IMG/VR virus record: IMGVR_UViG_3300029258_001356 | Coordinates: 1-61,740 of that record | DNA: 61,740 bases | Reading direction: 5' to 3' (one strand) | Source of the DNA: a virus | Taxonomy: Duplodnaviria; Caudoviricetes | Shown: in pieces, positions 1 through 61,740 of the stretch | Layout: every line of letters begins with the position of its first letter | Numbering within the stretch: the first letter of the stretch is position 1 | Notes under the pieces: model-generated | Database searches by the model: none | Seen by the model: only the letters and a program-made list of their open reading frames with translations | What the model was told of the DNA's origin: nothing | Made by a program: the position numbers and the translations under genes

Positions 1-144
1 TTTCCTTCTCTGCCAAAGACAAGAGCTTAAACATGTGATGGGCTAGAGGATTTGTTTCTAGTTCTCTTCTGACCTTACACATTGACTCTTCATCTACTGC
101 ACCAATCCTCAACAGCACTCTATTCTCTGCTTCTCTACCGGTAC
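1..144. repeat. Terminal direct repeat (copy 1), identical to 61597-61740; circularity or assembly overlap
   Basis: TTTCCTTCTCTGCC...CTACCGGTAC is read identically at both ends of the window. Confidence 0.95.
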
Positions 145-367
145 AATGTCTACCTCTTGTCAGAATAGGACAACATCTATCTCTGAATCTATAGTCACAC
201 TGTATGATTGTAGGCTGTGCGTTATGAACTATGACATTAGCCTGATGAGGTCCATAGAATTCCCCATCTATTGTCTGGACTCCCTGGATCTGTCCTGACT
301 TTGATAATACTATCTTGAATGCGTCTAGTGTCTTATTGTTCACTCTATCCCATACTTCGAATTTCAT
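1..367 (-). CDS. Hypothetical 128-aa protein spanning the circular junction (367->1, then 61596->61577); YopX-like N-terminus
   Basis: ATG at 367 overlaps the upstream stop (ATGA). MKFEVWDRVNNK...AEKEKIERGF stays open across the join and stops at 61577-61579, 1 nt before the next ATG. Missing from the ORF track. Confidence 0.75.
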   Translation of the reverse strand, partial: MKFEVWDRVNNKTLDAFKIVLSKSGQIQGVQTIDGEFYGPHQANVIVHNAQPTIIQCDYRFRDRCCPILTRGRHCTGREAENRVLLRIGAVDEESMCKVRRELETNPLAHHMFKLLSLAEKE

Positions 368-852
368 TTCCTCATCCTCCTGAACCACTTAGGCTCTCTG
401 CGTTTTTTCCATGCTGCTATGTGCTGCTTATCACCATTGAAGTAATCTCTGTATGCCTTGACTGGATTGGATTGCTTATACTTTTCAGGCATAGCCTGCA
501 CGAATGTCATCCTGCGACCAACAGGCATTCCCTTTGGATATTCTCCAAGATGATTAATCAATCGTGATGTATAATGAATCTTTTCATATCTATGAGTATA
601 CTCAGCGAGTAGATGCTTGAAGAGAAAGTATATCCATCGATAGTTACCTGTGCACGATCGAACCCAGATAGTGCATGGATGATTGAGATGGGTCTGATGA
701 TAGATTCTTTTACAAATCTGACTGTCACCATCAAGAACATGATGTGCAGTAGACATCATCTGTGCAGACTCTATAATCATTTTGCACACATGCTTGTTGC
801 AATGCATTCGTGCTGCTCTCAATGGATTAGGGTCAAATACGAATATATTCAT
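364..852 (-). CDS. Pyrimidine-dimer DNA glycosylase / endonuclease V-like protein
   Basis: MNIFVFD...KHVCKMIIESAQM...HLNHPCTIW...EYTHRYEKIH...QAMP...AYRDY matches this family's signature. Confidence 0.8.
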   Translation of the reverse strand: MNIFVFDPNPLRAARMHCNKHVCKMIIESAQMMSTAHHVLDGDSQICKRIYHQTHLNHPCTIWVRSCTGNYRWIYFLFKHLLAEYTHRYEKIHYTSRLINHLGEYPKGMPVGRRMTFVQAMPEKYKQSNPVKAYRDYFNGDKQHIAAWKKRREPKWFRRMRK

Positions 853-1113
853 TGTGCTAGTGCTCCTCTCCTATTTACTTCGCGTCCGACGACTCCTTTG
901 TTGCCAAGACGCGCTCGAATGCCATCGTCTAACTCTTCATCAACCGTCTTTCTCTTTTTCTTTTTTCTTGGCATGTTTCATCCTCCAGACGATGTACTCG
1001 GCTCGGATCATGTCCCAGAGAATCATCATCACGACGAACGGAAGAACCGCGACTGATTTTTCCGTGAGTATTTCTACGATTGGCATTTTCCTTAATTTTT
1101 ACATACTTAAGGG

Positions 1114-1126
1114 ATTTATATACTTT
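1114..1126 (-). promoter_or_regulatory. Archaeal BRE/TATA-type promoter for the leftward arm
   Basis: Reverse complement is AAAGTATATAAAT, the same motif found at 1593, 3107, 5612 and 18101. Confidence 0.7.
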
Positions 1127-1199
1127 GACCAACTCCAGTAGATATCTCCTACAGTGCCAGGTTTGTCGTGGGGAATGAACTCTCTCGCTGGGGACACCG

Positions 1200-1560
1200 A
1201 GATGACGAGTCCCTATATATTTAATTATTATATATAATAATCGCGAGCGCGATATAAGGGTCTGGCTTGTCTGAACGACCCTGGCCAGACATTTTTGGCC
1301 AGACTAATTTGTACGCACACCGCTCCTAGTCCCCAAATTTGGTAAAATTTAAATTGTCTGGCCATCTGGCTATACCCCCCCTCTCTATATCTCTCTAAAG
1401 AGATAGAATAGGAATAGAGAGGGTAGGGGGTGTTCAGATTGGCCAGGGAAGGGGAATTCCTCCAAATTTCCCCTCCTTGATACCTCTATGAAGCAAAACA
1501 CCCTGGCCAAAAACAACAAGCCAGACATGGCCAGACTGTTCAGGGGATGAGGCAGTTCGA
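1200..1560. other. Putative replication origin (A/T-only tract plus TGGCCAGAC iterons)
   Basis: Non-coding gap at the strand divergence, with a 28-nt pure A/T run (1214-1241) and about 7 TGGCCA(GAC)-type copies in both orientations, directly upstream of the MCM-like ATPase. Confidence 0.55.
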
Positions 1561-1592
1561 TAGATTTCATCTGGAGAGTTCATTGAAACAGA

Positions 1593-1605
1593 AAAGTATA
1601 TAAAT
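1593..1605 (+). promoter_or_regulatory. Archaeal BRE/TATA-type promoter
   Basis: AAAGTATATAAAT about 50 nt upstream of the TTG start, with GGTGA RBS. Confidence 0.7.
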
Positions 1606-1656
1606 ATGGTTAGGTTATCATTTATATCCGCTTTCTATCAAAAAAGCAGGTGACAC

Positions 1657-3096
1657 TTGGAGAGGTGTTCGACAATCAAGAAGAAAGTATCAAAATTCAG
1701 TAAGTACAAGTATCTGGACCCGAAAGATCAGGACTATATTCAAGAGATAGACCATGCGCCCGAAGATGACATGTATCTATCAAGGAAACTTGAGAAGATA
1801 TTCCCTCCGATCGAGAAGAAATGGATGGAACTCTACGGATGTAGGTCTTTCGACAATGAACTACCAGGCAAGATATTCTTTCGCATACTCATCTCACTTG
1901 GCATGAAGAACAAGAAGATATTCTTCGCCAGCAAGACGATTGATATGAGGAATCACTTCTTCTGGATACAAGACACAGGCTCAGGCAAAGACCAGGGCAT
2001 GGACTTCTTCATGGAAATGATTGAACGCATCAACAAAGAATACAAGCGACGCACTGGAGTGCCTAGCTTTATTAGGAGCTATGAGATAAACGGCTCCGAG
2101 ACACCTGAAGTATTCCTTGACCACTTCAAGACGAAGACGGGCTCTAAGGGCAAGGAGATGGACACTGACGCTGACCCCATTCCCGGTATACTATCACGAT
2201 ATGACCTAATCATATCAAGAGAGTGCTCGTTCCTCTTCAGAGAGCAGAACAGAGAGAAACAATCAAAAGCAGAATACTTACTCACTGCTATGGAAGGGAG
2301 ACCTCTGACAAAGTCCCTAATTAAATGGGAAGGCAATACCTCAACAACTATATGCAACGCCTGTATTATAGGAATGACTAGGCCTATCGCCAACATGAAA
2401 TCACACATAGTATGGTCAGGACTACAACAGAGAGCATTCAACTATGCTCGCTCTCTATCCAAAACGGATAGGATGAAGATGTTTGATGAAGTGCTAAGAG
2501 AAGACCCTGATGAAGCACTATCGGACTTTGATTCTAAGTGCAAGAATCTAGCCAAGAAGATAGTGAAGCTGTTCCTCTGGTGGAACAAGAATGACATCTA
2601 CATCAAGAACGAGGACATCAAGAAAATATATAAGATAAGGAAAGCGGTCATCTTCGATCTGCAGGAGAAGATATCGGAACTACCATCTGCAGAGCACAGA
2701 GACATTATGCAGGGCTTTGTATCGAGAATGATTGACAAGATGATTGTTCTGGGCTATCAGAACGCTATCATACGAAAGTCTAAAGTAGTAGAAGCTATGG
2801 ATATTGAAATCTCCATAGAAGACTTCATATACCCTATGTTCGAGTCGCTGATTGAATGGGTAGAAGTCAAGATTGAAAGCTCAAAGAAAGAATCATCCTC
2901 AGTCAAGAAGACTAGACGCGCTATTAAGATGATACTCAAAGATAAAAAACCAATGCCTAGAGCAAAGCTTAGAGAGGCATTGGAGAATATCCTGGAGTGC
3001 ACGAGAAGGTATGCACTCAGGAGACTATCGATTGAATTAGAATCGAAGAGATCGATAATCTATGAGAATAAAAAGGGAGAAATCTCCCTGAGATAA
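1657..3096 (+). CDS. MCM-related AAA+ ATPase (putative replicative helicase) with C-terminal wHTH-like region
   Basis: Walker A DTGSGKD, PGILxxxD segment, LLTAMEG, arginine-finger SGLQQR; Walker B is atypical (LIISRE). Confidence 0.65.
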   Translation: MERCSTIKKKVSKFSKYKYLDPKDQDYIQEIDHAPEDDMYLSRKLEKIFPPIEKKWMELYGCRSFDNELPGKIFFRILISLGMKNKKIFFASKTIDMRNHFFWIQDTGSGKDQGMDFFMEMIERINKEYKRRTGVPSFIRSYEINGSETPEVFLDHFKTKTGSKGKEMDTDADPIPGILSRYDLIISRECSFLFREQNREKQSKAEYLLTAMEGRPLTKSLIKWEGNTSTTICNACIIGMTRPIANMKSHIVWSGLQQRAFNYARSLSKTDRMKMFDEVLREDPDEALSDFDSKCKNLAKKIVKLFLWWNKNDIYIKNEDIKKIYKIRKAVIFDLQEKISELPSAEHRDIMQGFVSRMIDKMIVLGYQNAIIRKSKVVEAMDIEISIEDFIYPMFESLIEWVEVKIESSKKESSSVKKTRRAIKMILKDKKPMPRAKLREALENILECTRRYALRRLSIELESKRSIIYENKKGEISLR

Positions 3097-3106
3097 CATA
3101 AAGAGA

Positions 3107-3119
3107 AAAGTATATAAAT
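3107..3119 (+). promoter_or_regulatory. Archaeal BRE/TATA-type promoter
   Basis: AAAGTATATAAAT, followed by GGAGGTG RBS and ATG at 3160. Confidence 0.75.
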
Positions 3120-3159
3120 CAATATAAGTTAAGAATATTAAACGATAGGAGGTGCTCAA

Positions 3160-3363
3160 ATGACAAAGCCACTAAACATTGAAGAGAGTACAGACGAACG
3201 TCTGGCAAAAGTATCAGAATATGCGACGAAAAAGTTGGGGAAATTCGTATCAAAGAAACTTCTAGCAAACGTAATGATAAGAGAATTCCCTGAAGAGAAG
3301 ATAGATAAATTCCTAGAGAAGTATGCAGAGATACTTGGAAAGGAACTGAAAGACGAAAACTGA
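3160..3363 (+). CDS. Small ribbon-helix-helix-like DNA-binding protein
   Basis: N-terminal strand KPLNI followed by two predicted helices; own promoter and RBS. Confidence 0.45.
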   Translation: MTKPLNIEESTDERLAKVSEYATKKLGKFVSKKLLANVMIREFPEEKIDKFLEKYAEILGKELKDEN

Positions 3364-3377
3364 CGAGGTGAAATTAA

Positions 3378-4700
3378 ATGCCAAAGAAAACAAAGAAAGG
3401 AAAGAAAGACAAGGCTGAAAAGAAAGCTTTGGATGTAGACGAAGTACTGAAGCTTGCTTCAGAGAAGACGGGTGTCACACTCAATAAAGTAAAAGAGAGA
3501 TTCAATGACAAGGTCAAGTTATATGAAAAGAAGAATCTCGATAAGAAGGACGCAACCAAGAGAGCAATCAGATGCATCAGCATGTGGATGAAGAGACAGT
3601 TGTCATCCAAGGCAGAAGTATTTACTGGTATCCCTATTGGTGTGTCAGATGTATCAGACTTCGGTGCACAAAGAGATTATGATAATGCCATTAAGGCAGT
3701 CAAAGACGCAGACGGCAATTCTAAGAAGATGAAGAAGCTAGTCAAGAAAGGTCTCATTGATGAAGACGGCACACCCTTATATACAAAAGGATTCAGAGAG
3801 GGAAAGCCAATCAAGCCTTCCGAGAACCAACAGAGGACTGTATATATAATAGGAACCTCAGAGAAAGATAAGGACGCAAAGCCTCAGCTTATTAAGATGA
3901 GCACGAGGGGAGAGAAGCTAGACCTAGATGTTCCGCTATATAAGACATGCTCCTTTAGGGGTAATAGGAAACAGAGCCAGAAAGAAGAAGGTGTCCTATT
4001 AATCAATGCAGCTTCAGTGACAACCTTTGAGCCAGAATCTGATGAGAGAGAAGATATGTTCAAGGCTATCAAGAAGGTTAAGGCACTGAAGAAGTATGTA
4101 ATAGACCTTGAGGATCTTCCACAGCACTTCGAAGAAGAAGCAGATAACTTCAACAGGTTTGCTATTGTCAAGGCATACGTCGCAGATGTTAGATTCGCAG
4201 GCGATGACCAAAGGAACAACATCGTTAAGATATCAGATGATGATATGGAATACGACGAAGACTCATTGACCATTATAACCTGCTGGTGTAATGACAAGAT
4301 ACCAATCAACTTCCAAGAAGGAGCTGAAGTACTTGTCCTTGGAAAGGTCAACCTTAAGAAAGAGACAGGAGACTTATCCATAAACACAGTTGGTGTATTT
4401 GTCGGAGACGTTGACTTCGTTGATAGGGACGCAGAAACTATATCCCCAGAGGAAGACGAAGACGACGAGGAGGAAGACGATGAAGAGGAAGACGAATCTG
4501 ACGACGAAGACGAGGATGATTCTGACGAAGATGATGACGACGATGATGATGATGACGAAGATGACGATTCAGATGATAAGAAGAAAGAATCTGATGATGA
4601 AGAAGACGACGATGACGATGACGATGAAGATTCCGATGACGAAGAGGACGATGATGACGACGAAGACGACGACGACGACGATGACGAGGAGGATGACTGA
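3378..4700 (+). CDS. OB-fold ssDNA-binding protein (RPA-like) with very long Asp/Glu tail
   Basis: OB-like strand pattern (IVKAYV...VKISDD...ITCW...EGAEVLVLGKV), position in replication module, ~85-aa acidic C-terminus. Confidence 0.65.
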   Translation: MPKKTKKGKKDKAEKKALDVDEVLKLASEKTGVTLNKVKERFNDKVKLYEKKNLDKKDATKRAIRCISMWMKRQLSSKAEVFTGIPIGVSDVSDFGAQRDYDNAIKAVKDADGNSKKMKKLVKKGLIDEDGTPLYTKGFREGKPIKPSENQQRTVYIIGTSEKDKDAKPQLIKMSTRGEKLDLDVPLYKTCSFRGNRKQSQKEEGVLLINAASVTTFEPESDEREDMFKAIKKVKALKKYVIDLEDLPQHFEEEADNFNRFAIVKAYVADVRFAGDDQRNNIVKISDDDMEYDEDSLTIITCWCNDKIPINFQEGAEVLVLGKVNLKKETGDLSINTVGVFVGDVDFVDRDAETISPEEDEDDEEEDDEEEDESDDEDEDDSDEDDDDDDDDDEDDDSDDKKKESDDEEDDDDDDDEDSDDEEDDDDDEDDDDDDDEEDD

Positions 4701-5596
4701 TGGGACTTCTTGACAAGAAGGATACTCGAAAAATAAAATCCAAGAAATCCCGGAAGGACAGTGTTCAGCCTTCCGGGGTTTCCCCCGTTTATTCAGACGA
4801 CAAAGTAAAGACGTGGTTTGGTAAACGTATGTCTGACCTATTCTCAGATATCTGCTGCATGATTTATGGGGTAGATGGGACAGGAAAGACAGGAATAGCA
4901 ATATCATACTTCGAGCCTCTTCTTCTTGAGAACAAGAAGCTTGTCATCATAGACCTTGATGGAGGAGCCTGGCCTATTGTCAAAGCACATCACAAGAAAG
5001 CATATGAGGCAGGCAACATCATAATCATAAACCCTATGGTTACTACTGAGGGTGAAGATGGAACAGAGATAGATTACAAGAAGACCTTTGCTAAGATCCG
5101 AGCCATCATTAGATATACCAAGCGGAACTACGAGAAAGATAACATAGCTGGTATTATATTTGACGGATTGTCTACCCTATTGCGTTACGCAGAGTATCAA
5201 ATGCGCATCGAGAAGGGCTTAGACGCAGATGGGACAGTATCCTGGAGATATTGGATGCCAAGGAACAAACTGTTCTTAGAGACGCTCGTATACATCAAGA
5301 GCATACCTATAGCCCGCTTCTTCATTGCACATGATGACTTCATAAAAGAAGACCAAGACCCAAAGAAGAAGTTTGCTTCGGTGAGGAGAGATACTAACTC
5401 TATGATGTTCCAGAAGATTAAGTGTAAACGAGCAGACAAGAAAGGTAAGGTTATCTTCAGAGCAACTATCGATAAGGTCAAATATAATAACACCGCGGAA
5501 GGGAAATCCTTCAAATTCCTTGTGGTCGACAACGACAAAGCAGCGTGGGGCACAGTGAAGCTTTTCAATGCCCTCGATCAGGACGAGAAGATATAG
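4700..5596 (+). CDS. RecA-superfamily (Sak4/AAA_24-like) ATPase, putative recombinase
   Basis: IYGVDGTGKT Walker A, IIDLDGG, IIFDGLS Walker B, FFIAH; adjacent to the SSB gene. Confidence 0.7.
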   Translation: MGLLDKKDTRKIKSKKSRKDSVQPSGVSPVYSDDKVKTWFGKRMSDLFSDICCMIYGVDGTGKTGIAISYFEPLLLENKKLVIIDLDGGAWPIVKAHHKKAYEAGNIIIINPMVTTEGEDGTEIDYKKTFAKIRAIIRYTKRNYEKDNIAGIIFDGLSTLLRYAEYQMRIEKGLDADGTVSWRYWMPRNKLFLETLVYIKSIPIARFFIAHDDFIKEDQDPKKKFASVRRDTNSMMFQKIKCKRADKKGKVIFRATIDKVKYNNTAEGKSFKFLVVDNDKAAWGTVKLFNALDQDEKI

Positions 5597-5611
5597 ATAT
5601 CACACGATAAC

Positions 5612-5624
5612 AAAGTATATAAAC
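5612..5624 (+). promoter_or_regulatory. Archaeal BRE/TATA-type promoter
   Basis: AAAGTATATAAAC upstream of GGGAGG RBS and ATG at 5670. Confidence 0.7.
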
Positions 5625-5669
5625 CCCAGAGGTATGTAAAATATATTAACACACAGGGAGGTTTATACT

Positions 5670-5915
5670 ATGGCAAAGAAATACGACGATGCTTTCAAGA
5701 AGAAAGCCGAGAAGGTATTAGCAGCAAGCAAGAGTAGAGCAGAAGCAGCAGAGAAGCTTGGTTGCAGCAAGAACACTTTGAGGAGACTCTTCGGAGAAGC
5801 CCCAAAGAAACCTAAGGCAGAAAAGAAAGCAAAGAAACCAAAGAAGGACAAGAAAGCTAAGAAGAGCAAGAAAGTAAAGAAAGCTAAGAAGTCCAAAAAG
5901 AAGAAGTCAGAGTAA
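5670..5915 (+). CDS. HTH protein with Lys-rich (histone H1-like) tail
   Basis: KKYDDAFK...SRAEAAEKLGCSKNTLRR helix-turn-helix followed by KKxKK repeats. Confidence 0.7.
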   Translation: MAKKYDDAFKKKAEKVLAASKSRAEAAEKLGCSKNTLRRLFGEAPKKPKAEKKAKKPKKDKKAKKSKKVKKAKKSKKKKSE

Positions 5916-5946
5916 TCCTGACTTCATATTTTATTTTTTATTTTTC
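5903..5946 (+). terminator. Hairpin over stop codon plus T-rich tract
   Basis: GAAGTCAG-agtaatc-CTGACTTC followed by ATATTTTATTTTTTATTTTT. Confidence 0.6.
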
Positions 5947-5964
5947 AATCACTCTATAGGAGGG

Positions 5965-6525
5965 GTGCAAATGATTATAATACTCGAAGGAATAGACAAA
6001 GCCGGCAAATCTACAATCGCAAGAAATCTAGCAAAGCTGCTCAATTGCAGAATTGTAAAAAGACCTAGAGAGCTTCTGCCATTCGCAGATGGAAAGATGG
6101 ATATTGTTCAGCAGTATATGTTTACAGCAGAACTGTTCAAGAAGGAGCAATTCGTAATCTTTGACAGATTCTATCCAAGTGAACTTGTATACTCATATCT
6201 CAGAGGAACAGACAAACTATATAACGAAGCTAATTCTGTCTGGCAATTTGAGAAGTGGTTCATTGAAAAGAACAAGTGTCTTATATTCGTAATAGAAGAT
6301 TATGAAGATGAGATACAGAAAAGGTTTGTTCAAGATAAGGAAGATTATCTTAGAACAGAGGACGTACACGAAATCATAGTCAGATATGAAGTCTTTAAGA
6401 CGCTATCCAAAGCAGATGTAATAATGCTTCCGGCGACACTAAACTTCATGGACAAGATGGAAAGAATTCTATCAGAGATTGCCCATAACACATGCACAAT
6501 AGATATTGAAGAGGATGAATTATAA
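5965..6525 (+). CDS. Thymidylate-kinase-family dNMP kinase
   Basis: IILEGIDKAGKST P-loop; IFDRFYPSELVY motif. Confidence 0.85.
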   Translation: MQMIIILEGIDKAGKSTIARNLAKLLNCRIVKRPRELLPFADGKMDIVQQYMFTAELFKKEQFVIFDRFYPSELVYSYLRGTDKLYNEANSVWQFEKWFIEKNKCLIFVIEDYEDEIQKRFVQDKEDYLRTEDVHEIIVRYEVFKTLSKADVIMLPATLNFMDKMERILSEIAHNTCTIDIEEDEL

Positions 6526-6536
6526 AGATAAGGAGC

Positions 6537-7196
6537 GTGAAAACCATGGTTAATGTAAAATTTTACAAATACACAAAGATTGAGATACCAGAGAATATAA
6601 TAAAGGAACTCTTTGAATCACAGAGAGAGCTTATATTTAAGTATCAACAAGTTGAAAACCTAGGAGAACTAACACCTAAAGGATACTTGACGTCTCTTCA
6701 GACAAAAGCAAGTCAAAAGGTATTGAAAGATTTTGCTTGGAGAGTCACAGAAGAAGTAACAGAGATGTTCCATAGCATATATGAGCAGGATGATCCTGAG
6801 CACCCGAAAGAAGAGATAGCAGACACTATGCATTTCTATGTTGAACTCCTTATACTGTCCGGACTTGACTATGATAAGTTTGAAATGTATAACGTCAAAG
6901 AAAACTGGGTGCCGGTTAAGTATAGAGAGAATGTTTTAGAACTCGAATCTATGAGATTCATAAACCTGCTTGGGGACGCAATGAACATTCTCAAAAATAA
7001 GCCTTGGAAATTATCGGAGGTTCCGTCTGACGAAGACGAGTACATCAGGAGACTTAAGAGAACATTCCCTGCTTTCTTGAGATTGGTGGAAGCATACAAT
7101 TTCACACAGCAGAAAGACTTTGGTATAGAAGAACTCTACATCTATTATACCAAGAAGCACATGGTCAACCACTTCAGAGTTGACACAAAATATTAG
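6537..7196 (+). CDS. All-alpha dimeric dUTPase/dCTPase (MazG-like, T4 gp56-like)
   Basis: EEVTE, EEIADTMHF, KPWK and YYTKKHMVNHFR motifs. Confidence 0.8.
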   Translation: MKTMVNVKFYKYTKIEIPENIIKELFESQRELIFKYQQVENLGELTPKGYLTSLQTKASQKVLKDFAWRVTEEVTEMFHSIYEQDDPEHPKEEIADTMHFYVELLILSGLDYDKFEMYNVKENWVPVKYRENVLELESMRFINLLGDAMNILKNKPWKLSEVPSDEDEYIRRLKRTFPAFLRLVEAYNFTQQKDFGIEELYIYYTKKHMVNHFRVDTKY

Positions 7197-7205
7197 GAGG
7201 ACAAA

Positions 7206-7544
7206 ATGTTTGGATATAGAGTTATAAAGGCAACCACAGTTGAGTTATTGATTTCAAATCTGAACCACTTAGAAAATAAAAACAAGAATATCCTTAAAGA
7301 ACTTGATAACGCAACACACATAAACTTAGCTAAGATTGGAGACGCAATACATATCTATAATAAGAAGAAAGGAAAAGCACCACGAGTTATAAAGATGTCA
7401 CTAGAGTTCTGGGAATATCTACTTAAATTGCCAAGCTTCAAAGAATTTGTGACAGTCTATAAGAGAGGAAAGACAGAGCACAAAAAGATACTAAACCTAA
7501 GAATAGTTCTCGACGATAATATCGTAGGCTGGTATCTTCTATAA
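7206..7544 (+). CDS. Hypothetical protein
   Basis: GGAGG RBS, tight operon packing. Confidence 0.6.
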   Translation: MFGYRVIKATTVELLISNLNHLENKNKNILKELDNATHINLAKIGDAIHIYNKKKGKAPRVIKMSLEFWEYLLKLPSFKEFVTVYKRGKTEHKKILNLRIVLDDNIVGWYLL

Positions 7545-7545
7545 A

Positions 7546-7923
7546 ATGGTACAGACTCCTGAAGAAAAGAGAGCAAGAAGAAAAGCTAGACGTCTAGCAC
7601 GATTAAAGAAGGCTGGAGGAAAAGCTCCTAAGAAGAAAGTTAAGAAGGAGAGGAAGCCTAAGAAAGAACGAAAGAAGAGGAAGAAGAGGAGTAAGAAGCT
7701 TGACACTACTGATGTTGTAAAGATAGACAGAGAAATGGTAAAGATAAAGAATATACACGACGGACCTATCAATGTTAATACAACGTCTATTACTAAGAAG
7801 ACAGTTAAGCTAAAACCAAAGGAGAAGTATAAGTTTGTCATTGAGACAAACATAGACAAGACAGAGATTGAGAACTTGAAGAGGATCGGGTTCATCAAAA
7901 TCATAAAACCAAAGGAGGAATAA
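7546..7923 (+). CDS. Hypothetical protein with Lys/Arg-rich N-terminus
   Basis: Operon packing, basic low-complexity N-terminal half. Confidence 0.6.
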   Translation: MVQTPEEKRARRKARRLARLKKAGGKAPKKKVKKERKPKKERKKRKKRSKKLDTTDVVKIDREMVKIKNIHDGPINVNTTSITKKTVKLKPKEKYKFVIETNIDKTEIENLKRIGFIKIIKPKEE

Positions 7924-7925
7924 AA

Positions 7926-8633
7926 ATGAGAATATATAACAACTTTGCCCAAGCATGGGATGAGATAAAGAGAAATGTATCTGAGTTAGGTTTTGTTACA
8001 AAACTATACTCAATGCAGGACAAAATAGTAGAAGGTAATGACGACTACGATACAAAAGAACTTATCGGAGAAGTTTATACCTTAGATGGAGTAAGGACCG
8101 CTGATATGAAGAAGTTCTTCGAAGATAATCCAGACCTAAACCTTAGCTGGGATTGGGTAGTAGAAGATTTCGCAGAAAGAGTAAATCCTAACTATATAAA
8201 CCCAGGAGAAGCCTGGAAGCTCAGAGAGGACGTATGGAAGGAGTTTATGGTACAGGATAAGGGTAGATTCTCTTATACATACAATGAGCGTATACGCGTC
8301 TCTCTTAACCGCGTAATTGAAGAACTAAAGGAACACGGACCATCAAGACAAGCCGTCATATCCGTATGGAATCCTATTAAAGACGTAGACAAGTTAGGAA
8401 TCCACAGAGTTCCTTGTAGTATGTATTATCAGTTCATCCTTAGGAACGGAGAACTTCATATGATATATACAATGAGGTCTTCAGACATCTTGATACATTT
8501 CCCGTACGATGTAGCCACGACTCTTATGCTACAAGAATATGTAGCAGAGAAACTAGGAGTTAAGCCAGGAAGATTCACACACTTCTTGGGAAGCGTACAC
8601 ATGTACAAGAAAGATTGCAAAGGTCACTTCTAG
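7926..8633 (+). CDS. Thymidylate-synthase-fold enzyme, Asp-type (putative dCMP hydroxymethylase/methylase)
   Basis: YTYNER, SRQAVISVW, catalytic RVPC, YQF, MRSSD, HFPYD (Asp where ThyA has Asn), GSVHMY. Confidence 0.8.
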   Translation: MRIYNNFAQAWDEIKRNVSELGFVTKLYSMQDKIVEGNDDYDTKELIGEVYTLDGVRTADMKKFFEDNPDLNLSWDWVVEDFAERVNPNYINPGEAWKLREDVWKEFMVQDKGRFSYTYNERIRVSLNRVIEELKEHGPSRQAVISVWNPIKDVDKLGIHRVPCSMYYQFILRNGELHMIYTMRSSDILIHFPYDVATTLMLQEYVAEKLGVKPGRFTHFLGSVHMYKKDCKGHF

Positions 8634-8634
8634 G

Positions 8635-9276
8635 ATGTTTGCAATCAGAGGAATAGAGTTAGAAGAAGTAATACCCGAGCTTGCTAAGAGAATGAACAAG
8701 CTTGGGGTTATTACACTCTATGACGTCTTCATTGAATGCGGGGTATCTCCCGACTTCAAGAAGATAAAGTGGATGGAGAAGTATTTCCACTTCTTTCTAA
8801 AACATCCAAAGGGTAAGTATAACCACATATGGAAGCATTACTATACCCCTATCATAAACGAACTTAGCGAGAAGCATATAACCGAACTTGTTAAGAAGAC
8901 TCTTATGTTTACCAACACAGGAGGTAAGAAATGTATAGGAATGATTATCTTCGAAGAAAAGACATTGAAAGTATTCTTTCGTTCATCATTCCTAATGCCA
9001 ACAATGTACTATGACCTCATTGTTCTCGATAGGTTTATCAAGTACATATACCCCTGGAGAAAAGTTAATAAAGTAGTATTGTATTTTAATAAAATAAAGA
9101 TCAACACTATCTATGGGCTACCGTTCACACAGCTGCTCATGAGAATAGAGAAACTGTCCCCTTACATGAGAAACCTCAGACGCAGATATCTTAAGAAGGT
9201 AGACCAATATGCACAAAGCAACAACTTTCAAAGATCAAGAGTCTATCGAAGATTCAGAGAAGAATTTGGAAAATGA
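8635..9276 (+). CDS. Degenerate second thymidylate-synthase-fold protein
   Basis: KKCIGMIIF...LKVFFRSS...MYYDL parallels PC...YQF...MRSS...PYD of the upstream gene. Confidence 0.5.
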   Translation: MFAIRGIELEEVIPELAKRMNKLGVITLYDVFIECGVSPDFKKIKWMEKYFHFFLKHPKGKYNHIWKHYYTPIINELSEKHITELVKKTLMFTNTGGKKCIGMIIFEEKTLKVFFRSSFLMPTMYYDLIVLDRFIKYIYPWRKVNKVVLYFNKIKINTIYGLPFTQLLMRIEKLSPYMRNLRRRYLKKVDQYAQSNNFQRSRVYRRFREEFGK

Positions 9277-11903
9277 AGAAAGTCCTTGGGGCTGGCAATA
9301 AGAAAAGCAAGATTGCTATCTTTGGATTAGCCCCTCATCCGAACGGAGCTGGTAAGACTGGAGTTCCGCTAACTTCTATTACTAACAAGAGACTATTTGA
9401 ACCAGAGCTTGAAAGAATTGGATTAAAGAGAGAAGACATCTATATTTCTAATGTTATAAAGAAACCACTTGATGACCCAGACATTGATGACGTTGACCTC
9501 TTGGGTCTCGGCAGAGAGATTCATAAATTGAAAGCAAAGATTATTGTTGGCCTTGGGAAAACAACTTGTCGTGCAATCTGTGATTGCTTTAAGAGAAAGA
9601 AAGTTAAGTTTGAGGAAAACACACTAGTTTATCTGGACAGCAAGCATTTATTATTACAAGTCTATCACCCAAGTTATCATGCAAGAAAAGGAACAAAGCT
9701 ATCATTGGAACATCTTAGATGGATTCTTAAAGAACAATGGGTCATGGTATATCCAAAGCTATGTACTCTCTATCTAAAGTTTAGAAACAAGAAGAAAGAA
9801 CTTCTTGAAATAAAGCTTCTTGGGTTTTATGTATTTGAGCATTACAGAGACCCTGATGGAGAAGCCAAGTCTATCTTTGGAGATAGATATAGAAGACAGA
9901 AAAGAGTCTCTTTCGATCCGGAGCAGTTTATTGTTCATCAGAGAGTTCTCCAACTTAAATATGAAAATTCTAAAATAGGATATTTAGATGTTGAAACCAT
10001 GTATCCATCTCAGCCAGATGTGTGTTCTATAATCACTGTGTTATATAAGAAAACATTCTATGTCTTCGCAAGAGGAAGAAAACCCAAGAAGTCAACATAT
10101 AATGGGTATAAAGTAATTATCAAACCAATCCAGAAATACAGAATGTTTATGGAGAAGATGAACTTCGATATTCTCGCAGGTTGGAATGTTAACTTCGATC
10201 GTGATAAAGTTCAAATTCATATGAGAAGAAAATTCAACATGCAATCATGTTACTTTTATGATATGATGCACTTCTATAAAAAGATTGTAAGAGAGTCTCG
10301 AGTTTGTTACAAGCTAAAATATATAGCATCATATGAACTAGGAACAACCAAAGATGACATAGACACATCAAAGGCAGATGAGGAATATAGAAGAGACCCA
10401 GAGAGAATGATTAAGTATAACATAAAAGATGTTCTTCTCCTTAAACTCCTTAATGACAAACTCACTCTAATCGAATTTGCTGGAGCAATAGCAGAATATG
10501 GAAACGTCAATCTTAGAAAAGTAGAGTGGAACTCTAGAATCATTGAGGCAATGTTTATAAGACAGACAGATCTCTATATCCCAAGAAGACAATTTGGTAA
10601 CGAAGAAGAAATGGATTCTTACCATTTCCGTAAGAAATTTATATCAACAGAAAGTAAGTTTGGTGGAGGATTTGTAATGATTCCGAAGCCTGGGATATAT
10701 GAAAACATTTGTGTCTTTGATATGAAGGCATTGTATCCAAGTATAATGCAGACACTTAACATGTCACCAGAAACATTACGAGTTAGGAGGAAAAGCCATC
10801 ATATACTAGCTCCTTCCGATCCAGACAATAGAAATGACTTAACAATAGAAGACATCGAAAAGTATAAGATAAAATTCTATGAAGATGTTCATTACACAAC
10901 AAAGACTCCTGGGATACTTGCAACACTAGCAAAGAAAACAACAGGAGAAAGAGAAAGACTTAGAAGTCAAATGTCTGGATATGTCAAGACAAAGAAAAAC
11001 AGAAGCTTATATATGAAACAATATGCTGTCAAAGTTCTAGCCAATTCCTTCTTTGGAGTAATGGGATTTGAACACTTCTTCCTCTATGATAAAAGAATAG
11101 CGCAAGGAATATGTGCTATGGGAAGAACCATAATTAAATTCCTTTCAAAGAAAGCAATGAAGCTTGGGTATCAGACAATATATACAGACACAGACTCAAA
11201 CTTTATTAAGATAGATGACGTCAAAGAAATTCCTAAAGTAGAAAAGATGCTTAATAAAAAGCTTAAGAAACTAGGAAAGATATGCAATACTCCGTGCAAT
11301 GCTCTTGAGACAAAATTCGAGAAAAGATATACAAGATTTCTCATAGTTAAGAAGAAGAAGTATGCTGGAATAATTGAAGGGAAAGAAGGAGATCCAGAAG
11401 TAAAAGGATTTGAATGCAAGAGGTCAGACCATTCTAAATACTCAAAAGAGATTCAAAAGAATATGATATTCGACATACTCAAAACAGGAAAGATAAAAAC
11501 AAAATACCCCACACATCCAAATGAACTGAAGGCTATTCCTCTTAGAGATTTAGCTGTTCCAAAGAAGCTAACAAAAGACTTAGATGACTACAGCAGAAAG
11601 AGTCCGCCGATTCATGTAAGAGCTGCTAGAAAGTCTGGGATTGAATTAAATAAGCATGACACTGTCTGGTATCTTAATTTATATGGCGGAGATGTTGTAG
11701 CAATCAACAACATGAACGACGAAGAAATAGATGCTCACAAGAACAAAGTCGATTATTATTATATGTTCAACAAGACAGTGATTCCAAAACTTAATCTCAT
11801 ACTCAATCTAATGGATATACATATCGAAGATGTCAAGATAAATAATTTCAAATCTGTAGTTGGAAATAAACTTCTGCAAGATTTCCTGGAGTTTTCAACA
11901 TGA
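9273..11903 (+). CDS. polB: Family B DNA polymerase with N-terminal uracil-DNA-glycosylase-like domain
   Basis: UDG family 4-like: GxGN...IFGLAP...TGVP...YISNVIK...VGLGKT...YHPSY. Exo motifs YLDVET, GWNVNFD, YNIKDV. Pol motifs DMKALYPS, KVLANSFFG, YTDTDS, KKKY. Confidence 0.93.
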   Translation: MKKVLGAGNKKSKIAIFGLAPHPNGAGKTGVPLTSITNKRLFEPELERIGLKREDIYISNVIKKPLDDPDIDDVDLLGLGREIHKLKAKIIVGLGKTTCRAICDCFKRKKVKFEENTLVYLDSKHLLLQVYHPSYHARKGTKLSLEHLRWILKEQWVMVYPKLCTLYLKFRNKKKELLEIKLLGFYVFEHYRDPDGEAKSIFGDRYRRQKRVSFDPEQFIVHQRVLQLKYENSKIGYLDVETMYPSQPDVCSIITVLYKKTFYVFARGRKPKKSTYNGYKVIIKPIQKYRMFMEKMNFDILAGWNVNFDRDKVQIHMRRKFNMQSCYFYDMMHFYKKIVRESRVCYKLKYIASYELGTTKDDIDTSKADEEYRRDPERMIKYNIKDVLLLKLLNDKLTLIEFAGAIAEYGNVNLRKVEWNSRIIEAMFIRQTDLYIPRRQFGNEEEMDSYHFRKKFISTESKFGGGFVMIPKPGIYENICVFDMKALYPSIMQTLNMSPETLRVRRKSHHILAPSDPDNRNDLTIEDIEKYKIKFYEDVHYTTKTPGILATLAKKTTGERERLRSQMSGYVKTKKNRSLYMKQYAVKVLANSFFGVMGFEHFFLYDKRIAQGICAMGRTIIKFLSKKAMKLGYQTIYTDTDSNFIKIDDVKEIPKVEKMLNKKLKKLGKICNTPCNALETKFEKRYTRFLIVKKKKYAGIIEGKEGDPEVKGFECKRSDHSKYSKEIQKNMIFDILKTGKIKTKYPTHPNELKAIPLRDLAVPKKLTKDLDDYSRKSPPIHVRAARKSGIELNKHDTVWYLNLYGGDVVAINNMNDEEIDAHKNKVDYYYMFNKTVIPKLNLILNLMDIHIEDVKINNFKSVVGNKLLQDFLEFST

Positions 11904-12883
11904 AGAAGCTAATCCCAAAATTACCAATAGAACTTGGATTTCCACGGAGAGTATATTGTGGAAGCAGAAAGTTTCTATATACTATGGTAAACAAGTATAA
12001 TAAGATAAAGAATGTCTACTTCTCCTTATACTCTTGTGGGAAAGATAGAGATTATGGAGAAGACACAAGATTCCGAAAGTTTAACATTCATATGATATAC
12101 TTTGACTTTGATGAAGCGTCAGCTTTCTTTGATGTCTGTAAGCTTCATGATTATTGTAAGTCAAAGAATATTAATCACACAATGGTTTTCAGCGGAGGAG
12201 GTTATCACTTCTACATATTTACAAAGAAAGGAAAGAAACTAAAGAACCCCAAGTCAGCATTAAGAAAATCCCAAGACTTCTTTTGCAAGATGCTTGGACT
12301 TAATCTTGACGAGCATGTGAGAGGAGACATTAAAAGAATCTCAAGAGTCCCAAACACATGGAATAAGAAGAGAAAGAGATACTGTATACCAATCTCAGAA
12401 GAAGACTTAAAGGAAGGAGAAGCATTCATAAAAAAGAAAGCTTCCAAGCAACACTTCCAATTCTATTTTTATGGGAATGACTTTTTTGACATATCCAAAT
12501 ATGACACTGGGGAAAGAGGGGACAGACTCGAATTTCCAGAAGTCGAAAAGAAGCTGAAGATAAAGATCAAAGGGGATGAGGTTCTAAAGAGCCTACCTCT
12601 TTGTATCTCTTCACTTCTTGCTCGTGGAAATCCCGGGTGGCGTGAAAGATATCTCATAATATCATATCTCAGAGATAGCGGATATATACAAAGCGAAGTA
12701 GTGGAGATCCTACAGAAATTTTTGACTAAAGCAAAATTCAACCATTGTGTCTATGAAGAAGAACAAGTTAAGTATTTATTTAGAAGATCTGAACTGTTCT
12801 TCCCTTCTTGTATCGCAATGAGAAATGAAGGGAGATGTCCTAAGAAGAAGAAATGTAAACACAAGGACAAACTATATGCATAA
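11900..12883 (+). CDS. Archaeo-eukaryotic primase, PriS catalytic domain fused to PriL-like C-terminal domain
   Basis: YFDFD, FSGGGYH, DIKRISRVPNT; C-terminal LPLCI...PSC...CP...C cysteine pattern. Confidence 0.85.
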   Translation: MKKLIPKLPIELGFPRRVYCGSRKFLYTMVNKYNKIKNVYFSLYSCGKDRDYGEDTRFRKFNIHMIYFDFDEASAFFDVCKLHDYCKSKNINHTMVFSGGGYHFYIFTKKGKKLKNPKSALRKSQDFFCKMLGLNLDEHVRGDIKRISRVPNTWNKKRKRYCIPISEEDLKEGEAFIKKKASKQHFQFYFYGNDFFDISKYDTGERGDRLEFPEVEKKLKIKIKGDEVLKSLPLCISSLLARGNPGWRERYLIISYLRDSGYIQSEVVEILQKFLTKAKFNHCVYEEEQVKYLFRRSELFFPSCIAMRNEGRCPKKKKCKHKDKLYA

Positions 12884-12961
12884 TGAAGAAAGACAAATTT
12901 GTAGTTAAAGTGAAAGAGAAGACACCAGGTATGAATAGACATCTGGAGGAGTGGATACCAA

Positions 12962-13303
12962 ATGGAAAAGAAAAAAAGAAGACTGAAGAATCCTAAGCGA
13001 AAGGGAATAGTATTTGAAAGAAAGACTAGAAAAGTATTAGAAGCACAGGGATTCTTTTGTGTAAGACAAGCAGCGTCTATCTTTCCAGACATAGTAGCAA
13101 TAGCCCCAAAGACTGGTGAAGTTCATTTTATAGAATGCAAGGTTAAGGCTAAATATTTTTCAAGAAGAGAAAGAGAATACCTTCTTGAGATGCAGAAAAA
13201 ATACAACGTCAAACCATTTCTTGCATATAAGAAAAGAGAAGGAAGATATGTCAATGTTCAGATTGACCCAGTTGTTCCATTAGTAAAAGAAAAAGAAAAA
13301 TGA
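12962..13303 (+). CDS. hjc: Archaeal-type Holliday junction resolvase
   Basis: KGIVFER...GFFCVRQAAS..PDIVA...IECK PD-(D/E)xK signature. Confidence 0.88.
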   Translation: MEKKKRRLKNPKRKGIVFERKTRKVLEAQGFFCVRQAASIFPDIVAIAPKTGEVHFIECKVKAKYFSRREREYLLEMQKKYNVKPFLAYKKREGRYVNVQIDPVVPLVKEKEK

Positions 13304-14286
13304 AAAAAATATTGTTAGTTGATGCCGATTCAAAGATACCGAACATAGCATTGATGAAGTTATCGACATATTGGAAGAAGCATGGATATAAAATAGACTT
13401 CATGAAGCTAGGTTTATCCTTTTACAAAGATACCAAGAATCCAATAATTGTTGATGCTAAAGGATACAGGAAAGTCTTTGTCTCTATTGTATTTGACAAC
13501 AACCGCAATTCTGTAAAAGTAATTAATGCTAAGGGTCAAGTTAGATTTGGTGGAGCAGGGTATAATATCAAGTCCAAACTCCCAAAACGAATTGATGCAA
13601 TAGCCGAAGACTATTCTCTATATCCAGACAATGACATATCCTATGGATTCATAACAAGAGGATGTGTTAAGAATTGTGACTTCTGTATAGTAAGACAGAA
13701 AGAAGGACGATTGAAAAGATATAGAAAGATTGAAGACATACAGAAGCATGAGAAAGTATATTTCTTAGATAATAATATACTTGCCTATTCAAAATGTAAT
13801 GACGTCTTGAGAGAACTGATTGATAAGAAAATCAAATGCCGGTTCATACAAGGATTAGACATTGCGTTTATAGATAATGAGAAAGCTAAATTACTTTCTG
13901 AGTTAAGATATGACATGTCTTACATCTTTGCTTTTGATAATATCAAAGACCTAAAGATGATAAAAAGGAAGCTAAAGATTCTGAGAAAATATCTTGGAGA
14001 TTGGAAAATAAAATTCTTCTTATACTGTCATCCGAGAATGAGTCTCAAGAAAGATATAATGTTTAGAATTAATTTCTGTAGAGAAAATAAAATTCTTCCT
14101 TATATCATGAGAGACAAAGCTTGTTACAAATCTGAGTATGACTTTTTCTTTAAAGACATAGCAGCTTGGTGCAATCAACCATCTCTATTCAAGAAGAAGT
14201 CATTTCTACAATTTCTTAAGATGAGACATAAGAATCCGAAAAGAATAAAATATTCAAAAGGAGTTTATGATGAAATACAGAATTAA
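13300..14286 (+). CDS. Radical SAM protein
   Basis: TRGCVKNCDFC (CxxxCxxC), FLDNN, QGLD; N-terminal LVDADSKIPNIALMK. Confidence 0.85.
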   Translation: MKKILLVDADSKIPNIALMKLSTYWKKHGYKIDFMKLGLSFYKDTKNPIIVDAKGYRKVFVSIVFDNNRNSVKVINAKGQVRFGGAGYNIKSKLPKRIDAIAEDYSLYPDNDISYGFITRGCVKNCDFCIVRQKEGRLKRYRKIEDIQKHEKVYFLDNNILAYSKCNDVLRELIDKKIKCRFIQGLDIAFIDNEKAKLLSELRYDMSYIFAFDNIKDLKMIKRKLKILRKYLGDWKIKFFLYCHPRMSLKKDIMFRINFCRENKILPYIMRDKACYKSEYDFFFKDIAAWCNQPSLFKKKSFLQFLKMRHKNPKRIKYSKGVYDEIQN

Positions 14287-15661
14287 GTTGCTCAATGGTA
14301 ATCTATGTCAATTAGATTCCCCCAGAGATACGTCTATCATGGATGCTTTAGACAATGGTCTTTCCTATAAGAAGAAGAATGCCTTCTTCATGCAGAGAGC
14401 CATTAAAAGAAGGTTTGGTAGATCCTGGGATGGTAGGGTTAAGCTCTTTAGTAAGGCTACTAGATGCTTTCAAGTTGGAATGTTAGCAAGGGCAATAGAT
14501 TCCATAAAAGAATATGATTCAAAGGCAGATATAGAAATACAGCGATATGGAAATAGGGGTCTGTCCGCAGATATAGATTTACCAACTAAACTATTAACTA
14601 AAACACTTAGACCCTATCAAAAGAATGCCGTCGACACTGCACTCAAAGAAAAAATTGGAATACTTGAAATAGCAACCGGAGGAGGAAAGACTTTGATAGC
14701 CTCCGAGATAATACGAAAAATAGGACTATCTACTCTCTTTATTGTCGATAGAAAAGAACTTCTTACACAGACAAGGAAAGTCTTTAAAAAAGAACTTGGA
14801 GTTCGTGTAGGAATAATCGGAGATGGAGAGATGAAGATTGAACCTATAACTGTTGCAACAATACAAACGTTGGATAAGAAAAAGAAGGCATTGAAACAAT
14901 ATCTTCAACGAGTTAATGTATTAATATTAGATGAGACACACAAGGCAGCAGCAAAGACATACTCAAAGATTTGTAAGATGTGCAAAAGCACTAGATATCG
15001 GATAGGGCTAACAGGAACAGCATTTAGAGACGATGGAGATGATATGCTTATCGAGGCATGTGTTGGACAGGTAATATACCGGTTAACTAATAGGGATTTA
15101 ACTGAAATGGAGTATCTTGAGGAGCCGACAATAACCTTCCATACCATAGACTTTATGGAAGACTTAGTTATGACATATCCAGAAGACTATGAGATGAATG
15201 TTGTTTTAAACCTAAAGAGAAACTTATATGTAACAGCAATAGCCAATGAGAATAAGAAGAAGAAGATTTTGATTCTCACCAAGAGAATTGAACATGCTAA
15301 AATCCTAAAGAAAAGTATTGTAAGAAAAAATGTTGAAATCATTACAGGGAAAGTTAATAAGACAGATAGAAGATTGATTATGGAGAAGTTCCTTAAGAAG
15401 AAAGACTTTGTGCTTATAGGAACCTTGTCCATATTCTCTGAAGGAATTGACATTCCCGATCTCGATGTACTAATCAATGCGTCGGGGAATGCAGGAGAGG
15501 TGAAGACAATTCAAGCCTTAGGAAGGCTCCTGAGGAAGGATGATAAGAAGGTAAGTTGCTTCTATCATGACTTCGTAGACTCAGGACCTTTCATAAGAAA
15601 ACATTCAGACTGGAGGATAAAAGCCTTCGAGAATCTGGGGTACAAAGTCAGTGTAAAATAA
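14267..15661 (+). CDS. Superfamily 2 helicase (XPB/UvsW-like)
   Basis: LRPYQ, ATGGGKT, DETH, GLTGT, EGIDIP, QALGRLLR. Confidence 0.92.
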   Translation: MMKYRIKLLNGNLCQLDSPRDTSIMDALDNGLSYKKKNAFFMQRAIKRRFGRSWDGRVKLFSKATRCFQVGMLARAIDSIKEYDSKADIEIQRYGNRGLSADIDLPTKLLTKTLRPYQKNAVDTALKEKIGILEIATGGGKTLIASEIIRKIGLSTLFIVDRKELLTQTRKVFKKELGVRVGIIGDGEMKIEPITVATIQTLDKKKKALKQYLQRVNVLILDETHKAAAKTYSKICKMCKSTRYRIGLTGTAFRDDGDDMLIEACVGQVIYRLTNRDLTEMEYLEEPTITFHTIDFMEDLVMTYPEDYEMNVVLNLKRNLYVTAIANENKKKKILILTKRIEHAKILKKSIVRKNVEIITGKVNKTDRRLIMEKFLKKKDFVLIGTLSIFSEGIDIPDLDVLINASGNAGEVKTIQALGRLLRKDDKKVSCFYHDFVDSGPFIRKHSDWRIKAFENLGYKVSVK

Positions 15662-15663
15662 GC

Positions 15664-15705
15664 CCAAAATGGAGCCATTTTGGCAAAAGGACAGCAAAAT
15701 GGCTC
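15664..15705. repeat. Nested inverted repeats upstream of a promoter
   Basis: CCAAAATGG-ag-CCATTTTGG (15664-15683) and GAGCCATTTTG/CAAAATGGCTC (15672-15682, 15695-15705). Confidence 0.7.
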
Positions 15706-15764
15706 TAGAATGGCAAATAGGCTCAGATTTAAGCTTATTAACCTATCTACTCCAGTAGACATAT

Positions 15765-15774
15765 GTATATAAAC
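15765..15774 (+). promoter_or_regulatory. TATA-type promoter for the small early gene cluster
   Basis: GTATATAAAC, same core as the other promoters. Confidence 0.6.
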
Positions 15775-15849
15775 CCTTTTTACATATTATTTACATACAA
15801 TGGGCATCCGGTAAACCAACACCGGACGCGACGATCGGAGGTGACTAAC

Positions 15850-16263
15850 ATCGCAGTAGAAGTGAAGAAGGGCGGACCTTGCCCACTCTCCTACACGGAG
15901 TTCAAGTGTGAAGGGAAGCTCAAATACGACGAAAAGACCAAGACCCTTTATTGCCCCAAATGTTTTTGGGAAGAAGGGCAGGAGAACAAAATGGGAAAGA
16001 AAGGCGGAAGCCCAAGTAAGTACGACGATGACCTCAAATCAGAAGTCATCAAAAAAGTACAAGCGGGAAAGACACCGGAGGAAGTCTCTGAAGAATACAA
16101 GGGACATCCAAACCCCAAAGCCATCAAGCGATGGTGCAAGAAGAAGGGCGTAAAGATACCGGAGTCTAAGAAGACGAAGAAGAAGTCGAAGAAGGACGAG
16201 AAGAAGAAGCCCAAGAGAGACAAGAAGAAGGGTAAGAAGAAAGGAAAGAAAGGGAAGAAGTAA
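15850..16263 (+). CDS. Zn-ribbon + HTH + Lys-rich tail protein (internal start at 15991 likely)
   Basis: CP...C...CPKC, then SKYDDDLK...HTH...KKxKK. GGAGGTGA precedes ATC at 15850 and AGGAG precedes ATG at 15991. Confidence 0.6.
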   Translation: MAVEVKKGGPCPLSYTEFKCEGKLKYDEKTKTLYCPKCFWEEGQENKMGKKGGSPSKYDDDLKSEVIKKVQAGKTPEEVSEEYKGHPNPKAIKRWCKKKGVKIPESKKTKKKSKKDEKKKPKRDKKKGKKKGKKGKK

Positions 16264-16421
16264 TCTTCCCTCGTCTTAGCCACGGAGGACGAAAAAATGG
16301 GACGCATTGGACGAATAAGTAAATACGACGTCGAAATTGCAACAGACGATGAGCTTGCACTTGCTGTAACTATGATCAACATCGAAATAAGCAAGAGAGA
16401 AGCGAAAGAGGAGGGCTGAAC

Positions 16422-16613
16422 ATGAAATGTTGTATATGCGGAGATGAGATTCAGCCAAAAGGACCTAAGGGAACTTGGACATCTGGAAACAATGCCATGC
16501 CAGTAAAAAAAGGAAGGTGTTGCGACAATTGTGACGAGAGGATTGTCATACCAGAAAGAATAAGGAGAAGGAAGGAGGAACAGAAGAATGGGACAGTTCA
16601 CAATAATTCCTAA
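16422..16613 (+). CDS. Small Zn-finger protein
   Basis: CCICG...CCDNC; GGAGG RBS. Confidence 0.65.
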   Translation: MKCCICGDEIQPKGPKGTWTSGNNAMPVKKGRCCDNCDERIVIPERIRRRKEEQKNGTVHNNS

Positions 16614-16751
16614 CCCTTACAAAGACGTACCACTAGCAGACGTATCATGCGCTGGTTGTGGAAAGCCGATTCATAACACCGATGATGTATATATGATACC
16701 GGGTGCAGGAACCTATCATCAAAGGTGCAAACCACATTAGGAGGAACGAAA

Positions 16752-17036
16752 ATGGGAGACGAGAAGAAAGAGAAGAAAGAAAAAAAGAAGAAGTCCAAGG
16801 AGAAGAGATACAAGGTCACAATCCTTCCCTCTGAACTTGAGACTATAGGCGTAACCGAGAAAGACCCAAAGAACAGCGTAGTAAGTAACGCAGCAAGGGA
16901 AAAGCTGGGGCTACCAGAGCTTGGAAGACCAGTCTCGGAAACTAAGAGCGAAGTTCTTAAGGAACTAGGTCTTGGTGCAAAAGCATCACAGACAGAAATG
17001 ATGTCAGCGATGTTAAAGAAATTGAAGGGGAACTAA
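16752..17036 (+). CDS. Hypothetical protein, Lys-rich N-terminus
   Basis: AGGAGG RBS before ATG (MGDEKKEKK). Confidence 0.6.
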   Translation: MGDEKKEKKEKKKKSKEKRYKVTILPSELETIGVTEKDPKNSVVSNAAREKLGLPELGRPVSETKSEVLKELGLGAKASQTEMMSAMLKKLKGN

Positions 17037-17064
17037 TCCCCTTCCCTTTCTTGCCACGGAGGAT

Positions 17065-17427
17065 ATGATGAAAAACAAGAACAAGGAAACAGTCAAGTTA
17101 GCCGAAGAGTTCTTAAAGGTTAAAGCATTGGCTGAGAAGCTGCAAGATCCTAGAGTCACAGGAGTCAACCTGAAGAAATGGGGACTCAATCCTAATTCAC
17201 CACTAGTAGACAAATTCATAGAACTCCATAAAGACAAGTACGACCTTGTCGGAGATTTCATAAACAAGACGACACCAGAGGAGACAGATCGAAGAAGATT
17301 AAAATACATCAAGAGAAAACTCATAGCAATTGACAAAGAGATAGAGTCAAAGAAAAATGAAAGATTTGAAATTCAAAAACGAGCACACGAGCTAGAAGAA
17401 AAAATAGGAAACAATGAAAACTCATAA
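17065..17427 (+). CDS. Hypothetical coiled-coil protein
   Basis: GGAGG RBS, C-terminal heptads. Confidence 0.6.
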   Translation: MMKNKNKETVKLAEEFLKVKALAEKLQDPRVTGVNLKKWGLNPNSPLVDKFIELHKDKYDLVGDFINKTTPEETDRRRLKYIKRKLIAIDKEIESKKNERFEIQKRAHELEEKIGNNENS

Positions 17428-17761
17428 GAAGCACATAGAAAAAGTATTCCTACCAGCTATCAAACAAGTCATATATGATATTTACAAAGAGAACAAACTC
17501 CTAGACAAAATTAAGAAGGACTGGGAGCCATACAAACTTCCATATCAACGAGGGACCAGGAGAGAAGAGTATATAGATAAGGCAGCAACAGACTTTGACC
17601 TATTCCCTTTCGACATAGAACAAGGACTTAATGCTTTTCAACAAAAGAGGCTTGAGATGAAGAACAGACGGAGGTTGAAAAATGCCAAAAGGAAAGAAAA
17701 ACGTAAAGCCAATAAAAAGACGCAAAGGAAGACCAACGAACGGACAGAAGATAATGTCTGA
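17414..17761 (+). CDS. Hypothetical protein
   Basis: Overlap-coupled ORF on the coding strand. Confidence 0.55.
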   Translation: MKTHKKHIEKVFLPAIKQVIYDIYKENKLLDKIKKDWEPYKLPYQRGTRREEYIDKAATDFDLFPFDIEQGLNAFQQKRLEMKNRRRLKNAKRKEKRKANKKTQRKTNERTEDNV

Positions 17762-17890
17762 TCTGAGGGATCTAAAGAAGAAGAGAATAGCCGAAGCGAC
17801 AAAAGAAATTGCAGTGATAGCAAAGAAATACGAACTGACAGAGATTGAGCTAAGTGATATGGTTATAGATATAGCCGCGGAGTCTGCACA

Positions 17891-18094
17891 ATGAATGACG
17901 GAAAGGATAAGAAGAAAGTTGTCTTCAAGAATACAAACCCAGACAGATATAAAGTAGCTTTGACACAGACGGCAAAAGGATTTGTCTACATTGACAAAGC
18001 AGAAGCTTGTGGGTCAGACCTCAAAGAACTTGAAGACCAACTTGAAAAGGTTGTAGACATTGCAATCAAAGTCTGCAACAAACATAACGCATAA
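17891..18094 (+). CDS. Hypothetical protein
   Basis: ATGA coupling with the upstream ORF. Confidence 0.55.
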   Translation: MNDGKDKKKVVFKNTNPDRYKVALTQTAKGFVYIDKAEACGSDLKELEDQLEKVVDIAIKVCNKHNA

Positions 18095-18100
18095 ACGAGA

Positions 18101-18113
18101 AAAGTATATAAAT
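18101..18113 (+). promoter_or_regulatory. BRE/TATA promoter driving the ncRNA cluster
   Basis: AAAGTATATAAAT about 28 nt upstream of the first structured RNA. Confidence 0.7.
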
Positions 18114-18141
18114 CTTTTTTCTTTTCTTTTTATATACAATA

Positions 18142-18206
18142 AGGAGAAAGGTTTTTGAGGGAAGAGGCGAGGATTCGTTCCTCAACCCGACTCTCGGAAC
18201 CCTCCT
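18142..18206 (+). ncRNA. Structured small RNA (multi-stem)
   Basis: Closing stems AGGAG/CTCCT and GGTT/AACC; inner stems TTGAGG/CCTCAA and CCGA/TCGG. Confidence 0.45.
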
Positions 18207-18211
18207 GATTT

Positions 18212-18307
18212 GGAACTGTAGTGCAGTGGTAGCATTGGTGACGCTATTGGTGAAGTCTAACTTCACTCCTAGTATTCCAGGCTTGGGTTCGATTCCCAAC
18301 GGTTCCT
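18212..18307 (+). ncRNA. tRNA-like RNA A with elongated or intron-like anticodon domain; no encoded CCA
   Basis: Acceptor GGAACTG/CGGTTCC, D arm GTGC-AGTGGTA-GCAT, T arm TTGGG-TTCGATT-CCCAA; ~47 nt between D and T arms capped by GTGAA-GTCTAAC-TTCAC. Confidence 0.75.
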
Positions 18308-18310
18308 GCA

Positions 18311-18412
18311 CGGAGACGATACAGCGTTAAGATGGACACACCGTGGCGCCGTCAGATTCGTTGACCATATGGCTTGCAGAAGTCGATGCGGGGTTGAGTC
18401 CCCACGTCTCCG
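18311..18412 (+). ncRNA. tRNA-like RNA B (acceptor plus T-arm mimic)
   Basis: CGGAGACG/CGTCTCCG stem stacked on GGGG-TTGAGT-CCCC; non-tRNA interior. Confidence 0.6.
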
Positions 18413-18434
18413 GGATTATGATTATGAGGATAAG

Positions 18435-18716
18435 ATGATAGACAAGAAGATAATAGACGAGATGCCCCCAACTCGTAGGATAACACTTCCTAAGAGTAAA
18501 CTTAAGGGCTTCAAACTTAAGAAGAATGATAGACTGCTTAAGTTCTATATCCAAGGTGAGAATGAAGACTGGATTGGAAAAGTCTATGATTACAAAAGAC
18601 AGTGTGTCATACGTGTTCCTGAGAAGTTCTGTAAGATTAGAAAAAAGATAACTCTTTGGTTCACAGATGACATGGCTGTCAATCTGTACATCTTAAAGGA
18701 GGTAAAAAGAAGATGA
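18435..18716 (+). CDS. Hypothetical protein, possibly AbrB/SpoVT-like
   Basis: GAGGA RBS before MIDKK; RRITLPKS...LKKND and VIRVPEK strand motifs. Confidence 0.5.
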   Translation: MIDKKIIDEMPPTRRITLPKSKLKGFKLKKNDRLLKFYIQGENEDWIGKVYDYKRQCVIRVPEKFCKIRKKITLWFTDDMAVNLYILKEVKRR

Positions 18717-19168
18717 GTAAGAAAAACACAGAAGTGAAGCTGTCTTTCGATAGTAAGCAAAACATTATCTTAAGACAGATTATAACGACGCAGGAATTCA
18801 CACCAGACGAATTCCTAGCTGGCATAGCAAATGTCGGCAACCAGATAGAGGGACAGAAGAAACAACTTGAAGCGCAAGATAGAGCTAAGGAAAAGATAAA
18901 TGATACCATCGTGGAGATAGAAAAGGAACAGAAGATGATGATGGAGCTCAAGGAACAGCACTTCAAGGAGAGGGAGATACCTGCTCCACAAACTGAGGAA
19001 GATATGAATAAGTTGCAAGCAAAGAAGTTTGCGGAAGAGATAAAGCTTCAGGTACTCGAAAGTCTCAAGGATGATTCCAAAGAAGAGGCTAAACCAGAAG
19101 AAGCTAAAGAAGAAGCAAAGCCAGAGGAGAAGAAATCGGATGAACCCGAACAAGCTAACAAAGAGTGA
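18713..19168 (+). CDS. Hypothetical coiled-coil protein
   Basis: GGAGGT RBS, ATGA coupling. Confidence 0.65.
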   Translation: MSKKNTEVKLSFDSKQNIILRQIITTQEFTPDEFLAGIANVGNQIEGQKKQLEAQDRAKEKINDTIVEIEKEQKMMMELKEQHFKEREIPAPQTEEDMNKLQAKKFAEEIKLQVLESLKDDSKEEAKPEEAKEEAKPEEKKSDEPEQANKE

Positions 19169-19451
19169 GTTCGCATACCTCAGGCAAATCCCATGTGATT
19201 TGGGAAAGCTTGCAGACTTCGGAGAAAGCGGAAAGGCGGACAACGTCCGCCCCCTTTCCCGTTGTCCTAATTATGAGGAATGCTTCAGAGGCAAAGAACA
19301 TCCTCTTCAGTGCCCGCTCAAAAAGAAACTAAAGGACATGATACTCATTAAATGCGCCGAGTGCGGAAATGATTATGAAAAGTTCTTAGAGGGTTGTCCT
19401 AATTGCGAAATGGGAAATCCTCTTCTGAGTGGAATAATAGTAGAGGATTAA
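19140..19451 (+). CDS. Cys-rich Zn-binding protein
   Basis: CPNYEEC...CP...CAECG...CPNC. Confidence 0.6.
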   Translation: MNPNKLTKSEFAYLRQIPCDLGKLADFGESGKADNVRPLSRCPNYEECFRGKEHPLQCPLKKKLKDMILIKCAECGNDYEKFLEGCPNCEMGNPLLSGIIVED

Positions 19452-19452
19452 A

Positions 19453-20001
19453 ATGGCATGGGGAGACCTTCCAGCAAAAGTTAGAAAGAAGAAATTCTTC
19501 TGTACTGTTTGCAATAATGTCCGAAAGAAAGCAGGACGAAAGAAGGTTACTCTTGGTGATAAAGAAGTCTATGCTTGCACCAACTGTCTTAAGAATAAGA
19601 AAGCCGAGACAGCAGTTGTCATGACAGAAGTTAGGGAAAAGAAAGTCTTCAGTACGGAAGACATAATTAAGCTCCAAGGAAAAATAAACAATGTCGGAAG
19701 AGAGGGTAATACAGACAGGAAGCGGAATCACTTTGGGAGACGTAACTCCTCAAGAGTTCATGGATCTGGTATTCGACGTAAACCGTTCGGACAGAGACAA
19801 GATAGACGATCTGGAGAAAAAACTTTCAAAGGACCAGCGCAAAAGAGGAAAGATAACCAAGAAGCACAAAGAGAAGATAGAAGACCTCATAAAAATAGTG
19901 AGGGAAAAGCAAGAAGACATTGGTCGCCTCAGAAGCAAAACAGTAGAGTCCGAAAGAAAGGCAAAGGATTTGGAAATCCAAAACAGGGATTTAAAGATTG
20001 A
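19453..20001 (+). CDS. Zn-finger protein with long basic tail overlapping the next gene
   Basis: FCTVC...ACTNC; GAGGA RBS. Confidence 0.55.
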   Translation: MAWGDLPAKVRKKKFFCTVCNNVRKKAGRKKVTLGDKEVYACTNCLKNKKAETAVVMTEVREKKVFSTEDIIKLQGKINNVGREGNTDRKRNHFGRRNSSRVHGSGIRRKPFGQRQDRRSGEKTFKGPAQKRKDNQEAQREDRRPHKNSEGKARRHWSPQKQNSRVRKKGKGFGNPKQGFKD

Positions 20002-20416
20002 CAATTCCCGTCTGAAAGAAAAAATAAAAGGTCTGTACAAGGACCTGAAGATAAGAGACCAGGAACTATTGAGACTCCGTCAATCGAAAGTCAAATATAT
20101 CGAGACTGATACTTCGGAATATCTGAAGAAAATCAAAGACCTTGAGTTTTCAGTAGAGAATCTTAATCAGACGATATCTGATAAGATTCATGAGAAGATG
20201 AAGCTCACTTCTACGATTTCAGATATGAAAAAAGAAATAGATTCATATAGAAAATCAGTATCAAGGCTGGAAGCCGAGAGAGCCCGTATGCGGGACCAAC
20301 ATAAAGGGGATATGAATACCCAAAAAGATAAAATAGAGGACCTCAGCGAGCAGCTAAACGCTGCTAGGCGGGGAATATGGCCATCACTTAAAGAGTGGCT
20401 TATACGCCATCTCTGA
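19691..20416 (+). CDS. Long coiled-coil protein
   Basis: Continuous heptad pattern over ~190 aa; amphipathic C-terminus. Confidence 0.7.
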   Translation: MSEERVIQTGSGITLGDVTPQEFMDLVFDVNRSDRDKIDDLEKKLSKDQRKRGKITKKHKEKIEDLIKIVREKQEDIGRLRSKTVESERKAKDLEIQNRDLKIDNSRLKEKIKGLYKDLKIRDQELLRLRQSKVKYIETDTSEYLKKIKDLEFSVENLNQTISDKIHEKMKLTSTISDMKKEIDSYRKSVSRLEAERARMRDQHKGDMNTQKDKIEDLSEQLNAARRGIWPSLKEWLIRHL

Positions 20417-20435
20417 GGGCTTAGGAGGAACGCAA

Positions 20436-20771
20436 ATGACTAAATATAAGGTGAAGGTGAAGCTGTGGGCAAACAGCATAATCCGGACAGAAGAACGAGA
20501 CCCAGTGAGCAAGAGGATAACGCACCCACATGCAATTCTACCAGCTAGGAAAGTGGTCGAACGGCTAGTTGGAATGACAGGAGCTGCACAGCCAGCCGAA
20601 GTATATAAGGCACAAAATCTAGCTCAGATCAATGAGGTAGAGAATAAAAACTATGACCCTAGGATGTCATTCGATGAGTTTATCGAAGTCCTCCATAAGG
20701 AAGGAGTCATTGAGATACTAGAAAGAATCGAAGAAGAAGAAAATAAAGAAGAAGCCAAGCCGAAGGCTTGA
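20436..20771 (+). CDS. Hypothetical protein (last gene of + arm)
   Basis: AGGAGG RBS. Confidence 0.65.
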   Translation: MTKYKVKVKLWANSIIRTEERDPVSKRITHPHAILPARKVVERLVGMTGAAQPAEVYKAQNLAQINEVENKNYDPRMSFDEFIEVLHKEGVIEILERIEEEENKEEAKPKA

Positions 20772-20870
20772 CGACTTCCTGATAGGAGAGGTGCTCTAGA
20801 CATAGCCTAGAACTCCCAATAATAATACCCTTTCGTGGTTTATTAATCTTCTCCAAGCTTAGAGAGTGTC

Positions 20871-21158
20871 TTAATATCCGCGAAAGAATGCTTCTACGCT
20901 CTGTTTGTTACGGAATATCTCCTGTATCTCATTCTTAATCTTATCTGCTCCAGCGAACACTCCTGCTGCAAGTGCGACTTTGAACGAAACGTCTACTCCG
21001 AAATACTGTGCGACAAAAACACAAACACCAGCGATGACTCCTACCCTCAAGATCCTCTCCATGGTTCTATACCAAGGAAATTCTCTTAGCTTGAGTCTCT
21101 TATCTCTGACCCAAATATATCCCGCGGCTATCTTCTGTGGTATGGTTTTCCAATTCAT
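20871..21158 (-). CDS. Holin-like membrane protein
   Basis: Two hydrophobic segments; end of late operon. Confidence 0.5.
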   Translation of the reverse strand: MNWKTIPQKIAAGYIWVRDKRLKLREFPWYRTMERILRVGVIAGVCVFVAQYFGVDVSFKVALAAGVFAGADKIKNEIQEIFRNKQSVEAFFRGY

Positions 21159-21391
21159 ATTATACCTCCTACTTTTAATATAATCGTAATGGCAATGCCA
21201 AGAACCCCACTAGCACTTATAACTCCTACTGCACCCTTGAATCTGTTTATGAATGTCTCATGCTTTTGAACTTTTCCATTGATGGCTTTGAAATGGTCAT
21301 CAGCTCCTTCTTTCCATTTGTCATCATATTCGACATAGTCCTTGAACTCTTGTCTAAATGCGGCTAGTGTGGCTGTTTCTTTTTTATTCAT
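21155..21391 (-). CDS. Small coiled-coil plus C-terminal TM protein (lysis-associated, XhlA-like layout)
   Basis: INGKVQKHE followed by a hydrophobic C-terminus; ATGA coupling. Confidence 0.55.
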   Translation of the reverse strand: MNKKETATLAAFRQEFKDYVEYDDKWKEGADDHFKAINGKVQKHETFINRFKGAVGVISASGVLGIAITIILKVGGII

Positions 21392-22242
21392 CGTCTTGGT
21401 ATTATCCTCACATTCTTTAGGTTCTTTTTAAAACTGTTCTCGGCTACACCTGTTTCAAATGTATGCCAAGCCCCATAGTCATTGAATGAGAACCAAACAT
21501 CCTTGATTCCAATTTTATCACTAGAATCATTTGACTTAGGCAATTCATTAAAGGTTCTTGGAATCATAGATATTGGTGTTGTTGAATTCATATGTCTCCA
21601 AGTAACAAGATCGTCAGATAGTGGATAAAATGTCGAATGACCAAAGTCTTCCCATGTCAAACCACAAACTGCCCTAAGTCTCCATGATGGAACTCCGGCT
21701 GCTATCATATGAGATATTAGTGAATGAGTATAATCTTCACAGTCTCCTTTCCTCTTAGCCATCATCTCGTATGGGAAAAGCCAAAGCTCTGGTATCTTAA
21801 ATGTCTGTTCGTCATAAGCATATGAAAAGTACTTCTGCTGATGCCATCTGTATATCTTCAACATATCATCGTCACACTTAAGAGGATCTTTGACGAGAAG
21901 GTTATAGTTCCTTACATTATTCTGTATTACCCTATCCCTTGGGGTAATAAAGAGTCTTACATCCATCTCTAACATCTCTCTTGGTGATAATGGATAAGGT
22001 CTTCCTCTATAGAAGATGTCTGCCATAGGCTTTCTGTTGTCCCAGTATATCTTCCTTGGATGATTGTTAACAATCTCTTTATTACGCAATGCCTTCAATT
22101 CGGAATTGAGTTCATCTATCTGAGTAAGAGCACTAGAATATCTTTCTTGATAATACTCTGATGTCTTTCTACATTCTCCAATCTGTGCACTGAATCCATA
22201 TGCTCGATCGAACATATCTTTGATAAATTCTTTAAAGCTCAT
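21388..22242 (-). CDS. Transglutaminase-like cysteine protease (putative envelope-degrading lysin)
   Basis: KGDCEDY, FGHST, HMNST give a Cys-His-Asn triad; N-terminal coiled coil; next to membrane proteins. Confidence 0.7.
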   Translation of the reverse strand: MSFKEFIKDMFDRAYGFSAQIGECRKTSEYYQERYSSALTQIDELNSELKALRNKEIVNNHPRKIYWDNRKPMADIFYRGRPYPLSPREMLEMDVRLFITPRDRVIQNNVRNYNLLVKDPLKCDDDMLKIYRWHQQKYFSYAYDEQTFKIPELWLFPYEMMAKRKGDCEDYTHSLISHMIAAGVPSWRLRAVCGLTWEDFGHSTFYPLSDDLVTWRHMNSTTPISMIPRTFNELPKSNDSSDKIGIKDVWFSFNDYGAWHTFETGVAENSFKKNLKNVRIIPRR

Positions 22243-22829
22243 ACAATATACACCTCATAATTTAGTCTCCCTCCGCTGGAGCCAGTCTCTTTTAGTTCAA
22301 TTAGTTGTTCTTCTGTTGTATTATTAATGTAAGTGGTAATGTCCAGTAGACCAGTATCCCATTCTGTTGTTCCGTCACTTCCCCAATCCGAACCTGTCCA
22401 TTCCGGCATTGTGTTTGGGTCTCCTATGTCTGTGGTTCGATCCGTGCCATTTATCCATATCTCTGTATTCTTTGGAACAGCAGTTGTAGCTATTCCATCT
22501 GCAGGATGACTGTGTCCTCCACCACTTCCAGAAGGACAGAATCCTGTACCAATAGAAACTAGAAGGACTGGATGAGTATGATTTCCTACACTTGGATGAC
22601 CATGTGTAATGTTTCCAGGTCTTCCAAATACTAATCCTCTAACTCTTAAATAAACATGCCTATAGTTATTGAAGTCTGCTGGAGTATATGTTCTAATGTC
22701 CATTATGTGAAAGTAGATTCTCTCGCTTGCTGACCCACTATCACCAACTAACCTTATCCCATTAACACATAGAGGACGATTGTTCATGAACTTCGCATAT
22801 ACTGTTTCATTATCTGCAAGCAATGCCAT
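22239..22829 (-). CDS. Tail-tip/spike paralogue 3 (HxH motifs)
   Basis: KFMNNRPL, THGH, NHTH, GHSH, WDTGLLDIT. Confidence 0.65.
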   Translation of the reverse strand: MALLADNETVYAKFMNNRPLCVNGIRLVGDSGSASERIYFHIMDIRTYTPADFNNYRHVYLRVRGLVFGRPGNITHGHPSVGNHTHPVLLVSIGTGFCPSGSGGGHSHPADGIATTAVPKNTEIWINGTDRTTDIGDPNTMPEWTGSDWGSDGTTEWDTGLLDITTYINNTTEEQLIELKETGSSGGRLNYEVYIV

Positions 22830-23419
22830 TATGTTATGTAAAGACAGTATTGAACTCTACCGCCTTCTCCTCCTGTTTCTTTGATTGTGATATAATGATC
22901 TTGCACTGTTGGGTCTACATAATCTGTGATGTCTAGTCTTCCTGTGCTCCATTCATTAGTCCCGTCGTCTCCCCATCCGTCTACTGTATCATAGTGAGTC
23001 TTACTATTAGGATTGCCTATGTCTAATGTTCTTTCTGTACCATCAATCCATATCTCAACATGCTTAGGAACTACCGTAGGATCTAAACCAGCATTACCGT
23101 GACCGTGTGACGGATTAGTTCCAGAGGTTCCCGCTGCATACTCTGATGGAGTACAAGGGTGAGTATGATTTCCTACACTTGGGTGCACGTGAGATTCTTC
23201 GGGGTATCCTCCACCTGCGTACCCATACAAGAATAAGAGAACCTGTCTAAAGCTGACATAGAAACTTCCATCCCATAACGCACCAGTTTCCATTATGTGA
23301 AAGTAGAAGGTATGTTCGGAGGTTCCTGTCCCATCCATAACTACCTCATCTGATATACTGAGTGGCCTATTATTCATGAACTTTGAGCCATATGTTTCGT
23401 TGGTTGTTATGAGTGCCAT
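22829..23419 (-). CDS. Tail-tip/spike paralogue 2 (start revised to 23419)
   Basis: MALITTNETYGSKFMNNRPL aligns with its neighbours; TAATG coupling. Confidence 0.65.
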   Translation of the reverse strand: MALITTNETYGSKFMNNRPLSISDEVVMDGTGTSEHTFYFHIMETGALWDGSFYVSFRQVLLFLYGYAGGGYPEESHVHPSVGNHTHPCTPSEYAAGTSGTNPSHGHGNAGLDPTVVPKHVEIWIDGTERTLDIGNPNSKTHYDTVDGWGDDGTNEWSTGRLDITDYVDPTVQDHYITIKETGGEGGRVQYCLYIT

Positions 23420-24000
23420 TATACCAAATACAAGTTGAACAACAACTTGCCTCCATTTCCTCCAGTCTCCTGGAATTCTATATAGTGATCTTGAACTGTC
23501 AAGTCTACATAAGCTGTAATGTCTAGTCTGCCAGTATCCCATTCTACTCCTGTGTTATTACCCCAGTCATTTCCTGTTGAGTCCCACATAGTTGCTGGCT
23601 TAGTATTAGGATTTCCTATTGCTGCTGTTCGATCCGTACCATCTATGATAATCTTTACAGACTGTGGAATAACACTTGTAGCCAATCCTTGTGAACCATG
23701 CCCATGCCCTCCAGCTGACCCAGATGAGTGAGGTCCGCTTAGTCCTGGATTATGTGTGTGACCTCCTGTATTTGATATGGCGTGTTGCCTTACAGCTATC
23801 TCTCCTAATTGTTTACCATACACCCAAAGGTAGACGGCTCTAATAGTATTACTTGCTCCTGTCTCCATCAGTGTGAAATGATAGATGTTTGAATTAGGAG
23901 GAGAAGTAGCAGAGAAGTTACAGACCCCATTAACACTCATGGGCCTATTGTTCAGATACTTCGCGTACGTGTATTCCCCATATCTTAGTAGTTCTGCCAT
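23419..24000 (-). CDS. Tail-tip/spike paralogue 1
   Basis: KYLNNRPM, GHTH, GHGH, WDTGRLDIT. Confidence 0.65.
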   Translation of the reverse strand: MAELLRYGEYTYAKYLNNRPMSVNGVCNFSATSPPNSNIYHFTLMETGASNTIRAVYLWVYGKQLGEIAVRQHAISNTGGHTHNPGLSGPHSSGSAGGHGHGSQGLATSVIPQSVKIIIDGTDRTAAIGNPNTKPATMWDSTGNDWGNNTGVEWDTGRLDITAYVDLTVQDHYIEFQETGGNGGKLLFNLYLV

Positions 24001-24902
24001 TATATAGTATTGTCTGCCTCGTCTGTTATTATATATGTTATCTCGTCTGTACTTGATTTAGAGATAGCGTTGTGAACGTCATGACTTCCAATTTGGACCG
24101 GAGAGTCTTGATTGGCTGTCACTATTTCTGTTATAAGGTATCCATTAGCCTCTAATGAGTTAACATAACACTTCGTGACTCGTCTCTTATTAACTTCATC
24201 GAACTCAACTGTAAGGATAGACTTGTAATAGTCATCAGCACTTACTAGATGCCAGTAGTCCATAATGACATCATCTGATGTAAATGTATCAGCTGCAAGA
24301 GTAGTCGTTAGTCTTATTTGAAGATAGTCAAGTGCTGTAAGAACCGGAGAGCCCGTTGTAGACATAGATGATATTGGGGATTTGATAAGGTTCCAACCAT
24401 CTATAAGCTCACTTTTGTTCTTCGATAAGGAATAATAATTGGCGTTGTCACTTCCAAACCTAAGAACTAAACAACCCGATGTAGCAAACTTATCTAGTGT
24501 TGTAGCGTCTTTTATATAGAACCACATGAAGAAATCTTTGTCAGTTCCATCTAGTGCTGCACCCAATGTCTTTTCCCAAGTTGCCAATGTTCCACTATTA
24601 TCCTTTGGAATCTCAAGAGATGTAACATCTCCTTTTCCTTCCTTGAATGTGACTGTGTTTGTAGCCTCAGCAAGACCTGCTCCTCCCTGAGTCCAATCTG
24701 CTGCATTACAGTGGTCAATCAATTCTACATTAACTTCATTGATTGGAACACCTATCTCAGTGTCTGTATCAGTTATAGCCGGAGTTGTTGTTCCTGCACC
24801 TATTTTAAACTGATCTAGTGGGGTCTTGTCTGGAGTTGCCATAGACGATCTATTCAGTTCTACGTTTACTCCTTGGTTTGTAAATTCTCCTCCGTTTGCC
24901 AT
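24000..24902 (-). CDS. Baseplate/upper tail-fibre protein with inserted carbohydrate-binding-like domain
   Basis: FTNQG...IGAGTTTP...EANG..ITEI...KSSTDEI framework; insertion with GWN motif. Confidence 0.55.
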   Translation of the reverse strand: MANGGEFTNQGVNVELNRSSMATPDKTPLDQFKIGAGTTTPAITDTDTEIGVPINEVNVELIDHCNAADWTQGGAGLAEATNTVTFKEGKGDVTSLEIPKDNSGTLATWEKTLGAALDGTDKDFFMWFYIKDATTLDKFATSGCLVLRFGSDNANYYSLSKNKSELIDGWNLIKSPISSMSTTGSPVLTALDYLQIRLTTTLAADTFTSDDVIMDYWHLVSADDYYKSILTVEFDEVNKRRVTKCYVNSLEANGYLITEIVTANQDSPVQIGSHDVHNAISKSSTDEITYIITDEADNTI

Positions 24903-24913
24903 TATGATTCCTC

Positions 24914-26431
24914 CTAGTATGTTGTATCAATTATTGTTACGTCTCCGCCTCTTCTATTTCCGGCTTTGACTACATCTGCTCCTGAGTTTGCAGGATTTGG
25001 ATTATCAGCTATGAAGCTATCATTAATTGCATTTCCAATAGCTTGAATTCTTTGTCTTTTTTTACCATATCTATGATTGAGTGTTTTTGTCTGCTGAACA
25101 AGATCTTGGTTCTCTGCTTGCTCCTTAAGAAGCTTCTTAATGTTTCTTTCAACATTGAATTGCCATTGTTCTGTCTTCCAATCTTCTTCTCCGATGAAAA
25201 TCTTATCATTCTTATGAGGATAAGTCTTAACAACTTTATGAACAACAAAGTTATCATTTATAGTCTCACTGTTCTTGTTATCAACAATATGAACCATATC
25301 ACCTGGAGCAATAGGTTGTATTGCAAGTTGTGCATTTGATAATGGAAATGATGTAGACCTGAACGGCTCTTTATATAATTCTATATACTGAATGGCATAT
25401 ATCTGAGCGTCAGCAACTGTTCTTGCATCTGTAACATTTATCTCTTTTTCATTTGGAGTCTTGTCTGGTCCACCATAAGTATCAATTGAATCGTCATCTT
25501 GAACAACAACAGGAATCGGAACCTGAGCTCCATACCTTATCCAAATGTTAGACCTTGATGATGTGAATGTAAGCTTCTTTGTATCTCTGTCTACAGAGTA
25601 ATCATAAGTACTAGTCGACCCGGCTATACCCCTAGTTAATAACGTTCCTGTCTGTCCTCCAATTCTAACCTCTGTATCTTCTGGTGTCTTTGCAAGATCA
25701 AATTCTGTTCCTGGTCCGGCAAATGATTCTACTATCTTGTCATACTGAGTAGCACCATTAACTGTTATCTTGTTGACAAGCTGTTGTGCATTCTTTCTCC
25801 ACTTAGGAACAATTGTTATCTGGTCTCCGACAGTAAGTGTATCTGGATAGACATTCTCGCCTTTAGGTCTAAATTCTACCTTCCCTAGTGCAGGACTATA
25901 TCTTACGAAATATCCAACGAGATTCGCTAGTTGCCACCCCTTGTCATATACGTCTTCACCCATAGCTATAAACTTATCAAGTTTGTTAGTTACTCCAGTA
26001 CTTGTAACGCTTGTGTCATCTGCAACTAATGGAGTCCATACATTTATCATATCTTTGAAAATCTCGGATATTACGCCACCAGATGGATCGTTATTTATGT
26101 CATAGGAGTATGTGATGTTAGCCTTGATAGCTTCAACTAATTTATCCTTACACTTAAATGTTACTACAGTTCTATGTGAGGACCAATCATCTATCTCTCC
26201 TTCAAATACAAACTCATCTGTAGCTGTAACAAATCCTCTCTTGATTGTTATAACAGAACCAGTCTCAATTGGAAGAATACTAAAGATATTTGGTTTGAAA
26301 GAAACGTCAGCTATGGATACGGCATTATCTGAATCATCTTCAACTTTCCAAGCGTCTGACCCTCGGGGCTTAGCTAGATAAGATGTAACAACCGATCCAT
26401 TAATCCTGACTTCTGTCTTCATAATTCCCAT
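24914..26431 (-). CDS. Tail hub / Tal-like baseplate protein
   Basis: Position after Dit; VFEGEI, NKITVNG, DSIDTYG, PGDMV motifs. Confidence 0.65.
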   Translation of the reverse strand: MGIMKTEVRINGSVVTSYLAKPRGSDAWKVEDDSDNAVSIADVSFKPNIFSILPIETGSVITIKRGFVTATDEFVFEGEIDDWSSHRTVVTFKCKDKLVEAIKANITYSYDINNDPSGGVISEIFKDMINVWTPLVADDTSVTSTGVTNKLDKFIAMGEDVYDKGWQLANLVGYFVRYSPALGKVEFRPKGENVYPDTLTVGDQITIVPKWRKNAQQLVNKITVNGATQYDKIVESFAGPGTEFDLAKTPEDTEVRIGGQTGTLLTRGIAGSTSTYDYSVDRDTKKLTFTSSRSNIWIRYGAQVPIPVVVQDDDSIDTYGGPDKTPNEKEINVTDARTVADAQIYAIQYIELYKEPFRSTSFPLSNAQLAIQPIAPGDMVHIVDNKNSETINDNFVVHKVVKTYPHKNDKIFIGEEDWKTEQWQFNVERNIKKLLKEQAENQDLVQQTKTLNHRYGKKRQRIQAIGNAINDSFIADNPNPANSGADVVKAGNRRGGDVTIIDTTY

Positions 26432-26853
26432 TAGACTTCTTGTTTCCCGGTGATGACCTTTAGCCTGTAATTATATCTATTGAATCCTGGAGCTTCCCAG
26501 TCGCCATCAAAATCAACAACTTTAACGTGAAGTGTTTTGGTTGCTGCACTTGTACCATAGTCAGTATTGTTAACTACAAAGTTACTAACTAACTCATAGG
26601 TCGTTTCCTGATCTCCGTCTATCAATGCTTCGATATCAAATATCTTTTCTTGTATGGAATCGAAAGTTCCTGTTATTACTCCTGAGACTTCTAAGAACTT
26701 TATTGTTCCAAGCATATCTACCATTTCTGTCTCATCTGAGTCTGCTCCAGGAGTTTCTATAGGAACGATGTTAGCTCCTTTCTTATTCCTCCACCCAGTA
26801 ACAGTTCCAATGTTTTCTCCATTAAGTGTTATAGTAAAGCTCAATATGAACAC
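26431..26853 (-). CDS. Distal tail protein-like (start may be TTG at 26844)
   Basis: Follows the tape measure gene; beta-rich, ~140 aa. Confidence 0.5.
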   Translation of the reverse strand: MFILSFTITLNGENIGTVTGWRNKKGANIVPIETPGADSDETEMVDMLGTIKFLEVSGVITGTFDSIQEKIFDIEALIDGDQETTYELVSNFVVNNTDYGTSAATKTLHVKVVDFDGDWEAPGFNRYNYRLKVITGKQEV

Positions 26854-28337
26854 CTCCTTCTTAATTCTCTTTCACTTAATCTTCCGAATTCCTCTGCTTG
26901 TTCTTCTAGTCCTCTAGCAGTATCCATAACTGGATTGACAATATTAATTGTAGGTGAAAAGTTTATAGGTGCTCTTGTTGACTTCATATCTTTCACATCT
27001 GCTGCAGTTAATATATGTTCTCCTGCGTGTGCCATAACTGCACCAGTCTTTCTTATTGGTCCACCTATAGCCATTTCTCTTGGACTATCTTCAGATATCT
27101 TTTTACTTCCTTGGTCTTCTTCATCATCTCCACCTCTTCCAACCAAGCTTCTAAGTGTTGATTTTAACCATCCCCAAACTAATGCCGGGAAGTCATATGT
27201 CCAAGTCCAGATAGACTTAAGTTTATCCCAGATGAAAACTCCAAAGTCTTTAGAGTAGTTCCATAATGATTTCATCTTCTTCCATATCCATTTACCAAAG
27301 TCTTTTGTATAATTCCAAACTGTCTTCAGCTTCTCCCAGAACCATTCTCCAAATCCAGACATCTTTTCTGCAATTCCAGACCAGACTTCTGATAGATAAT
27401 CACCAGTTGTGTCCCACCATTCTCCTACTGTTTCTTTTGTCTTCTCCCAGTATTCTCTTGTCTTTGCTCTTGCTTCCGCTACCTTCTCTTGGTCTTCGCT
27501 CCACCAGGTTGATACAGAATCTTTAATCTTTTCCCACATATTCTTAAGAGCATTCTTTGCTACTGTTCCTCTACTTATCTTTGGATCTTCGTGAAATTCT
27601 TCCCATGTCTTTTCTTCATCTTGTGGCTTTCCTCCGAACCATTCCTTTATTAATTCTGTTAGACTAAAGTCTTCTCCAAAGATTTTATCTTTGATTGTAT
27701 CTCCTAATTTGAACCAGATAGATTCTCCTTCACCAATACCAAAGATTCCAGCTAGTCCTTCTTTGATAGCCTGTACGAATCCTGAGAATGTGAATGTCTT
27801 CATAACATCATATGCAGCTCCAACTTTATCTTTATTCTCTCTCCACCATTTGTAAAACCCTACTGCATTCTTAAGCCATGCTCTAGTATAAGGTCTAAGA
27901 GTATTAGCCAGAATTTCACCAAGAGGTCTCAACCATAACTTAAGACCCTTGTTAAATCTATTCATCTCTGCTTGTAATCTTGGAGTTGCTGCAACTAACT
28001 TATCGAATCCTGCTTTTATGAATCCTACTGCAGCTATTCCACCTGCTACTCCAGCAGCAATTGCAGCTATACCTCCAGCTGCTCCTGCTGCTCCACCTCC
28101 AGCTCCTCCTTTTCCGGCGGCACCGAAAAGTCCACCTAGTCCGCCACCGCCGGATGGAGAGCCTGACCCTCCAGGTGCAGCTCCAGCTAATCCACCACTA
28201 AGATTTATAGTCTTCCCACTTACATTAACGGTATTAGCAGATACAGCTCCTGTACCTGCTCCACCACTACCTTGTAATGCAGCGAGTCCTCTTGAAATCT
28301 TTCCTCGATCAACTGTAACTGTTCCCTTGATTGCCAT
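26841..28337 (-). CDS. Tape measure protein
   Basis: Gly/Ala-rich N-terminus, Trp-periodic repeats, MAIGG...AHAGEHIL C-terminal motif; follows the frameshifted chaperone. Confidence 0.75.
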   Translation of the reverse strand: MAIKGTVTVDRGKISRGLAALQGSGGAGTGAVSANTVNVSGKTINLSGGLAGAAPGGSGSPSGGGGLGGLFGAAGKGGAGGGAAGAAGGIAAIAAGVAGGIAAVGFIKAGFDKLVAATPRLQAEMNRFNKGLKLWLRPLGEILANTLRPYTRAWLKNAVGFYKWWRENKDKVGAAYDVMKTFTFSGFVQAIKEGLAGIFGIGEGESIWFKLGDTIKDKIFGEDFSLTELIKEWFGGKPQDEEKTWEEFHEDPKISRGTVAKNALKNMWEKIKDSVSTWWSEDQEKVAEARAKTREYWEKTKETVGEWWDTTGDYLSEVWSGIAEKMSGFGEWFWEKLKTVWNYTKDFGKWIWKKMKSLWNYSKDFGVFIWDKLKSIWTWTYDFPALVWGWLKSTLRSLVGRGGDDEEDQGSKKISEDSPREMAIGGPIRKTGAVMAHAGEHILTAADVKDMKSTRAPINFSPTINIVNPVMDTARGLEEQAEEFGRLSERELRRRCSY

Positions 28338-28570
28338 TATCTTCCTCCTTTCGCTTTTCTCATAGCTTCCCCAAGCATGTCATGGGTATCTTTGTATTCA
28401 CCTTTTGCCATACTTATATTGAGGAAAAAGTCGTAGTCGTCTGAATCCATATCCTCTACTTGACGGGGGGTGAACCCGAAGTCTGTGGCGAAGAGCCACT
28501 TGATGACTTTGTCTCGGATTCTTGCGTCTCTTGGGAGCTTTTTGGTTCTGACGAACTCTCGGACTTTTTT
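28337..28570 (-). CDS. -1 frameshift extension of tail assembly chaperone (gpGT-like)
   Basis: Slippery A AAA AAG at 28570-28564; the -1 frame KKVREFVR...LFATDFGFTPRQVEDM...GGR stays open to a TAATG junction with the tape measure gene. Confidence 0.85.
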   Translation of the reverse strand, partial: KKVREFVRTKKLPRDARIRDKVIKWLFATDFGFTPRQVEDMDSDDYDFFLNISMAKGEYKDTHDMLGEAMRKAKGGR

Positions 28571-28884
28571 ATATCATCCTCCTGCTGGTCGGGGTTTGGG
28601 ACTATCTCTTTCAATCCATCTACCATAGCATCATAGTCTTCCCATTCTGTTTTTCGCAGGATATCTTTTAGAGGCTTCTCTTTGCCATTAACCATCTCTT
28701 TCGGAAATGGATGACTAACTATTGCATTTGGCAATAGCTCGACAAAGAATTTAGTTAGCTTAAGTCCGTTTGGACCTTCAGCCTCTATTAATGCGTCGTT
28801 TCTTGGACCTGCATCGGGTCTCCTTAAATGTACTTCGCCTCCATTTATTGGAAGCTTCACTTTAGTTTCTTTCTTCACAGTCAT
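28456..28884 (-). CDS. Tail assembly chaperone (gpG-like)
   Basis: Lies between tail tube and tape measure genes; GGAGGTG RBS. Confidence 0.8.
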   Translation of the reverse strand: MTVKKETKVKLPINGGEVHLRRPDAGPRNDALIEAEGPNGLKLTKFFVELLPNAIVSHPFPKEMVNGKEKPLKDILRKTEWEDYDAMVDGLKEIVPNPDQQEDDIKKSESSSEPKSSQETQESETKSSSGSSPQTSGSPPVK

Positions 28885-28934
28885 TTGTACACCTCCCTGG
28901 TGTTTAAATGACGAGACAAATTAATGTCTCAGTC

Positions 28935-29927
28935 TTATGCAACTGTCCACCATTTAAATGGTGTGTTACCCGTGGCAGTCCTTGCGAACCCTGTGAAAGT
29001 AACTTCTACGATACCTCCACCAAGATCAACAGGTTTACTCATACTGTCTATTGCGTTATCATCCAATAGAACTTGACCATACCTACTTCCGGAAATAGAG
29101 TCACTTCCAAAGTTCAGTTCCAATCCATATTCTGTTGGGCTTGGAGCTGCTGCAGAGTTGTATGGTTCATCAGCTTGACCATAGAAATGATCTCTGAGTG
29201 TTGTTGCAACTGTGTCCGTCATCTTCAAGACTAATGTCCAGTTGTATCTTCTTACTCCAGTCTCAGGCTTTTCAATTGTTCTATCTCCGAGTGATCTGTA
29301 TATAAACAGATTCTGAGCTGCTGCTAGTGCAAAGGATTGAACCTGCCCTACAACAGCTGAATTCCATTTAAACTCACCCTGGAAGAATACCCAAGGAGCA
29401 AGAGAGCTTCCTGCTATATCGTGTCCTGTTTGAGAAGACGTGACAATCTTAGCAACTATATCATTAGAGCATTTAAGTATGTCACCTACGGCTCCAGTAA
29501 GTCCCACTGTGTTTATGCAGCAACCTTTATATAAGTCATAGTCATCAGTTCCGCTTCCATCATTTGCGGAAACTCCTAATGCGAATGATGCTATATCGCT
29601 TGCACCATAACCTATATTGTCTGCTTCAGTCAATACATATGGGTCTCCTGCTGTGCCTGCACCACTCTGTGGTCCTACAAAGAATTGCAGAAACGAGAAG
29701 TCTCCTACTTCCCACTCCATTGACAGTCCGCAATCAAATGGACCCCACAGTGTTGTGGTCTGGTTTCTTCCTTCGCCTAGTCCTTGTTCTCTGAAGAAGT
29801 TATTCGACAGAGTAGGATTAATGCTTAGGACTTTTCCTCCTATCGCTGTGTCTGGTGTGCCTCCACTTGCGTATGAAGTTTCGACAACGTATGCTGGCTT
29901 TGTTAAAAAGCCTTTGTATGTTGGCAT
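28935..29927 (-). CDS. Major tail tube protein
   Basis: VETSYA...YKGCCIN...FFQG motif pattern and gene order; no sheath gene seen. Confidence 0.75.
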   Translation of the reverse strand: MPTYKGFLTKPAYVVETSYASGGTPDTAIGGKVLSINPTLSNNFFREQGLGEGRNQTTTLWGPFDCGLSMEWEVGDFSFLQFFVGPQSGAGTAGDPYVLTEADNIGYGASDIASFALGVSANDGSGTDDYDLYKGCCINTVGLTGAVGDILKCSNDIVAKIVTSSQTGHDIAGSSLAPWVFFQGEFKWNSAVVGQVQSFALAAAQNLFIYRSLGDRTIEKPETGVRRYNWTLVLKMTDTVATTLRDHFYGQADEPYNSAAAPSPTEYGLELNFGSDSISGSRYGQVLLDDNAIDSMSKPVDLGGGIVEVTFTGFARTATGNTPFKWWTVA

Positions 29928-29942
29928 TTTTCATTGACCTCC

Positions 29943-30599
29943 CTAGTCTTTGAATATGTGTATCCATTCGGATCTTATCGTGAACTGTTGTTTGTATAAC
30001 TTCAGCTCAGGATCGTAATCGAAATTAGTTAAGTCTGCTGCTTGAATCATTCTAAGATGATATATCCTTTCATGTCTCATACCGCTGACTATATTCCATG
30101 CTTGATTGACAATTGACTTGACCTGCCCTGCGTATTCTCCTCTTACCTCAAACCTATGGACAAGAAGTAATACACTTGCCTTCTTCCCGCTTCCATGGTC
30201 TTCTCCAAGCCCAAGGAATTCTTCATTGGCGGTTATCTGCATAAGTATACACCGTGGCATACCTGAGTCTTGTCTTGCTACTTCCATGGCTATGAATGTT
30301 GTACCGTAATGATAGTCTACTTCTATGCTACCAGTAGGTGCTACGAGGAATGTAACTGTAGTTGTCCCTGTCCCTTCCCCGTATGTCACGAGATAATCAT
30401 AACCCCTATAATAAGTGGTGGCACCTACCCTTACCTCACTAACATTCTTAACTAAAGTATTCGTCAAGACAAAATTAGTCTCTATTCCATCTCCTGTGAA
30501 CGTATCTGTTGTATCAGTTCCTCTAGCCTCTGGGTCTGTTAGATTGTTCCTCATGTGAATGAGTATATCCCACTCCCTATCGTATACTCCGTCTGTCAT
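29943..30599 (-). CDS. Tail terminator-like protein with Ig-like insertion
   Basis: Gene order; FTGDG.ETNF...YDY.V...TFLVAP insertion. Confidence 0.55.
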   Translation of the reverse strand: MTDGVYDREWDILIHMRNNLTDPEARGTDTTDTFTGDGIETNFVLTNTLVKNVSEVRVGATTYYRGYDYLVTYGEGTGTTTVTFLVAPTGSIEVDYHYGTTFIAMEVARQDSGMPRCILMQITANEEFLGLGEDHGSGKKASVLLLVHRFEVRGEYAGQVKSIVNQAWNIVSGMRHERIYHLRMIQAADLTNFDYDPELKLYKQQFTIRSEWIHIFKD

Positions 30600-31126
30600 G
30601 CTGCACCTCCTATGCCATAGCTAGATAATACGTCTCTTATTATTCTGTTCTTTTGTGCAAGAGTATCTTCTACGGCTTTGGTGAAGAAGAACGTTGGCTT
30701 CATACCTCGACTTTTCTGTGTGAAGACAAACCCATCTTTCTTGAATGATTTGTTTCCAGGTATTGGACCTTGCCCGGATGATCCTCCGCCGAAGCCTGGT
30801 CTAAATCTCATGTATCCTGGTTCTCCTTTCTTTGTCTTATGATTGGCTGTTATGAACTGTCTCCTCTCTCCGTATATTCCTGTTCCGAAGTTAAGGAAGA
30901 CGGCTATATCCATTCCGTTCTCTGCGGTATCACTGTCAACAGAAACTGAAATCTCTCCGTTCTCTATATTAGTTACATCTGTAGTGAATCTAACTGATAT
31001 ACCTGTTCCCATAACCTTATGCTCTCTTAGATTCTCAACTGCACGTCTTTCTATTTCCATAGCTATAGTCATGAGTATCTCCTTAACAAGTTCTCCAGTT
31101 AATTCGTCTATTAGTTCCTGAGTCAT
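30596..31126 (-). CDS. HK97 gp10-like tail completion protein
   Basis: AVFLNFGTGIY...GMKPTFFFTKA. Confidence 0.7.
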   Translation of the reverse strand: MTQELIDELTGELVKEILMTIAMEIERRAVENLREHKVMGTGISVRFTTDVTNIENGEISVSVDSDTAENGMDIAVFLNFGTGIYGERRQFITANHKTKKGEPGYMRFRPGFGGGSSGQGPIPGNKSFKKDGFVFTQKSRGMKPTFFFTKAVEDTLAQKNRIIRDVLSSYGIGGAA

Positions 31127-31497
31127 TAGTTAACCTTCTTTCGTGCGAAGAATACCTTATGGGTATCTCCTCCTTCGATATCAGGAGAAGCTTCAATCTC
31201 TGTTACTCTGTATTCTTCTCCTCTGTATGTTACCTTAGCGTCAACAACTATTGTTGTCGTATACGGTGCTAGTATTCTAAGGTCTTCTGTAGACAATAAA
31301 CCAGCTTGAACAACATCGTCTCTTAATCTTAGTCTTCTGCACCAAACTGATTCTGTTACTGCATCAGACCAAGTTATTCCTGTAACTTGTCCTGCAGCAT
31401 CTTTCTCGTATGTTGGAAGACTTACCTGTATAGTGGAACTCACAACATTAAATATAGTGTTAATGTCTGCTCTCATCCCATCTAATAAAGCTCCCAT
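31126..31497 (-). CDS. Head-closure (stopper) protein
   Basis: Size, gene order, YRGEEYRVTEI motif. Confidence 0.65.
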   Translation of the reverse strand: MGALLDGMRADINTIFNVVSSTIQVSLPTYEKDAAGQVTGITWSDAVTESVWCRRLRLRDDVVQAGLLSTEDLRILAPYTTTIVVDAKVTYRGEEYRVTEIEASPDIEGGDTHKVFFARKKVN

Positions 31498-32219
31498 TAT
31501 ACGTATGGCCTCCTTCTCTTGTAACTTGGATATGCTGCTGCCTGATAGTCATATCCGTCTGATGTCCCATGGAATGTATCAACAATGTCTTGTCTTGTTT
31601 GGCTTTCTACATTCCTGAGTGGCTTTGTTATTACTCCTTCTGTTTGGAACTTATGTAATAGTTCTTTGTACTTAGCCTTGAATGCTCTTGACTCTTGCTG
31701 AAGTTCGCTGTATGGCTTCTGGAAGGATACTCCTTCGATATTAAATGAGATGTATCCCTGAACTAAAGCCTTGTGAGCAAGTGCTCTCATGACATATGAC
31801 GATGCTAAGTTATTTGTCAACAACCACAGGAAGTCTGTATCTGTAGCATCTGTGTCTTGTGTTATCTCTATATGAGCTGCCCTTATCCATGTGAGGATTT
31901 CTCCTACAGTAGGTCTATTAGTTTCATCTATTGTCGTCAATTGAGCAAAGTGATAAATGTCCGATGGAGTAGCATAATACGGATACACACCGCCTTGCAT
32001 AGGATCGCTTGGGTCAGAGTCTTTTCCAGTCTCAGTATTCTTGAATCTTATCTTATACCAATAGTCATCACTTCCGTCTTCATCAAACCATTCCGTGAAA
32101 GCTATTCCTAATGTCTTAGCATCACTGTATACTCCCGTCTCAGAAGTAGCTCTCATAATGACAACATTGGTCCAAGACGAATTTTCTTCTGGCTTTTGCC
32201 ATCTTACCATTACTCCCAT
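31497..32219 (-). CDS. Head-tail adaptor with N-terminal Fn3-like domain
   Basis: VRW..P...YWYKIRF...SDPS then YATPSDI adaptor start. Confidence 0.6.
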   Translation of the reverse strand: MGVMVRWQKPEENSSWTNVVIMRATSETGVYSDAKTLGIAFTEWFDEDGSDDYWYKIRFKNTETGKDSDPSDPMQGGVYPYYATPSDIYHFAQLTTIDETNRPTVGEILTWIRAAHIEITQDTDATDTDFLWLLTNNLASSYVMRALAHKALVQGYISFNIEGVSFQKPYSELQQESRAFKAKYKELLHKFQTEGVITKPLRNVESQTRQDIVDTFHGTSDGYDYQAAAYPSYKRRRPYV

Positions 32220-32230
32220 TTTTATTCACC

Positions 32231-33256
32231 TCATGTAATTGTAGTTGTGAGAAGTGTTGGCTTCTCATCTATTGTATTGTTCATTGTAGCTCCTGCTGGA
32301 GATGGAGCCTGAACAGTGAACTTAACTCCTCTGTCTGAGTAAGTTTTTATCTCTGCGTCTACCTTGACTGTTCTATCTGAATACCCATTTTGTTCTGCTT
32401 CAAACTTAACAGTCCTTTCCGAGAACCCGAATACCTCTGCTTCGAACTTTAGTTCTCTATGATCATCATCTGGTTGTTCTGCTTCAAACTTAACTCCTCT
32501 GTTTGAATAATCAACTCTTTCTGCTGTAAACTTAACAAGTCTGTCTCTATATCGTTCGAGATATGCATCAAATTTAACTCCTCTTCCTGAATGTGCAACT
32601 ATCTCTGCTTCTGTTTTAACAGACCTGTCACTGAATGATTTTATCTCAGCTTCAAACTTAATTGGTTTATCATCGAGATGTTCTACTTCAGCTAGGAAGA
32701 TAATACCCCTATTAGTTACACCATTCTGTTCTGCTTCAAATTTAAGATCTCTACCAGAAGTTGTTAATATCTCTGCATCAAAGATAACAGACCTATCTGT
32801 GTATCCAGTCTGCCTAGCCTCAAATTTTAATCCTCTATCTGAAAAGTCTATCTGCTCTGCTTCAAACTTAACTGGTCTATCTATATCTTCTGGCTGTTCT
32901 GCTATGAATTTTAAATTTCTATCTGAATGACCAAAAACTTCTGGCTCTATCTTAACAGACCTATCACTGAATCCTCTTGCTGCTGCATTAAATTTAACTC
33001 CTCTGTCAGAGACTCCGAATACTTCAGCTTCAACTTTAATTGTTCTGTCACTATGTCCAAAAACTTCAGCTTGTGTAATCACTAGTCTTCCATCGTCAAC
33101 AACTATTGCTGCTGTGAATTTAACTCCTCTTCCCGATGTTCCACTTGTAGATAATGGCTGTTCAGATCCTTGAGATGATTCTGTCCCAATGAATTTTTGG
33201 TACTCATCTTCAGAAGATCTTTGTCCTTCATTAAATGTATTATTAAATGTAGCCAT
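32231..33256 (-). CDS. Fibre-shaft-like protein with ~20 x 14-aa repeats
   Basis: Repeating G-x-S-D-R-x-V-K-F-E-A-E-x-x. Confidence 0.7.
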   Translation of the reverse strand: MATFNNTFNEGQRSSEDEYQKFIGTESSQGSEQPLSTSGTSGRGVKFTAAIVVDDGRLVITQAEVFGHSDRTIKVEAEVFGVSDRGVKFNAAARGFSDRSVKIEPEVFGHSDRNLKFIAEQPEDIDRPVKFEAEQIDFSDRGLKFEARQTGYTDRSVIFDAEILTTSGRDLKFEAEQNGVTNRGIIFLAEVEHLDDKPIKFEAEIKSFSDRSVKTEAEIVAHSGRGVKFDAYLERYRDRLVKFTAERVDYSNRGVKFEAEQPDDDHRELKFEAEVFGFSERTVKFEAEQNGYSDRTVKVDAEIKTYSDRGVKFTVQAPSPAGATMNNTIDEKPTLLTTTIT

Positions 33257-36200
33257 CGGATACTCCTATTCTAAATTTGTACATTGAAGTTTTTGTATTA
33301 TAATTATCTCCAGATGTTCCTGAAAGTAATGGATTACCTGCGCTCCAGTTTGCAGAAGCTGGTTCTATTCTTCCTTGATCGAGATTATTCTCATCTTCTT
33401 CATTAACAAGTTGTGAAACATATTGATTTCCACTATTGCTTCTTCCTCCAACAAATCCTCTAGAGTCTGTGTAATATGTATTACTTGATACCTCTGCAGT
33501 ACTTTCTCCATGCCACGAATAGTGTTGTCCAGAATCTCCTGCTAAACTTCCTGAGCCTAAAAACGCAATCCTATGTTCATTTGTTGTAACAAGTTTATAC
33601 TCTCCGTCTATGAATGAATTTCCTCCATAAAGATTATGCCACATACTATGGCTTCCATTATCATGCCTTACACCAAGCATGATTGCCCCAGAATCAACTT
33701 TTAATCCTTGAAGTCCTGATACTGCGGCATTTGAAGAAAAGTATGTCGTTCCTGAATCTGCAACATTCCACAACATAGATCCTGCAAGATAGTTAAGCCA
33801 ATCACTCCCCCCCTTAAAGAAATAACCCTCTACTGCTCCTCCGTCTCCTAAAACTGCTTTATGAATTGGAGTCTCGACAGTAAGCTGTGTTGCTCCAGTG
33901 CTCCAAGTTAATTCATATGGACAATTGTATTTCGCAGGAGTTGTTAAACTTCCATAGTATAATTCGTATGTATTATCAAATCCCATTGGTCTTCTTACAA
34001 CGTTACTTATTCTAATCTCATCTATTAGCCCCCTAAAGTATTGAGTACTTGAATTCTCGTTGTTGTTACCAATCCAAAGGTATGTAGAAGCAGGGTCAGG
34101 TATTCCTACACCTGCCGATTCTTTATCCATCAAAACACCATTAACGTGAAGTTCATAGATATAGTTACCATCTGCTCCCTTGTGCCAGTTGAACGTAGCA
34201 AAATACCACGTATCTATTGCCAAGAATCCGCTTGGGGTTTCAACCGTTTTATTGCTACTGTTATAAATATTAACTTGTAAAATCCCACCAGTCACGTACA
34301 TACGAATAGCCTTGATTGCAGGAGATAATTCTCTTATAGAATAAATCCACTGTTCGGCGGTTATGTTGCTTCCTGTTTGGAATACTGCTTCAACACTTCC
34401 TTGCTCTTGTGACGAATTAAATATATTAAGGCTAGAAGCTGTCGCATAGTCTCCTGCTCCGAAACTTGCTGAGTAGCTTCCTACCCTACTTGTTCCACTA
34501 AAGCTTCCTCCATTATTTGTCAAGTCATATCCGTTGTCACTATCATCTGTCCAGTCGTTCTCAAACTTCCAAAGAGCTTGTGTGAATTCATCATTCTCCA
34601 TAGTTAAGACCTTCTGGTATGTGTTCTCTCCTAAGAACATTAATCCTGTAGGCTTATCGTCTCCGTCATAAACTCTAATCTCGTCCCAATAACTTGTTCC
34701 AAATTTCCCTGTATCTCCATCAAGTATATCAAAATTTGTCAAAGAAGACACACCACTAAATGTTCTTACAAGTGTTCCATCTATGTATCCTTTTGTATCT
34801 GTGCCATCACAAACAAACTTAAACTCGTGCCAGCCGTCTGTCCTTGCTACACTTGTTGCTACCCAACCGCCATCATAATAACAATAATTGTCTCCGTCTG
34901 TTCCTGTATCTACACCGAGTCCTTTACTTTGAGTAGATACCCAAGCTGAAGCATACTTACTTGAAGCGTCGTCGTCGTAAAACTTTAAAACAACTTTGTT
35001 ACTTGATACTGTTTTTCTTGCTGATTGTTGTGCTGATGGTGTTGTACTGTCTAACTTTATACTCTTTGTTCCAGAATAACAAGTGTCATTATTATAAACT
35101 CTATAAGTATTACTTCCTGCTACTGATGTCCATCCGTTCTTTCCAATTATAGTGATGTCATTTATTTCACCTTCTGCATTATCAAAAAATTCTGCATCTT
35201 GATAAACAAGCTGACTTGGTATCTCTTCTTGTGCTATTGGCAACATTCCATTAACATCATCACAAACTCTAACTGTCCAATAAGTATCAGTTCCAGGCAA
35301 TATTGCACCTGCATAATAAAATCTTAATTCATTAAAAGTTGGATATGAACCCATACTTTCTTTATACACAAACTTATTATCTAAATAAACATACATCGAT
35401 GTCCCAGTATGAACATACTTAATTGTGTGCATCCCTTTAGTTCTTTTAATTCCAGTATCAGTCCAACTTCCACTACTTGTTCTATAACAATAATTAAGTA
35501 TTGATGTTCTGCCTTGAATTCCTAGTCGCGCAATAGCTGTCCCACTACTTGCTACATACAAATAATAAAACTGTTCTGTTGAAGCAAGGTTTGCATAATC
35601 GTAAAACTTATATTCTACTGTTCCTGTTTGTCCTGTGAAACTATTTACCATAGCAATACCATTTGTGTTGGTTGTTGCCATCTTAACATATTTATGAATT
35701 TCATTTCCTTTATCAGAACTATAAGCTGGTGTGCCGTTTGCATATAGCACATAACTCCAACCTCTTGTTGACAAAGCTGTAGAATCAGCGACGTCTTTAC
35801 TCCCTTCCATCAAATCATAATCGCCTTCAGTCCAGCTTGACCCGTATCCTACAATCCTACAGTCGTATCCATCGTCTCTCTGGTTACTGCTTATCTTTTC
35901 CTGCGGAGCATATAACCCATTACTTACTTTAATGTCGTCTATATACATAGTATCTCCATTATATCCTAAGAAGAATAAAGTGTCCCAAGAAGAACCTGTA
36001 GCTGTAGCACTTCCCACGTATTTTCCGTCTATGTAATATTCCCAAGACGTTCCTCCTAACCATTTAAACTCAAACAACCTCCAGCCGTATTTTCTTTTCA
36101 TACCAGTTGTCTGCCAACCACTGTTATAATACACATAATGAGTCACACTTGTTGAGTTCTTAATCCCAAGCAACACATTAATCTGGCTTGAACCTGTTCT

Positions 36201-37166
36201 TACATCAGCTAATTTGTATTCACTGTCGGTAGGATTCTCGTCAAAGAACCACATTTTAATGCAACCCCTTGCACTTGGTTGCGTAAATGAATCACTCTTG
36301 ATTACATACGGACTTGTGGAAGGTACAACTTTTAAAGATTGTGTTCCATTCTTACTATAATCTGTACTGTATGAAAAACTACCACTACCGCTTTCAAAGT
36401 TCCAGTTATCACTTGCACTACCTGTTTCGCAGTCATCATAAAATTGATAATCTCCGCTCGTCGTACTATCATCCGTCAGTGGCACAGTTATAGGATAATT
36501 ATTAAACCTTAATGGAAAGAAACTTCTTTTAGCTTTTCTATAAACCTTACACTCATCCAGAACACCATCAAAGTTATTAGAATTTCCACCGTCTTGTCCT
36601 ATCCTTATATTAGTTGAAACAGCCCTTATAGTGCCAACCTGAGAAAGTTTATTTTGCTCTACCCCATTAACAAAGATTCTCACATACTTGCCGTCATATG
36701 TTCCTGCAACGTGTGACCAAACACCCACTGGCAAAGCTACAGAACTTGTCGCTGTCCTTTGAGTAGATGTTCCATCCCAAATACTAAAGTAAGGCTGTCC
36801 GCTTCCATTAATAGCCAATCTATACGAACTTCCCTTTTCAATTAAATATCCAGAAGCTACATCTGGCTTACACCAGCATTCCAATGTAATGAAATCTCTT
36901 GGCTGTAATACTGTATCATTTGATACAACTATTTTATGTGTCGATCCTGAGAATTCTCTACCGTTATTTATTTTTCCTGTGACTATACTTGTTCCCGTTA
37001 CCCCACACGTATGACTGTATATTGAACTATCTGTAGGAGTTCCTGATGGTTCATCAAGTTTAAGATAGAGAACTAAATTTTCATCTATATCATAATCTTG
37101 TTGTTCTCCAGCATTAGGATAGTCGAATCCTATACTTCTCTTATAATTTGCACTAGGAAGACTCAT
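33243..37166 (-). CDS. Large multi-LamG/concanavalin-like adhesin (1307 aa)
   Basis: LVLYLKLDE...WSHVAGTYDG...FVNG...FDGVLDE and ALWKFE...FRGLIDEIRISN LamG domains, plus internal GW(H/R)xF repeats. Confidence 0.8.
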   Translation of the reverse strand: MSLPSANYKRSIGFDYPNAGEQQDYDIDENLVLYLKLDEPSGTPTDSSIYSHTCGVTGTSIVTGKINNGREFSGSTHKIVVSNDTVLQPRDFITLECWCKPDVASGYLIEKGSSYRLAINGSGQPYFSIWDGTSTQRTATSSVALPVGVWSHVAGTYDGKYVRIFVNGVEQNKLSQVGTIRAVSTNIRIGQDGGNSNNFDGVLDECKVYRKAKRSFFPLRFNNYPITVPLTDDSTTSGDYQFYDDCETGSASDNWNFESGSGSFSYSTDYSKNGTQSLKVVPSTSPYVIKSDSFTQPSARGCIKMWFFDENPTDSEYKLADVRTGSSQINVLLGIKNSTSVTHYVYYNSGWQTTGMKRKYGWRLFEFKWLGGTSWEYYIDGKYVGSATATGSSWDTLFFLGYNGDTMYIDDIKVSNGLYAPQEKISSNQRDDGYDCRIVGYGSSWTEGDYDLMEGSKDVADSTALSTRGWSYVLYANGTPAYSSDKGNEIHKYVKMATTNTNGIAMVNSFTGQTGTVEYKFYDYANLASTEQFYYLYVASSGTAIARLGIQGRTSILNYCYRTSSGSWTDTGIKRTKGMHTIKYVHTGTSMYVYLDNKFVYKESMGSYPTFNELRFYYAGAILPGTDTYWTVRVCDDVNGMLPIAQEEIPSQLVYQDAEFFDNAEGEINDITIIGKNGWTSVAGSNTYRVYNNDTCYSGTKSIKLDSTTPSAQQSARKTVSSNKVVLKFYDDDASSKYASAWVSTQSKGLGVDTGTDGDNYCYYDGGWVATSVARTDGWHEFKFVCDGTDTKGYIDGTLVRTFSGVSSLTNFDILDGDTGKFGTSYWDEIRVYDGDDKPTGLMFLGENTYQKVLTMENDEFTQALWKFENDWTDDSDNGYDLTNNGGSFSGTSRVGSYSASFGAGDYATASSLNIFNSSQEQGSVEAVFQTGSNITAEQWIYSIRELSPAIKAIRMYVTGGILQVNIYNSSNKTVETPSGFLAIDTWYFATFNWHKGADGNYIYELHVNGVLMDKESAGVGIPDPASTYLWIGNNNENSSTQYFRGLIDEIRISNVVRRPMGFDNTYELYYGSLTTPAKYNCPYELTWSTGATQLTVETPIHKAVLGDGGAVEGYFFKGGSDWLNYLAGSMLWNVADSGTTYFSSNAAVSGLQGLKVDSGAIMLGVRHDNGSHSMWHNLYGGNSFIDGEYKLVTTNEHRIAFLGSGSLAGDSGQHYSWHGESTAEVSSNTYYTDSRGFVGGRSNSGNQYVSQLVNEEDENNLDQGRIEPASANWSAGNPLLSGTSGDNYNTKTSMYKFRIGVSDGYI

Positions 37167-37533
37167 GCTTAACCTCCAGATTTATTCCATGCAACTTCAT
37201 GTTCATCTTCATTCTTTTTATATTATCAACAAAAACCTTGCTATCTCCTGTCTTTTCTTTTATCTCTAGAATGATACAGTCTCCGTCGTTGTTAACGACA
37301 GCACCGATCTGTCTTGCAACTAATGGATCGTCGTATTGAGTAGCACCCATGAATGTTATTCCAATCTTTTGTTGAAATACTCCTCTAGTTCCTGCCGGAA
37401 TCCCTAGAGTATGAGTAATGCCTTTATGACTAAGTTGAAGAGAAGTAATACCAGATTTAGGTATATCTTTCCAGTCTAATCCTTGTGATTCTGCTAATGT
37501 TTTTCCGTCTTGGTAGTGAGCTATCCATCCCAT
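37153..37533 (-). CDS. Hypothetical protein
   Basis: AGGAGG RBS; MGWIAHYQDG start. Confidence 0.65.
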   Translation of the reverse strand: MGWIAHYQDGKTLAESQGLDWKDIPKSGITSLQLSHKGITHTLGIPAGTRGVFQQKIGITFMGATQYDDPLVARQIGAVVNNDGDCIILEIKEKTGDSKVFVDNIKRMKMNMKLHGINLEVKHESS

Positions 37534-37642
37534 TGTATTGTCCTCCTAGAGGGCTACGCGATACCGGTAAGCCCTTATTATCCCCAGGGGATATATATTG
37601 TTACTGGCAGGATTTAACCCCTGCGTTGTCTCTCTCGTGGTC

Positions 37643-37849
37643 TTAAGGAGCTATTAAAAGATCTTCTCTTAGCCCCATTCCATCGATGTCTGATACTAAC
37701 TCTATAACATCCTCAGGATTTTCAACATTTGTTTTTGTCACATTACATGCACCAGCTGCATTCGTGACAACTATGTGAACATTATATTCTTTGTTTCCGT
37801 TCTTTTCTTTGATATCTGCTGTGTAGTTTGTAAAATCTTGACTTGGCAT
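37643..37849 (-). CDS. Hypothetical small protein
   Basis: GGAGG RBS before MPSQDF. Confidence 0.55.
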   Translation of the reverse strand: MPSQDFTNYTADIKEKNGNKEYNVHIVVTNAAGACNVTKTNVENPEDVIELVSDIDGMGLREDLLIAP

Positions 37850-37912
37850 TTTGTCCTCCAAAAAATTTACAAGGGGAGAACATATGTCTCCCCAAGCAAA
37901 CTATTATGGCAA

Positions 37913-38551
37913 TTATGTGTACGTATAAGTTACACTGTAGATAGGGTCATGTCCTGTTGTACCTGCACTTATATCGTCTGGGAAAAACAATGTGGTTACA
38001 AACCTAAACTGTTTCCCTGCGTCTATTGCACTACCTGCTGTCTGCTTTGAAGTATCTCCCTCAAGCGTATATGTTGCAGTGGCTCCTGTTTGTGAACCCC
38101 ATGCTCCTGGTAGAGTGCCTGCACCTGCTGCTGGAAGAACATTACTTGACGTAATAACTCCTCTTAACATGCAGTATGGGAAGTTTGTTGTTCCAACAAA
38201 TACTTCTTTAGCTACTGATGACCTTGTGTTATCATCCCATGCGGTTAACTCTGGAGCAGTACTTGTAGGATTATCATCGAACTGAACTGCTACAATGTTT
38301 GTATTAACAGCTGATGTTATATCCTGTTCGTAGTTTGTACATTGTACTCCTGATGCATACGCTGCACTTTGAGCTTTCCAAAACTCTTCAGGAAACTTTG
38401 TACCGCTTGTTGGTGCCTGTACCGGGTCAAGACTTGAACCAGTAGTATCAGGACCAGCAAAGTAATATGCGTCTGTTGCCGAGACCTCCGTCCATGTAGG
38501 AGATCCTTCGGTTGCGGTATTTAAGTACCATTTAACAGTTGGTGCTGCCAT
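37913..38551 (-). CDS. Putative virion structural protein
   Basis: Thr/Gly/Ala-rich beta protein ending YTYT; strong RBS. Confidence 0.6.
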   Translation of the reverse strand: MAAPTVKWYLNTATEGSPTWTEVSATDAYYFAGPDTTGSSLDPVQAPTSGTKFPEEFWKAQSAAYASGVQCTNYEQDITSAVNTNIVAVQFDDNPTSTAPELTAWDDNTRSSVAKEVFVGTTNFPYCMLRGVITSSNVLPAAGAGTLPGAWGSQTGATATYTLEGDTSKQTAGSAIDAGKQFRFVTTLFFPDDISAGTTGHDPIYSVTYTYT

Positions 38552-38564
38552 TTTTTTTCTCCTC

Positions 38565-38846
38565 CTAGTTGTATGTTATTGTAACTGATGCGTCTCCAAC
38601 CTTTGTTAATACCAAGCTTGTATCAAACTTAGTAAAGATTGGATATGAGCCTAGAGTTCCAGTGTCTATTATACAGATTGTGTTGGTATCGTCTTTGAGA
38701 GTAACAGTACCTGCTGCTGCCTCACCAACGATAATAAATCCTAAGACACCATTAGAAGCCTTTATGTCTATGTCCGAACCTGCGTCGTCTTTAAAATACG
38801 ACTTAATGGTATACGGAGTAACTTTATCTGCTGAGATTGGTGGCAT
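38565..38846 (-). CDS. Putative small virion protein
   Basis: Beta-rich, in capsid operon. Confidence 0.55.
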   Translation of the reverse strand: MPPISADKVTPYTIKSYFKDDAGSDIDIKASNGVLGFIIVGEAAAGTVTLKDDTNTICIIDTGTLGSYPIFTKFDTSLVLTKVGDASVTITYN

Positions 38847-38848
38847 CT

Positions 38849-39265
38849 TTATTCTTCCTCCTTCTCGTCAGATTCTTCCTCTTCGGGCTCCTCTTCGTCT
38901 TTCTGCTCTTCTTCAGGTTTCTCTTCTTCTTCAAGTTCTTCCTCTACAGGTTCTTCTTCAGAAGATTCAGAGTCTTTTGGCTCTAACTGAGAAACCGCTC
39001 CGTCTGGAACATTCTTTACGAATCTATTTCCACCTTCGTTTACTTCGAGTACACCATCGGGCTTAGCCACAACATGAGCAGATTTCAACTGGAATTCCAG
39101 TTCTCCTTCAGTCACAAGTAGTACACCGTTCCAAAGATATCCTCTTATCGCGATGGACTTTAAGTCTCGTGGTAGAAGTTCTTTTTCTTGTCCGGCTTTT
39201 ATAACGAAGTTAGCATCCTCGTCTTCTAAAAACCTTTTACTGTCTAGTAGTTTTACTTTCGCCAT
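38849..39265 (-). CDS. Hypothetical protein with acidic tail
   Basis: GGAGGT RBS; Glu-rich C-terminus. Confidence 0.6.
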   Translation of the reverse strand: MAKVKLLDSKRFLEDEDANFVIKAGQEKELLPRDLKSIAIRGYLWNGVLLVTEGELEFQLKSAHVVAKPDGVLEVNEGGNRFVKNVPDGAVSQLEPKDSESSEEEPVEEELEEEEKPEEEQKDEEEPEEEESDEKEEE

Positions 39266-39303
39266 TATTCAACCTCCCTGGTTTTATTGGCTACTGGTTC
39301 ACC

Positions 39304-40038
39304 TTATACGGCGAACCAGTCTGCTGAACTTGAGTTTCCTTTTGCAGCATACAGAGCAGGTGCAGCTGTATCAACGTAGATATCTCCAACCTTTCCTGGA
39401 GTTGAACTTGGTGCTCCAGATCCTGCTGAGATGACTGGTAATGCTCCTGTGTCATCTATACCGTGGACTGCTGATGTATCAGCTTCGTGAGTTGCTACTG
39501 CTCCAGCAGGCTCGCATGAGTCTAATCCACCACTGTGGCTTCCTGCCGCACCGTCGTGTGTTGAAACGGCACCTGCAGCTTCACAAGAGTCTAAGCCTCC
39601 GCTATGACTACCTGCTGCTCCATCGTGAGTAGAGACAGCACCAGCTGCTTCGCAAGAATCAAGACCCCCGCTGTGTGAACCGGCTGCTCCATCATGAGTA
39701 CTTACTGCTCCTGCATCTTCACATGAATCCAAGCCACCACTATGTGACCCTGCGGCACCGTCGTGCGTACTAACAGCTCCAGCTGCCTCGCATGAATCTA
39801 GTCCTCCACTATGGGAACCAGCTGCGCCATCGTGCGTTGATACTGCGCCTGATGCTTCACATGAGTCAAGTCCACCGCTGTGAGACCCACTTGCTCCGTC
39901 GTGTGTTGCTATGTCTGCTGCGACTTCTGATTCAGAAGCCATTCCAGATTCAATCTCTTCTTCACTTATAGATTCATCTGGCAATTCTACAGGTCCTCCA
40001 CGAACCCTCAATGATTTTGTATCTGTATCTCGTGGCAT
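39304..40038 (-). CDS. Head fibre/decoration protein with six 23-aa His/Cys repeats
   Basis: THDGAAGSHSGGLDSCEAAGAVS x6; C-terminal GSGAP...GDIYVDT...W capsid-fibre-type motif. Confidence 0.7.
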   Translation of the reverse strand: MPRDTDTKSLRVRGGPVELPDESISEEEIESGMASESEVAADIATHDGASGSHSGGLDSCEASGAVSTHDGAAGSHSGGLDSCEAAGAVSTHDGAAGSHSGGLDSCEDAGAVSTHDGAAGSHSGGLDSCEAAGAVSTHDGAAGSHSGGLDSCEAAGAVSTHDGAAGSHSGGLDSCEPAGAVATHEADTSAVHGIDDTGALPVISAGSGAPSSTPGKVGDIYVDTAAPALYAAKGNSSSADWFAV

Positions 40039-40112
40039 TTTTTTTATCCTCCATAAAAATGATCGTTATGTATTGTGTGTCTTATCAGAAAAAGAAAAGA
40101 AAAGAAATAGCC

Positions 40113-40994
40113 TTAAACGGCTACTCCGCTTATCTTACCAAGACCCTTTGGCCTTCCTACCGCGAATGCGTACCTTATATAGGCAACGATGTCGAGGTTC
40201 TTAGACCTTGCTGACTTCTCCATCTCTGTGGTCAACGGTTCCCTTTCGTAATACTTAACACTTGCTAAGTCTACGTTTACAATAAGTGCATATGTCTGTG
40301 CAGCTTGGCTTGTGACCAAGATATCAACTCCGAACGGAGTAGGATATATGCCCCTTTGTATAAGGCTTGCGTCTCCATAGTTGATGTACTTTAACAGGTT
40401 AGGGTCTACCCTTAAATACTTAAATGTATTTGGGTGAAGTATCAAGTACTTCTTACCGTCGCCTGCGTCGTCAGCTTCCAAGGCTCCTAGCCCAAGAGAT
40501 ATGTCCAACAGAACGTCTGCTGATGCGTTATCCCATGTTGCTGAGGCAGCTACAACGTGATCTGACAAAGCCGGGATGGTTTGTCCGTTGTATGTCCCGC
40601 CGTCAAGGTATATGTTCAAAGCTTCTAACAAGTCTGCGTTAAGGAATCTTGCGATACCGAAACCGATTGCTTCGACATGGTCGTTGACTAAGTCCCATCT
40701 GGAATCTTTTATCCAGTTAATTGGAAGCCTTGGTGCAATACCCAAGTCCTTGATGGTTGCGAACTTTCTTTCGAAATCCATAACCTTGCTTGGATATTCT
40801 CCACTCTCTCCCTGCTCTTCTGGGTTTAGCCAAGAGTCTGTAACATTATACTCAACTACAGGTCCTTGTGCTGGGTACGTCTTTGCTATTAGCGGATATA
40901 TAATCTTTGGCTGAAGAGCTTTTATGATAGTATCGTCTACCTGCTCTTTAAACAATGCCCAAGATTGCGCTGATGATGCCGGAACTAATGCCAT
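40113..40994 (-). CDS. Major capsid protein (HK97 fold)
   Basis: GESGEYP E-loop, LILHP, FGVDILVT, IRYAFAV.RP; follows protease and cement genes. Confidence 0.85.
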   Translation of the reverse strand: MALVPASSAQSWALFKEQVDDTIIKALQPKIIYPLIAKTYPAQGPVVEYNVTDSWLNPEEQGESGEYPSKVMDFERKFATIKDLGIAPRLPINWIKDSRWDLVNDHVEAIGFGIARFLNADLLEALNIYLDGGTYNGQTIPALSDHVVAASATWDNASADVLLDISLGLGALEADDAGDGKKYLILHPNTFKYLRVDPNLLKYINYGDASLIQRGIYPTPFGVDILVTSQAAQTYALIVNVDLASVKYYEREPLTTEMEKSARSKNLDIVAYIRYAFAVGRPKGLGKISGVAV

Positions 40995-41010
40995 TTTTCA
41001 TGTACCTCCA

Positions 41011-41445
41011 TTAACCCCTAAACAGCTTTATCTGGACAACTCCGCCTGATGCTCCAACGCTTGAAAGCGCTATACCGAGTACATCTGCATAGTTACCTGC
41101 TGCTGGTGTGTGTGCGACTACTTTCCCGTCATCAGCTCCTTCAACAAGGTCTCCCTCATCTATTGCTGCTGCAGTACTTTCGACGTTTACTACGCCTCTA
41201 GTACAGACGGTTATTTTACGTCCGACAGCTACGTTGCCGTCGTCCGAGGTCCTTGAGAATCTTTCACCGGCACATGCCACGCCAATTGCTTTCGCCTTAA
41301 GTGCTGCTGTCCCAGTTACAACTGAGTTAGCGGCAGCGTCGTCGATTGCAACGACTTCTCCTAAGCCGATGGCTGCTGTGCTGACAGTGAAGGATAAGTA
41401 TTGACCATCCTTCTCAAAGACATTGGTTGGTGCTGTTCCTGCCAT
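41011..41445 (-). CDS. Capsid cement/decoration protein
   Basis: AIGxGEVV...AIGVA...RGVV...AIDEGDLV...GIAL pattern. Confidence 0.7.
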   Translation of the reverse strand: MAGTAPTNVFEKDGQYLSFTVSTAAIGLGEVVAIDDAAANSVVTGTAALKAKAIGVACAGERFSRTSDDGNVAVGRKITVCTRGVVNVESTAAAIDEGDLVEGADDGKVVAHTPAAGNYADVLGIALSSVGASGGVVQIKLFRG

Positions 41446-41458
41446 TTTTTAGCCTCCT

Positions 41459-42943
41459 TTATTCCTTGACGAACCTAGACGCCTTACTTGGATTGAAGCA
41501 AGCTTCATACTTTCCAAATTCACCGAATTTCTCGGCTCTCTGAGAAGCATTCATGTCTGCTACTTCGAGCGTCTCTTCTTTGGCGTTAGGTGCTCCGAAC
41601 TCTGGTACGTTTGAAGCAAACTGTGCCTTTTGATGCGTCTGTGGCTTGATGTCTTCCATGACATCTTTCATTGTCTGCAGCTGTTCGAATGACCTGTCCG
41701 CAAGTTCCACAAATGCTTTCTTGTGCTCACCATTGTACTTACCAAGCTTAACAGACATGTCAGCAACCTCAGCTAATAGCTCGGTCTTTTCTTTGCTGTT
41801 GTCTGCATACTCGGAAGGTTTCTTCATAGCTGCCTCGTTTACCCTGTTTCCCTCGTTCTGCTCTGCACCCTCAGATACTTTCGGAGCTGAATTCTCGCCT
41901 GCAGATTGCTCTGCTGACTTATCCTTCGGCTCTGGTGCATCTTCGGCTGTTTCGCTACTTGGGACAGGTACTTCTTTCCCACATGCTGGACATTTGACCA
42001 TTCCGGCTTGAGCAGTCTCTTCCTTCTTCTTTTCCATTTCTTCTTCTGCGGAAGCAGTCTCCTCTTTCTTCTCTGCCGGCTTCTCAGCCTTTTTGTCCAA
42101 TGCTGGGGGAACTGGTTTCTTTTCCTCTTCAGGCATTTTTATCTGTCCTCCAGGTTTGTTTTGTATCTGATCGACCTTCTGGTCTATCTCCTTGACTTTT
42201 TCTGCCAAGGCTTTTACGACTTCACTTTGATCCCCAGGCTGAGCAACAGGTTCTTGCTCCTGTGCTTGTTCAGGTGCCTTCTCTTGCTGCTCAGGTTGCT
42301 GTTGTTTTGGTTGCTCTTCCTCCATTAACTGTGCCTCCTGAAACAGAACATCCCTGATATCTGCTTCTGTGTCTGCCGGATCATTCGTTAGTGCAACATG
42401 AAGTGCCTTCTCAACTTCGTCTGGAACAAATTGGCATATCTGTCCGCCATATGATTGTCCCCTAACGTGTTGACAAGTTCCGAATGGCCTCGCCCCACAG
42501 ATAGAACAGTGAGCATTCTTAGGGTCTACGTATACTCCCATAGAACCAAAGTTTATCTCTCTCTTTCCATCTGATGTCTTCCTGCGAAGCTTTTCTAATA
42601 CCTCGGGGTGTGTCACCTCTCCTTCTACCCACAAGGTCTTTCCATCAAAATAAGCCCCCTTCTCATTATCATACGTCCATCCTACATCGTAGAACGGTGA
42701 AGATAATTTCTTGGGGACATGTGAACTACCCTCTTTCCCCTGCAAGTCATATTTGAATGTAACGCCCCGAAACATAGGTGCCGTCTTCTGTAGAACATGA
42801 GGTTCCCACTTAAGATTCTTCTTATTTGCACCTACGTGCATAAGTGGAAGTCTTATCAATGCTCTAGTTGGCTGACCCTCTTCTGCCAGTTCGACAATTT
42901 GAAGAGTGTCAGAGAATGATTCAATATATTCGCGATTTGCCAT
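41459..42943 (-). CDS. Prohead protease-scaffold fusion
   Basis: FGSMG, CSICG...CQHVRGQSY, ALTNDPAD; charged scaffold-like C-terminal half. Confidence 0.75.
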   Translation of the reverse strand: MANREYIESFSDTLQIVELAEEGQPTRALIRLPLMHVGANKKNLKWEPHVLQKTAPMFRGVTFKYDLQGKEGSSHVPKKLSSPFYDVGWTYDNEKGAYFDGKTLWVEGEVTHPEVLEKLRRKTSDGKREINFGSMGVYVDPKNAHCSICGARPFGTCQHVRGQSYGGQICQFVPDEVEKALHVALTNDPADTEADIRDVLFQEAQLMEEEQPKQQQPEQQEKAPEQAQEQEPVAQPGDQSEVVKALAEKVKEIDQKVDQIQNKPGGQIKMPEEEKKPVPPALDKKAEKPAEKKEETASAEEEMEKKKEETAQAGMVKCPACGKEVPVPSSETAEDAPEPKDKSAEQSAGENSAPKVSEGAEQNEGNRVNEAAMKKPSEYADNSKEKTELLAEVADMSVKLGKYNGEHKKAFVELADRSFEQLQTMKDVMEDIKPQTHQKAQFASNVPEFGAPNAKEETLEVADMNASQRAEKFGEFGKYEACFNPSKASRFVKE

Positions 42944-42968
42944 GGTATAATATTTAGAGGCCTAATCT

Positions 42969-42982
42969 CCTTTAAAAAGGTT
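42969..42982 (-). promoter_or_regulatory. Putative late TATA promoter with short or absent leader
   Basis: AACCTTTTTAAAG about 26 nt upstream of the protease ATG; no RBS. Confidence 0.45.
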
Positions 42983-43000
42983 GCTAGAGCATTGACGTGC

Positions 43001-43225
43001 CTAATCAACGGCAAGCTTATAGAATATCTTGTTCGAAACCTTACGAGAAAGCAGGTTATTTACGCGTTTCAGCAATTGTCCTATCTCCTTGTTACTCTTG
43101 AATTCTTTCGATTGCTTTGGATACTGACATAGAAGGACTAAATGTATCTCACGACTGGTGAGCCATTTATCGATGTTTTTGGTTAGTATCTTCGTGAGAA
43201 GATCTACCTTCTCGAAATTATGCAT
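43001..43225 (-). CDS. Small winged-helix-like protein
   Basis: WLTSREI...SNKEIGQLL...IFYKL. Confidence 0.45.
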   Translation of the reverse strand: MHNFEKVDLLTKILTKNIDKWLTSREIHLVLLCQYPKQSKEFKSNKEIGQLLKRVNNLLSRKVSNKIFYKLAVD

Positions 43226-44209
43226 TTATCTGAGACCTCTCCTTTTTGCTTCGTAAAATGTAATCGGAACTAATCTACATCTGCAGTTGATATGTGCCGG
43301 TGGCTTTGCTACTGTAATCGTTCGGTTTTTATATGACGATGAGAAGTTCTTACCAATCTCCCTGGTCTGACCATCGAATGGTTCATTGTTAACCTTAGCC
43401 CCTTTCTTGTCATGACCTCCACAGAATGGACAAGTCCTTTCATCGTGTGCTGCAATCCATTCATGTCCCCATACCACACCTGATGCTTCATGTCTTTTAT
43501 ACTCTGCTTCGTTATATGATTCAACTACTAGAGTCCTAGTCATTGATTCAGCAACCTTATCCATTCTCTGATACCTTACCTTTGTCTCTTTCTTCTTTCC
43601 AGGCTTATAGTTCTGGAACAGATTCTTTATTCTTGGTATGGCATCTCTTGGGGACTTTCCTGTTCTTATAACATCTGTGAGAATCTTTTGAGCTTCTGAT
43701 TTGATGTCCTCCCCTAGGGTTTTGAACATAGAAGTAGCAATAAATTTCTGCTTCTCCAGCATATCCTTATCCCTTGGCAAGAATACATCTGATAATTTCT
43801 TCTTGTGTATCTTGTCCTTATCAAACCATTTAAACCCACCCTTATCTAGTTTAACATAATCTTTCTTAAGACCCTGAGAAACAACCTTACCCATTCCCTC
43901 TGGAGTCGATACCTTCTCTTGTTTCTTAACAGCATCTAATACTCCTCTCCTTGCTCCAACTTCAATAGCAGCACCTAGTGTCTTTTCTATCTTTGGCTTT
44001 GTCACTGTTATGGAATCATCAATGATAGAAACTAAATGGTCAACTTCTCCTGGAGACAAGTCTGCGAACTCAGGATGTTTCTTTAACTTCTCGAGTATAT
44101 CTTTTTCGAGTTGTAGAATTAATCTTCTAATCTTTCTTGCAGTTATATCCGACAATTTCCTCATCGGATGAACTCTTCTAACCGGAGCCTTCTTTGCCAT
44201 AACGCTCAC
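43226..44209 (-). CDS. MuF/SPP1 gp7-like minor head protein
   Basis: RTLVVESYN, EWIAAHDERTCPFC, PPAHINCRC. Confidence 0.85.
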   Translation of the reverse strand: MSVMAKKAPVRRVHPMRKLSDITARKIRRLILQLEKDILEKLKKHPEFADLSPGEVDHLVSIIDDSITVTKPKIEKTLGAAIEVGARRGVLDAVKKQEKVSTPEGMGKVVSQGLKKDYVKLDKGGFKWFDKDKIHKKKLSDVFLPRDKDMLEKQKFIATSMFKTLGEDIKSEAQKILTDVIRTGKSPRDAIPRIKNLFQNYKPGKKKETKVRYQRMDKVAESMTRTLVVESYNEAEYKRHEASGVVWGHEWIAAHDERTCPFCGGHDKKGAKVNNEPFDGQTREIGKNFSSSYKNRTITVAKPPAHINCRCRLVPITFYEAKRRGLR

Positions 44210-44457
44210 CTTCCCATAATCTTCTTAAATCTATATGCACCATGGACTTTCCTTCCTACAGCTTGAGCAAGTTCCATATTGTTCATCTCTTTGCCAAGCT
44301 TCATTACATCTTCTTTCTTCTTGAACCCTTGAATCTCTTTCCCTCTTGTGCTTAAAGTCCTTTCAACTATTGAACTATTCTTCCGTATAATCTCATCGTC
44401 CTGACTAAACTGAAGAGCTTCGCCAAATGACTTCTTACCAAGAGTATCTCGGTTCAT
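44206..44457 (-). CDS. Hypothetical protein
   Basis: Overlap-coupled in head operon. Confidence 0.55.
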   Translation of the reverse strand: MNRDTLGKKSFGEALQFSQDDEIIRKNSSIVERTLSTRGKEIQGFKKKEDVMKLGKEMNNMELAQAVGRKVHGAYRFKKIMGR

Positions 44458-44615
44458 TTCTTTTCAAGACTCTTCTTTGATGAACTAGCTTGTTCTAGCT
44501 TGCCAAACTCTTTAGGCTTAGCAGCCATCTTTGTCGGTCCACCTAATACCAACTTCTTTGGCATCTGGTTAAGTAATTGTGGGTCTTTTACAAATATCTT
44601 CTTTTCGTCTTTCAT
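44454..44615 (-). CDS. Hypothetical 53-aa protein (not in ORF track)
   Basis: ATGA coupling at both ends; MKDEKKIFVKDPQLLNQMPKKLVLGG... Confidence 0.6.
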   Translation of the reverse strand: MKDEKKIFVKDPQLLNQMPKKLVLGGPTKMAAKPKEFGKLEQASSSKKSLEKK

Positions 44616-45658
44616 TGTTCATCCTCCTCTTTCTCTTTAAATTCATTCTTTATTGCCTTTATGTGTTTCTTTGCTTCTTCGTAATCTCCTTTGATCATTG
44701 AAATATTTAACTTTCTTCCTATATCTTGAATTGAATTTACTACTGGTTGCTTTTCCCACTGAGATAACATCTTGTCCATCTTGCCTTTGTTATGCTCACG
44801 TGCGTATTGAATGCTATCTTCTGGATGGACTCCTGTCTCAGGAAAATACTTTCTTTTCTCTTCCATTTCTTTGAAGTGTTTTTCTATTCTTCTTATCTTC
44901 TCAGATATATAGTCAAAGTGAATTCTATTATCTGGCTTTGTTAATTCTCTGAATATATCTCCAGTTCCTTCAAGAATATATCTGTAGCTGTTACCTTTAG
45001 ACCATCCGCTATGAATAACTTTCTCTTGGTTATTATCTTGAAAAGAAAAGGCATCATCTTCTTTCTTTTCTGATTTCTTCTTACCTTCAAATTCTTTCTT
45101 CAATACTTCTTTAACTGACTCTCCCTTTCTTATAGGAATACGTCTTCCTCTAACCGTTATCCATCTAACATCTTCTTTTGTATCATCAGCAAACTCTCCA
45201 TAGAAACCAAAGACTCCTTCTCCTCCCTCTGCGGTCTCGCCGACAATTGCAGATCCTCCGGTTACATGTTCCACATGCAGAGTATCTTGTTTAAAGTCTG
45301 CAAGTGGCCTAACCTTCTCAAATGATACTGAGTCTTCTAACGGCTTTATTGAATTTATATATTCTTTCTGTTCTTCATTAGGAAAGAACTCTACTAATAA
45401 CTCTCTATGGAGATACTTCTCCTTAAATGATATGAGGGCTTTTGGATATTCTGTTCCGCCGGTCTCCCTCTTATACTCTTTATAGATTTGAGCATCTGTG
45501 CGTACGCACTCGAACGTCTCATTCTCTATTGAAAAAGATAGATACACTCTATCACTGAGAAAGGCATAAGCTAAAACATAGTTGCCTTTGTTTGCCATGG
45601 ATATAAAATCCCTGAATCTAATGTTTTTGTTTATTCTCATTATTCTACCTCTATCCAT
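44612..45658 (-). CDS. Putative internal head protein
   Basis: ETAE and EFAD sites followed by RWITVRGRRIPI motif. Confidence 0.55.
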   Translation of the reverse strand: MDRGRIMRINKNIRFRDFISMANKGNYVLAYAFLSDRVYLSFSIENETFECVRTDAQIYKEYKRETGGTEYPKALISFKEKYLHRELLVEFFPNEEQKEYINSIKPLEDSVSFEKVRPLADFKQDTLHVEHVTGGSAIVGETAEGGEGVFGFYGEFADDTKEDVRWITVRGRRIPIRKGESVKEVLKKEFEGKKKSEKKEDDAFSFQDNNQEKVIHSGWSKGNSYRYILEGTGDIFRELTKPDNRIHFDYISEKIRRIEKHFKEMEEKRKYFPETGVHPEDSIQYAREHNKGKMDKMLSQWEKQPVVNSIQDIGRKLNISMIKGDYEEAKKHIKAIKNEFKEKEEDEQ

Positions 45659-45803
45659 CCATCTCCTGTATCCACAAATTCTTTCTCGTTTCTATTACTG
45701 TTAATCCAATATTCTACTATTGCGGAGTATGAGTCAAAGTACAAAATATTATGTGCCTGATAGTTCTCAAGACCCATAATTGTTTCCAAATGTTCTTCGA
45801 ATG

Positions 45804-46052
45804 TTACCATTTTTTAGCCCTCACTGATTGTACAATAGTTGTCTTATCTTCATAAACTTCTTCGTCTACTGTGCCCATATTTAATACTAAATATCTTTTA
45901 CAATAACAAGTGCAATCAGTTGTGTTTCCAATTTGATTCCAATATTCTAAAGTCATGATAGCTACAGTCTCACTTTTCTTTACGACATCTCTAATATAAG
46001 CAATACATTTTGCTTGATTGATTGTTGCATTTTCTACATCAATTATTTTCAT
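45804..46052 (-). CDS. Hypothetical protein
   Basis: ATGA coupling (MKIIDVEN...). Confidence 0.5.
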   Translation of the reverse strand: MKIIDVENATINQAKCIAYIRDVVKKSETVAIMTLEYWNQIGNTTDCTCYCKRYLVLNMGTVDEEVYEDKTTIVQSVRAKKW

Positions 46053-46477
46053 TGCACCCACCCGTTTATCCAAGCTTCTATTTCAGCTTGCTCTGTTTGA
46101 TTCCAATTCTTACAAAGTATTTTAAGTTTAATATTTGTTCCACTACCCGTCAACGGCATTACATTTAAAAATTTGACACTACCCGGAACTCCACTACTTA
46201 AATGTATGCAACGTATTTTGCTTGAATCACATAACGGACAAGGGTGTCCCCACGTGCTACCACCGTCGCTTGAAAATAAAAGTTCAACTTCACATTGGTC
46301 TACACTTGTACTGCCACCAAATTCTTCTATGCACCAAGTTTCTCCGTCTGGTATAGTGAAAATTTTTTCACCTGTTCCAGGTTCTAATGGTGTCCCTGAA
46401 GCAACATCTAGTGTGTCTGCTTCGTAATACCTATCTAAAGTTTGTTTATATGTTGTTGATGCATCTGCCTTAACCAT
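46049..46477 (-). CDS. Putative virion beta-sandwich protein (paralogue set)
   Basis: FTIPDGETWCIEEF motif; GAGGAG RBS before MVKAD. Confidence 0.55.
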   Translation of the reverse strand: MVKADASTTYKQTLDRYYEADTLDVASGTPLEPGTGEKIFTIPDGETWCIEEFGGSTSVDQCEVELLFSSDGGSTWGHPCPLCDSSKIRCIHLSSGVPGSVKFLNVMPLTGSGTNIKLKILCKNWNQTEQAEIEAWINGWVQ

Positions 46478-46478
46478 T

Positions 46479-47606
46479 TTAAATCTCCTCGTAATATCCT
46501 CCAACATTAACTATTGATATTCCAGTGTTAGCGGATTTATTTTGTACAGTTGCAATTAAAAAATTTCCTGCTGTCATTTTAATTGGCGAATCGAATGAAT
46601 ATGGTTGCGAACCTGTTGACGGCACGAATACTCCTAACCGTGCAACTACAGCATCATATACTATTTGTACTGTGTCTTCATTAGCTGGCTTACTCTGAGA
46701 TTTTATCCAACGTAATTGTGATTTAGCATCATCAGTCGGACAATCTTCTATAACATAATCCGTGCCTTCACTATAACTTCCACCGCCATTCACTGTAACT
46801 GTATGATAATCTGAGTTTGTTAAACATCCATAATCTAAAACATGTGTAAACAAAGTTCCGTCAGCTTCCCAACTTTCAGTTTTATCTCTTTGATATCCGT
46901 GCCATAAGCTCATCTCACTAGCTAAATCATTTGCCATCAGTGCAGAAGTAATATACCACACTCTGTTACTTTCAACAGTCTTATCTGCAAAAATTTGTTG
47001 TCCAGAAGTAGATAAACTTTTTCTTACTCTAAAATTAATAGGATTTTCAGCTTTTGTTCTACTACCAACTTCTCCAAATATACCTAACCTTATATGACGA
47101 GGATTTGTAGGGTCTGCTTCTCCAATTACTTTCTTGCTCCTTGTTAAAATTTTATCATAACCACTATCAACAGTAACTACTGTTGTTCCTGTTGTATCGA
47201 CGTCTAAATCATTATCATCTGGATATTCGCCTTTTTCAGCTTGGTCTAATGCACTTATAAATACAATGTTATACAAACTTTTAGCTATAAACTTAGCTGA
47301 AAAATCTTCGTCAGAATTTAAATCATTTTTAATAAGTGTAGCTAATGCTTCAATGTCACCCGCTTCTGTTGCTGTCAATGTAGAAGTTACATCAACAACT
47401 GTGCTATCTATTCTTACTCTTACTGTGTCATCAACTGCACCTGATGTAGATATTCTAAAAAATGAACTTGCAAAATCGTCGATTCCTAAAAGCTCTTCAA
47501 CTGTTACTGAAGTTTGTGCATCAGTTGGAAGTTTATTCTCTCCTCCTATTGTTACTATTGGGAGAGCGTTTCCATCTCTGTCTCTGATTATAAATTCATT
47601 TCCCAT
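46479..47606 (-). CDS. Putative virion protein (paralogue set)
   Basis: KTVESNRVWYITS...SPIKMTAG...VNVGGYYE. Confidence 0.55.
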   Translation of the reverse strand: MGNEFIIRDRDGNALPIVTIGGENKLPTDAQTSVTVEELLGIDDFASSFFRISTSGAVDDTVRVRIDSTVVDVTSTLTATEAGDIEALATLIKNDLNSDEDFSAKFIAKSLYNIVFISALDQAEKGEYPDDNDLDVDTTGTTVVTVDSGYDKILTRSKKVIGEADPTNPRHIRLGIFGEVGSRTKAENPINFRVRKSLSTSGQQIFADKTVESNRVWYITSALMANDLASEMSLWHGYQRDKTESWEADGTLFTHVLDYGCLTNSDYHTVTVNGGGSYSEGTDYVIEDCPTDDAKSQLRWIKSQSKPANEDTVQIVYDAVVARLGVFVPSTGSQPYSFDSPIKMTAGNFLIATVQNKSANTGISIVNVGGYYEEI

Positions 47607-48292
47607 TATTCATCTACCTCGTATCCAAAGATAGTTGCTTCCATAAAGTCTATTCCAGTTAAGTCATCTTGCACAACTATTTTGAAATTGTCGCTTGTTG
47701 AATTCTTTAATAGTAATGTTGTCCCCATCCCTCTGAAATCTAATGTAACTGAAAGCATGTCTGTTGTTGACGAATCTATCTTAACATCTGTTGCCACGTG
47801 CCTAAAAGTTCCGTTAGTTTTGATTGCGTGTTCATAAAAGTCTCTCTCCACTCCGCCTTCTGTAACCTTGAAAAGTATTCCATTCGTGAGTGCCGCAATC
47901 GATCCAAACTTCGTGTGATTGATACTTGAGCCTTCTATTGTTATTCTTACTTCAGCTATGAACCATTTCTTTCCACTTGGCGGTGTCCTGTAAAAGTTCT
48001 GAGGAGTAACACTTCCGTCCACATCCATACTCCCCTTAACAAATGTATATGGTTCTGACCCATCAAGAATCAAATGTCTAATTATTAGTGTTCCTCTGTA
48101 CTCTGATATCGATACTTCATCATCGAAGTCACCTTCTACTTTGAGTCTGTTATCTGATGTAACCCCAACTTCTGTTGACCCATCCCACAGTTTAGATTTA
48201 GTATGAAAGTCTCTATCAGAATCAACTTGAGCGTGATACCCACTATCGTCATCAAATATACTAACATCCGCTGTAGATAGATATTCTCCCAT
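47606..48292 (-). CDS. Putative virion protein (paralogue set)
   Basis: MDVDGSVTPQNF..TPPSGKKWFI...FGSIAALTNGI...VQDDLTG. Confidence 0.55.
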   Translation of the reverse strand: MGEYLSTADVSIFDDDSGYHAQVDSDRDFHTKSKLWDGSTEVGVTSDNRLKVEGDFDDEVSISEYRGTLIIRHLILDGSEPYTFVKGSMDVDGSVTPQNFYRTPPSGKKWFIAEVRITIEGSSINHTKFGSIAALTNGILFKVTEGGVERDFYEHAIKTNGTFRHVATDVKIDSSTTDMLSVTLDFRGMGTTLLLKNSTSDNFKIVVQDDLTGIDFMEATIFGYEVDE

Positions 48293-48320
48293 CTTAAAAA
48301 AAAAAGTAAAAAAGTTAGGC

Positions 48321-49067
48321 TTACTTCTCTAGCCCAACTATTACAGTGTCTACGTCCTGTGACCCTTTGTCAATGTTGTGTTTAATCAACTTGACATTGT
48401 TTGTAGCTGCTACCACCAGCGGAACTGGTAAGTCCCAATATCTTGTATCAAATGGTGGTGGACATCTTAGAACAAACTTCGTCACTTCTGACCCAGATGG
48501 TCCTACCTGAATCTCAACTTTAACCTTTCCAGATCCAGATGCTCCTATCTGTCTCAGATATAGTGTCTTTCCTGCAGTAACTGTATAGATGTGATTTGCA
48601 CTACTAGATGCACCTATAGTGTCGCTCTGATAGTCGTGTATCTCATCTCCAGACCCTGATTCATTTATGTGTACTTCATAAACATCTCCGGCTTCCTGCT
48701 TTGCCATAACGCTGTCTTGTGAAGAATCTAAATCTCTTATATCAAAGTCTGTCGCTACAACTGTTGCGTTTAAATTTGCTGCAGTAGCTTGTCTAACCTC
48801 AACACTGTCTGATGAGTAGTCCAAATCTCTTATATCGAAATCTGTGGCTACTACGGTAGCATTAAGGTTTGCGGCTGTTGACTGGAGCACTTCTATACTA
48901 TCAGATGCACTTGTCAAATCTCTTATATCGAGATCTGTTGCTCTAATTAGACCTGCTCCCGCTGAATCGATGTCCCAAAAATAAGTGTTGGTCTCATCGA
49001 TCATTCTCATGACGACATCGCCATGATTCTCTGTTCGGACTGGAACCGAACTTGCGTAATCTCCCAT
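48321..49067 (-). CDS. Putative virion protein with 31-aa ATDxDIRDL repeats (paralogue set)
   Basis: Three ATD(L/F)DIRDL units; YTVTAGKTLYL. Confidence 0.6.
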   Translation of the reverse strand: MGDYASSVPVRTENHGDVVMRMIDETNTYFWDIDSAGAGLIRATDLDIRDLTSASDSIEVLQSTAANLNATVVATDFDIRDLDYSSDSVEVRQATAANLNATVVATDFDIRDLDSSQDSVMAKQEAGDVYEVHINESGSGDEIHDYQSDTIGASSSANHIYTVTAGKTLYLRQIGASGSGKVKVEIQVGPSGSEVTKFVLRCPPPFDTRYWDLPVPLVVAATNNVKLIKHNIDKGSQDVDTVIVGLEK

Positions 49068-49319
49068 TTAGTGTACCTCCTCTTTTTCTATTTTGTCGGT
49101 TGGCTTGATTCCTTTGAGTTCTTCGAGCTCCGCCTCCTTTTTAAGTATGTCTTTCTCGCATTGTTTTATATTCATTTGAGAATCTTCAAGTTGAAACTCT
49201 ATATCTAATACCTTACCTTTGAGTTCTCTTATCTGAAGTTTGAGTCTATCTATCTCAGTCTCTTTCTTGTAGACTAAAGAAGCTTTCTTCTTCTCTGTTA
49301 TTTCTCCGATGTCTGGCAT
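49068..49319 (-). CDS. Small coiled-coil protein
   Basis: GAGGTGA RBS; heptads. Confidence 0.6.
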   Translation of the reverse strand: MPDIGEITEKKKASLVYKKETEIDRLKLQIRELKGKVLDIEFQLEDSQMNIKQCEKDILKKEAELEELKGIKPTDKIEKEEVH

Positions 49320-49328
49320 CTAATCACC

Positions 49329-49883
49329 TCATGTATTTTTTGTGTATCCAAGAAGCGTTCCTTCGAATGCCCTTGTAGCACCATGCTCATTGTAACACAA
49401 TATCTCAACTACTTGACTCTCTGCTGCGTTACTCTCGCTCCTCTCTGGGAAAGATATATCCATTGTCTTCTTGGTTGCAGAGTTCCTTGCTATACAGAGT
49501 TTCGATCCTGCAGCTTTAAGTGTGAACTTACCGTCTGCGTTTCCCCCAACTATTATTCCTGTGACAAAAAACTTCTTCCCTGCTGGAACTGTGAATGTGA
49601 CTAAGGTATCTTCTGTGAATCCATTTATACTCTTCTCTGTGAATAGATTGATGCTTGTTGCTCCAGTCTCTGCGTGATCAATTGTTACAATAGCGTTGTA
49701 TGTCGCCCCCGCAACAACAGAAGCACGAACGTCTGAATCATGATTTTTAATCTCAACTGCACCTATCTCTATATCTCCGACAGTTAATTGAGCGTCGACG
49801 GGGAGCCTATTAGATTCGGAGACCGGACTTCCTCCATAGTATAGTATAGCTGCTCTATACTTTGACTCCATATTTACTGGCAT
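49329..49883 (-). CDS. Putative virion protein (paralogue set)
   Basis: GDIEIGAVEIK; FTVPAGKKFFVTG. Confidence 0.6.
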   Translation of the reverse strand: MPVNMESKYRAAILYYGGSPVSESNRLPVDAQLTVGDIEIGAVEIKNHDSDVRASVVAGATYNAIVTIDHAETGATSINLFTEKSINGFTEDTLVTFTVPAGKKFFVTGIIVGGNADGKFTLKAAGSKLCIARNSATKKTMDISFPERSESNAAESQVVEILCYNEHGATRAFEGTLLGYTKNT

Positions 49884-49887
49884 CTTC

Positions 49888-51864
49888 TTAGTCCTCCTTT
49901 ATGACTATTGTGGTGTCACCGTCCTTTAAAATAAGAGGTCCATTGTCCGCGAATGCGGGAGCCTTAGGAGCCTTGGGCATTCCTGATGGACCAGTTGACT
50001 TGGACAATGCCTGTCCCTTAGCCATTGATTCTGCTCCTGTGTTTCCTCTGAAGTTTTTGTTGACATCTAGTCCTCCTTTCATTAAGCTGAATATATCTTC
50101 TTCACCTTCTCCCATTGCTTCGTTGGATTCCTGGACTTGTTCTTCAGACTCTTTCTTTTCGTCCTCGTCTTCTTCTTGTGGCTTTTCGTTTACTCTCTTT
50201 GCTGCTCTATCTTCGTTGATGATACCGGCTTGCAGAAGTGATATTGTATTAGCAATAGTTTGTGTCTCATCTTGTTTGAATGCTTCTTTCCATTCTACCT
50301 TTGGATACCTGAGTTCCTCAACCATGTGTGAACCCTTTTCCTTCAAGAAGTCATTAATCGTTTCATCTGGTGTTGGCTCTGTGTTAAGAATACCATCTAC
50401 CTCTTTCTTCTTCTTATCAAACTCAATGTCAATTGCAGGATTGATTATCCTATCTTCAATCATACCGCCTACATACTCTTGCCTGTCTTTAAGTCTACCC
50501 AAGAATGTCTTGTCTTGTTCTGATATCATTCTATCGGTAGAACCCTTTGGCTTGAAGTATGTCTCTGGTACTGCAGTGACTGCGAATATCTGTGTGTCAA
50601 GGTCTATGGTTAAGTTAAGTAGGTCATTCTTACCCTGTGGTGCGTTAAGTGGATTCGCTGTCCAGATGTCTGTTGTTATTGGGTCTGACCCTGGCTCCAT
50701 GTCTTCCAACATATTCATATGCTCGTTGAGTTTATCCTCAATTGCCTTACCTGACAATCCTTCTTTCTTCATCTGCCAGTGTATCATTGGCTTGGCATAC
50801 TTCTTGAATATGATTGGTGCCAGAAGGTTTATATCGAATCTTGCCTGTGCTGGATCTATGCATGATTTGATGTCTGAGAACCCGAAAGGATATTCCGTAT
50901 AGTCATTCTGTTTAAAGTGAATGATATCTTTTGGTGCTATTACTATCGGTAATGGGTAGGTTAACGCCATGTTATGTACTAGGTTAGGATTCTCTCTTGT
51001 CTCAGGATAAGGAGTCAATACCGTTCCACCTATGATTGGTGGCAAGTATATATAGAAGAGAATCTTAGTAGTCATTGGGTCTAAGAATATCTTCATCCTC
51101 TCTGGCTGTAAGATTGTTATCTTGTCGGTGATACCATCCTCTCCTCTTCGTAGGTGCCAATAGCAATTCCCATAAAGAGATAAGTGGAAGTCTGTCTTCT
51201 TAAGAACCCTTCCATCTATTTTGAGCTTATCAAATAATAGCTTCTCTATAAACTTCTCTTCCGGTATCTCTTGTTCTTCATCCGGATAGTTTACATCGAA
51301 TCTAGCACCAAGCCCTAGCTGTGCTTTAAGATTCAAAGAAGCGTACAAGTAAGGAACATTATAAACAAGGTCTACATTCTTTGAATAATCTTCTGGGCTA
51401 CGTATAGCTGTGAGAGAGAAGTACATACTCCACCCAGTCATTACTCTACCATTGATTATGTATACCTTATCGCCCGCGTGCGTCATCACGTGTGGGACAC
51501 CTATTACTCTATCGTCTTCTGCTGTCTCTAATTGTATCTCTGGAGACACCATTGAAGAATCAGACCGCTTATAGAAGTTAGGACCATTATCAGAAACTTC
51601 AACTATCAAGTCAGGAGAAACCTTCTTTGCCATGTTTGTGAACTTATTATCCACAGAAGCAAGAATCTCCCCGCTCTTTTCAACAAGCTTCTTACCCTTG
51701 ATTAGTCCTTCTTTTGCAGCCTTATCAAATGCAACAAGATCGACACCAAACTTAGGTATGCTTTTCTTAGCATTTTCTAAGTGCCTGTCAATGAACCCAC
51801 GGGCTTGTTCGACTTTATAATCTTCGCCGTTTATTTTTAAATTTGATTTTTTCTTCTTTGCCAT
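49888..51864 (-). CDS. Portal protein with N- and C-terminal extensions
   Basis: LYGNCYW, LQPERM, DIIHFK...PFGFS.I, AVPETY; position in packaging module. Confidence 0.85.
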   Translation of the reverse strand: MAKKKKSNLKINGEDYKVEQARGFIDRHLENAKKSIPKFGVDLVAFDKAAKEGLIKGKKLVEKSGEILASVDNKFTNMAKKVSPDLIVEVSDNGPNFYKRSDSSMVSPEIQLETAEDDRVIGVPHVMTHAGDKVYIINGRVMTGWSMYFSLTAIRSPEDYSKNVDLVYNVPYLYASLNLKAQLGLGARFDVNYPDEEQEIPEEKFIEKLLFDKLKIDGRVLKKTDFHLSLYGNCYWHLRRGEDGITDKITILQPERMKIFLDPMTTKILFYIYLPPIIGGTVLTPYPETRENPNLVHNMALTYPLPIVIAPKDIIHFKQNDYTEYPFGFSDIKSCIDPAQARFDINLLAPIIFKKYAKPMIHWQMKKEGLSGKAIEDKLNEHMNMLEDMEPGSDPITTDIWTANPLNAPQGKNDLLNLTIDLDTQIFAVTAVPETYFKPKGSTDRMISEQDKTFLGRLKDRQEYVGGMIEDRIINPAIDIEFDKKKKEVDGILNTEPTPDETINDFLKEKGSHMVEELRYPKVEWKEAFKQDETQTIANTISLLQAGIINEDRAAKRVNEKPQEEDEDEKKESEEQVQESNEAMGEGEEDIFSLMKGGLDVNKNFRGNTGAESMAKGQALSKSTGPSGMPKAPKAPAFADNGPLILKDGDTTIVIKED

Positions 51865-51872
51865 TCTCTCAC

Positions 51873-53204
51873 CTAATGATTTGTCGTATTCGTTCCTATG
51901 GAATCACCAGAACCTAGTGGAAGGATTGCGTCTACATATACGTCACCTTCTTCATCCGGATCTCCTATTCTCATCTTTCTTATCGGTAGAGGGTCTGCGT
52001 CTACATGCGGAGCTAACCTGTTATCATTCTCTACGCCTTCATCTACCTTCTCTCCTTGACTTACCATTTCGTTGTATGCTCCCAACGGATCTGGCATCTT
52101 CAAAGGAGCAGGCGCCATCTCACCTATATCATCTCTTCCTATTCTTAGTTTCCTAGGCATTTCTTCGCCTGGGATATGATGTCTATGCTTATATGCTATC
52201 TCATTGTAATTGGGAGATGTAACCCTATGCACTTCTCTTCCATCTTCCTTCCATTGCTCCCTCTTAACTCCATTGTCTACCTCTGATGAATAATCTTGCA
52301 TGTCTGCAACCTCCATTGCGTTTTTGAATCGTGCTAAAGGACCTAAGCCATAATGATCAAGAAGCGGTGTCCCTCCGAAGTCATTGAGTCTCTTGACCAG
52401 CTTCACCATCTTCTTGTAGTTGTCTCCAATTTGGGCGTATTGCAAAAGGTTTTCTCTGTGTGTTAAGATAGCCCTTTGCAACATAGGGTGTATGTCCGCC
52501 TTCATCTGTGCCTTGAATCTTAAGGCTCTTAAGATGATAGATGGATCACGGGCTAAAACCACTTCTGGGTCTAGCGGAGTTCTAATTACGTTTTCTCGTG
52601 CATCCTTGATACCTAATCCCGTAGGATCGTAATACTTCCCTGATAGAGGTTCTTTGAATACTGCATTGAATGTAAAATCCCTAGAATAAGCGTCTTCATT
52701 GATTGGTGTTATGGGTATCTCTTGTCTATCCATCTCTTCATGTACCCAATGAAGAATTTGCTTCAGACCTCTGAACTCTACATTGATGTCATCTATAACT
52801 AGGTGTGCTACACCACTCTTAGAACCATGGTCTGGATTAGGAAGATTCTCGTCTCTGGCTACCAGATACGCTAAGGCAATCGAGTTACCTCTTTCCAGCG
52901 TAGTAAGGTCAGCATCAGAAGACTCGTCGAATGGGATATTGGCAAGTTCATTCCTGACAATACCACCAGAGACGAGAAGCGTCATATCATTCTTTTGTGC
53001 TAGGATACCTATCTCCCTCAGAAGATTATCCATTTCCGCTTTTGTTGAACCTGTTTCAATCATTTTCAATTTTCTTAACATCTTGAAGGTCTTTGTCGAA
53101 GGATGAAATAATCTCCACCTTATCTCCTTCCTTAACTTCCCAGTATCCTCGATCGACATTATACTGTGCCTTCTTCCATTGGCCTTTGTGTAGAATGTTA
53201 GCAT
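51873..53204 (-). CDS. Class II tRNA nucleotidyltransferase / poly(A) polymerase family protein with altered template motif
   Basis: SGGIVRN...DADLT (motif A), EDAYSRDFTFNA (B), YYDPTG.G..D (C), RDPSIILRALRF (D/E; canonical EDxxRxxRxxRF). Confidence 0.85.
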   Translation of the reverse strand: MLTFYTKANGRRHSIMSIEDTGKLRKEIRWRLFHPSTKTFKMLRKLKMIETGSTKAEMDNLLREIGILAQKNDMTLLVSGGIVRNELANIPFDESSDADLTTLERGNSIALAYLVARDENLPNPDHGSKSGVAHLVIDDINVEFRGLKQILHWVHEEMDRQEIPITPINEDAYSRDFTFNAVFKEPLSGKYYDPTGLGIKDARENVIRTPLDPEVVLARDPSIILRALRFKAQMKADIHPMLQRAILTHRENLLQYAQIGDNYKKMVKLVKRLNDFGGTPLLDHYGLGPLARFKNAMEVADMQDYSSEVDNGVKREQWKEDGREVHRVTSPNYNEIAYKHRHHIPGEEMPRKLRIGRDDIGEMAPAPLKMPDPLGAYNEMVSQGEKVDEGVENDNRLAPHVDADPLPIRKMRIGDPDEEGDVYVDAILPLGSGDSIGTNTTNH

Positions 53205-53352
53205 TAAGTCCTGGCTTGACTGTCTTGTGCCCTACTATACCGCTCCCTGGTCCTCCGGCTGTTTGACATTCTCCCTCCATTCTCATCTTCTGAGGCATAG
53301 CCTCATCAACAGGCGGTAGAACGTATTCAGAATTATCTACTTTTTTTGGCAT
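53056..53352 (-). CDS. Hypothetical protein overlapping the nucleotidyltransferase start
   Basis: GAGGAGG RBS; shares MPxKMR motif with the nucleotidyltransferase tail. Confidence 0.5.
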   Translation of the reverse strand: MPKKVDNSEYVLPPVDEAMPQKMRMEGECQTAGGPGSGIVGHKTVKPGLNANILHKGQWKKAQYNVDRGYWEVKEGDKVEIISSFDKDLQDVKKIEND

Positions 53353-53520
53353 GTTTTTGTATCCTCCTCTTTCTGAGCAGCTCTCCTATTCTCATCCCTG
53401 CATAGATTCCAGCCATGAAACCAACACCGGTGTAAATCCATACCCATGCTGAATGAGGGCAAGTTGCCATATATCCCAATTATTATGAACCTCTTCTAGT
53501 TTATAAATTTATCTCGAGCT

Positions 53521-53658
53521 CTATATCCAGTCGATGCATACCTCATGCGCGTTGACAAGCTCGCCTTTCAGCTTGCACGCTCCGTGATTCGGGCTTTTCG
53601 GACAATAGTGCTTGCATGTGTAACACATTCTTCTACGACCGAATGGAGATGGAGTCAT
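53521..53658 (-). CDS. Small Cys-rich protein (not in ORF track)
   Basis: MTPSPFGRRRMCYTCKHYC...C...C..W, starting 1 nt after the terminase stop. Confidence 0.5.
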   Translation of the reverse strand: MTPSPFGRRRMCYTCKHYCPKSPNHGACKLKGELVNAHEVCIDWI

Positions 53659-53659
53659 T

Positions 53660-55291
53660 TTATATCAATAGACTCTTTGTCCTTTTCTTCGGAGACCTAC
53701 TCTTTAGTCTATTTCCTACCGATTCTTTGGTCTCCTCTTTCGACTGAGCCTGTCTCCTTTGCTGTGGCTTATCCTTTGATGTCCAAACATTAGCACCGGC
53801 GGATTCAGTATGACCCCGCTGGGTCTCTGACCCCTCGATGTCTACATTCATAAAACATAATAACGTTGACCAGAGATAGTCATCGTGTGAATTCTCTGGA
53901 TGGAAGAATTTGTACTTGTTATTCGATGTCATCTCATACTGCTGCTGTGTCATCTGATAGAATAGAACCTCTGCGTTCATTGGGAACCTTATCTTCTTCT
54001 GCTGTATGAGAACTTGCATGGTAGTAACCATTCTAGTCTTGGATTCAACATTGAAAACTATAGCACCTCTCTTGTTCTCCTTATCAAAGTATACAGGCAC
54101 ACCTTCCTGAACCAACAGATCGGTTACACCCTTCTCTCCTGTATAGTCTATGTTGAATTCAGCAGGCTCAAAGTATTGATAGAGAGCCTTAATCCTTCCG
54201 GCAGTATGTGTGTAAGGCATACCTAGGGGAATCTCTTCTTGATGTACAATACTATATGGCAACTTGTCTACTCTACCAACTGTTATGACTGTTGAATCCT
54301 TTTGCTTTCCTAGGTCAACACCCATAACAAAGATTGCCTTCTCTTCAAACATCTTGGCTATCTCTTCCTTCCTAGACATTAGACCAGCGTGATTCTTTGA
54401 CCATCTGTATTTCTTTAAGACAGACTCTACTTGGTCACTTGGGAATGGAGTACTAGAGGACTCAGAGAATATACACATGTACTCCTGATCAAACAGAGAC
54501 TCTGGTATCTGTCGCTTCCTCTTCATGATATACTCTTTGTTAAGGAAAGGACATTCATGCCACACTTGCTTGATAACTGTTACATCTGGATTGGCTACTG
54601 TCTCATGGAAATGATTCTTGGTCATCGGTGTTCCTGACTCCACTATGTTCGGGTTAGTAGTACTTCCCATAGGTAGTATGTCCGCGTAGTACTTAGAATC
54701 AATAACATCTTGTGACTCATCAATGACTATTCTTGTCGCTGTTGGAGACCTTATGTGTGAACCAGGGCTTGCTGATAAGAACTCTACGGTGTTACCATCT
54801 GTAGTTGTTATAATCTCGCTGTTGCACTTCTCTATCATAGCCCAGATGATTGGGTCTTTCTTCAAGAGAGCCTCGACTTTATAGAATAGGTTCTGTGTCT
54901 GCTTTTGGATAGGTGCGAAGACTAATATGTTCTCCTTCATCCATACTCCACCCTGATTAAATAGCCCTCCAGAGAATATTAGCCAGTAGAAGATTATCTT
55001 GGCTACGGTAGTAGACTTGCCTGTCTGCCTTGCCCAGATTGCTACAGTATGCTTGGTTGTTACCGCAGCTTTAAAGAAATCTATCTGCTTCGGAGACATG
55101 GGCTCGTCCATGTACTCGGTGAAGAATCTAATTGGATTCCTCTTATAGAACAAGAATAGTTTCTCAGCAGCTTCGTATAGCGGGTCAGTCTTGATCGTCA
55201 CCGCTGCCATGTACTTCTGTATCTTCTTCTTGTTCCCCTTCCTGAGGTTCTCCGCCCTCAGGTTCGCCATATTCTCTATTGCTTCCATCAT
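53660..55291 (-). CDS. terL: Terminase large subunit
   Basis: WARQTGKST Walker A, IVIDESQ Walker B, SGTP, FDQEY.C.F, GVDLGK..DST, HDD nuclease motifs. Confidence 0.93.
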   Translation of the reverse strand: MMEAIENMANLRAENLRKGNKKKIQKYMAAVTIKTDPLYEAAEKLFLFYKRNPIRFFTEYMDEPMSPKQIDFFKAAVTTKHTVAIWARQTGKSTTVAKIIFYWLIFSGGLFNQGGVWMKENILVFAPIQKQTQNLFYKVEALLKKDPIIWAMIEKCNSEIITTTDGNTVEFLSASPGSHIRSPTATRIVIDESQDVIDSKYYADILPMGSTTNPNIVESGTPMTKNHFHETVANPDVTVIKQVWHECPFLNKEYIMKRKRQIPESLFDQEYMCIFSESSSTPFPSDQVESVLKKYRWSKNHAGLMSRKEEIAKMFEEKAIFVMGVDLGKQKDSTVITVGRVDKLPYSIVHQEEIPLGMPYTHTAGRIKALYQYFEPAEFNIDYTGEKGVTDLLVQEGVPVYFDKENKRGAIVFNVESKTRMVTTMQVLIQQKKIRFPMNAEVLFYQMTQQQYEMTSNNKYKFFHPENSHDDYLWSTLLCFMNVDIEGSETQRGHTESAGANVWTSKDKPQQRRQAQSKEETKESVGNRLKSRSPKKRTKSLLI

Positions 55292-55859
55292 CCTCTTTTA
55301 GTTCACTCTCGTGTATCTCTTCGAATTCAGCGTCTTTGATTTTAGACATCACCGTCATAATCCTTGAGGCAAAGATTTCTTTCCTACCTCTCAAGTTAAC
55401 GTCTATCTCTTTCCTCTCAGGATAGAATGCGTTCTTGATATCTATGACGCTCTTGAACATCTCTCTTACTTCCTTGATCTCAGGAACCTTACCATTAGCC
55501 ATCTTACCTGACATCAGGACATCCATCAATGACACCATCTTGACCGCTTCTCTTCTCAATTGGTCTGGGTCATTTAGAATCTTCAGCATACCTTCTCTCT
55601 CCTTGATAGCCCTACACTTCCTCTTAGGATTCCTTGGGTCATATAGCGGACACGCGTACTTGTAGTGACATGTGCCACACCTAGTGTTCTTCGGATTAGG
55701 TATCCTTGGTTTTATGTGTGAGTTATGGGGAATGAGGTCTTGGTCTAATAGCCTCATGTCCCTTGTTGATTTGATTATCTCGATCGATTGACTACCGGTA
55801 CTCTTACTAAGTCTCCTTTCAGAAACTCTGCCTTTCTTCCGTCCTCTTTTTCTTGACAT
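55185..55859 (-). CDS. Putative terminase small subunit with Cys cluster
   Basis: Immediately upstream of terL; CGTC....CP...C plus helical region. Confidence 0.45.
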   Translation of the reverse strand: MSRKRGRKKGRVSERRLSKSTGSQSIEIIKSTRDMRLLDQDLIPHNSHIKPRIPNPKNTRCGTCHYKYACPLYDPRNPKRKCRAIKEREGMLKILNDPDQLRREAVKMVSLMDVLMSGKMANGKVPEIKEVREMFKSVIDIKNAFYPERKEIDVNLRGRKEIFASRIMTVMSKIKDAEFEEIHESELKEDDGSNREYGEPEGGEPQEGEQEEDTEVHGSGDDQD

Positions 55860-56142
55860 GGTCTCCTCCTGTATATTTGTATAACGTTGTCTGTGGATGT
55901 AGATTATGATTCTTATGCCTTAGAACCCTATCTAGTTCCATGACAGGCAAGTCTTTAGCTAGTTTAAATTGAATAGAATTATCTCTTCTCCTCATTAGAC
56001 CTGAATACAATTTCCTAAGAGTACCAGCATGAAAGTTCCAATTCTGATCTGCATACTTAGGCATAGCAATCCCTAGATAAGATGACGCAACCCACTTATC
56101 CTTGTTTGCCTTTAGAACCTCTAGAGCTTCCTCTTGATTCAT
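55819..56142 (-). CDS. Hypothetical wHTH-like protein
   Basis: MNQEEALEVLKANKDKWV...LRKL; operon coupling. Confidence 0.5.
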   Translation of the reverse strand: MNQEEALEVLKANKDKWVASSYLGIAMPKYADQNWNFHAGTLRKLYSGLMRRRDNSIQFKLAKDLPVMELDRVLRHKNHNLHPQTTLYKYTGGDHVKKKRTEERQSF

Positions 56143-56545
56143 ATTGTATCACCTCTATTGCTGGCCAATGTAACCAGTACTTAACATCCTCTTCTTTGTA
56201 TGATTTTTCATAAATGACTTTCTTGATGCCCGCCTGAATGCAAAGCTTAATACAGATCGGACAAGGTAGATGAGTGACATACATTGTCGCTCCTTTTGAC
56301 TTCTCTCCTGCGAATACCATTGCGTTCATCTCTGCGTGTGTGACTCTTATGCAATGGTCATTCACTAATAAGCAACCTACATCATCACAGTGAGGCATTC
56401 CTCTGGGTGCTCCATTGTATCCGGTTGCTACTACTTGTTTGTCTTTGACTATCACACAACCTACTTTAGCTCTAGGGCAGGTCCCTCTGTCCTTGACTAT
56501 GTTAGCCATCTTCATATAATACTCGTCGTGTGTCATTCTACTCAT
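56096..56545 (-). CDS. dCMP deaminase
   Basis: TC.RAKVG, ATGYNGAPRG, HAEMNA, PCPIC. Confidence 0.93.
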   Translation of the reverse strand: MSRMTHDEYYMKMANIVKDRGTCPRAKVGCVIVKDKQVVATGYNGAPRGMPHCDDVGCLLVNDHCIRVTHAEMNAMVFAGEKSKGATMYVTHLPCPICIKLCIQAGIKKVIYEKSYKEEDVKYWLHWPAIEVIQYESRGSSRGSKGKQG

Positions 56546-56823
56546 TCTTGATTCTCCACTATACGTATTCCAGCAACCTCTACAGATCGACTGTATACGC
56601 CCCAGAGAACGTACTGTAAGAGCTTATCTACTGGTATTACAGTAACCCTACCCTTCTTATGTTGGGTGTTTAGAAAGCCTCTCCGGACTCTATGTTGATA
56701 TGAATATCCTCTCGTCGTGTTACCATATGAACACTTCCTCATAGTGATGTGATTGGGTGTGACCTTTGTTATCTTACCTACAGTGAAGTTCCCTTTGACA
56801 TACATACCTACTCTCCAGTTCAT
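56542..56823 (-). CDS. Hypothetical SH3-like protein
   Basis: WRVGMYV...GKITKV; coupled ORFs. Confidence 0.5.
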   Translation of the reverse strand: MNWRVGMYVKGNFTVGKITKVTPNHITMRKCSYGNTTRGYSYQHRVRRGFLNTQHKKGRVTVIPVDKLLQYVLWGVYSRSVEVAGIRIVENQE

Positions 56824-57017
56824 TATGATTTCACCATTACGTCCTTTGTATTCTCTGAAGGATTAAAGAGTATCGTCTCTCCCTTCTTGATGTCTCTAGC
56901 TGCTACACCATTTGGTAGGCTCTCAGGAATAGAACACTTCATAAACTTACCATCTACGATTCTTATGAAATGCCCACTCTTCATATCTTCTCCGGACTCT
57001 ATCTCCTGTTCAATCAT
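56823..57017 (-). CDS. Hypothetical protein
   Basis: GGAGG RBS; GVAARDIKKGE. Confidence 0.55.
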   Translation of the reverse strand: MIEQEIESGEDMKSGHFIRIVDGKFMKCSIPESLPNGVAARDIKKGETILFNPSENTKDVMVKS

Positions 57018-57266
57018 TCTTTCGCCTCCTTCTTCTCTAAGCGCTTGATAATCCCCTTAACTACACATCTCATAGTCTTGAGATTTACGTCTATGTTCTT
57101 CAGTTCATTTATTATGTCTTTATTCCTCATCACTCATCACTCTCCTTTGGCTCTGACGCCTCCTGCTTCTCCCTACATTCATCACACCATAAAACACTTG
57201 GCTTCTTATTTGTTCCATTATGTATATTTACTAATCTTGGCTTATCTTTTCCACAATTCTTACATA

Positions 57267-57461
57267 TCATTTCTCTGTCACCTCTTCTTCCCAAGGACAG
57301 CCAAGACAGTTATCCTCTTCACAGTCTTCACACATATTGCCTATCTCAGATATGCACAACATCTTAGCTCTATACTTCTTTCCTTTGAAGTGAATACCAT
57401 CTAGTCTTACTTCAAAGAACTTCGATGGAATTTCTATTGTCTTAACTTTTTCTTCACTCAT
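57267..57461 (-). CDS. Hypothetical Cys-containing protein
   Basis: GGAGG RBS; shares a 17-aa block with its neighbour. Confidence 0.55.
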   Translation of the reverse strand: MSEEKVKTIEIPSKFFEVRLDGIHFKGKKYRAKMLCISEIGNMCEDCEEDNCLGCPWEEEVTEK

Positions 57462-57639
57462 TTTTGTCGTCCTCCTTGTACCACTTCTTACTTATCTTTG
57501 GTCTGGCTCCCTTCATTCTATACAAGGCAACCTCTGTGTGTATCACCAGTTTCTTTGGCATGAGTAGTTTGAGTGCAGCTACATCTTGCTCAGATATGCA
57601 CAACATCTTAGCTCTATACTTCTTTCCTTTGAAGTGAAT
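57345..57639. repeat. Exact 51-bp direct repeat (57345-57395 and 57589-57639)
   Basis: CTCAGATATGCACAACATCTTAGCTCTATACTTCTTTCCTTTGAAGTGAAT occurs twice. Confidence 0.9.
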
Positions 57640-57786
57640 GTACATGCGACCATCTGGCAGCATAGACATATATCTCCTCTTGAAGTATTCCTCAGCTTCC
57701 TTCTTAGTCTTCGGAAGCCTCAGTTTCTTTTTCTTCTTAATCTTCTTTGACATCTTCTGTTCTTTCCGTTGCACCAAAGTGCTCAC
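57454..57786 (-). CDS. Hypothetical basic protein
   Basis: ORF on the coding strand; contains the duplicated block. Confidence 0.55.
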   Translation of the reverse strand: MSTLVQRKEQKMSKKIKKKKKLRLPKTKKEAEEYFKRRYMSMLPDGRMYIHFKGKKYRAKMLCISEQDVAALKLLMPKKLVIHTEVALYRMKGARPKISKKWYKEDDKNE

Positions 57787-58011
57787 CTACAACCTCATCA
57801 GTCATTAGTGGTTGGTAGCTTGGCTTCTCCTTCTCCATCTCCTTCTTTACTCCTCTCTCCCTTGCAGCCAGTATCTTCTGATGTCTCTTTCTCGACTTCT
57901 CTACCATTCTTTTTCCTAGTCCCATCTGTATCACTCTCCTCGTATTCTGTCTGACCTGTTTCCAGGTTTCCTTTTATTTTTGTCATGATTATCACCGAAA
58001 GCCGTACCCAA

Positions 58012-58186
58012 TGCCTCACCTACTTGCCGATCGGAAACGTACAGTAGGAATTGGTATAGGAATACTCCCGTGGTCGACTTCCTTTAGTGTATCACCTTTG
58101 ATTATAACCTCAGGGAGGGGGAAGGCCTGGCAGGACCTTCGAAACCCTGAGTCTCTTTCCATGGAGGAAAAGAGTATGAGTAGGCA
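58012..58186 (-). ncRNA. Structured RNA domain (multi-hairpin)
   Basis: CTCAGGG/CCCTGAG enclosing GAAGG/CCTTC; CTCTTT/AAAGAG hairpin; TGCCT/AGGCA closing stem; no credible ORF. Confidence 0.5.
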
Positions 58187-58263
58187 GAGGATGATGGGAC
58201 TTGCACCCATTAACTTAAGCTCCCTCCTGTAGTTGATTGCCCATTCCTACAGGCCACATCCTC
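58186..58263 (-). ncRNA. tRNA-like RNA D (acceptor plus T arm)
   Basis: Minus strand: GAGGATG...ATGGG-TGCAAGT-CCCAT-CATCCTC-T; interior hairpin CCTGTAG/CTACAGG. Confidence 0.7.
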
Positions 58264-58269
58264 ATAAGT

Positions 58270-58346
58270 AGGCTCCCGGAGCATTTCTGCCCCAGTCGTC
58301 TCGAACGACAAGCCAGATGGTCGAGAACCCCTGAAGCTTGGGAGCC
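58270..58346 (-). ncRNA. tRNA-like RNA C (acceptor plus T-arm mimic)
   Basis: Minus strand: GGCTCCC...GGGGC-AGAAAT-GCTCC-GGGAGCC-T; interior GTCGT-TCGAG-ACGAC. Confidence 0.6.
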
Positions 58347-58353
58347 ATAAGGC

Positions 58354-58470
58354 GGGGAGAGAGAAGCGAATGAGAGATGACCAACAAACGGGATTGCTGG
58401 CAAGATGAGATGGTGCCAAGAACCATCAAAGAAAGGCGGAAACCTTTCGAAGGATGCTTCTCTTCTCCCC
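58354..58470 (-). ncRNA. Structured RNA with 14-bp closing stem and two inner hairpins
   Basis: GGGGAGA(A)GAGAAGC/GCTTCTCTCTCCCC; GAAAGG/CCTTTC; GATGGT/ACCATC. Confidence 0.6.
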
Positions 58471-58500
58471 TGAGTTTTGATGAGTGAGTATGAGAAGGGC

Positions 58501-58725
58501 TTAACCCTTCTTCTTTTTCTTGTCCTTCTTCTCCTTCTTCTCTGGAGTTGCTACATAGGTTACTGAGTCATCAATAACATATGCCTTTGTGTCTCCACGG
58601 ACAATTGGCTTGCTCGTAACATGAGCTATTCTCTTCAGGTCCTTCAATGACCTGACTACGACTTCGCCAGAACCACTAGGGGTCTTGACAGCTTTTTCTG
58701 TCTTTACTACTACCGGTAGATTCAT
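58501..58725 (-). CDS. Hypothetical protein with Lys-rich tail
   Basis: AGGAGG RBS; hairpin over the stop codon. Confidence 0.65.
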   Translation of the reverse strand: MNLPVVVKTEKAVKTPSGSGEVVVRSLKDLKRIAHVTSKPIVRGDTKAYVIDDSVTYVATPEKKEKKDKKKKKG

Positions 58726-59278
58726 TTTGTTTTCCTCCTATCTCTTTCACATTATCAGGAAACGTGGCTTTGTATTCCGTTTTGAACTTCGTCTCAGGAA
58801 TCTCCACCTTAGCTCCTGGTGTGAATCTAATTGTTTCTTCTTCAGTGCGTGGCATAGAGACTCTCCCTTCCTTCCTCAGCTCATTAGATATCATCTCCAT
58901 GAGTCCCATTATCATATCATCTCTAGCTCCTTTGCCAAACAAGTCTTCAGCTACGCACATCTGATGCTGAAGACCTGACATCATAAATCCAGAATGCAAT
59001 TGAATCATGAATAACTTCTCTTCACGATCGTCTTTGATTAGACCGCTCTCTTTCGCCTTAATAGTAGCAGAGCACATCACTCCTGCAGAATTACCACCAA
59101 GCTCCTTACAGAACAAGTCAATGTTCTCTTGAAGGAACTCTCTCGTTCGATCTAAGAAGTTCAATGTCTCGTCGGAGAATCCTAGTTTCCTAGCTCTCAC
59201 TAACATCTCATCAGTACTCTCGGTCTCATCCGTTAGGATTGGACCCTTGTTCTCGTTCGCTCCTATCATCTTTCTCAT
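58676..59278 (-). CDS. Hypothetical protein
   Basis: 200-aa ORF on the coding strand. Confidence 0.6.
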   Translation of the reverse strand: MRKMIGANENKGPILTDETESTDEMLVRARKLGFSDETLNFLDRTREFLQENIDLFCKELGGNSAGVMCSATIKAKESGLIKDDREEKLFMIQLHSGFMMSGLQHQMCVAEDLFGKGARDDMIMGLMEMISNELRKEGRVSMPRTEEETIRFTPGAKVEIPETKFKTEYKATFPDNVKEIGGKQNESTGSSKDRKSCQDP

Positions 59279-59615
59279 CTCCCGTTTTATCGTCCTTTTG
59301 GATAGTATTTGGTAACCTTTCAGCGTTTATAAACTTTTCTCTGTTTTCGAGCATCTCTCGTATGATGTCTCGTGCAGCCTCTAGATCTCCTACTCTCCCC
59401 AATCTCTTCTCGATTTGATTCAGCCTCTCCTGGAGATCATCCCAATTCACGAAGTATCCCTCTCCTACTCTCCGAGCCTTGTGGTTGTCCGAGGAACCTA
59501 TCTGAGAACCCCAGATGTGTTGCACTAGGGAGTATGGTGCTTTTATGAAGACACCGAGCTTATCGTATCCAATCTCTACGTCCTTCTTTATCACCAAGTT
59601 TAGTTTCTCTGTCAT
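59226..59615 (-). CDS. Hypothetical protein
   Basis: ORF on the coding strand. Confidence 0.6.
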   Translation of the reverse strand: MTEKLNLVIKKDVEIGYDKLGVFIKAPYSLVQHIWGSQIGSSDNHKARRVGEGYFVNWDDLQERLNQIEKRLGRVGDLEAARDIIREMLENREKFINAERLPNTIQKDDKTGDEKDDRSEREQGSNPNG

Positions 59616-59903
59616 TATCCATGCCTCTCGTCTCTTCTTATTACTCTAACCTCATCAGACTCATCGTCATAAACGGTCAACACCCACACATCAGGAGAAC
59701 ACCCTTCGACTTTGTCTTTTCTTTTTTCTAGTATGTGCTTCATCCGAACAACGCCTCCATCTTAGGAGGAAAAAACAACTCCCATATAGCCTTGAACCAA
59801 TTGAATCTCTTTCCGGTCAACACTCTCTCAAATCTCCAGCTCTTAATTCTGAGCTTGAAGATTTCCCATCTTGCTTCGAATGGAAGATGAACTTGTATCC
59901 TCT

Positions 59904-60146
59904 TCATTGTTTCTCCTTCCATATATCATAGCGCCAAGTAGGGTTGTGAACTACTTCCCTTCGGCATATCTTACAGAGCCATTGCCTACGCCCATCAGGG
60001 CGCTTGACAAGACAACACTGTGTTTCCTTTGTGCATTCACAGCAGTGCATCTTATGCTCTGTCTCAAAGACTTCTACCTTACCTGTAGCCTTAGCAAGTT
60101 TAATCTTGTCAAACCTACTCGTGCGTTTTCTTTTCTTTTTCTTCAT
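59904..60146 (-). CDS. Small Zn-finger protein
   Basis: CCECT...WLCKIC. Confidence 0.6.
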   Translation of the reverse strand: MKKKKRKRTSRFDKIKLAKATGKVEVFETEHKMHCCECTKETQCCLVKRPDGRRQWLCKICRREVVHNPTWRYDIWKEKQ

Positions 60147-60369
60147 TGTATCTATCTATTCCTTTTGATAACTCATCTTTAGCACAGATGAAATCATGCA
60201 TAGTCAATGGGACTTTGTTATCAATCCAAAAGTTCCACTTATATCCCTGAGGCGTCCAGATAGGTCTGACTCCCATGAGAGGAATTAGTATTCCTATTCC
60301 TTCTTCCTTTCTGTCTACAGAGATTGATGTTTGCCCATCAATCGTAACGATTCTATATGAAAACTCCAT
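60115..60369 (-). CDS. Hypothetical protein
   Basis: AGGAGG RBS. Confidence 0.55.
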   Translation of the reverse strand: MEFSYRIVTIDGQTSISVDRKEEGIGILIPLMGVRPIWTPQGYKWNFWIDNKVPLTMHDFICAKDELSKGIDRYNEEKEKKTHE

Positions 60370-60378
60370 TGTGTCCTC

Positions 60379-60771
60379 CTATGAAGTGCAAATTGTGACT
60401 CTGGTCGAGACATCCCCGCTCTTCTTCTTCGCCTGCCCTACTAAACGCCTCGGCTTGGTGCCAGAGGAAGAAGTCGAGCGAGCAGAGAGCATCTCTTTAA
60501 CCGGTCTCATTTGCTCCTCTTTCATTCTTAAGTATTTCTTCTTATCACGCATGTGCGCAAAGAACTTCCAGTTGCAATACTCACACCCTAGATACTCTAC
60601 CTTGCGCTTTCCTTTTGAATCAAGAATCATTAGCTTACACTGCTTGAGCTTGTGACATCCCTTCCTACAGTAGTGTGACCGCATGTATGCTTTGTTAGCA
60701 TTAGCCATTTTCATAATGTAGTCAATCTTCCACATGAATATCTTATGGTCTATCCATTCGTAAAGTTTCAT
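60379..60771 (-). CDS. Hypothetical Zn-binding protein
   Basis: C..GCH...CEYC; ATGA coupling. Confidence 0.55.
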   Translation of the reverse strand: MKLYEWIDHKIFMWKIDYIMKMANANKAYMRSHYCRKGCHKLKQCKLMILDSKGKRKVEYLGCEYCNWKFFAHMRDKKKYLRMKEEQMRPVKEMLSARSTSSSGTKPRRLVGQAKKKSGDVSTRVTICTS

Positions 60772-61235
60772 TTTCCTTTCTCCTTAGGCATTGGAATTGG
60801 CGTAGGCATGTGAATACTAACATGACCAGGATATAGTCTTTTCATTTCACCATTCTCATTAATCTGTATGTATCCTTTTCCAAATACCTTAATGTCTTCT
60901 TCAACTTCTTGTACAATATCATGTGGTATTGAAACATCAGACCTCATTGGAATTCTAGCTCCATCGTATGATTCTAATTCATTGACAAGAGCCTTGACGT
61001 CTACATCTACTCTGCCTTCCATTCTTAGATATGAATCGTATGCCTCTTTGAGATATACCCACTTGCCATAATACTGACCGATCAATCCTTTCTTCATCTC
61101 ACGAAGTATAGCGTTACTCTCACGGATTCCTATCATCTTATTTGGAAATCCAGGAGTAAAGACTATCAAATCTTTCTTCTCAAGATTCTTGATCTCTTCT
61201 CCAGGCATTATTAGTTTCTCATCAAACGTTATCAT
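60768..61235 (-). CDS. Hypothetical protein with portal-like C-terminal motif
   Basis: DIKVFGKGYIQINENG...RLYP resembles the portal LxGNxY...lxP segment. Confidence 0.5.
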   Translation of the reverse strand: MITFDEKLIMPGEEIKNLEKKDLIVFTPGFPNKMIGIRESNAILREMKKGLIGQYYGKWVYLKEAYDSYLRMEGRVDVDVKALVNELESYDGARIPMRSDVSIPHDIVQEVEEDIKVFGKGYIQINENGEMKRLYPGHVSIHMPTPIPMPKEKGK

Positions 61236-61236
61236 T

Positions 61237-61575
61237 TCAAAACCCCCTCTCTACTCTTTCCTTCTCTGCCTTTGCTGCTGCTTCTACCTCTTCCCTGGAC
61301 AATCCAAAGAACTCTACTATCCATTTGCATGTTGTAACTCCTGCATATAATTCAGGATTCTTCTTCAAATACTCAAGATCAAGTTTTTCGTCATGATATT
61401 CTTTCCAATATTTTATGTGAAAGAAGATCTGTCCTATCGCCATCTGTATATCATTGGATATTCGTATGAACTCTGATGCAGCCCTCTCTCTAGCCCAGTC
61501 CTTGAAGCCAAGATTCATACCATTAAGAACTTTCATTGGGCACATGTCCAATGTGTATTCTGATTTCCCTATCAT
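61237..61575 (-). CDS. Hypothetical protein
   Basis: Tight packing with neighbours. Confidence 0.6.
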   Translation of the reverse strand: MIGKSEYTLDMCPMKVLNGMNLGFKDWARERAASEFIRISNDIQMAIGQIFFHIKYWKEYHDEKLDLEYLKKNPELYAGVTTCKWIVEFFGLSREEVEAAAKAEKERVERGF

Positions 61576-61596
61576 TTTAAAATCCCCTCTCTATCT

Positions 61597-61740
61597 TTTC
61601 CTTCTCTGCCAAAGACAAGAGCTTAAACATGTGATGGGCTAGAGGATTTGTTTCTAGTTCTCTTCTGACCTTACACATTGACTCTTCATCTACTGCACCA
61701 ATCCTCAACAGCACTCTATTCTCTGCTTCTCTACCGGTAC
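61597..61740. repeat. Terminal direct repeat (copy 2)
   Basis: Identical to 1-144. Confidence 0.95.

Follow-up and report, generated by a model that had tools for sequence, protein, structure and literature searches.

Does a tailed virus link a uracil-DNA glycosylase (UDG)-like domain covalently to its replicative DNA polymerase, and if so, what might this domain do at the replication fork? The question is raised by a gene in the window, i.e., the whole stretch of 61,740 nucleotides analyzed here, which represents the complete genome (61.6 kb, with a 144-nt terminal repeat) of an uncultivated marine virus. In this tailed virus, a replicative family B polymerase (PolB) and a stripped-down UDG-like front domain constitute a single chain:

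9273..11903, plus strand: whole UDG-PolB gene, an open frame, spanned completely or over its first 1140 nt by identical contigs from four runs

The gene encodes 876 aa in one open frame with 0 internal stops, its ATG overlaps the stop codon of the upstream ORF (ATGA), and the frame is free of stops over 902 codons, including 26 codons located 5' of the start. The original prediction had considered that the fusion might stem from a frameshift or from faulty assembly. Logan contigs from four runs belonging to three studies cover positions 8600-10413 or 8600-11847 without a single difference and span the UDG/PolB domain junction near position 9735, although the source sample may account for three of these four runs. 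Because identical contigs bridge the junction, an artefact was rejected. No evidence supporting a frameshift, a mis-assembly or a chimera was found apart from this possible sharing of the source sample, and the same architecture recurs in nine other fetched proteins and in seven IMG/VR loci, so that such an origin is vanishingly improbable. RNA runs are not listed among the sequencing runs holding the sequence. The fused domain is the sole UDG of the genome (six-frame Pfam UDG search, 56.8 bits), and no tRNA genes were found in the genome.

The front domain comprises the following elements:

9273..9731, plus strand: UDG-superfamily domain, residues 1-153, lacking the N-terminal Fe-S segment (Pfam, phmmer, AF2/Foldseek)

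9324..9371, plus strand: motif A loop, residues 18-33 (GLAPHPNGAGKTGVPL), with L19, A26 and L33 at the positions of E41, E47 and F54 (alignments to 1UI0 and 2D3Y)

9450..9452, plus strand: N60, counterpart of Asn80 in Tth UDGa, which reads N3/O4 of uracil (alignments; invariant in 10/10 fused UDG domains)

9666..9674, plus strand: motif B, H132-P133-S134, with H132 as the counterpart of catalytic His155 in Tth UDGa (alignments; H132 invariant in 10/10 fused UDG domains)

In structural models, residues 1-153 adopt the alpha/beta fold of the UDG superfamily. Pfam UDG (PF03167) matches residues 6-149 (E 5.7e-14, 52.8 bits at a cut-off of 24.3) and, among PDB entries, the family 4 UDG 1L9G/1VK2 matches residues 4-140 (phmmer, E 3e-8). 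The AF2 model of residues 1-160 (pLDDT 78.4, pTM 0.78) retrieved 4ZBX, 1L9G, 1UI0, 6AIL and 2D3Y, i.e., family 4, UdgX and family 5 structures, with Foldseek (prob 1.00, TMq 0.69-0.74), and the concern that the N-terminus might not model as a UDG fold can be laid aside. While the predicted UDG fold holds, the predicted membership in family 4 does not: the Fe-S cysteines as well as E41, E47 and F54 are missing, and the domain alone reaches 48.1 bits with the family 4 model NCBIfam TIGR00758, failing its cut-off of 125.3. The motifs originally read from the sequence, GLAPH (residues 18-22), GVPL (30-33) and HPS (132-134), are all found, and the suspected loss of the Fe-S cysteines is borne out. 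Since the start of the domain corresponds approximately to residue 31 of the family 4 enzyme from T. maritima, the gene has no codons for the N-terminal CxxC segment; 5' of the start, 26 in-frame codons contain one Cys and no alternative start. The position of the cysteine in the family 4 sequence NVVKC reads NVIKK, and the only cysteines of the domain, C99, C103 and C105, do not coincide with any family 4 ligand position.

Within motif A, GLAPH does not match the family 4 pattern GE(A/G)PG, L19 taking the place of E41, while A26, in a loop extended by one residue, replaces the thymine gate E47 and L33 the stacking F54. In sequence and length, the loop resembles that of family 5 (UDGb): it aligns without a gap with the GLAPG loop of 2D3Y (FGLAPGAHGSNRTGRPF against FGLAPHPNGAGKTGVPL), the fifth residue being His and not Gly. 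Judged from this gap-free alignment, GLAPH is more than a degraded GEAPG. The phmmer similarity to 2D3Y covers residues 3-53 only (E 7e-4), next to a fold match with TMq 0.74; the catalytic Asp75 of family 5 corresponds to Ile36 and Phe72 to Leu33, and the Fe-S ligands are missing in this comparison, too. The motif A loop is the weakest part of the models, with pLDDT below 50 at residues 21-39 in the full model and at residues 26-28 in the domain model. For Tth UDGa, the accessible text of PMC5387724 gives activity costs of about 2500-fold for H155S, 888-fold for E41Q, about 120-fold for E47A and 17-fold for F54A, assigns the thymine gate and stacking roles in family 4 to E47 and F54, and describes excision of bases besides U by family 5 enzymes.

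The remainder of the chain is, by its sequence, a complete proofreading family B polymerase with intact exonuclease and polymerase domains:

9735..9977, plus strand: first part of the PolB N-terminal domain, residues 155-235, the predicted UDG docking surface (homologue match and models)

9978..10472, plus strand: 3'-5' exonuclease domain, with Exo I D239 and E241, Exo II N305, F308 and D309, Exo III Y382 and D386 (homologue alignment)

10635..11804, plus strand: polymerase domain, with motif A 483-490, motif B 587-595, motif C 637-642 and KKxY 694-697 (Pfam 455-844, alignment)

11865..11888, plus strand: PIP-box-like tail N865-L872 (NKLLQDFL), a possible clamp-binding peptide (pattern match only)

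Residues 158-225 correspond to residues 5-60 in unfused PolBs, with beta strands at 155-210 in the full model, and Pfam DNA_pol_B (PF00136) matches residues 455-844 (E 7.4e-48). Pfam exonuclease matches are weak, e.g., DNA_pol_A_exo1 over the exonuclease region with E 0.0026, below the cut-off; the exonuclease residues vary little or not at all among 176-189 homologues. The full model retrieved 9N/KOD/Tgo PolB in Foldseek at TMt 0.70-0.73 (best E 1.8e-37 over 814 columns, 9N/KOD). All catalytic residues are present (D239, E241, D309, Y382, D386, D483, Y488, K587, D639, D641, K694 and K695), as are the further conserved polymerase residues N591, G595, T640 and Y697. The PIP-box-like tail occurs in 42 of the 175 fetched PolBs of at least 650 aa.

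Only a few residues link the UDG to the PolB N-terminal domain. When the two parts were modeled as a complex, ipSAE was 0.82 (three runs, 0.80-0.82) vs. 0.01 for the best control, a mark that is attained in 58 of 80 solved complexes and in 2 of 110 mismatched pairs. This calibration is rough, as the partners are halves of one chain and a custom alignment was used. The docking runs share at least 91% of the contacts with partner pLDDT of at least 87, and the predicted interface joins UDG residues 89-90, 108-126 and 147-155 with PolB residues 168-186 and 219-232; neither motif A nor N60 nor H132 is part of it. As the partners are two halves of one chain, the score supports a fixed docking in the predicted structure rather than binding in trans.

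The genes surrounding UDG-PolB bear on the bases that the polymerase may encounter:

5965..6525, plus strand: thymidylate-kinase-like dNMP kinase (Pfam PF02223 E 1.4e-8; phrog_761 E 1.1e-14)

6537..7196, plus strand: dUTPase_2/MazG-like NTP pyrophosphohydrolase (Pfam PF08761 E 1.8e-7; phrog_12184 E 1.1e-16)

7926..8633, plus strand: ThyA-family enzyme with Asp at the specificity position (PYDVAT), dCMP hydroxymethylase or methylase type (Pfam PF00303 E 2.8e-22)

8635..9276, plus strand: orf213, 213 aa, no family match in profile searches, translationally coupled to UDG-PolB

11900..12883, plus strand: AEP-type primase overlapping the PolB stop (ATGA), with weak matches (AEP-TOTE E 0.0033; DNA_primase_S E 0.0038; phrog_16345 E 2.2e-5)

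The ThyA, NTP pyrophosphatase and dNMP kinase genes all lie just upstream of UDG-PolB. An Atlas lead toward a ThyA-like fold for orf213 was left unconfirmed by a local ThyA HMM (E 0.08). The best PDB matches of the ThyA homologue, 1NJC/1NJD, which are presumably the N229D mutant of L. casei thymidylate synthase (TS), carry Asp (PFDIAS), whereas other L. casei TS entries carry Asn (PFNIAS). Asn177/Asn229 is the specificity position of ThyA according to the text available from PMC8670742 and PMC6400193, and the Asp found there in the viral sequence makes it very likely that the virus modifies cytosine. No AP endonuclease (two families), ATP-dependent ligase or other downstream base-excision enzyme could be recognized in the genome, and neither could a gene for PCNA or a beta clamp. 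L043, the closest syntenic relative sharing the Asp-type ThyA cassette, possesses an unfused PolB with canonical SLYPS, NSFYG and YGDTDS motifs and no UDG inside the locus, from which it follows that the UDG domain is not required for a modified-cytosine lifestyle.

On account of its motif spellings, which are indeed found as DMKALYPS (483-490), NSFFG (591-595) and YTDTDS (637-642), the polymerase had been proposed to have adapted to the use of a modified dNTP. An adaptation to modified dCTP would suit a virus that very probably makes modified dCMP, and Thr at position 2 of motif C is rare, falling outside the seven commonest residues in 185 sequences (the seventh occurring three times). However, A486, F594 and T638 occupy non-catalytic positions, the S-to-A change in motif A is shared by 15 of 189 homologues and the Y-to-F change in motif B by 14 of 186, about 8% in either case, position 2 of motif C is naturally variable (G 123, A 21 and S 18 among the 185 sequences), and L043 combines the same type of ThyA cassette with canonical motifs. 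The polymerases of T4 and RB69 use hydroxymethyl-dCTP with canonical motifs. From the alignments, the motif variants are minor, and the proposed adaptation is highly improbable.

UDG-PolB fusions are not confined to the studied virus. The domain search suggested by the original prediction returned N-terminal fusions in 10 of 193 fetched PolBs, and one family (P0026) accounts for seven IMG/VR loci with the fusion. In other fusions (P0159 and P0079), the complete GE[GA]PG, RPF and Cys set is retained. A fused UDG was found neither in 80 IMG/VR loci nor in 80 genome/MAG loci with PolB relatives, a single one of which (L012) has a stand-alone UDG ORF after PolB, and a whole-protein search of IMG/VR yielded no relative for the studied protein, P0067 or P0159. 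Among 50,697 GenBank phage records, the UDG domain has no match in tblastn and no record covers at least 80% of the full protein or of P0026; thus, there is no similar fusion among these records. In a FastTree phylogeny of 169 PolB bodies, restricted to rows of 650-1120 aa, the fusion label requires six changes (at least five by starred branches). A long branch (1.28) carries the window's protein, which belongs to no supported clade, and long branches meet there. Going by this tree, UDG-PolB fusions probably arose independently several times. In the accessible text of the literature searched, including PMC4889955, PMC10201439, PMC3201878, PMC4046053, PMC13697223, PMC7544198 and PMC8670742, a UDG-PolB fusion is not described, and UDG front domains are reported for family A and not for family B phage polymerases. 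The PolB survey PMC7544198 does not use the word "glycosylase" in its main text, and its supplements may list such architectures.

The closest working analogues are the UDG-PolA proteins of phages with modified T and the poxvirus polymerase with its UDG subunit. The former, as originally stated for modified-DNA phages, are on record in the available parts of PMC10201439 and PMC13697223. According to these sources, SPO1, SP-10, SP-15/YerA41/phiLo and N4-like cluster 17 resemble the studied virus in that an N-terminal UDG occupies a fixed position in the replicase chain and pyrimidine-modification genes adjoin the polymerase, and the fusions include active as well as degenerate UDG versions; the UDG of SP15-like UDG-PolA is described as reading the template ahead of the fork (PMC13697223). 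On the other hand, their polymerase body belongs to family A, compared to family B with an archaeal/T4-type fold here, SP15-like phages encode PolX and a ligase while neither ligase nor AP endonuclease was found in the present genome, and the UDG described here is devoid of Fe-S ligands and has a family 5-like motif A. In poxviruses (family B polymerase, UDG D4/E4, A20/A22) and in the herpesvirus polymerase-UDG pair, a UDG-fold protein is likewise attached to a family B replicase, as far as the available sources describe them. Poxvirus UDG is of the family 1 type and acts in trans via a bridging subunit, whereas the family 4/5-like domain studied here is covalently fused to the PolB N-terminal domain. 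For the viral in-trans partners, template contact ahead of the active site and a contribution to processivity are described in the accessible text of PMC13697223, PMC4889955 and PMC3201878.

Family 4 UDG (UDGa; 1UI0, 1L9G, 4ZBX) is the best overall match in sequence and fold, with Asn80, His155 and HPS kept, and differs by the features listed above (Fe-S Cys, E41 to L19, E47 to A26, F54 to L33, score below the NCBIfam cut-off). Family 5 UDG (2D3Y) shares the length of the motif A loop, the GLAP start and a Leu-Ala doublet instead of Glu-Gly, and differs at Asp75 and Phe72, in its Fe-S ligands and in that similarity is detectable over residues 3-53 only. Archaeal PolB (Pfu, Tgo, KOD), structures of which rank 17 and 43 among the fold matches of the full model (2VWK and 7OMG), parallels the arrangement proposed here in tying the N-terminal domain of a family B polymerase to uracil sensing; its pocket lies inside that domain and only stalls synthesis, whereas a separate UDG-fold domain has been added here.

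How may these observations be combined? We tentatively favor, at a level falling somewhat short of probable, a role of the UDG domain at the fork itself, where it would act in cis and either sense or excise uracil-type bases in the DNA that the replicative PolB handles. The compact Fe-S-free domain would pack against the PolB N-terminal domain, N60 would be retained to read N3/O4 and H132 to stabilize the leaving base. Due to the loss of Glu41, the Glu47 gate and Phe54 together with a family 5-like motif A loop, the pocket is probably wider and slower and could admit 5-substituted uracils; as the virus appears to replace cytosine via an Asp-type ThyA enzyme, 5hmU or T arising by deamination would be among the candidate substrates. 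The original suggestion of a reader or repair module for a deamination product is plausible in this light, fitting the changes of E47 to A26 and F54 to L33 with Asn and His kept. Several observations run counter to this reading: by family 4 rules, the pocket is badly damaged; family 5 Asp75 is Ile36 here; the genome has no recognisable AP endonuclease or ATP-dependent ligase; and L043, with the same ThyA cassette, has no UDG in its locus.

The same losses, i.e., E41, E47, F54 and the Fe-S cluster, would be expected if the domain were catalytically dead and served as a DNA-binding, processivity or strand-displacement module. Such a role is in line with the rigid docking predicted for the UDG, with the missing PCNA or beta-clamp gene and with the missing AP endonuclease and ligase to finish repair; it has been proposed for N4-like and T5-like UDG-PolA, the poxvirus UDG in the processivity factor offering an analogy, and a processivity role for UDG-PolA is published in the accessible parts of PMC3201878 and PMC10201439. 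Nevertheless, N60 and H132, invariant in all ten fused domains, serve base reading and catalysis and not backbone binding, the hairpin bearing the His is kept here but was lost in the inactive N4-like domains (available text of PMC10201439), and the PIP-box-like tail suggests that a host clamp may provide processivity, all of which makes a dead domain rather unlikely. An ordinary uracil-specific repair glycosylase, fused merely for co-expression and removing misincorporated or deaminated U uncoupled from synthesis, is very unlikely given that family 4 active-site and Fe-S features are missing (48.1 bits vs. 125.3), the linker measures a few residues and the inter-domain interface is confidently predicted, even though the overall sequence is closest to family 4, stand-alone UDG genes adjoin PolB in other viruses, e.g., in L012, and the fusions P0159 and P0079 retain the full motif set.

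The favored sensor or glycosylase reading can be taken further. A virus with modified cytosine may have built a counterpart of the archaeal read-ahead uracil sensor, in which a Fe-S-free family 4/5 hybrid UDG that has lost the thymine gate sits on the PolB N-terminal domain and recognizes or excises template 5hmU or T opposite G as replication proceeds. Monitoring of a non-canonical genome would thereby be tied to the replicase, an arrangement that would have arisen several times in PolB lineages adjoining ThyA-family pyrimidine-modifying genes. In this full form, we consider the scenario unlikely.

By cryo-EM, UDG domains on family A phage polymerases were seen in 2026 to scan the template ahead of the fork, and the authors suggested the same logic for family B, for which the known partners (poxvirus, herpesvirus) all acted in trans. 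With a natural covalent UDG-PolB, base surveillance coupled to replication would become testable for family B within one compact chain. As the smallest kind of UDG, devoid of an Fe-S cluster and with a pocket mixing features of families 4 and 5, the domain bears on the question which residues base recognition and excision really depend on, and since the genome hosting it appears to replace cytosine, it links polymerase architecture with DNA hypermodification. Family B polymerases are workhorses of PCR and of synthetic nucleic-acid work, and a built-in reader of U or 5-substituted U could be of technical interest.

UDG-PolB, a uracil-DNA-glycosylase-like (UDG) domain fused to a family B polymerase (PolB), is encoded by an open reading frame of 876 codons whose ATG (9273) overlaps the stop codon of the upstream gene and which runs to 11903, where its own stop codon overlaps the start of an AEP-type primase gene (weak family match). 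Pfam recognizes the UDG superfamily at residues 6-149 (E 5.7e-14, 52.8 bits vs. a cut-off of 24.3) and DNA_pol_B at residues 455-844 (E 7.4e-48), the polymerase assignment being common to PHROGs and NCBIfam. All UDG and polymerase motifs quoted in the original prediction (GLAPH, GVPL and HPS; DMKALYP, NSFFG and YTDTDS) were found in their places. The fusion is not a frameshift or assembly artefact, an alternative raised with the same prediction: contigs from four public runs belonging to three studies bridge the domain junction and match the window without differences over 8600-10413 or 8600-11847, these being assembled contigs, not raw reads, from sediment and seawater metagenomes, with three of the four runs possibly representing the source sample.

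Residues 158-225 match the extreme N-termini of unfused PolBs, and the UDG domain has therefore been added in front of a complete enzyme and does not replace its N-terminal domain. A model of the full-length protein, built from an alignment of 41 sequences (pLDDT 77.5, pTM 0.72), matches PolBs of Thermococcales (TMt up to 0.73) as well as RB69 gp43, and the complete set of invariant exonuclease and polymerase residues was found by homologue alignment. Ala takes the place of Ser in motif A in 15 of 189 aligned homologues and Phe that of Tyr in motif B in 14 of 186, while position 2 of motif C is variable among 185 homologues (G in 123, A in 21, S in 18; Thr is rare); the three non-canonical motif positions of UDG-PolB are side positions. 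The C-terminal NKLLQDFL (residues 865-872; 11865-11888, + strand) fits a PIP-box-like pattern, which also occurs in 42 of 175 fetched PolBs. Because no recognizable match to a PCNA or beta clamp gene was found in the virus genome, the virus may use the clamp of its host.

With regard to the UDG domain, a search of solved structures with the first 160-200 residues yielded family 4 UDGs from Thermotoga, Sulfolobus and Thermus (E 3e-8 to 1e-5, residues 4-140), while the family 5 UDGb 2D3Y matched at E 7e-4 over residues 3-53 only. The predicted UDG fold of the N-terminus was borne out by a model of residues 1-160 (pLDDT 78.4, pTM 0.78), which retrieves family 4 UDGs, UdgX, family 5 UDGb and TDG/MUG (TMq 0.69-0.74, probability 1.00). 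Residues were mapped by alignment to Thermus UDGa, with their roles taken from PMC5387724, in which E47 is described as the thymine-blocking residue. N80 and H155 of the Thermus enzyme are kept as N60 and H132, while E41 is replaced by L19, F54 by L33 and E47 by A26, the latter within a loop longer by one residue; the change from G42 to A20 is a normal one for the family. All four Fe-S cysteines are missing in the alignment to family 4: the domain lacks roughly the first 30 residues of that fold, no CxxC was found in the in-frame codons upstream of the ATG, and Lys occupies the cysteine position of NVVKC. Three other cysteines, C99, C103 and C105 (9567-9587, + strand), sit together on a single helix of the domain, off the family 4 ligand positions. 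The motif-A loop aligns with that of family 5 (2D3Y) without gaps (GLAPGAHGSNRTGRPF vs. GLAPHPNGAGKTGVPL) and for this reason does not appear to be a product of random decay; Asp75 of family 5 corresponds to Ile36. The NCBIfam family 4 model gives 48.1 bits, below its cut-off of 125.3. The domain is thus a member of the UDG superfamily from the neighbourhood of family 4, family 5 and UdgX, but judged by their defining features it is neither family 4, as originally proposed, nor family 5. The ten UDG domains fused at the N-terminus of a PolB share P21, N60, G95 and H132 without exception, an argument for constraint on base reading and perhaps on catalysis as well.

In the full-length model, hardly any linker separates UDG helix 145-152 from PolB strand 155-162, which is part of the N-terminal domain. 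Folding the UDG and PolB parts as separate chains with a custom alignment gave a partner score of 0.82 (runs 0.80-0.82), while three controls scored 0.01 at best. Among 80 solved complexes 58 attain the former mark, as do 2 of 110 mismatched pairs; contact agreement between runs was at least 91% and partner pLDDT at least 87. Because the parts are halves of one chain and a custom alignment was used, this result supports a fixed placement of the UDG domain on PolB and nothing beyond that. The predicted interface joins UDG residues 89-90, 108-126 and 147-155 with PolB residues 168-186 and 219-232, and since motif A, N60 and H132 lie outside it, the pocket is predicted to be open.

The gene order directly upstream of UDG-PolB is kinase, pyrophosphatase, two small ORFs, ThyA-family enzyme and 213-aa protein, and the following features were noted in this region:

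5965-6525, + strand: thymidylate-kinase-like dNMP kinase
6537-7196, + strand: dUTPase_2/MazG-like NTP pyrophosphatase
7546-7923, + strand: 125-aa protein, first half very rich in Lys/Arg, no family match
7926-8633, + strand: ThyA-family enzyme, Asp at the Asn177/229 specificity position
8635-9276, + strand: 213-aa protein between the ThyA(Asp) gene and UDG-PolB, translationally coupled

The ThyA homologue reads PYDVAT vs. PFNIAS in thymidylate synthases, and its best matches in the structural database, 1NJC and 1NJD (L. casei enzyme with the N229D mutation), read PFDIAS there. Asp at the specificity position shifts the substrate from dUMP to dCMP (PMC8670742, PMC6400193), and on account of this residue the virus probably makes 5-hydroxymethyl- or 5-methyl-dCMP. 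The combination of dNMP kinase, NTP pyrophosphatase and Asp-type ThyA resembles a cytosine-replacing cassette of the T4 type. Pfam, PHROG and NCBIfam searches with the 213-aa protein gave no match; a protein atlas lead pointed to ThyA-like clusters (feature score 0.88, structure TM 0.60-0.72), a local ThyA HMM gave E 0.08, and the protein may be a second, very diverged member of the ThyA fold. The 125-aa protein may bind DNA. In a genome-wide search the fused domain was the sole UDG, and neither an AP endonuclease (two families searched) nor an ATP-dependent ligase was found in the genome.

UDG-PolB is without close relative, the best full-length matches among 1.8 billion representatives being unfused PolBs of ~740-790 aa with 34-37% identity. 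N-terminal fusions occur in ten of 193 fetched PolB relatives (P-numbers) and were sorted as follows:

Type 1: canonical family 4 with cysteines (P0159, P0079)
Type 2: AENPG with cysteines (P0026, P0032, P0033, P0037)
Type 3: G(Q/V)NPG or AQNPG without cysteines (P0067, P0143, P0148)
Type 4: UDG-PolB of the window alone

The AENPG type is present in seven IMG/VR loci (L082-L088, 63-71% identity), fused at full length (~1085 aa) and confirmed by Pfam for L082. No fusion was found in 80 further IMG/VR loci (0/80) or in 80 genome/MAG loci (0/80), nor a similar one among GenBank phage records. A quick tree of 169 PolB bodies requires six changes of fusion label; several origins of the fusion are suggested, a view weakened by long branches. 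An Asn-type ThyA-like gene lies ~1.4 kb downstream of the polymerase in all seven AENPG loci, compared with a ThyA-like gene in only four of 80 unfused loci, all four Asp-type; this co-occurrence is only suggestive, as the seven loci are one family and, with the window, make two independent lineages. The best syntenic relative, IMG/VR locus L043 (7732-11839), encodes in the same order a Tmk-like kinase, a MazG/PRA-PH-like pyrophosphatase, an Asp-type ThyA (E 1e-47 to that of the window) and a PolB of 797 aa that is unfused and has canonical motifs; no UDG was found near this PolB. A PrimPol-DnaB fusion is located upstream in the same locus.

The window is an entire virus record (61,740 bases). 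Its first and last 144 bases (1-144 and 61597-61740) are identical, and because of this exact direct terminal repeat the virus genome is complete or circularly permuted, with a unique length of 61,596 bp. Genes for large terminase, portal, tape measure and minor tail protein on the minus strand identify a tailed virus, and the plus strand holds the replication and nucleotide-metabolism block; a search for tRNA genes in the window found none. Further features are:

51873-53204, - strand: nucleotidyltransferase-like protein between portal and large terminase genes (phrog_2244 tRNA nucleotidyltransferase, E 1.6e-13)
13300-14286, + strand: radical SAM protein (phrog_9298, E 5.4e-58; Pfam matches the CxxxCxxC region only)
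32312-33052, - strand: repeat, eight copies with an 84-nt period, within ORF 32231-33256
4425-4708, + strand: repeat, periodic run of 9-15 nt, end of ORF 3378-4700
48708-48893, - strand: repeat, tandem pair of 93 nt
57345-57639: repeat, exact 51-nt pair, spacing 244 nt
61230-61610: repeat, 41-nt pair, 88% identical, 340 nt apart, close to the right end

The radical SAM gene is flanked by genes for an Hjc-type resolvase and an SF2 helicase. The best 80 PolB relatives in cellular and MAG assemblies (L089-L168), a list biased by the search pattern, are mostly archaeal MAG contigs (Methanocellales, Methanophagales, Archaeoglobi, Woesearchaeota, Desulfurococcaceae); considered along with the Hjc resolvase and AEP primase of the virus, they hint weakly at a host among the archaea.

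The analysis shows a replicase with intact polymerase and proofreading parts, to whose N-terminal domain a UDG fold with a predicted open, remodelled pocket is attached covalently and probably rigidly. SP15-like UDG-PolA enzymes are phage family A polymerases with a fused UDG, and this UDG scans the 5' template strand in front of the fork (PMC13697223). In our working model, borrowed from them and from the poxvirus holoenzyme, the UDG domain of UDG-PolB would check the DNA that the polymerase works on for bases of the uracil type. We hold this sensor or glycosylase reading tentatively, at slightly less than an even chance. From the loss of the thymine gate and the stacking Phe, and from the resemblance of the loop to family 5, a pocket that is wider and works more slowly would be expected; it could admit 5-substituted uracils, the deamination products that would be expected in a modified-cytosine genome, and the retained His and Asn would leave catalysis possible. 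The main rival reading is a module that has lost catalysis and serves binding or processivity, an idea put forward for N4- and T5-like polymerases (PMC10201439, PMC3201878). It is favoured by the missing catalytic residues of families 4 and 5 and by a virus genome in which neither downstream repair genes nor a clamp gene were found; we consider it less likely, with the invariant His and Asn of the fused domains and the clamp-binding-like tail of UDG-PolB speaking against it. That the domain acts as an ordinary UDG, uncoupled from synthesis, is improbable.

UDGs fused to family A polymerases and UDGs bound in trans to family B polymerases are already known. For a covalent UDG-PolB no description was found in the literature as far as covered, including the main text of the PolB diversity survey PMC7544198, in which the word "glycosylase" does not occur. 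The architecture is present in precomputed Pfam annotations of metagenomic proteins and is thus not unseen, merely undiscussed in the literature found. What distinguishes the copy in the window is a pocket of mixed family 4/5 character that is free of Fe-S, together with a context of modified cytosine.

What the first reader, a model, noticed from the sequence alone, without database searches (positions are those of the whole stretch)
18101..18412. Second ncRNA cluster with its own TATA promoter: three structured RNAs, two of them tRNA mimics
Seen: the conserved promoter at 18101 is followed by a multi-stem RNA (18142-18206), tRNA-like A (18212-18307) and tRNA-like B (18311-18412; 8-bp CGGAGACG/CGTCTCCG stem on a GGGG-TTGAGT-CCCC arm with a ~70-nt non-tRNA interior). 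The layout matches the 58-kb array (a non-tRNA stem RNA, then two tRNA mimics) without obvious sequence identity. Inference: together with the 58-kb array and the atypical nucleotidyltransferase, this may be an undescribed tRNA-mimic and tailing system. All four mimics keep the acceptor+T half, vary the anticodon half and lack CCA.
Basis: partly seen in the sequence, partly recalled or inferred. Interest (0 to 1): 0.82.

Follow-up and report, generated by a model that had tools for sequence, protein, structure and literature searches.

The report
Viral tRNA gene plus tRNA-like RNAs
An intergenic stretch of a probable archaeal tailed virus holds a promoter, a structured leader, one real tRNA-type gene whose anticodon arm is replaced by a long hairpin, and a weaker tRNA-like unit; this unusual variant of virus-encoded tRNA genes may not decode.

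Summary

- **Promoter:** The 12-mer AAAGTATATAAA at 18101 is one of 5 exact copies, all intergenic. It looks like an archaeal BRE/TATA box.
- **Unit A (18212-18307):** This is a tRNA homologue, not just a mimic. It scores 41.5 bits on Rfam tRNA (threshold 29), with intact acceptor, D and T arms. About 25 extra nucleotides turn the anticodon arm into a 44-nt irregular hairpin (z -3.09). It has no strict bulge-helix-bulge splice motif. The only canonical anticodon-loop reading gives CUA.
- **Unit B (18311-18412):** It has the stated 8-bp stem and GGGG/CCCC arm. Its interior folds no better than shuffles (z -0.15), and no Rfam family matches it.
- **Unit 1:** This is a stable leader hairpin.
- **Relatives:** One distant relative carries the same pair, an anticodon-disrupted tRNA followed by a long acceptor/T-arm unit. 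Another carries tRNAs with canonical archaeal introns.
- **Enzyme link:** The "undescribed tailing system" idea is weakened. The cultured haloarchaeal virus HGTV-1 already combines tRNA genes with a class II nucleotidyltransferase. Two complete relatives have tRNA-type genes (one of them the tRNA-like pair) but no such enzyme.

No RNA data exist. My best reading is a co-transcribed tRNA/tRNA-like cluster cut out by RNase P and RNase Z, with A probably non-decoding.

The parts
18097..18112 (+). BRE/TATA-like promoter (GAGA + AAAGTATATAAA)
   Evidence: 5 exact copies of the 12-mer, all intergenic; enrichment over shuffles; shared flanks and spacing to downstream genes
18136..18211 (+). Predicted 5' leader with a stable hairpin (18142-18206). 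It also holds AAGGAG followed by a 17-codon TTG ORF (18155-18208).
   Evidence: z -2.54, 1 of 200 shuffles; ORF read. The transcription start is inferred from promoter spacing, not shown.
18212..18307 (+). Unit A: tRNA-derived gene with a 7-bp acceptor stem, canonical D arm (GUGC-AGUGGUA-GCAU), canonical T arm (UUGGG-UUCGAUU-CCCAA) and discriminator U. No CCA is encoded.
   Evidence: Rfam RF00005 41.5 bits, above the gathering score of 29; ARAGORN with introns allowed also calls it
18236..18279 (+). Remodelled anticodon arm of A: a 44-nt irregular hairpin (3 bp, 4x3 loop, 4 bp, 2x2 loop, 8 bp, CUA triloop). It contains the direct repeat ATTGGTGA twice.
   Evidence: z -3.09, 2 of 200 shuffles; repeat read; enumeration of spliced forms
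18311..18412 (+). Unit B: tRNA-like minihelix (8-bp closing stem + GGGG-UUGAGU-CCCC) around a 71-nt interior, starting 3 nt after A
   Evidence: interior z -0.15; pattern hit in the chance control; no Rfam hit
18435..18716 (+). First downstream ORF (93 aa, GAGG before the ATG), 22 nt after B, with no promoter motif in between. It is probably co-transcribed.
   Evidence: no Pfam family. There is no T5+ run on the + strand between 18157 and 21379.
21380..21385 (+). First oligo-T (T6) downstream of the cluster: candidate end of the transcription unit
51873..53204 (-). Divergent class II (PolyA_pol head) nucleotidyltransferase and possible 3'-tailing enzyme. GGIVRN, DxD and SRDFTFNA are present; motif D reads RDPSI instead of EDxxR; there is no HD or RNA-binding domain hit.
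   Evidence: Pfam 46.6 bits; alignment A2; no NCBIfam equivalog reached; nearest homologues <=33% identity
58095..58470 (-). Second noncoding array: a 117-nt four-way junction, a 76-nt cloverleaf-shaped RNA, a 77-nt unit with near-canonical T loop UGCAAGU, and a further hairpin pair
   Evidence: z -5.95, -3.18, -1.58, -2.56; no Rfam hit at E<=10
12962..13303 (+). Hjc-type Holliday junction resolvase (marker bearing on the host domain)
   Evidence: Pfam PF01870 41.5 bits against a cut-off of 21.1; NCBIfam Hjc 27.4 bits, below its cut-off of 70

Best explanation
The region is the 5' part of a transcription unit of a probable archaeal tailed virus. A BRE/TATA-type promoter at 18097-18112 starts an RNA at about 18136. 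That RNA carries, in order, a stable leader hairpin, a tRNA-derived gene (A), a tRNA-like minihelix unit (B) three nucleotides later, and then the ORFs from 18435 onward.

Inferred steps: host RNase P and tRNase Z recognise the acceptor/T-arm stacks of A and B and cut at their borders. This releases A and B as small stable RNAs and also trims the 5' end of the downstream mRNA. CCA is not encoded, so a 3' tail would be added afterwards, either by the host enzyme or by the virus's own divergent class II nucleotidyltransferase.

A keeps everything that shape-reading tRNA enzymes need: acceptor stem, D loop with GG, and a T loop. Its anticodon arm, however, is a 44-nt hairpin formed by mutually complementary 5' and 3' insertions, with no strict splice motif. 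I therefore judge, at about 60:40, that A is a non-decoding tRNA-shaped RNA (a decoy, processing signal or protein-binding scaffold) rather than a pre-tRNA that is spliced into a decoder.

What is shown: the sequence features, the tRNA homology of A, the fold statistics, and a similar pair in a distant relative. What is inferred: transcription, processing, tailing and function.
For: - Promoter: 12-mer enriched and confined to intergenic sites, with constant spacing to downstream genes.
- Archaeal host: Hjc resolvase domain. Relatives found through the helicase carry tRNAs with short introns at 37/38. In 4 of the 6 L114 tRNA units scanned, the top scanner hit is a 5-bp anticodon stem, a 4-bp helix and 3-nt bulges. 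The same scanner recovers the perfect motif in the HGTV-1 tRNA-Ala intron.
- A is a tRNA homologue: 41.5 bits. Its arm is more stable than 198 of 200 shuffles.
- Minihelix units are concentrated in the two noncoding clusters: 4 of 14 hits.
- Relative G007 has a tRNA (45.6 bits) with 20 nt where 11 are expected in the anticodon region. Ten nt later comes a 146-nt unit with an 8-bp acceptor stem and a canonical T arm. G002 has a 118-nt unit of the same kind.
- Under a single-intron model, no decoder form exists for G007's tRNA or for B, requiring U33, a purine at 37, and a stem of >=4/5 pairs (G007 tRNA) or 5/5 pairs (B).
- Operon layout: no promoter motif and no T5+ run lies between B and the ORFs, up to 21380. 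In the 300-nt fold the three units form independent domains.
Against: - No RNA data: 4 of the 5 listed runs hold the stretch, all on record as DNA and identical in sequence. Transcription, processing and tailing are therefore untested.
- No close relative exists. The next helicase is 43% identical and PolB has no relative in IMG/VR by close-match search, so there is no covariation test for any unit.
- B's interior is no more structured than shuffles and its T-like loop has 6 nt. B could be a decayed tRNA or a chance stem: the background rate gives about 0.03 expected hits in this spacer.
- A T5 run at 18152-18156 inside the leader could terminate an archaeal polymerase early.
- A does contain one hairpin that can be drawn as a 5-bp stem with a 7-nt loop having U33 and A37, so a decoder cannot be excluded.
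- Host domain is not proven. One helicase relative sits in a contig labelled Pseudomonadota. The class II enzyme type is the bacterial one: it appears in 10 of 10 bacterial and 0 of 4 archaeal control genomes.
Confidence: 0.5

Rival explanations
1. A is an ordinary decoding tRNA gene interrupted by one or two archaeal introns that the host endonuclease removes through a relaxed (hBH/HBh') motif. B is a second, more heavily disrupted tRNA gene. The cluster then simply supplies tRNAs, as in other tRNA-carrying viruses.
For: - Relatives and HGTV-1 carry intron-bearing tRNAs.
- A's excess of 25 nt is intron-sized.
- Deleting 13 nt at the D-stem/anticodon-stem junction leaves a 5-bp stem GUGAA/UUCAC with loop GUCUAAC (U33, A37, anticodon CUA). 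Position 25/26 there is a documented non-canonical intron site, according to passages of PMC4090602 read.
- Two alternative BHB-like registers share one 3' site and would give the loops GUGAAGC (GAA) or GUGACGC (GAC), both with U33 and G37.
- ARAGORN at low stringency draws B with loop CUUGCAG (UGC) and a correct 3' half.
Against: - A has no strict BHB. Its 5' 'bulge' is base-paired in the stable helix, or the motif clashes with the D stem.
- The CUA solution needs a 16-nt variable region on a class I-type D arm and has G32-C38.
- The canonical-length product (71 nt) has only 3 of 5 anticodon-stem pairs. This is my own reading.
- TAG ends 23 of 100 greedy ORFs and no recoding is seen, so a suppressor is not needed.
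- B has no 5-bp stem solution with U33 and a purine at 37 and no Rfam tRNA hit at E<=10.
- By contrast, the introns in L114 and HGTV-1 have clear canonical motifs.
Confidence: 0.25
2. The units are decaying relics of a former tRNA gene array with no present function. A is a tRNA pseudogene inactivated by a 12-nt duplication plus other insertions, and B is a far-decayed tRNA.
For: - A contains a direct repeat ATTGGTGA-N4-ATTGGTGA that looks like an old tandem duplication.
- B's interior is unstructured and its T loop is degenerate.
- The relatives differ widely in which tRNAs they keep.
Against: - A's acceptor, D and T stems have no mismatch and the conserved loop residues are kept. Decay should hit them too.
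- The two insertions in A pair with each other to give an arm more stable than 198 of 200 shuffles.
- The 58-kb units are very strongly structured.
- An independent relative has the same pair of unit types.
- The units lie directly behind a conserved promoter.
Confidence: 0.15
3. One reading: A, B and the 58-kb units form a dedicated tRNA-mimic system whose obligate partner is the virus's atypical class II nucleotidyltransferase, which adds a special 3' tail.
For: - All units lack CCA.
- The enzyme is present and has an altered nucleotide-selecting motif (RDPSI for EDxxR) and no HD domain.
- G005, the other relative with a PF01743 enzyme, also carries odd tRNA-like units.
Against: - G007 (rated complete) has the tRNA-like pair, and G006 (rated complete) has a tRNA, yet neither has PF01743.
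- The enzymes of G005 and HGTV-1 are canonical (EDxxR, HD) and sit beside ordinary tRNAs. The tRNA-enzyme pairing is therefore a known general theme.
- Absence of encoded CCA is usual for archaeal tRNA genes (recalled, not tested here).
Confidence: 0.1

Closest known systems
tRNA gene set plus tRNA nucleotidyltransferase of Halogranum tailed virus 1 (HGTV-1, KC292026)
   Same: It is an archaeal tailed virus whose terminase is the best-scoring isolate match to the window's terminase (25% identity). It encodes tRNA genes, at least one with an intron (34 Rfam hits; 103-nt tRNA-Ala with a perfect hBHBh' motif). It also encodes a PF01743 class II enzyme (66.8 bits). A passage of PMC8651126 names the CCA-adding enzyme, Rnl2 ligases and RtcB.
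   Different: The HGTV-1 intron examined has a canonical splice motif. Its enzyme has EDxxR and an HD domain. In the window there is a single Rfam-detectable tRNA with a remodelled anticodon arm and no strict BHB, several non-tRNA cloverleaf or minihelix RNAs, and a divergent enzyme. No RNA ligase was found among the roughly 55 ORFs scanned with Pfam; about half of the ORFs were not scanned.
Archaeal intron-containing and otherwise disrupted pre-tRNAs (BHB, hBH/HBh' motifs; non-canonical sites such as 25/26 and 45/46)
   Same: The insertion is confined to the anticodon-arm region, it is intron-sized, and the host is probably archaeal. The insertion point is compatible with known non-canonical sites (passages of PMC4090602).
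   Different: The defining 4-bp helix flanked by two 3-nt bulges is not present in a usable register in A or B. No product with a standard anticodon arm of class I geometry exists.
tRNA-like elements cut out of longer transcripts by RNase P and RNase Z and then CCA-tailed (mascRNA/MALAT1 type, Rfam RF01684)
   Same: These are tRNA-shaped units embedded in a longer transcript with a non-decoding anticodon region. The 3' two-thirds of A match RF01684 at 31 bits.
   Different: The score is below the gathering score of 42.5, and those are vertebrate nuclear RNAs with no evolutionary link. The processing of A and B is inferred only.
Bacterial and phage Y RNA-like RNAs (YrlA, Rfam RF02553), tRNA mimics with T and D arms
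   Same: They are non-decoding RNAs that keep the tRNA elbow. Relative G005 has a T arm - closed acceptor stem - D arm module that matches RF02553 at 35.7 bits.
   Different: The score is below the gathering score of 69. Nothing in the window matches RF02553. No Ro/TROVE domain was seen among the ORFs scanned. A has normal, unpermuted tRNA topology.
Stable non-tRNA RNAs inside the phage T4 tRNA cluster (species 1 and 2 RNAs) - recalled from memory, not checked in any call
   Same: They are small structured RNAs co-transcribed with viral tRNAs and matured by the tRNA-processing enzymes.
   Different: That is a bacterial system with no known sequence relation. I did not retrieve a paper or sequence for it.

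Membership tests
tRNA (Rfam RF00005) - unit A | Full-length match to the covariance model above the gathering score | tested here: met
   41.5 bits against 29, model positions 1-71, E 2.4e-7; repeated
tRNA (Rfam RF00005) - unit A | 5-bp anticodon stem with a 7-nt loop (U33, purine 37) at the standard distance from the D and T arms | tested here: not met
   40 nt stand where 15 are expected. The only 5/5-pair solutions need a 13-nt deletion and a 16-nt variable region, or two deletions.
tRNA (Rfam RF00005) - unit B | Any match to the model | tested here: not met
   No RF00005 hit at E<=10 in 17900-18600 apart from A. ARAGORN draws it only at 70% stringency, with 3/5 stem pairs.
Archaeal intron-containing pre-tRNA | Bulge-helix-bulge: a 4-bp helix flanked by two 3-nt bulges, next to the anticodon stem or another exon helix | tested here: not met
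   My scanner finds the motif in 4 L114 tRNAs and in HGTV-1 tRNA-Ala. In A it gives only registers whose 5' bulge is paired or that clash with the D stem. In B it gives none that leaves a tRNA.
Archaeal intron-containing pre-tRNA | Relaxed hBH / HBh' splice sites accepted by some endonucleases | tested here: inconclusive
   A 4-bp helix UAGC/GCUA flanks a possible 13-nt intron, but neither outer helix is present (my reading). The host endonuclease type is unknown.
Archaeal intron-containing pre-tRNA | Spliced product observed | not testable with these tools
   No RNA run holds the sequence.
mascRNA-type tRNA-like element (RF01684) | Match above the gathering score | tested here: not met
   31 bits against 42.5
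Y RNA-like YrlA (RF02553) | Match to the model, with a permuted T arm / D arm module | tested here: not met
   No hit in the window. There is only a sub-threshold hit in relative G005.
Class II CCA-adding enzyme (for the linked nucleotidyltransferase) | Head-domain motifs A-E, including EDxxR in motif D | tested here: not met
   GGIVRN, DxD and SRDFTFNA are present, but motif D reads RDPSI. No NCBIfam equivalog cut-off is reached. The motif names and roles are recalled.

The most novel reading that the evidence does not exclude
This virus, and at least one distant relative, make a set of tRNA-shaped RNAs that are not decoders. They have an intact elbow, but the anticodon arm is replaced by a closed hairpin. 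Beside them lie cloverleaf and minihelix RNAs. All would be cut out by the host's tRNA-processing enzymes and given a non-standard 3' tail by the virus's own altered class II nucleotidyltransferase. They would act as decoys or sponges for host tRNA-binding factors, such as defence nucleases, modification enzymes or synthetases, or as punctuation marks that set mRNA ends. That would be a class of archaeal-virus noncoding RNA not described so far.
Probability: 0.2. Interest if true: 0.8.

Novelty: new variant of a known kind. Interest (0 to 1): 0.5.

Why it matters
Virus-encoded tRNAs are usually read as codon-usage helpers. A tRNA-derived RNA that keeps every feature needed for processing but has lost a usable anticodon arm, and that recurs beside a longer tRNA-like unit in a distant relative, points to a non-decoding use of the tRNA shape in archaeal viruses. 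No such RNAs turned up in my literature searches (none of the 12 papers listed held 'archaeal virus' together with 'tRNA-like').

It also flags a practical problem. Default tRNA finders returned nothing for this genome, so such genes are under-counted in viral metagenomes.

If A is spliced after all, it would extend the known range of splice motifs, or reveal a suppressor-type tRNA in an archaeal virus.

Tried and rejected
- **Close relatives for covariation:** none found. The PolB close-match scan of IMG/VR and the exact T-arm pattern scan were both empty. Blastn of 17000-20000 against phage records gave no match. The nearest nucleotidyltransferase homologue is <=33% identical.
- **Expression:** no RNA holder is listed for the stretch. 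The four DNA runs laid are contigs identical to the window over 12000-24000, so they give no variants.
- **Stop-codon recoding, to explain a CUA anticodon:** rejected. ORF totals give no case for one reassigned stop. In-frame ORF pairs across TAG (5) are no more frequent than across TGA (5) or TAA (6). TAG ends 23 of 100 greedy ORFs.
- **Antisense targets of the A and B interiors and the leader within the genome:** only 11-13-nt matches at chance level.
- **Shared motifs:** CATATGG is not enriched (9 against 6.9 expected). GATTCGTT occurs only twice in the window, both in this cluster, but a shared 8-mer between two short RNAs has roughly a 0.08 chance by my estimate.
- **Box C/D, K-turn and tmRNA-like readings of B:** considered by eye and dropped, because no CUGA box, no tandem G.A pairs and no ARAGORN tmRNA call were found.
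- **Host assignment:** the genome-contig scan gave only a Pseudomonadota-labelled contig and a 27% hit.
- **Deaminase at 56096-56545:** checked as a possible tRNA deaminase. It is dCMP-deaminase-like (ComEB 134 bits; TadA 30 bits).
- **Two-intron and single-intron enumeration:** for G007's long unit it gave only weak Leu/Ser-like solutions without a splice motif.
Full report
**What the window is.** The window is a complete IMG/VR virus record of 61,740 bp with 144-bp direct terminal repeats and 40% G+C. It is a tailed virus. Pfam finds a terminase, a portal, a Mu-F-like head protein and a tail tube. It also finds a UDG-PolB fusion, a helicase, thymidylate synthase, a dUTPase, a dCMP-deaminase-like protein, a PolyA_pol-head nucleotidyltransferase and an Hjc-type resolvase. 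The best-scoring cultured match for the terminase is the haloarchaeal virus HGTV-1, at only 25% identity.

**Host domain.** Several lines point to an archaeal host.
- The Hjc domain scores 41.5 bits against a cut-off of 21.1.
- The promoter motif looks like a BRE/TATA box.
- A distant relative carries tRNA genes with short introns at position 37/38 that have the archaeal splice motif (see below).

This is not proven. One helicase relative lies in a contig labelled Pseudomonadota. The nucleotidyltransferase is of the class found in 10 of 10 bacterial and 0 of 4 archaeal control genomes.

**The promoter.** AAAGTATATAAA at 18101-18112 is one of five exact copies (1593, 3107, 5612 and 18101 on +; 1115 on -), and a sixth at 59326 has one mismatch. 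All are intergenic. At <=2 mismatches there are 37 hits against 12.6 expected, and none of 100 shuffles reaches 37. The copies share GAGA upstream. At 3107 and 5612 they are followed by a GGAGG(T) ribosome-binding site and an ATG 41-46 nt after the motif. By that spacing, transcription from the 18101 copy should start near 18136; this is an inference. On the + strand the next run of five or more T after 18156 is at 21380, at the end of the + strand gene block. No further promoter motif lies between unit B and the ORF at 18435. The RNA cluster therefore looks like the 5' part of an operon of roughly 3.2 kb rather than a free-standing gene.

**Unit 1.** The stretch 18136-18211 folds into one long imperfect hairpin (18142-18206). 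On the predicted leader z is -2.54, with 1 of 200 shuffles as stable. It begins with AAGGAG where the other promoter copies have their ribosome-binding site. It also contains a 17-codon TTG ORF at 18155-18208. I cannot decide between a leader hairpin, a small RNA and a leader peptide. A T5 run at 18152-18156 could also act as an early terminator.

**Unit A is a tRNA homologue.**
- Default ARAGORN and Rfam's gathering mode found no tRNA in the window.
- With permissive filters, Rfam's tRNA model matches 18212-18307 end to end at 41.5 bits (gathering score 29, E 2.4e-7) (confirmed).
- The acceptor stem (7 bp, one G-U), the D arm (GUGC-AGUGGUA-GCAU) and the T arm (UUGGG-UUCGAUU-CCCAA) are canonical.
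- In place of the 15 nt between the first anticodon-stem pair there are 40 nt.
- CCA is not encoded. The discriminator U is followed by GCA and then by unit B.

**Can A be spliced into a decoder?** I wrote a scanner for the archaeal motif: exon helix, 4-bp helix, 3-nt bulges, and cuts after the second bulge nucleotide. The definition was checked against passages of PMC4090602.

The scanner recovers known cases:
- the perfect motif of the 31-nt intron in HGTV-1 tRNA-Ala;
- canonical 37/38 introns in four tRNAs of relative L114: Glu-UUC 14 nt, Pro-UGG 16 nt, Arg-UCG 34 nt and Gln-UUG 15 nt.

In A it finds no strict motif. With the inner helix made optional, it finds three overlapping registers at the tip of the arm and one that uses the first copy of a direct repeat (ATTGGTGA occurs twice, 4 nt apart). 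Two of these would give loops with U33 and G37: GUGAAGC and GUGACGC. However, the 5' 'bulge' is base-paired in the stable helix in the first case, and the exon helix overlaps the D stem in the second.

Exhaustive single deletions leave only one arm with 5/5 stem pairs, U33 and a purine at 37. That arm is GUGAA-GUCUAAC-UUCAC (anticodon CUA), and it requires a 13-nt deletion at the D/anticodon junction and a 16-nt variable region. Of the 77 double-deletion solutions, all 40 that were printed use the same loop.

A suppressor is not called for, because TAG ends 23 of 100 greedy ORFs and no recoding signal is seen.

Thermodynamically, the 5' and 3' insertions pair with each other. This extends the arm into a 44-nt hairpin (18236-18279) that is more stable than 198 of 200 shuffles (z -3.09). 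I read this as a selected, elongated arm and put about 60% on A being a non-decoding RNA.

**Unit B.**
- The 8-bp stem and the GGGG-UUGAGU-CCCC hairpin are as described.
- B starts 3 nt after A's discriminator, the tight packing typical of tRNA operons.
- No Rfam family matches at E<=10.
- The T-like loop has 6 nt.
- The interior folds no better than shuffles (z -0.15, 86 of 200).
- No single-intron solution with a 5/5 anticodon stem, U33 and a purine at 37 exists.
- As a chance control, I scanned both strands of the window for a 7-bp stem with an adjacent GC-rich 4-5-bp hairpin. This gave 14 hits. Ten are scattered, and four are A, B and two units of the 58-kb array. The background rate predicts about 0.03 hits in this 341-nt spacer.

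So B is more than chance as an acceptor/T-arm minihelix, but nothing more can be said about it.

**The 58-kb array.** On the minus strand, 58470-58095 holds four units:
- a 117-nt four-way junction (z -5.95);
- a 76-nt cloverleaf-shaped RNA (z -3.18);
- a 77-nt unit whose T loop UGCAAGU is one change from canonical (z -1.58);
- a further hairpin pair (z -2.56).

None matches Rfam.

**Relatives.** There is no close relative, so no covariation test is possible. An alignment of helicase homologues at about 40% identity retrieved 27 IMG/VR loci, 80 metagenome loci and 2 genome loci. Six of the seven nearest virus records were fetched whole, and four of those six also share tail genes with the window at about 30% identity.
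- Rfam tRNA hits occur in 5 of 9 virus records searched.
- G007 has a tRNA (45.6 bits) with 20 nt where 11 are expected in the anticodon region. It has no decoder solution with >=4/5 stem pairs. Ten nt downstream is a 146-nt unit with an 8-bp acceptor stem and a canonical T arm (z -2.37). This is the same pair of unit types as A and B, at a different genome position.
- G002 has a 118-nt unit of the same kind next to its helicase (z -2.73).
- L114 has at least 15 Rfam tRNAs in 5.2 kb, several with canonical introns.
- G005 has a T arm - closed acceptor stem - D arm module that resembles Y RNA-like RNAs or a permuted tRNA, at a sub-threshold 35.7 bits.

**The nucleotidyltransferase link.**
- PF01743 is present in the window and in G005. 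It is absent from G007 and G006 (both rated 100% complete) and from G002 (37% complete), so 2 of 5 records carry it.
- HGTV-1 has 34 Rfam tRNA hits and a PF01743 protein with canonical GGxVRD, DxD, RRD, EDxxR and an HD motif. A passage of PMC8651126 lists its CCA-adding enzyme, Rnl2 ligases and RtcB.
- Class II enzymes also occur in tRNA-rich bacteriophages.

The pairing of tRNA genes with such an enzyme in a virus is therefore known. What is unusual here is the enzyme itself. It is <=33% identical to anything in 5.8 billion proteins, reaches no NCBIfam equivalog, has no HD or RNA-binding domain hit, and reads RDPSI where EDxxR should be. The role of that motif in nucleotide choice is recalled, not tested.

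**Verdict.** It is wrong to call A a mere mimic, and it is not supported on a dedicated, undescribed mimic-plus-tailing system.

My best reading (confidence 0.5) is a co-transcribed tRNA/tRNA-like cluster matured by the host's tRNA-processing enzymes, with A probably non-decoding. Without RNA data or close relatives, the function stays inferred.

Noticed in passing
L114:1-5200 (metagenome contig, helicase relative): An array of at least 15 Rfam tRNAs lies upstream of the helicase. Four have canonical 37/38 introns of 14-34 nt, and in three of those four the central helix reads CUUN/GAAG. A fifth tRNA has a 43-nt insertion and no clean motif. A tRNA-Phe carries an extra small arm in the variable region. 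Default ARAGORN missed or misnamed several (Gln-UUG was called Ser or 'Stop').
   Followed up: partly
L032:1534-1640 (virus record G005, 116 kb): A T arm - acceptor stem closed by UUCG - D arm module sits inside a longer stem. It gives a sub-threshold match to the Y RNA-like family RF02553 (35.7 against 69 bits). It could be a Y RNA-like RNA or a circularly permuted tRNA. The same record has a canonical PF01743 enzyme with an HD domain (L135:1426-2778).
   Followed up: partly
window 51873-53204 (-): This class II nucleotidyltransferase has motif D reading RDPSI instead of EDxxR and motif A reading GGIVRN. It has no HD or PolyA_pol RNA-binding domain, and no homologue above 33% identity.
   Followed up: partly
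window 58095-58470 (-): These are very strongly structured noncoding RNAs (z down to -5.95), including a 76-nt cloverleaf that is not a tRNA by Rfam. They follow a small basic ORF (about 58727-58500).
   Followed up: partly
window 18097 (runs X3 and X4): In two runs, a contig joins the sequence found upstream of the promoter copy at 3107 to position 18097. This is either an assembly-graph effect of the repeated promoter or a rearranged variant that recombined at promoter copies.
   Followed up: no
window 18155-18208 (+): A 17-codon TTG ORF (LREEARIRSSTRLSEPS) lies inside the leader hairpin, 8 nt after AAGGAG. It may be chance.
   Followed up: no
window 18172-18179 and 18355-18362 (+): GATTCGTT occurs only twice in the whole window, once in the leader hairpin loop and once in a hairpin of unit B.
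   Followed up: partly
window 6537-7196 / 7206-7544 (+) and 60771-60379 / 60369-60115 (-): These are two pairs of adjacent genes in the same frame, separated by TAG. This would be of interest only if unit A were an amber suppressor, and the count is no higher than for TGA or TAA.
   Followed up: partly
window 5965-9276, 56096-56545: A full pyrimidine-nucleotide module is present: thymidylate kinase-like protein, dUTPase, thymidylate synthase, dCMP deaminase-like protein, and UDG fused to PolB.
   Followed up: no

Follow-up and report, generated by a model that had tools for sequence, protein, structure and literature searches.

Class II nucleotidyltransferases are the textbook case of enzymes in which side chains of the protein act as the 'template' that chooses the nucleotide, and their body and tail domains hold the tRNA and underlie a primer-dependent backup. 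The R215A variant of the E. coli poly(A) polymerase (PAP) chooses randomly among C, U and A (CMP 39.9%, UMP 33.7%, AMP 24.4%, GMP 2%), and CCA-adding enzymes in which the templating Arg is replaced by Ala still synthesise CCA through the primer-dependent backup (PMC2532741). Enzymes with re-engineered EDxxR specificities have also been described (Cho et al., PNAS 2007, as cited in PMC2532741). Among phages, Autographiviridae are reported to encode short-form tRNA nucleotidyltransferases (PMC7693777), and toxicity in E. coli is described for gp22 (182 aa) of Klebsiella phage fHe-Kpn01 (PMC7291057); the accessible text of these two papers gives no enzymatic activity for the short phage enzymes. 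A 'tRNA nucleotidyltransferase' is also drawn on maps of methanogen viruses (PMC9796341), a precedent for such genes in archaeal tailed viruses that is known from the figure legend, which shows neither class nor architecture. Finally, a preprint reports class II enzymes in Asgard, DPANN and Euryarchaeota (bioRxiv 10.64898/2026.05.29.728689). This is a precedent for class II in archaea, and it contests the view, taken in the first-pass annotation of the DNA studied here, that archaeal cells use class I enzymes.

Here, we analyse a class II nucleotidyltransferase (NTase) encoded in the window, i.e. the whole stretch of 61,740 nucleotides that was analysed (IMG/VR record IMGVR_UViG_3300029258_001356, Caudoviricetes), which represents a complete virus genome of 61.6 kb with terminal repeats. 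With the class II CCA-, A- and CC-adding enzymes (1miv, 3h39, 1vfg/4wbz) and PcnB (3aqk-n), the NTase has in common the head-and-neck fold over ~235 columns, GGxxR(D/N), DxD, the third carboxylate, the R-D of motif B, motif C and the Asp of motif D. However, it has no body or tail domain, reads RDPSI for EDxxR and SRD for RRD, scores 7- to 30-fold under the NCBIfam equivalog cut-offs and is separated from them in the tree by a split with a support of 95. It also differs from the archaeal class II enzymes, which are reported as full, active CCA-adding enzymes in the preprint cited above. Like the phage families phrog_2244 and phrog_24229, annotated as 'tRNA nucleotidyltransferase', it is viral, short and class II-like, but identity in the phage collection is at most ~30%, and the NTase carries an acidic tail of 144 aa and belongs to a probable archaeal virus. 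Mini-NTases of uncultured viruses (~250-260 aa; SRD with xDP[RK]R or xNP(L/I)(I/V)) also consist of head and neck only and carry SRD. Their gene, however, is part of the syntenic core of another phage lineage (51 of 80 loci); in the present virus, it occurs as a singleton insertion. We lean towards the view that an accessory cassette of this virus encodes an active, minimal class II enzyme, which performs non-templated tailing of RNA 3' ends inside the cell and outside the virion.

The virus and its probable host

The host is probably archaeal, as the first-pass annotation had proposed, because relatives of the terminase large subunit (TerL) occur in archaeal MAGs, a viral tRNA-like gene bears an intron and the PolB affinities agree. 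The portal protein was found in only one of the 151 genomes of the order to which the Methanosarcinales MAG belongs, and that one is the MAG itself, a result that names no host order.

The tRNA-like gene (18212..18307, plus strand) matches Rfam RF00005 with 41.5 bits for a gathering threshold of 29. ARAGORN assigns it to Val with the anticodon AAC and, when run with the option -i, detects an intron of 16 nt; no CCA is encoded. It is conceivable that the product of this gene is a substrate of the NTase. Four tRNA mimics had been suggested earlier, among which this one intron-bearing gene is confirmed. A second tRNA-like fold was seen by eye and by folding only.

Gene model and position of the NTase gene

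The NTase gene was correctly placed by the first-pass annotation between terL (53660..55291, minus strand; phrog_2, 1.3e-31; PF03237 and PF17289 above cut-off) and the portal gene (49888..51864, minus strand). The portal protein matches PF04860 with an E-value of 1.6e-8 and 34.6 bits, which is below the cut-off of 39.1, and phrog_9232 with 5.6e-5. The annotated phage collection contains no match to this protein, and its homologues adjoin terL in relatives. An assembly chimera as the cause of the terL-NTase-portal order is ruled out by single contigs, one in each of four DNA runs, that cover 49800-55400 without difference; these runs are possibly the source data, and two pairs of them look duplicate. 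A joint of 51632 to 55333 that was reported in the contig comparison proved to be noise, made of 20-26-nt matches to an unrelated contig.

The maximal open reading frame (ORF) is the one given in the first-pass annotation (51873..53204, minus strand; 443 aa), and the frame is open across all 443 codons, with neither a stop nor a frameshift. Its first 47 codons overlap an ORF of 98 aa in another frame (53056..53352, minus strand). Because the ATG of M48 overlaps the stop codon of this 98-aa ORF (ATGATTGA) and the N-terminus MIETG aligns with MIQIP and MINIP, the N-termini of the closest homologues, the true start of the NTase is probably M48 (nt 53063). The likely coding sequence would thus be 51873..53063 (minus strand; 396 aa). 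A public gene call (P0001, 402 aa) uses the alternative start M42 (nt 53081, minus strand). All motif positions below are in the numbering of the 443-aa ORF.

A class II head and neck with an altered nucleotide template

The NTase is a minimal enzyme of the class II Pol-beta type, which consists of head and neck only (~250 aa) plus a tail. The head domain PF01743 (PolyA_pol) matches aa 78-208 (52581..52973, minus strand) with an E-value of 5.5e-12 and 46.6 bits for a cut-off of 23, and with 49.6 bits in a six-frame search. The PHROG HMMs of phrog_2244 and phrog_24229 match with 1.6e-13 and 8.4e-9, respectively. In the AF2 model, the block-mean pLDDT is 83-98 over approximately aa 51-290. Foldseek searches of the PDB with this model retrieved class II A-adding and CCA-adding enzymes and PAP with E-values of 6e-12 to 5e-7 over ~230-275 columns, with a probability of 1.00 and E-values down to 5.8e-12 for 4wbz, 1vfg, 3h39 and 1miv, and the structural neighbours in BFVD are phage and giant-virus tRNA NTases.

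The structural alignments end after about 235-275 columns, and the tRNA-binding body and tail domains PF12627 and PF13735 were not found in the NTase, PF01743 being its sole Pfam match. In place of these domains, there is an acidic, Pro/Gly-rich tail of 144 residues (aa 300-443; 51876..52307, minus strand), which contains 16 Asp, 14 Glu, 13 Gly and 12 Pro, has a pI of 4.75 and is disordered, with a block-mean pLDDT of at most 64 in the AF2 model. This is the low-complexity tail to which the first-pass annotation had drawn attention.

The motifs that serve metal, ribose and triphosphate binding are intact. The glycine-rich motif GGxVRN is found as SGGIVRN at aa 79-85 (52950-52970, minus strand), and the metal carboxylates of motif A align as DAD(L) at aa 97-100 (52905..52916, minus strand), with DAD at aa 97-99. 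The third catalytic carboxylate is the Glu of the strand INVEFRG (aa 140-146; 52767..52787, minus strand), in a column that holds Glu or Asp in nearly all homologues. Motif B reads YSRDFTFNA (aa 173-181; 52662..52688, minus strand), so that the central Arg and the Asp of the canonical RRD are retained and the first Arg is gone. Motif C is YYDPTGLGIKDARENVIRTP (YYDPTG...VIRTP; aa 191-210; 52575..52634, minus strand). The motif D helix RDPSIILRALRF (aa 219-230; 52515..52550, minus strand) carries RDPSI at the position of the class II EDxxR, in which Asp and Arg read the base: the Asp is kept (Asp220), the Glu is replaced by Arg and the templating Arg by Ile (Ile223). In three pairwise HMMER alignments with solved class II enzymes (9ns4, 4wby and 9kma), RDPSI faces EDPLR, EDPVR and DDPLR, and SRD faces RRD; both substitutions in motif D are therefore supported by alignment. 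DxD, the third carboxylate, motif C, the motif B R-D and the motif D Asp are all present. The earlier claims of a class II enzyme with intact catalytic residues and of an altered EDxxR motif are both borne out.

A large viral clade of small class II enzymes

In a tree of 158 rows, a split with an SH-aLRT support of 95 separates 76 canonical rows, with RRD and [ED]DPLR, from 82 xRD rows including the NTase; the tree puts the NTase on the non-canonical side and gives it no fixed place inside the clade. This position, the PHROG HMM match, the head-and-neck architecture and the xRD motif B are the marks by which the sequence assigns the NTase to a large clade of small, mostly viral enzymes of class II, apart from the cellular CCA and poly(A) enzymes. 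The label 'bacterial-type' of the first-pass annotation thus has to give way to a divergent, largely viral xRD clade. The best homologue of the NTase (P0018) shares 38% identity with it, and no close homologue was found. Single-protein scans of the viral collection with the NTase or TerL gave no relatives, which were found by alignment-based scans instead. In all, the library gave 3575 hits. In the literature found, no activity is reported for any member of the clade.

The templating Arg has been lost repeatedly across the clade: at least 8 changes are counted on the tree, and the starred branches require at least 3. This indicates that the loss is a habit of the clade and not decay. In close relatives, motif D reads EEPVR, HNPWV, HNPII, LDPKR, KNPYV, INPKI, IDPKR or RSPKN. 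Motifs in which the Arg is lost combine Asn with a hydrophobic residue in 9 of the 82 viral rows and 31 of the 174 library rows, and Asp with a hydrophobic residue in 1 and 4 of them, respectively. The exact RDPSI, with the Asp kept and Arg at the first position, is absent from all other alignment rows.

Relation to CCA addition and catalytic competence

The scores of the NTase (20-43 bits) stay far below the NCBIfam CCA and PcnB cut-offs (290-702). For the CCA models, they are 43.1 versus 438.8 (TIGR02692), 35.4 versus 290 (NF009814) and 19.6 versus 451 (NF008137), and for PcnB, 43.3 versus 305.65 (TIGR01942) and 27.9 versus 702 (NF008634). Together with the missing body and tail domains and the position among the non-canonical rows of the tree, these scores make it rather unlikely that the NTase acts as an ordinary, minimal enzyme of tRNA CCA addition or repair, which would restore or complete the CCA of host tRNAs or of the viral intron-bearing tRNA. 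Such a role would fit the viral tRNA-like gene, which encodes no CCA, the annotation of the PHROG and BFVD neighbours as tRNA nucleotidyltransferases and the discussion of phage CCA enzymes as RNA-repair factors (PMC7824862). It would also be compatible with the altered motif D, since CCA enzymes with Ala for the templating Arg still make CCA (PMC2532741); for the same reason, the suggestion that the NTase may no longer add CCA describes a possibility but is not implied by the substitution. However, an essential CCA enzyme must already exist in any host. Moreover, locus L002 encodes a member of the clade beside a separate canonical CCA enzyme, which argues for a function of the clade distinct from CCA addition.

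The orphan-like sequence, with a best homologue at 38% identity, and the loss of the templating Arg and of the body and tail domains would also be expected of a gene that is decaying or whose product is catalytically dead, or of a non-catalytic RNA-binding or decoy protein. Judging by the sequence of P0019, a close relative that has lost its catalytic residues (the second carboxylate is missing in DIY, and motif B reads RCD), the clade probably includes non-enzymes. For the NTase itself, we consider this improbable, given its three carboxylates and intact motifs B and C, a reading frame without any interruption, a fold predicted with high confidence and an identical sequence in the four runs.

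A probable accessory insertion in the head module

In seven of seven relatives (TerL 39-43%, portal matching strongly), terL directly adjoins the portal gene, with gaps of ~45-290 nt. A PF01743 gene was found in none of the records of the six viral relatives, which are fragments (CheckV 10-45%), so that such a gene may lie elsewhere in their genomes. From these two observations, the NTase gene looks like a lineage-specific accessory insertion, a cassette made of ~300 nt, the 98-aa ORF and the NTase gene. The co-inserted 98-aa ORF belongs to no known family (no Pfam or PHROG match). By direct reading of the sequence, the rest of the insert (53353..53659, minus strand; ~300 nt) contains two mini-ORFs, one of ~45 aa that is Cys-rich and one of ~44 aa that is hydrophobic, with a putative TATA-like box, AAATTTATAAA, ~35 nt upstream of the second. 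Head modules often carry accessory insertions, and in this genome there are ~7 kb of extra genes between the portal gene and the next conserved head gene in comparison with L099. Most ORFs of the head module have no Pfam or PHROG match. Pfam and/or PHROG scans of 38 of the larger ORFs in the window revealed neither an RNA ligase nor a kinase nor a 2H partner, and hence no repair module.

The first-pass annotation had read the position of the gene as a sign that the NTase is packaged, cut at an E-x-A-D site by the prohead protease and injected, to act on tRNA early in infection. The gene does lie between terL and the portal gene in the orientation of the head genes, but its order is not conserved, as none of the seven relatives has any gene between the two; the first-pass annotation had itself named a lack of conserved synteny among the findings that would refute packaging. 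Moreover, accessory insertions of the kind described above are common in head modules. In the other phage lineage, NTase genes are syntenic 1.9-6.8 kb upstream of terL (51 of 80 loci), which would agree with packaging; the 8 kb on either side of each of the 80 NTase loci hold no TerL or portal of the type found in the window, and most neighbours of NTase homologues have no Pfam or PHROG match. No prohead protease was recognised with Pfam and PHROGs among the head-module ORFs tested, and EVAD (aa 298-301) lies inside a predicted helix of the AF2 model (H294-310). The long disordered tail contains a duplicated element that might be a targeting peptide, RKLRIG at aa 351-356 (52137..52154, minus strand) and RKMRIG at aa 409-414 (51963..51980, minus strand). 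In a pattern search of the six frames of the window, RK[LM]RIG has these two tail sites only, and a capsid-targeting peptide that recurs in scaffold, protease or portal was dropped as an explanation. Clade domains are also built into very large multidomain proteins (1131-2659 aa) that are similar to the polyvalent proteins delivered by virions (PMC5512222). However, no MuF or portal fusion was seen in the seven fusion proteins scanned, and 'CCA' occurs 0 times in the paper on polyvalent proteins. Taken together, packaging, maturation and injection of the NTase appear very doubtful.

Possible function of the NTase

We propose instead an intracellular tailing enzyme, which would extend the 3'-OH ends of RNA by one or a few ribonucleotides in a non-templated manner, tRNA-like acceptor ends being its most likely substrate. 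Since Asp220 remains but the Arg is replaced by Ile223, a base choice that is relaxed or shifted relative to C/A is plausible from the sequence. The NTase would act inside the infected cell, would be expressed together with the late structural genes and might serve in the repair, tagging or interference of RNA 3' ends, and it would not be a conserved component of the virion. Activity on a non-RNA substrate, e.g. protein NMPylation or a nucleotide signal, could be suggested by the lack of RNA-binding domains, the acidic tail and the minimal Pol-beta NTases of conflict systems, which often modify proteins (PMC5512222), but it is highly improbable, as the enzymes of the conflict systems come from other Pol-beta families and the NTase retains the neck of class II and the motifs B-D that form the pocket for the NTP and the primer 3' end.

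RNA tailing by the NTase could have a wider bearing. The clade, which makes up 82 of the 158 sampled tree rows, has kept the catalytic core, but its tRNA-binding domains are gone, and the templating Arg has been lost repeatedly. This raises the question of whether viruses tail RNA 3' ends with new specificities, and on which RNAs. Tentatively, and with a good deal of doubt, we suggest that these viral mini class II NTases form a widespread class without a protein template for C/A (Arg lost, often with Asp changed to Asn), which would extend RNA 3' ends with nucleotides other than CCA. In the present virus, such an enzyme could mark or block the acceptor ends of host tRNAs or mature the viral intron-bearing tRNA. 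If true, this would be a new viral way to take over or protect translation. As for the window itself, the NTase gene is a singleton, an accessory insertion in a single virus, and delivery of its product with the virion has no support.

An RNA-end theme is also seen in the fusions of clade domains to a 2H phosphoesterase (P0026) and to NUDIX (P0044). In seven fusion homologues and the NTase, PolyA_pol, 2H and NUDIX were the only Pfam domains above cut-off, with sub-threshold matches to PolyA_pol_RNAbd in P0044 and to the SH3-like Myosin_N in P0020. The tails of the L002-L006 homologues are basic, in contrast to the acidic tail of the NTase, which is unlikely to bind RNA. DUF5661 was found in P0018.

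The nucleotidyltransferase and its motifs

The class II nucleotidyltransferase (NTase) gene reported by the first-pass annotation exists, and only its start codon had to be corrected. The maximal ORF (51873..53204, minus strand, 443 aa) overlaps with its first 47 codons a 98-aa ORF in a different frame (53056..53352), and the ATG of M48 overlaps the stop of that ORF, as ATGATTGA. The public gene call begins at M42, and the query MIETG aligns with the N-terminal residues of the closest homologues (MIQIP, MINIP, MIQLP). The real coding sequence is most likely 51873..53063, starting at M48.

Pfam detected a single domain, PF01743 (PolyA_pol head, aa 78-208, E 5.5e-12, 46.6 bits versus a cut-off of 23), and neither the RNA-binding nor the tail domains of CCA enzymes. 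The NCBIfam CCA-enzyme and PcnB models gave local matches only (20-43 bits versus cut-offs of 290-702), and the PHROGs families matched, phrog_2244 (1.6e-13) and phrog_24229 (8.4e-9), are both labelled 'tRNA nucleotidyltransferase'. A sequence search of the PDB returned 11 distinct chains at E<=0.01, every one class II. In the printed alignments, the query RDPSIILRALRF faces EDPLRILRGIRF, EDPVRILRALRF and DDPLRVLRAVRF, and YSRDFTFNA faces LRRDFTVNT. Because the motifs pair in this way, the earlier reading of an intact DAD and an EDxxR changed to RDPSI is correct: the query retains DAD, the strand Glu (INVEF), the R-D of motif B, motif C and the motif D Asp, while in motif D the Glu is replaced by Arg and the templating Arg by Ile.

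An AlphaFold2 model, built from a 70-row alignment, has block-mean pLDDT values of 83-98 at about aa 51-290, 43-70 in the N-terminal 50 residues and at most 64 from aa 291 on. Foldseek gave 46 PDB matches for it at E<=0.001; those listed from class II, 29 chains, are the A-adding enzyme of Aquifex, the CCA enzymes of Thermotoga, Bacillus, Planococcus, human and Arabidopsis, and the poly(A) polymerase (PAP) of E. coli. The alignments span ∼230-290 columns, corresponding to the head plus neck, and the structural matches in BFVD are tRNA NTases of phages and giant viruses. The 144-residue C-terminal tail has an acidic pI (4.75) and a high content of D, E, G and P. Its duplicated RK[LM]RIG motif has no further copy in any of the six frames of the window, and the tail more probably serves protein interaction or regulation than RNA binding. 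EVAD (aa 298-301), previously read as a protease site, is predicted to sit within a helix (294-310).

The altered template recurs in a divergent clade

A word-indexed search with the NTase returned the query itself and remote CCA enzymes, and nothing else. An exhaustive HMMER search returned 3575 proteins at E<=1e-3, of which only two, the query and P0018 (491 aa, 38% identity, also containing DUF5661), reached E<=1e-30. The top matches are mostly proteins of ∼250 aa, together with giant fusions that contain the domain as one of their modules. Of 122 pattern matches from a scan of IMG/VR with an alignment, 102 were confirmed as relatives, and 80 loci were retained.

Among 82 domain rows from these viral loci, motif D reads D..R in 64, Arg with another residue at position 2 in seven, N plus a hydrophobic residue in nine (INPKI, YNPML, INPLM and the like), D plus a hydrophobic residue in one and something else in one. 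The 174 library-protein rows, which include the query's own public gene call and 17 proteins from the word-indexed search, comprise 109 with D..R, 31 with N plus hydrophobic, four with D plus hydrophobic (one being the query) and 30 others. In the closest relatives, the motif is EEPVR (P0018), HNPWV (the library protein P0019, which in addition lacks the DxD and reads RCD), HNPII, LDPKR, KNPYV, INPKI (viral loci L002, L003 and L006), IDPKR (L005) or RSPKN (L004). Recurrence of RDPxI in related viruses had been proposed as a check, and the exact RDPSI was found in the query alone across all of these viral-locus and library rows.

In a quick IQ-TREE analysis of 158 rows (LG+G4, SH-aLRT only, rows with <175 aligned residues removed and motif D columns excluded), 76 canonical RRD/[ED]DPLR rows separate from 82 xRD rows, including the query, with a branch support of 95; the position of the query within the xRD clade is not fixed. 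Loss of the Arg requires at least eight changes on this tree, and the starred branches force at least three. The changed template thus recurs within a divergent clade that is mostly viral or metagenomic, and it is neither decay nor innovation private to the query. The NTase is a divergent member, or variant, of a viral family that is already annotated but uncharacterised; its moderate interest lies chiefly at the level of the clade.

Genomic context of clade members

In the viral locus L002, a clade member (348 aa, INPKI) adjoins a separate canonical tRNA NTase, and redundancy of the two is therefore unlikely. Within L002:7986-13368, the canonical gene lies just downstream of the mini NTase, and an HNH endonuclease gene splits it into two ORFs, one N-terminal and one C-terminal; directly upstream, a DUF192 protein is encoded. 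Elsewhere in the clade, the domain is fused to a 2H phosphoesterase (P0026, 2325 aa) or a NUDIX domain (P0044, 1896 aa). The other five large fusions scanned had no extra Pfam domain above cut-off, P0020 giving a sub-threshold SH3-like match only.

A single uncultured, often jumbo-sized phage lineage accounts for 51 of the 80 loci. A ∼255-aa SRD/xDP[RK]R NTase is a core gene of this lineage in fixed synteny: a 514-aa ORF directly precedes it, and the same strand encodes a phrog_675 TerL at a distance of 1.9-6.8 kb downstream. Pfam explained none of the NTase neighbours there, and the 514-aa ORF belongs to no recognised family. In the literature, the passages concerned annotate small phage NTases without giving an activity (PMC7693777, PMC7291057, PMC7824862); among them, PMC7291057 describes an NTase-like gp22 of 182 aa as toxic in E. 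coli, and PMC7824862 places CCA enzymes in jumbo-phage RNA repair. The term 'CCA' is absent from a survey of polyvalent proteins (PMC5512222).

Position of the gene between terL and portal

The window is the whole IMG/VR virus record (61,740 bases). An exact direct repeat of 144 nt forms its two ends (1-144 = 61597-61740), so it represents a complete genome of ∼61.6 kb. Region 49800-55400 is spanned by one contig with zero differences in each of four DNA runs from three studies (sediment and seawater metagenomes), which may be the source data and of which X1/X3 and X2/X4 resemble duplicates. The terL-NTase-portal arrangement is real.

TerL homologues are numerous at 38-45% identity. The alignment scan yielded six viral loci (TerL 39-43% identity, portal E 1e-143 to 1e-189), and a seventh relative is L099, a contig of a Methanosarcinales MAG. 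The portal gene directly follows terL in all seven, with gaps of ∼45-290 nt, and none of the six whole viral records, which are fragmentary (CheckV 10-45%), contains a PF01743 gene. Segment 51865-53659 (∼1.8 kb) is therefore an insertion peculiar to the window virus. It contains two mini-ORFs, a AAATTTATAAA box, the 98-aa ORF and the NTase, and its G+C content is unremarkable.

This virus seems to have a head module that is tolerant of insertions. Relative to L099, ∼7 kb of additional genes lie between the portal and the next conserved head gene (43226-49883, minus strand), among them a MuF-like minor head protein (43226..44209, minus strand), and the distance from the portal to the major capsid protein (a weak match at 40113..40994) is ∼9 kb in the window versus ∼4 kb in L099. 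One of the additional ORFs carries a 93-nt tandem repeat (48708-48893). The ORFs tested in 39304-51864 include no recognisable prohead protease. The first-pass annotation had proposed, from the position of the gene and its E-x-A-D site, that the NTase is packaged, cut by the prohead protease and injected, and had named a lack of conserved synteny among the refuting observations. With terL abutting portal in all seven relatives, the synteny premise is refuted, and packaging in the virion is possible but unsupported.

Host and viral tRNA-like genes

Several observations bear on the host, which is probably archaeal and to which we assign no lineage. Seven of the eight loci with TerL relatives in the genome collection are in archaeal MAGs, namely a 9-kb Methanosarcinales contig (41% identity), large Hecatella and Bathyarchaeia contigs (21-27% identity) and two short Bathyarchaeia contigs; the eighth is in a Planctomycetota MAG. 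Halorubrum tailed virus 25 gave the best match to the PolB among named viruses (3e-26), and of the 30 best PolB homologues, the four that bear a taxon name all come from archaea (two Woesearchaeota, an 'uncultured archaeon' and a Nanoarchaeota).

An intron-bearing tRNA-like gene without encoded CCA is present at 18212-18307 (plus strand). Rfam under permissive filters scores it as tRNA at 41.5 bits versus a gathering threshold of 29, with 40 nt in a position that spans 15 nt in the model, and ARAGORN with introns allowed reads it as tRNA-Val(AAC) with a 16-nt intron; neither ARAGORN at its standard settings nor Rfam in gathering mode detected it. Introns of this kind are typical of archaeal tRNAs. 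Directly downstream, a second element (18311-18416, plus strand) has an 8-bp closing stem and a T-arm-like hairpin, and Rfam detects nothing in it; a smaller hairpin lies upstream (18150-18211, plus strand). Folding z-scores of these elements are modest (-2.3, -1.7 and -1.2).

No PF01743 gene was found in four archaeal MAGs tested, whose completeness is not established. The identity of the host bears on the earlier view of a class II enzyme in a class I world. A 2026 preprint reports functional class II enzymes in Heimdallarchaeia, Pacearchaeota and Euryarchaeota clades, and none in TACK (bioRxiv 10.64898/2026.05.29.728689).

Possible activity

The NTase thus combines a class II catalytic core holding all metal ligands with a base template that has kept its Asp and lost its Arg, and it has no tRNA-binding domains. 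In EDxxR, it is the Asp and the Arg that make Watson-Crick-like bonds with CTP and ATP; CCA enzymes withstand an Arg-to-Ala change because the bound tRNA primer assists nucleotide selection, whereas E. coli PAP R215A loses its A-specificity and incorporates C, U and A (PMC2532741). As the body and tail domains are absent, the NTase would be nearer to the PAP situation than to that of the CCA enzymes. If the enzyme is active, its base choice on RNA 3' ends would most likely be relaxed or shifted; candidate substrates are host tRNA ends, the viral tRNA-like RNAs without encoded CCA and other RNAs. The enzymological part of the first interpretation is plausible but unproven.

Other features of the genome

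The box GAAAAGTATATAAAT, which we take to be a putative promoter of the BRE/TATA type, has 16 matches in the window at up to three mismatches versus 4.7 expected. Exact copies (plus strand) lie at 1591, 3105 and 18099, all intergenic and one ∼100 nt upstream of the tRNA-like gene; 13 copies are looser. In an 876-aa ORF (9273-11903, plus strand), a family B DNA polymerase is preceded by a fused uracil-DNA glycosylase domain (PF03167, aa 6-149); an AEP-primase-like ORF and a RAD25/XPB-type helicase come after this ORF. A nucleotide-metabolism set (5965-8633, plus strand, and 56096-56545, minus strand), with a thymidylate-kinase-like P-loop protein, dUTPase_2, a member of the thymidylate synthase family and a dCMP/cytidine deaminase, might hint at modified DNA bases. 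Intein and homing-endonuclease domains (PF14528, PF14890) occur in P0205 and P0217, two TerL relatives of the virus group. An exact 51-nt direct repeat (57345-57395 and 57589-57639), inside two adjacent small ORFs sharing the peptide HFKGKKYRAKMLCISE, looks like a recent local duplication. Finally, a 341-aa ORF beside a 1307-aa ORF has eight repeat copies (32312-33052, minus strand) at multiples of 42 nt, mostly 84 nt, and probably encodes a repetitive tail-fibre-like protein.
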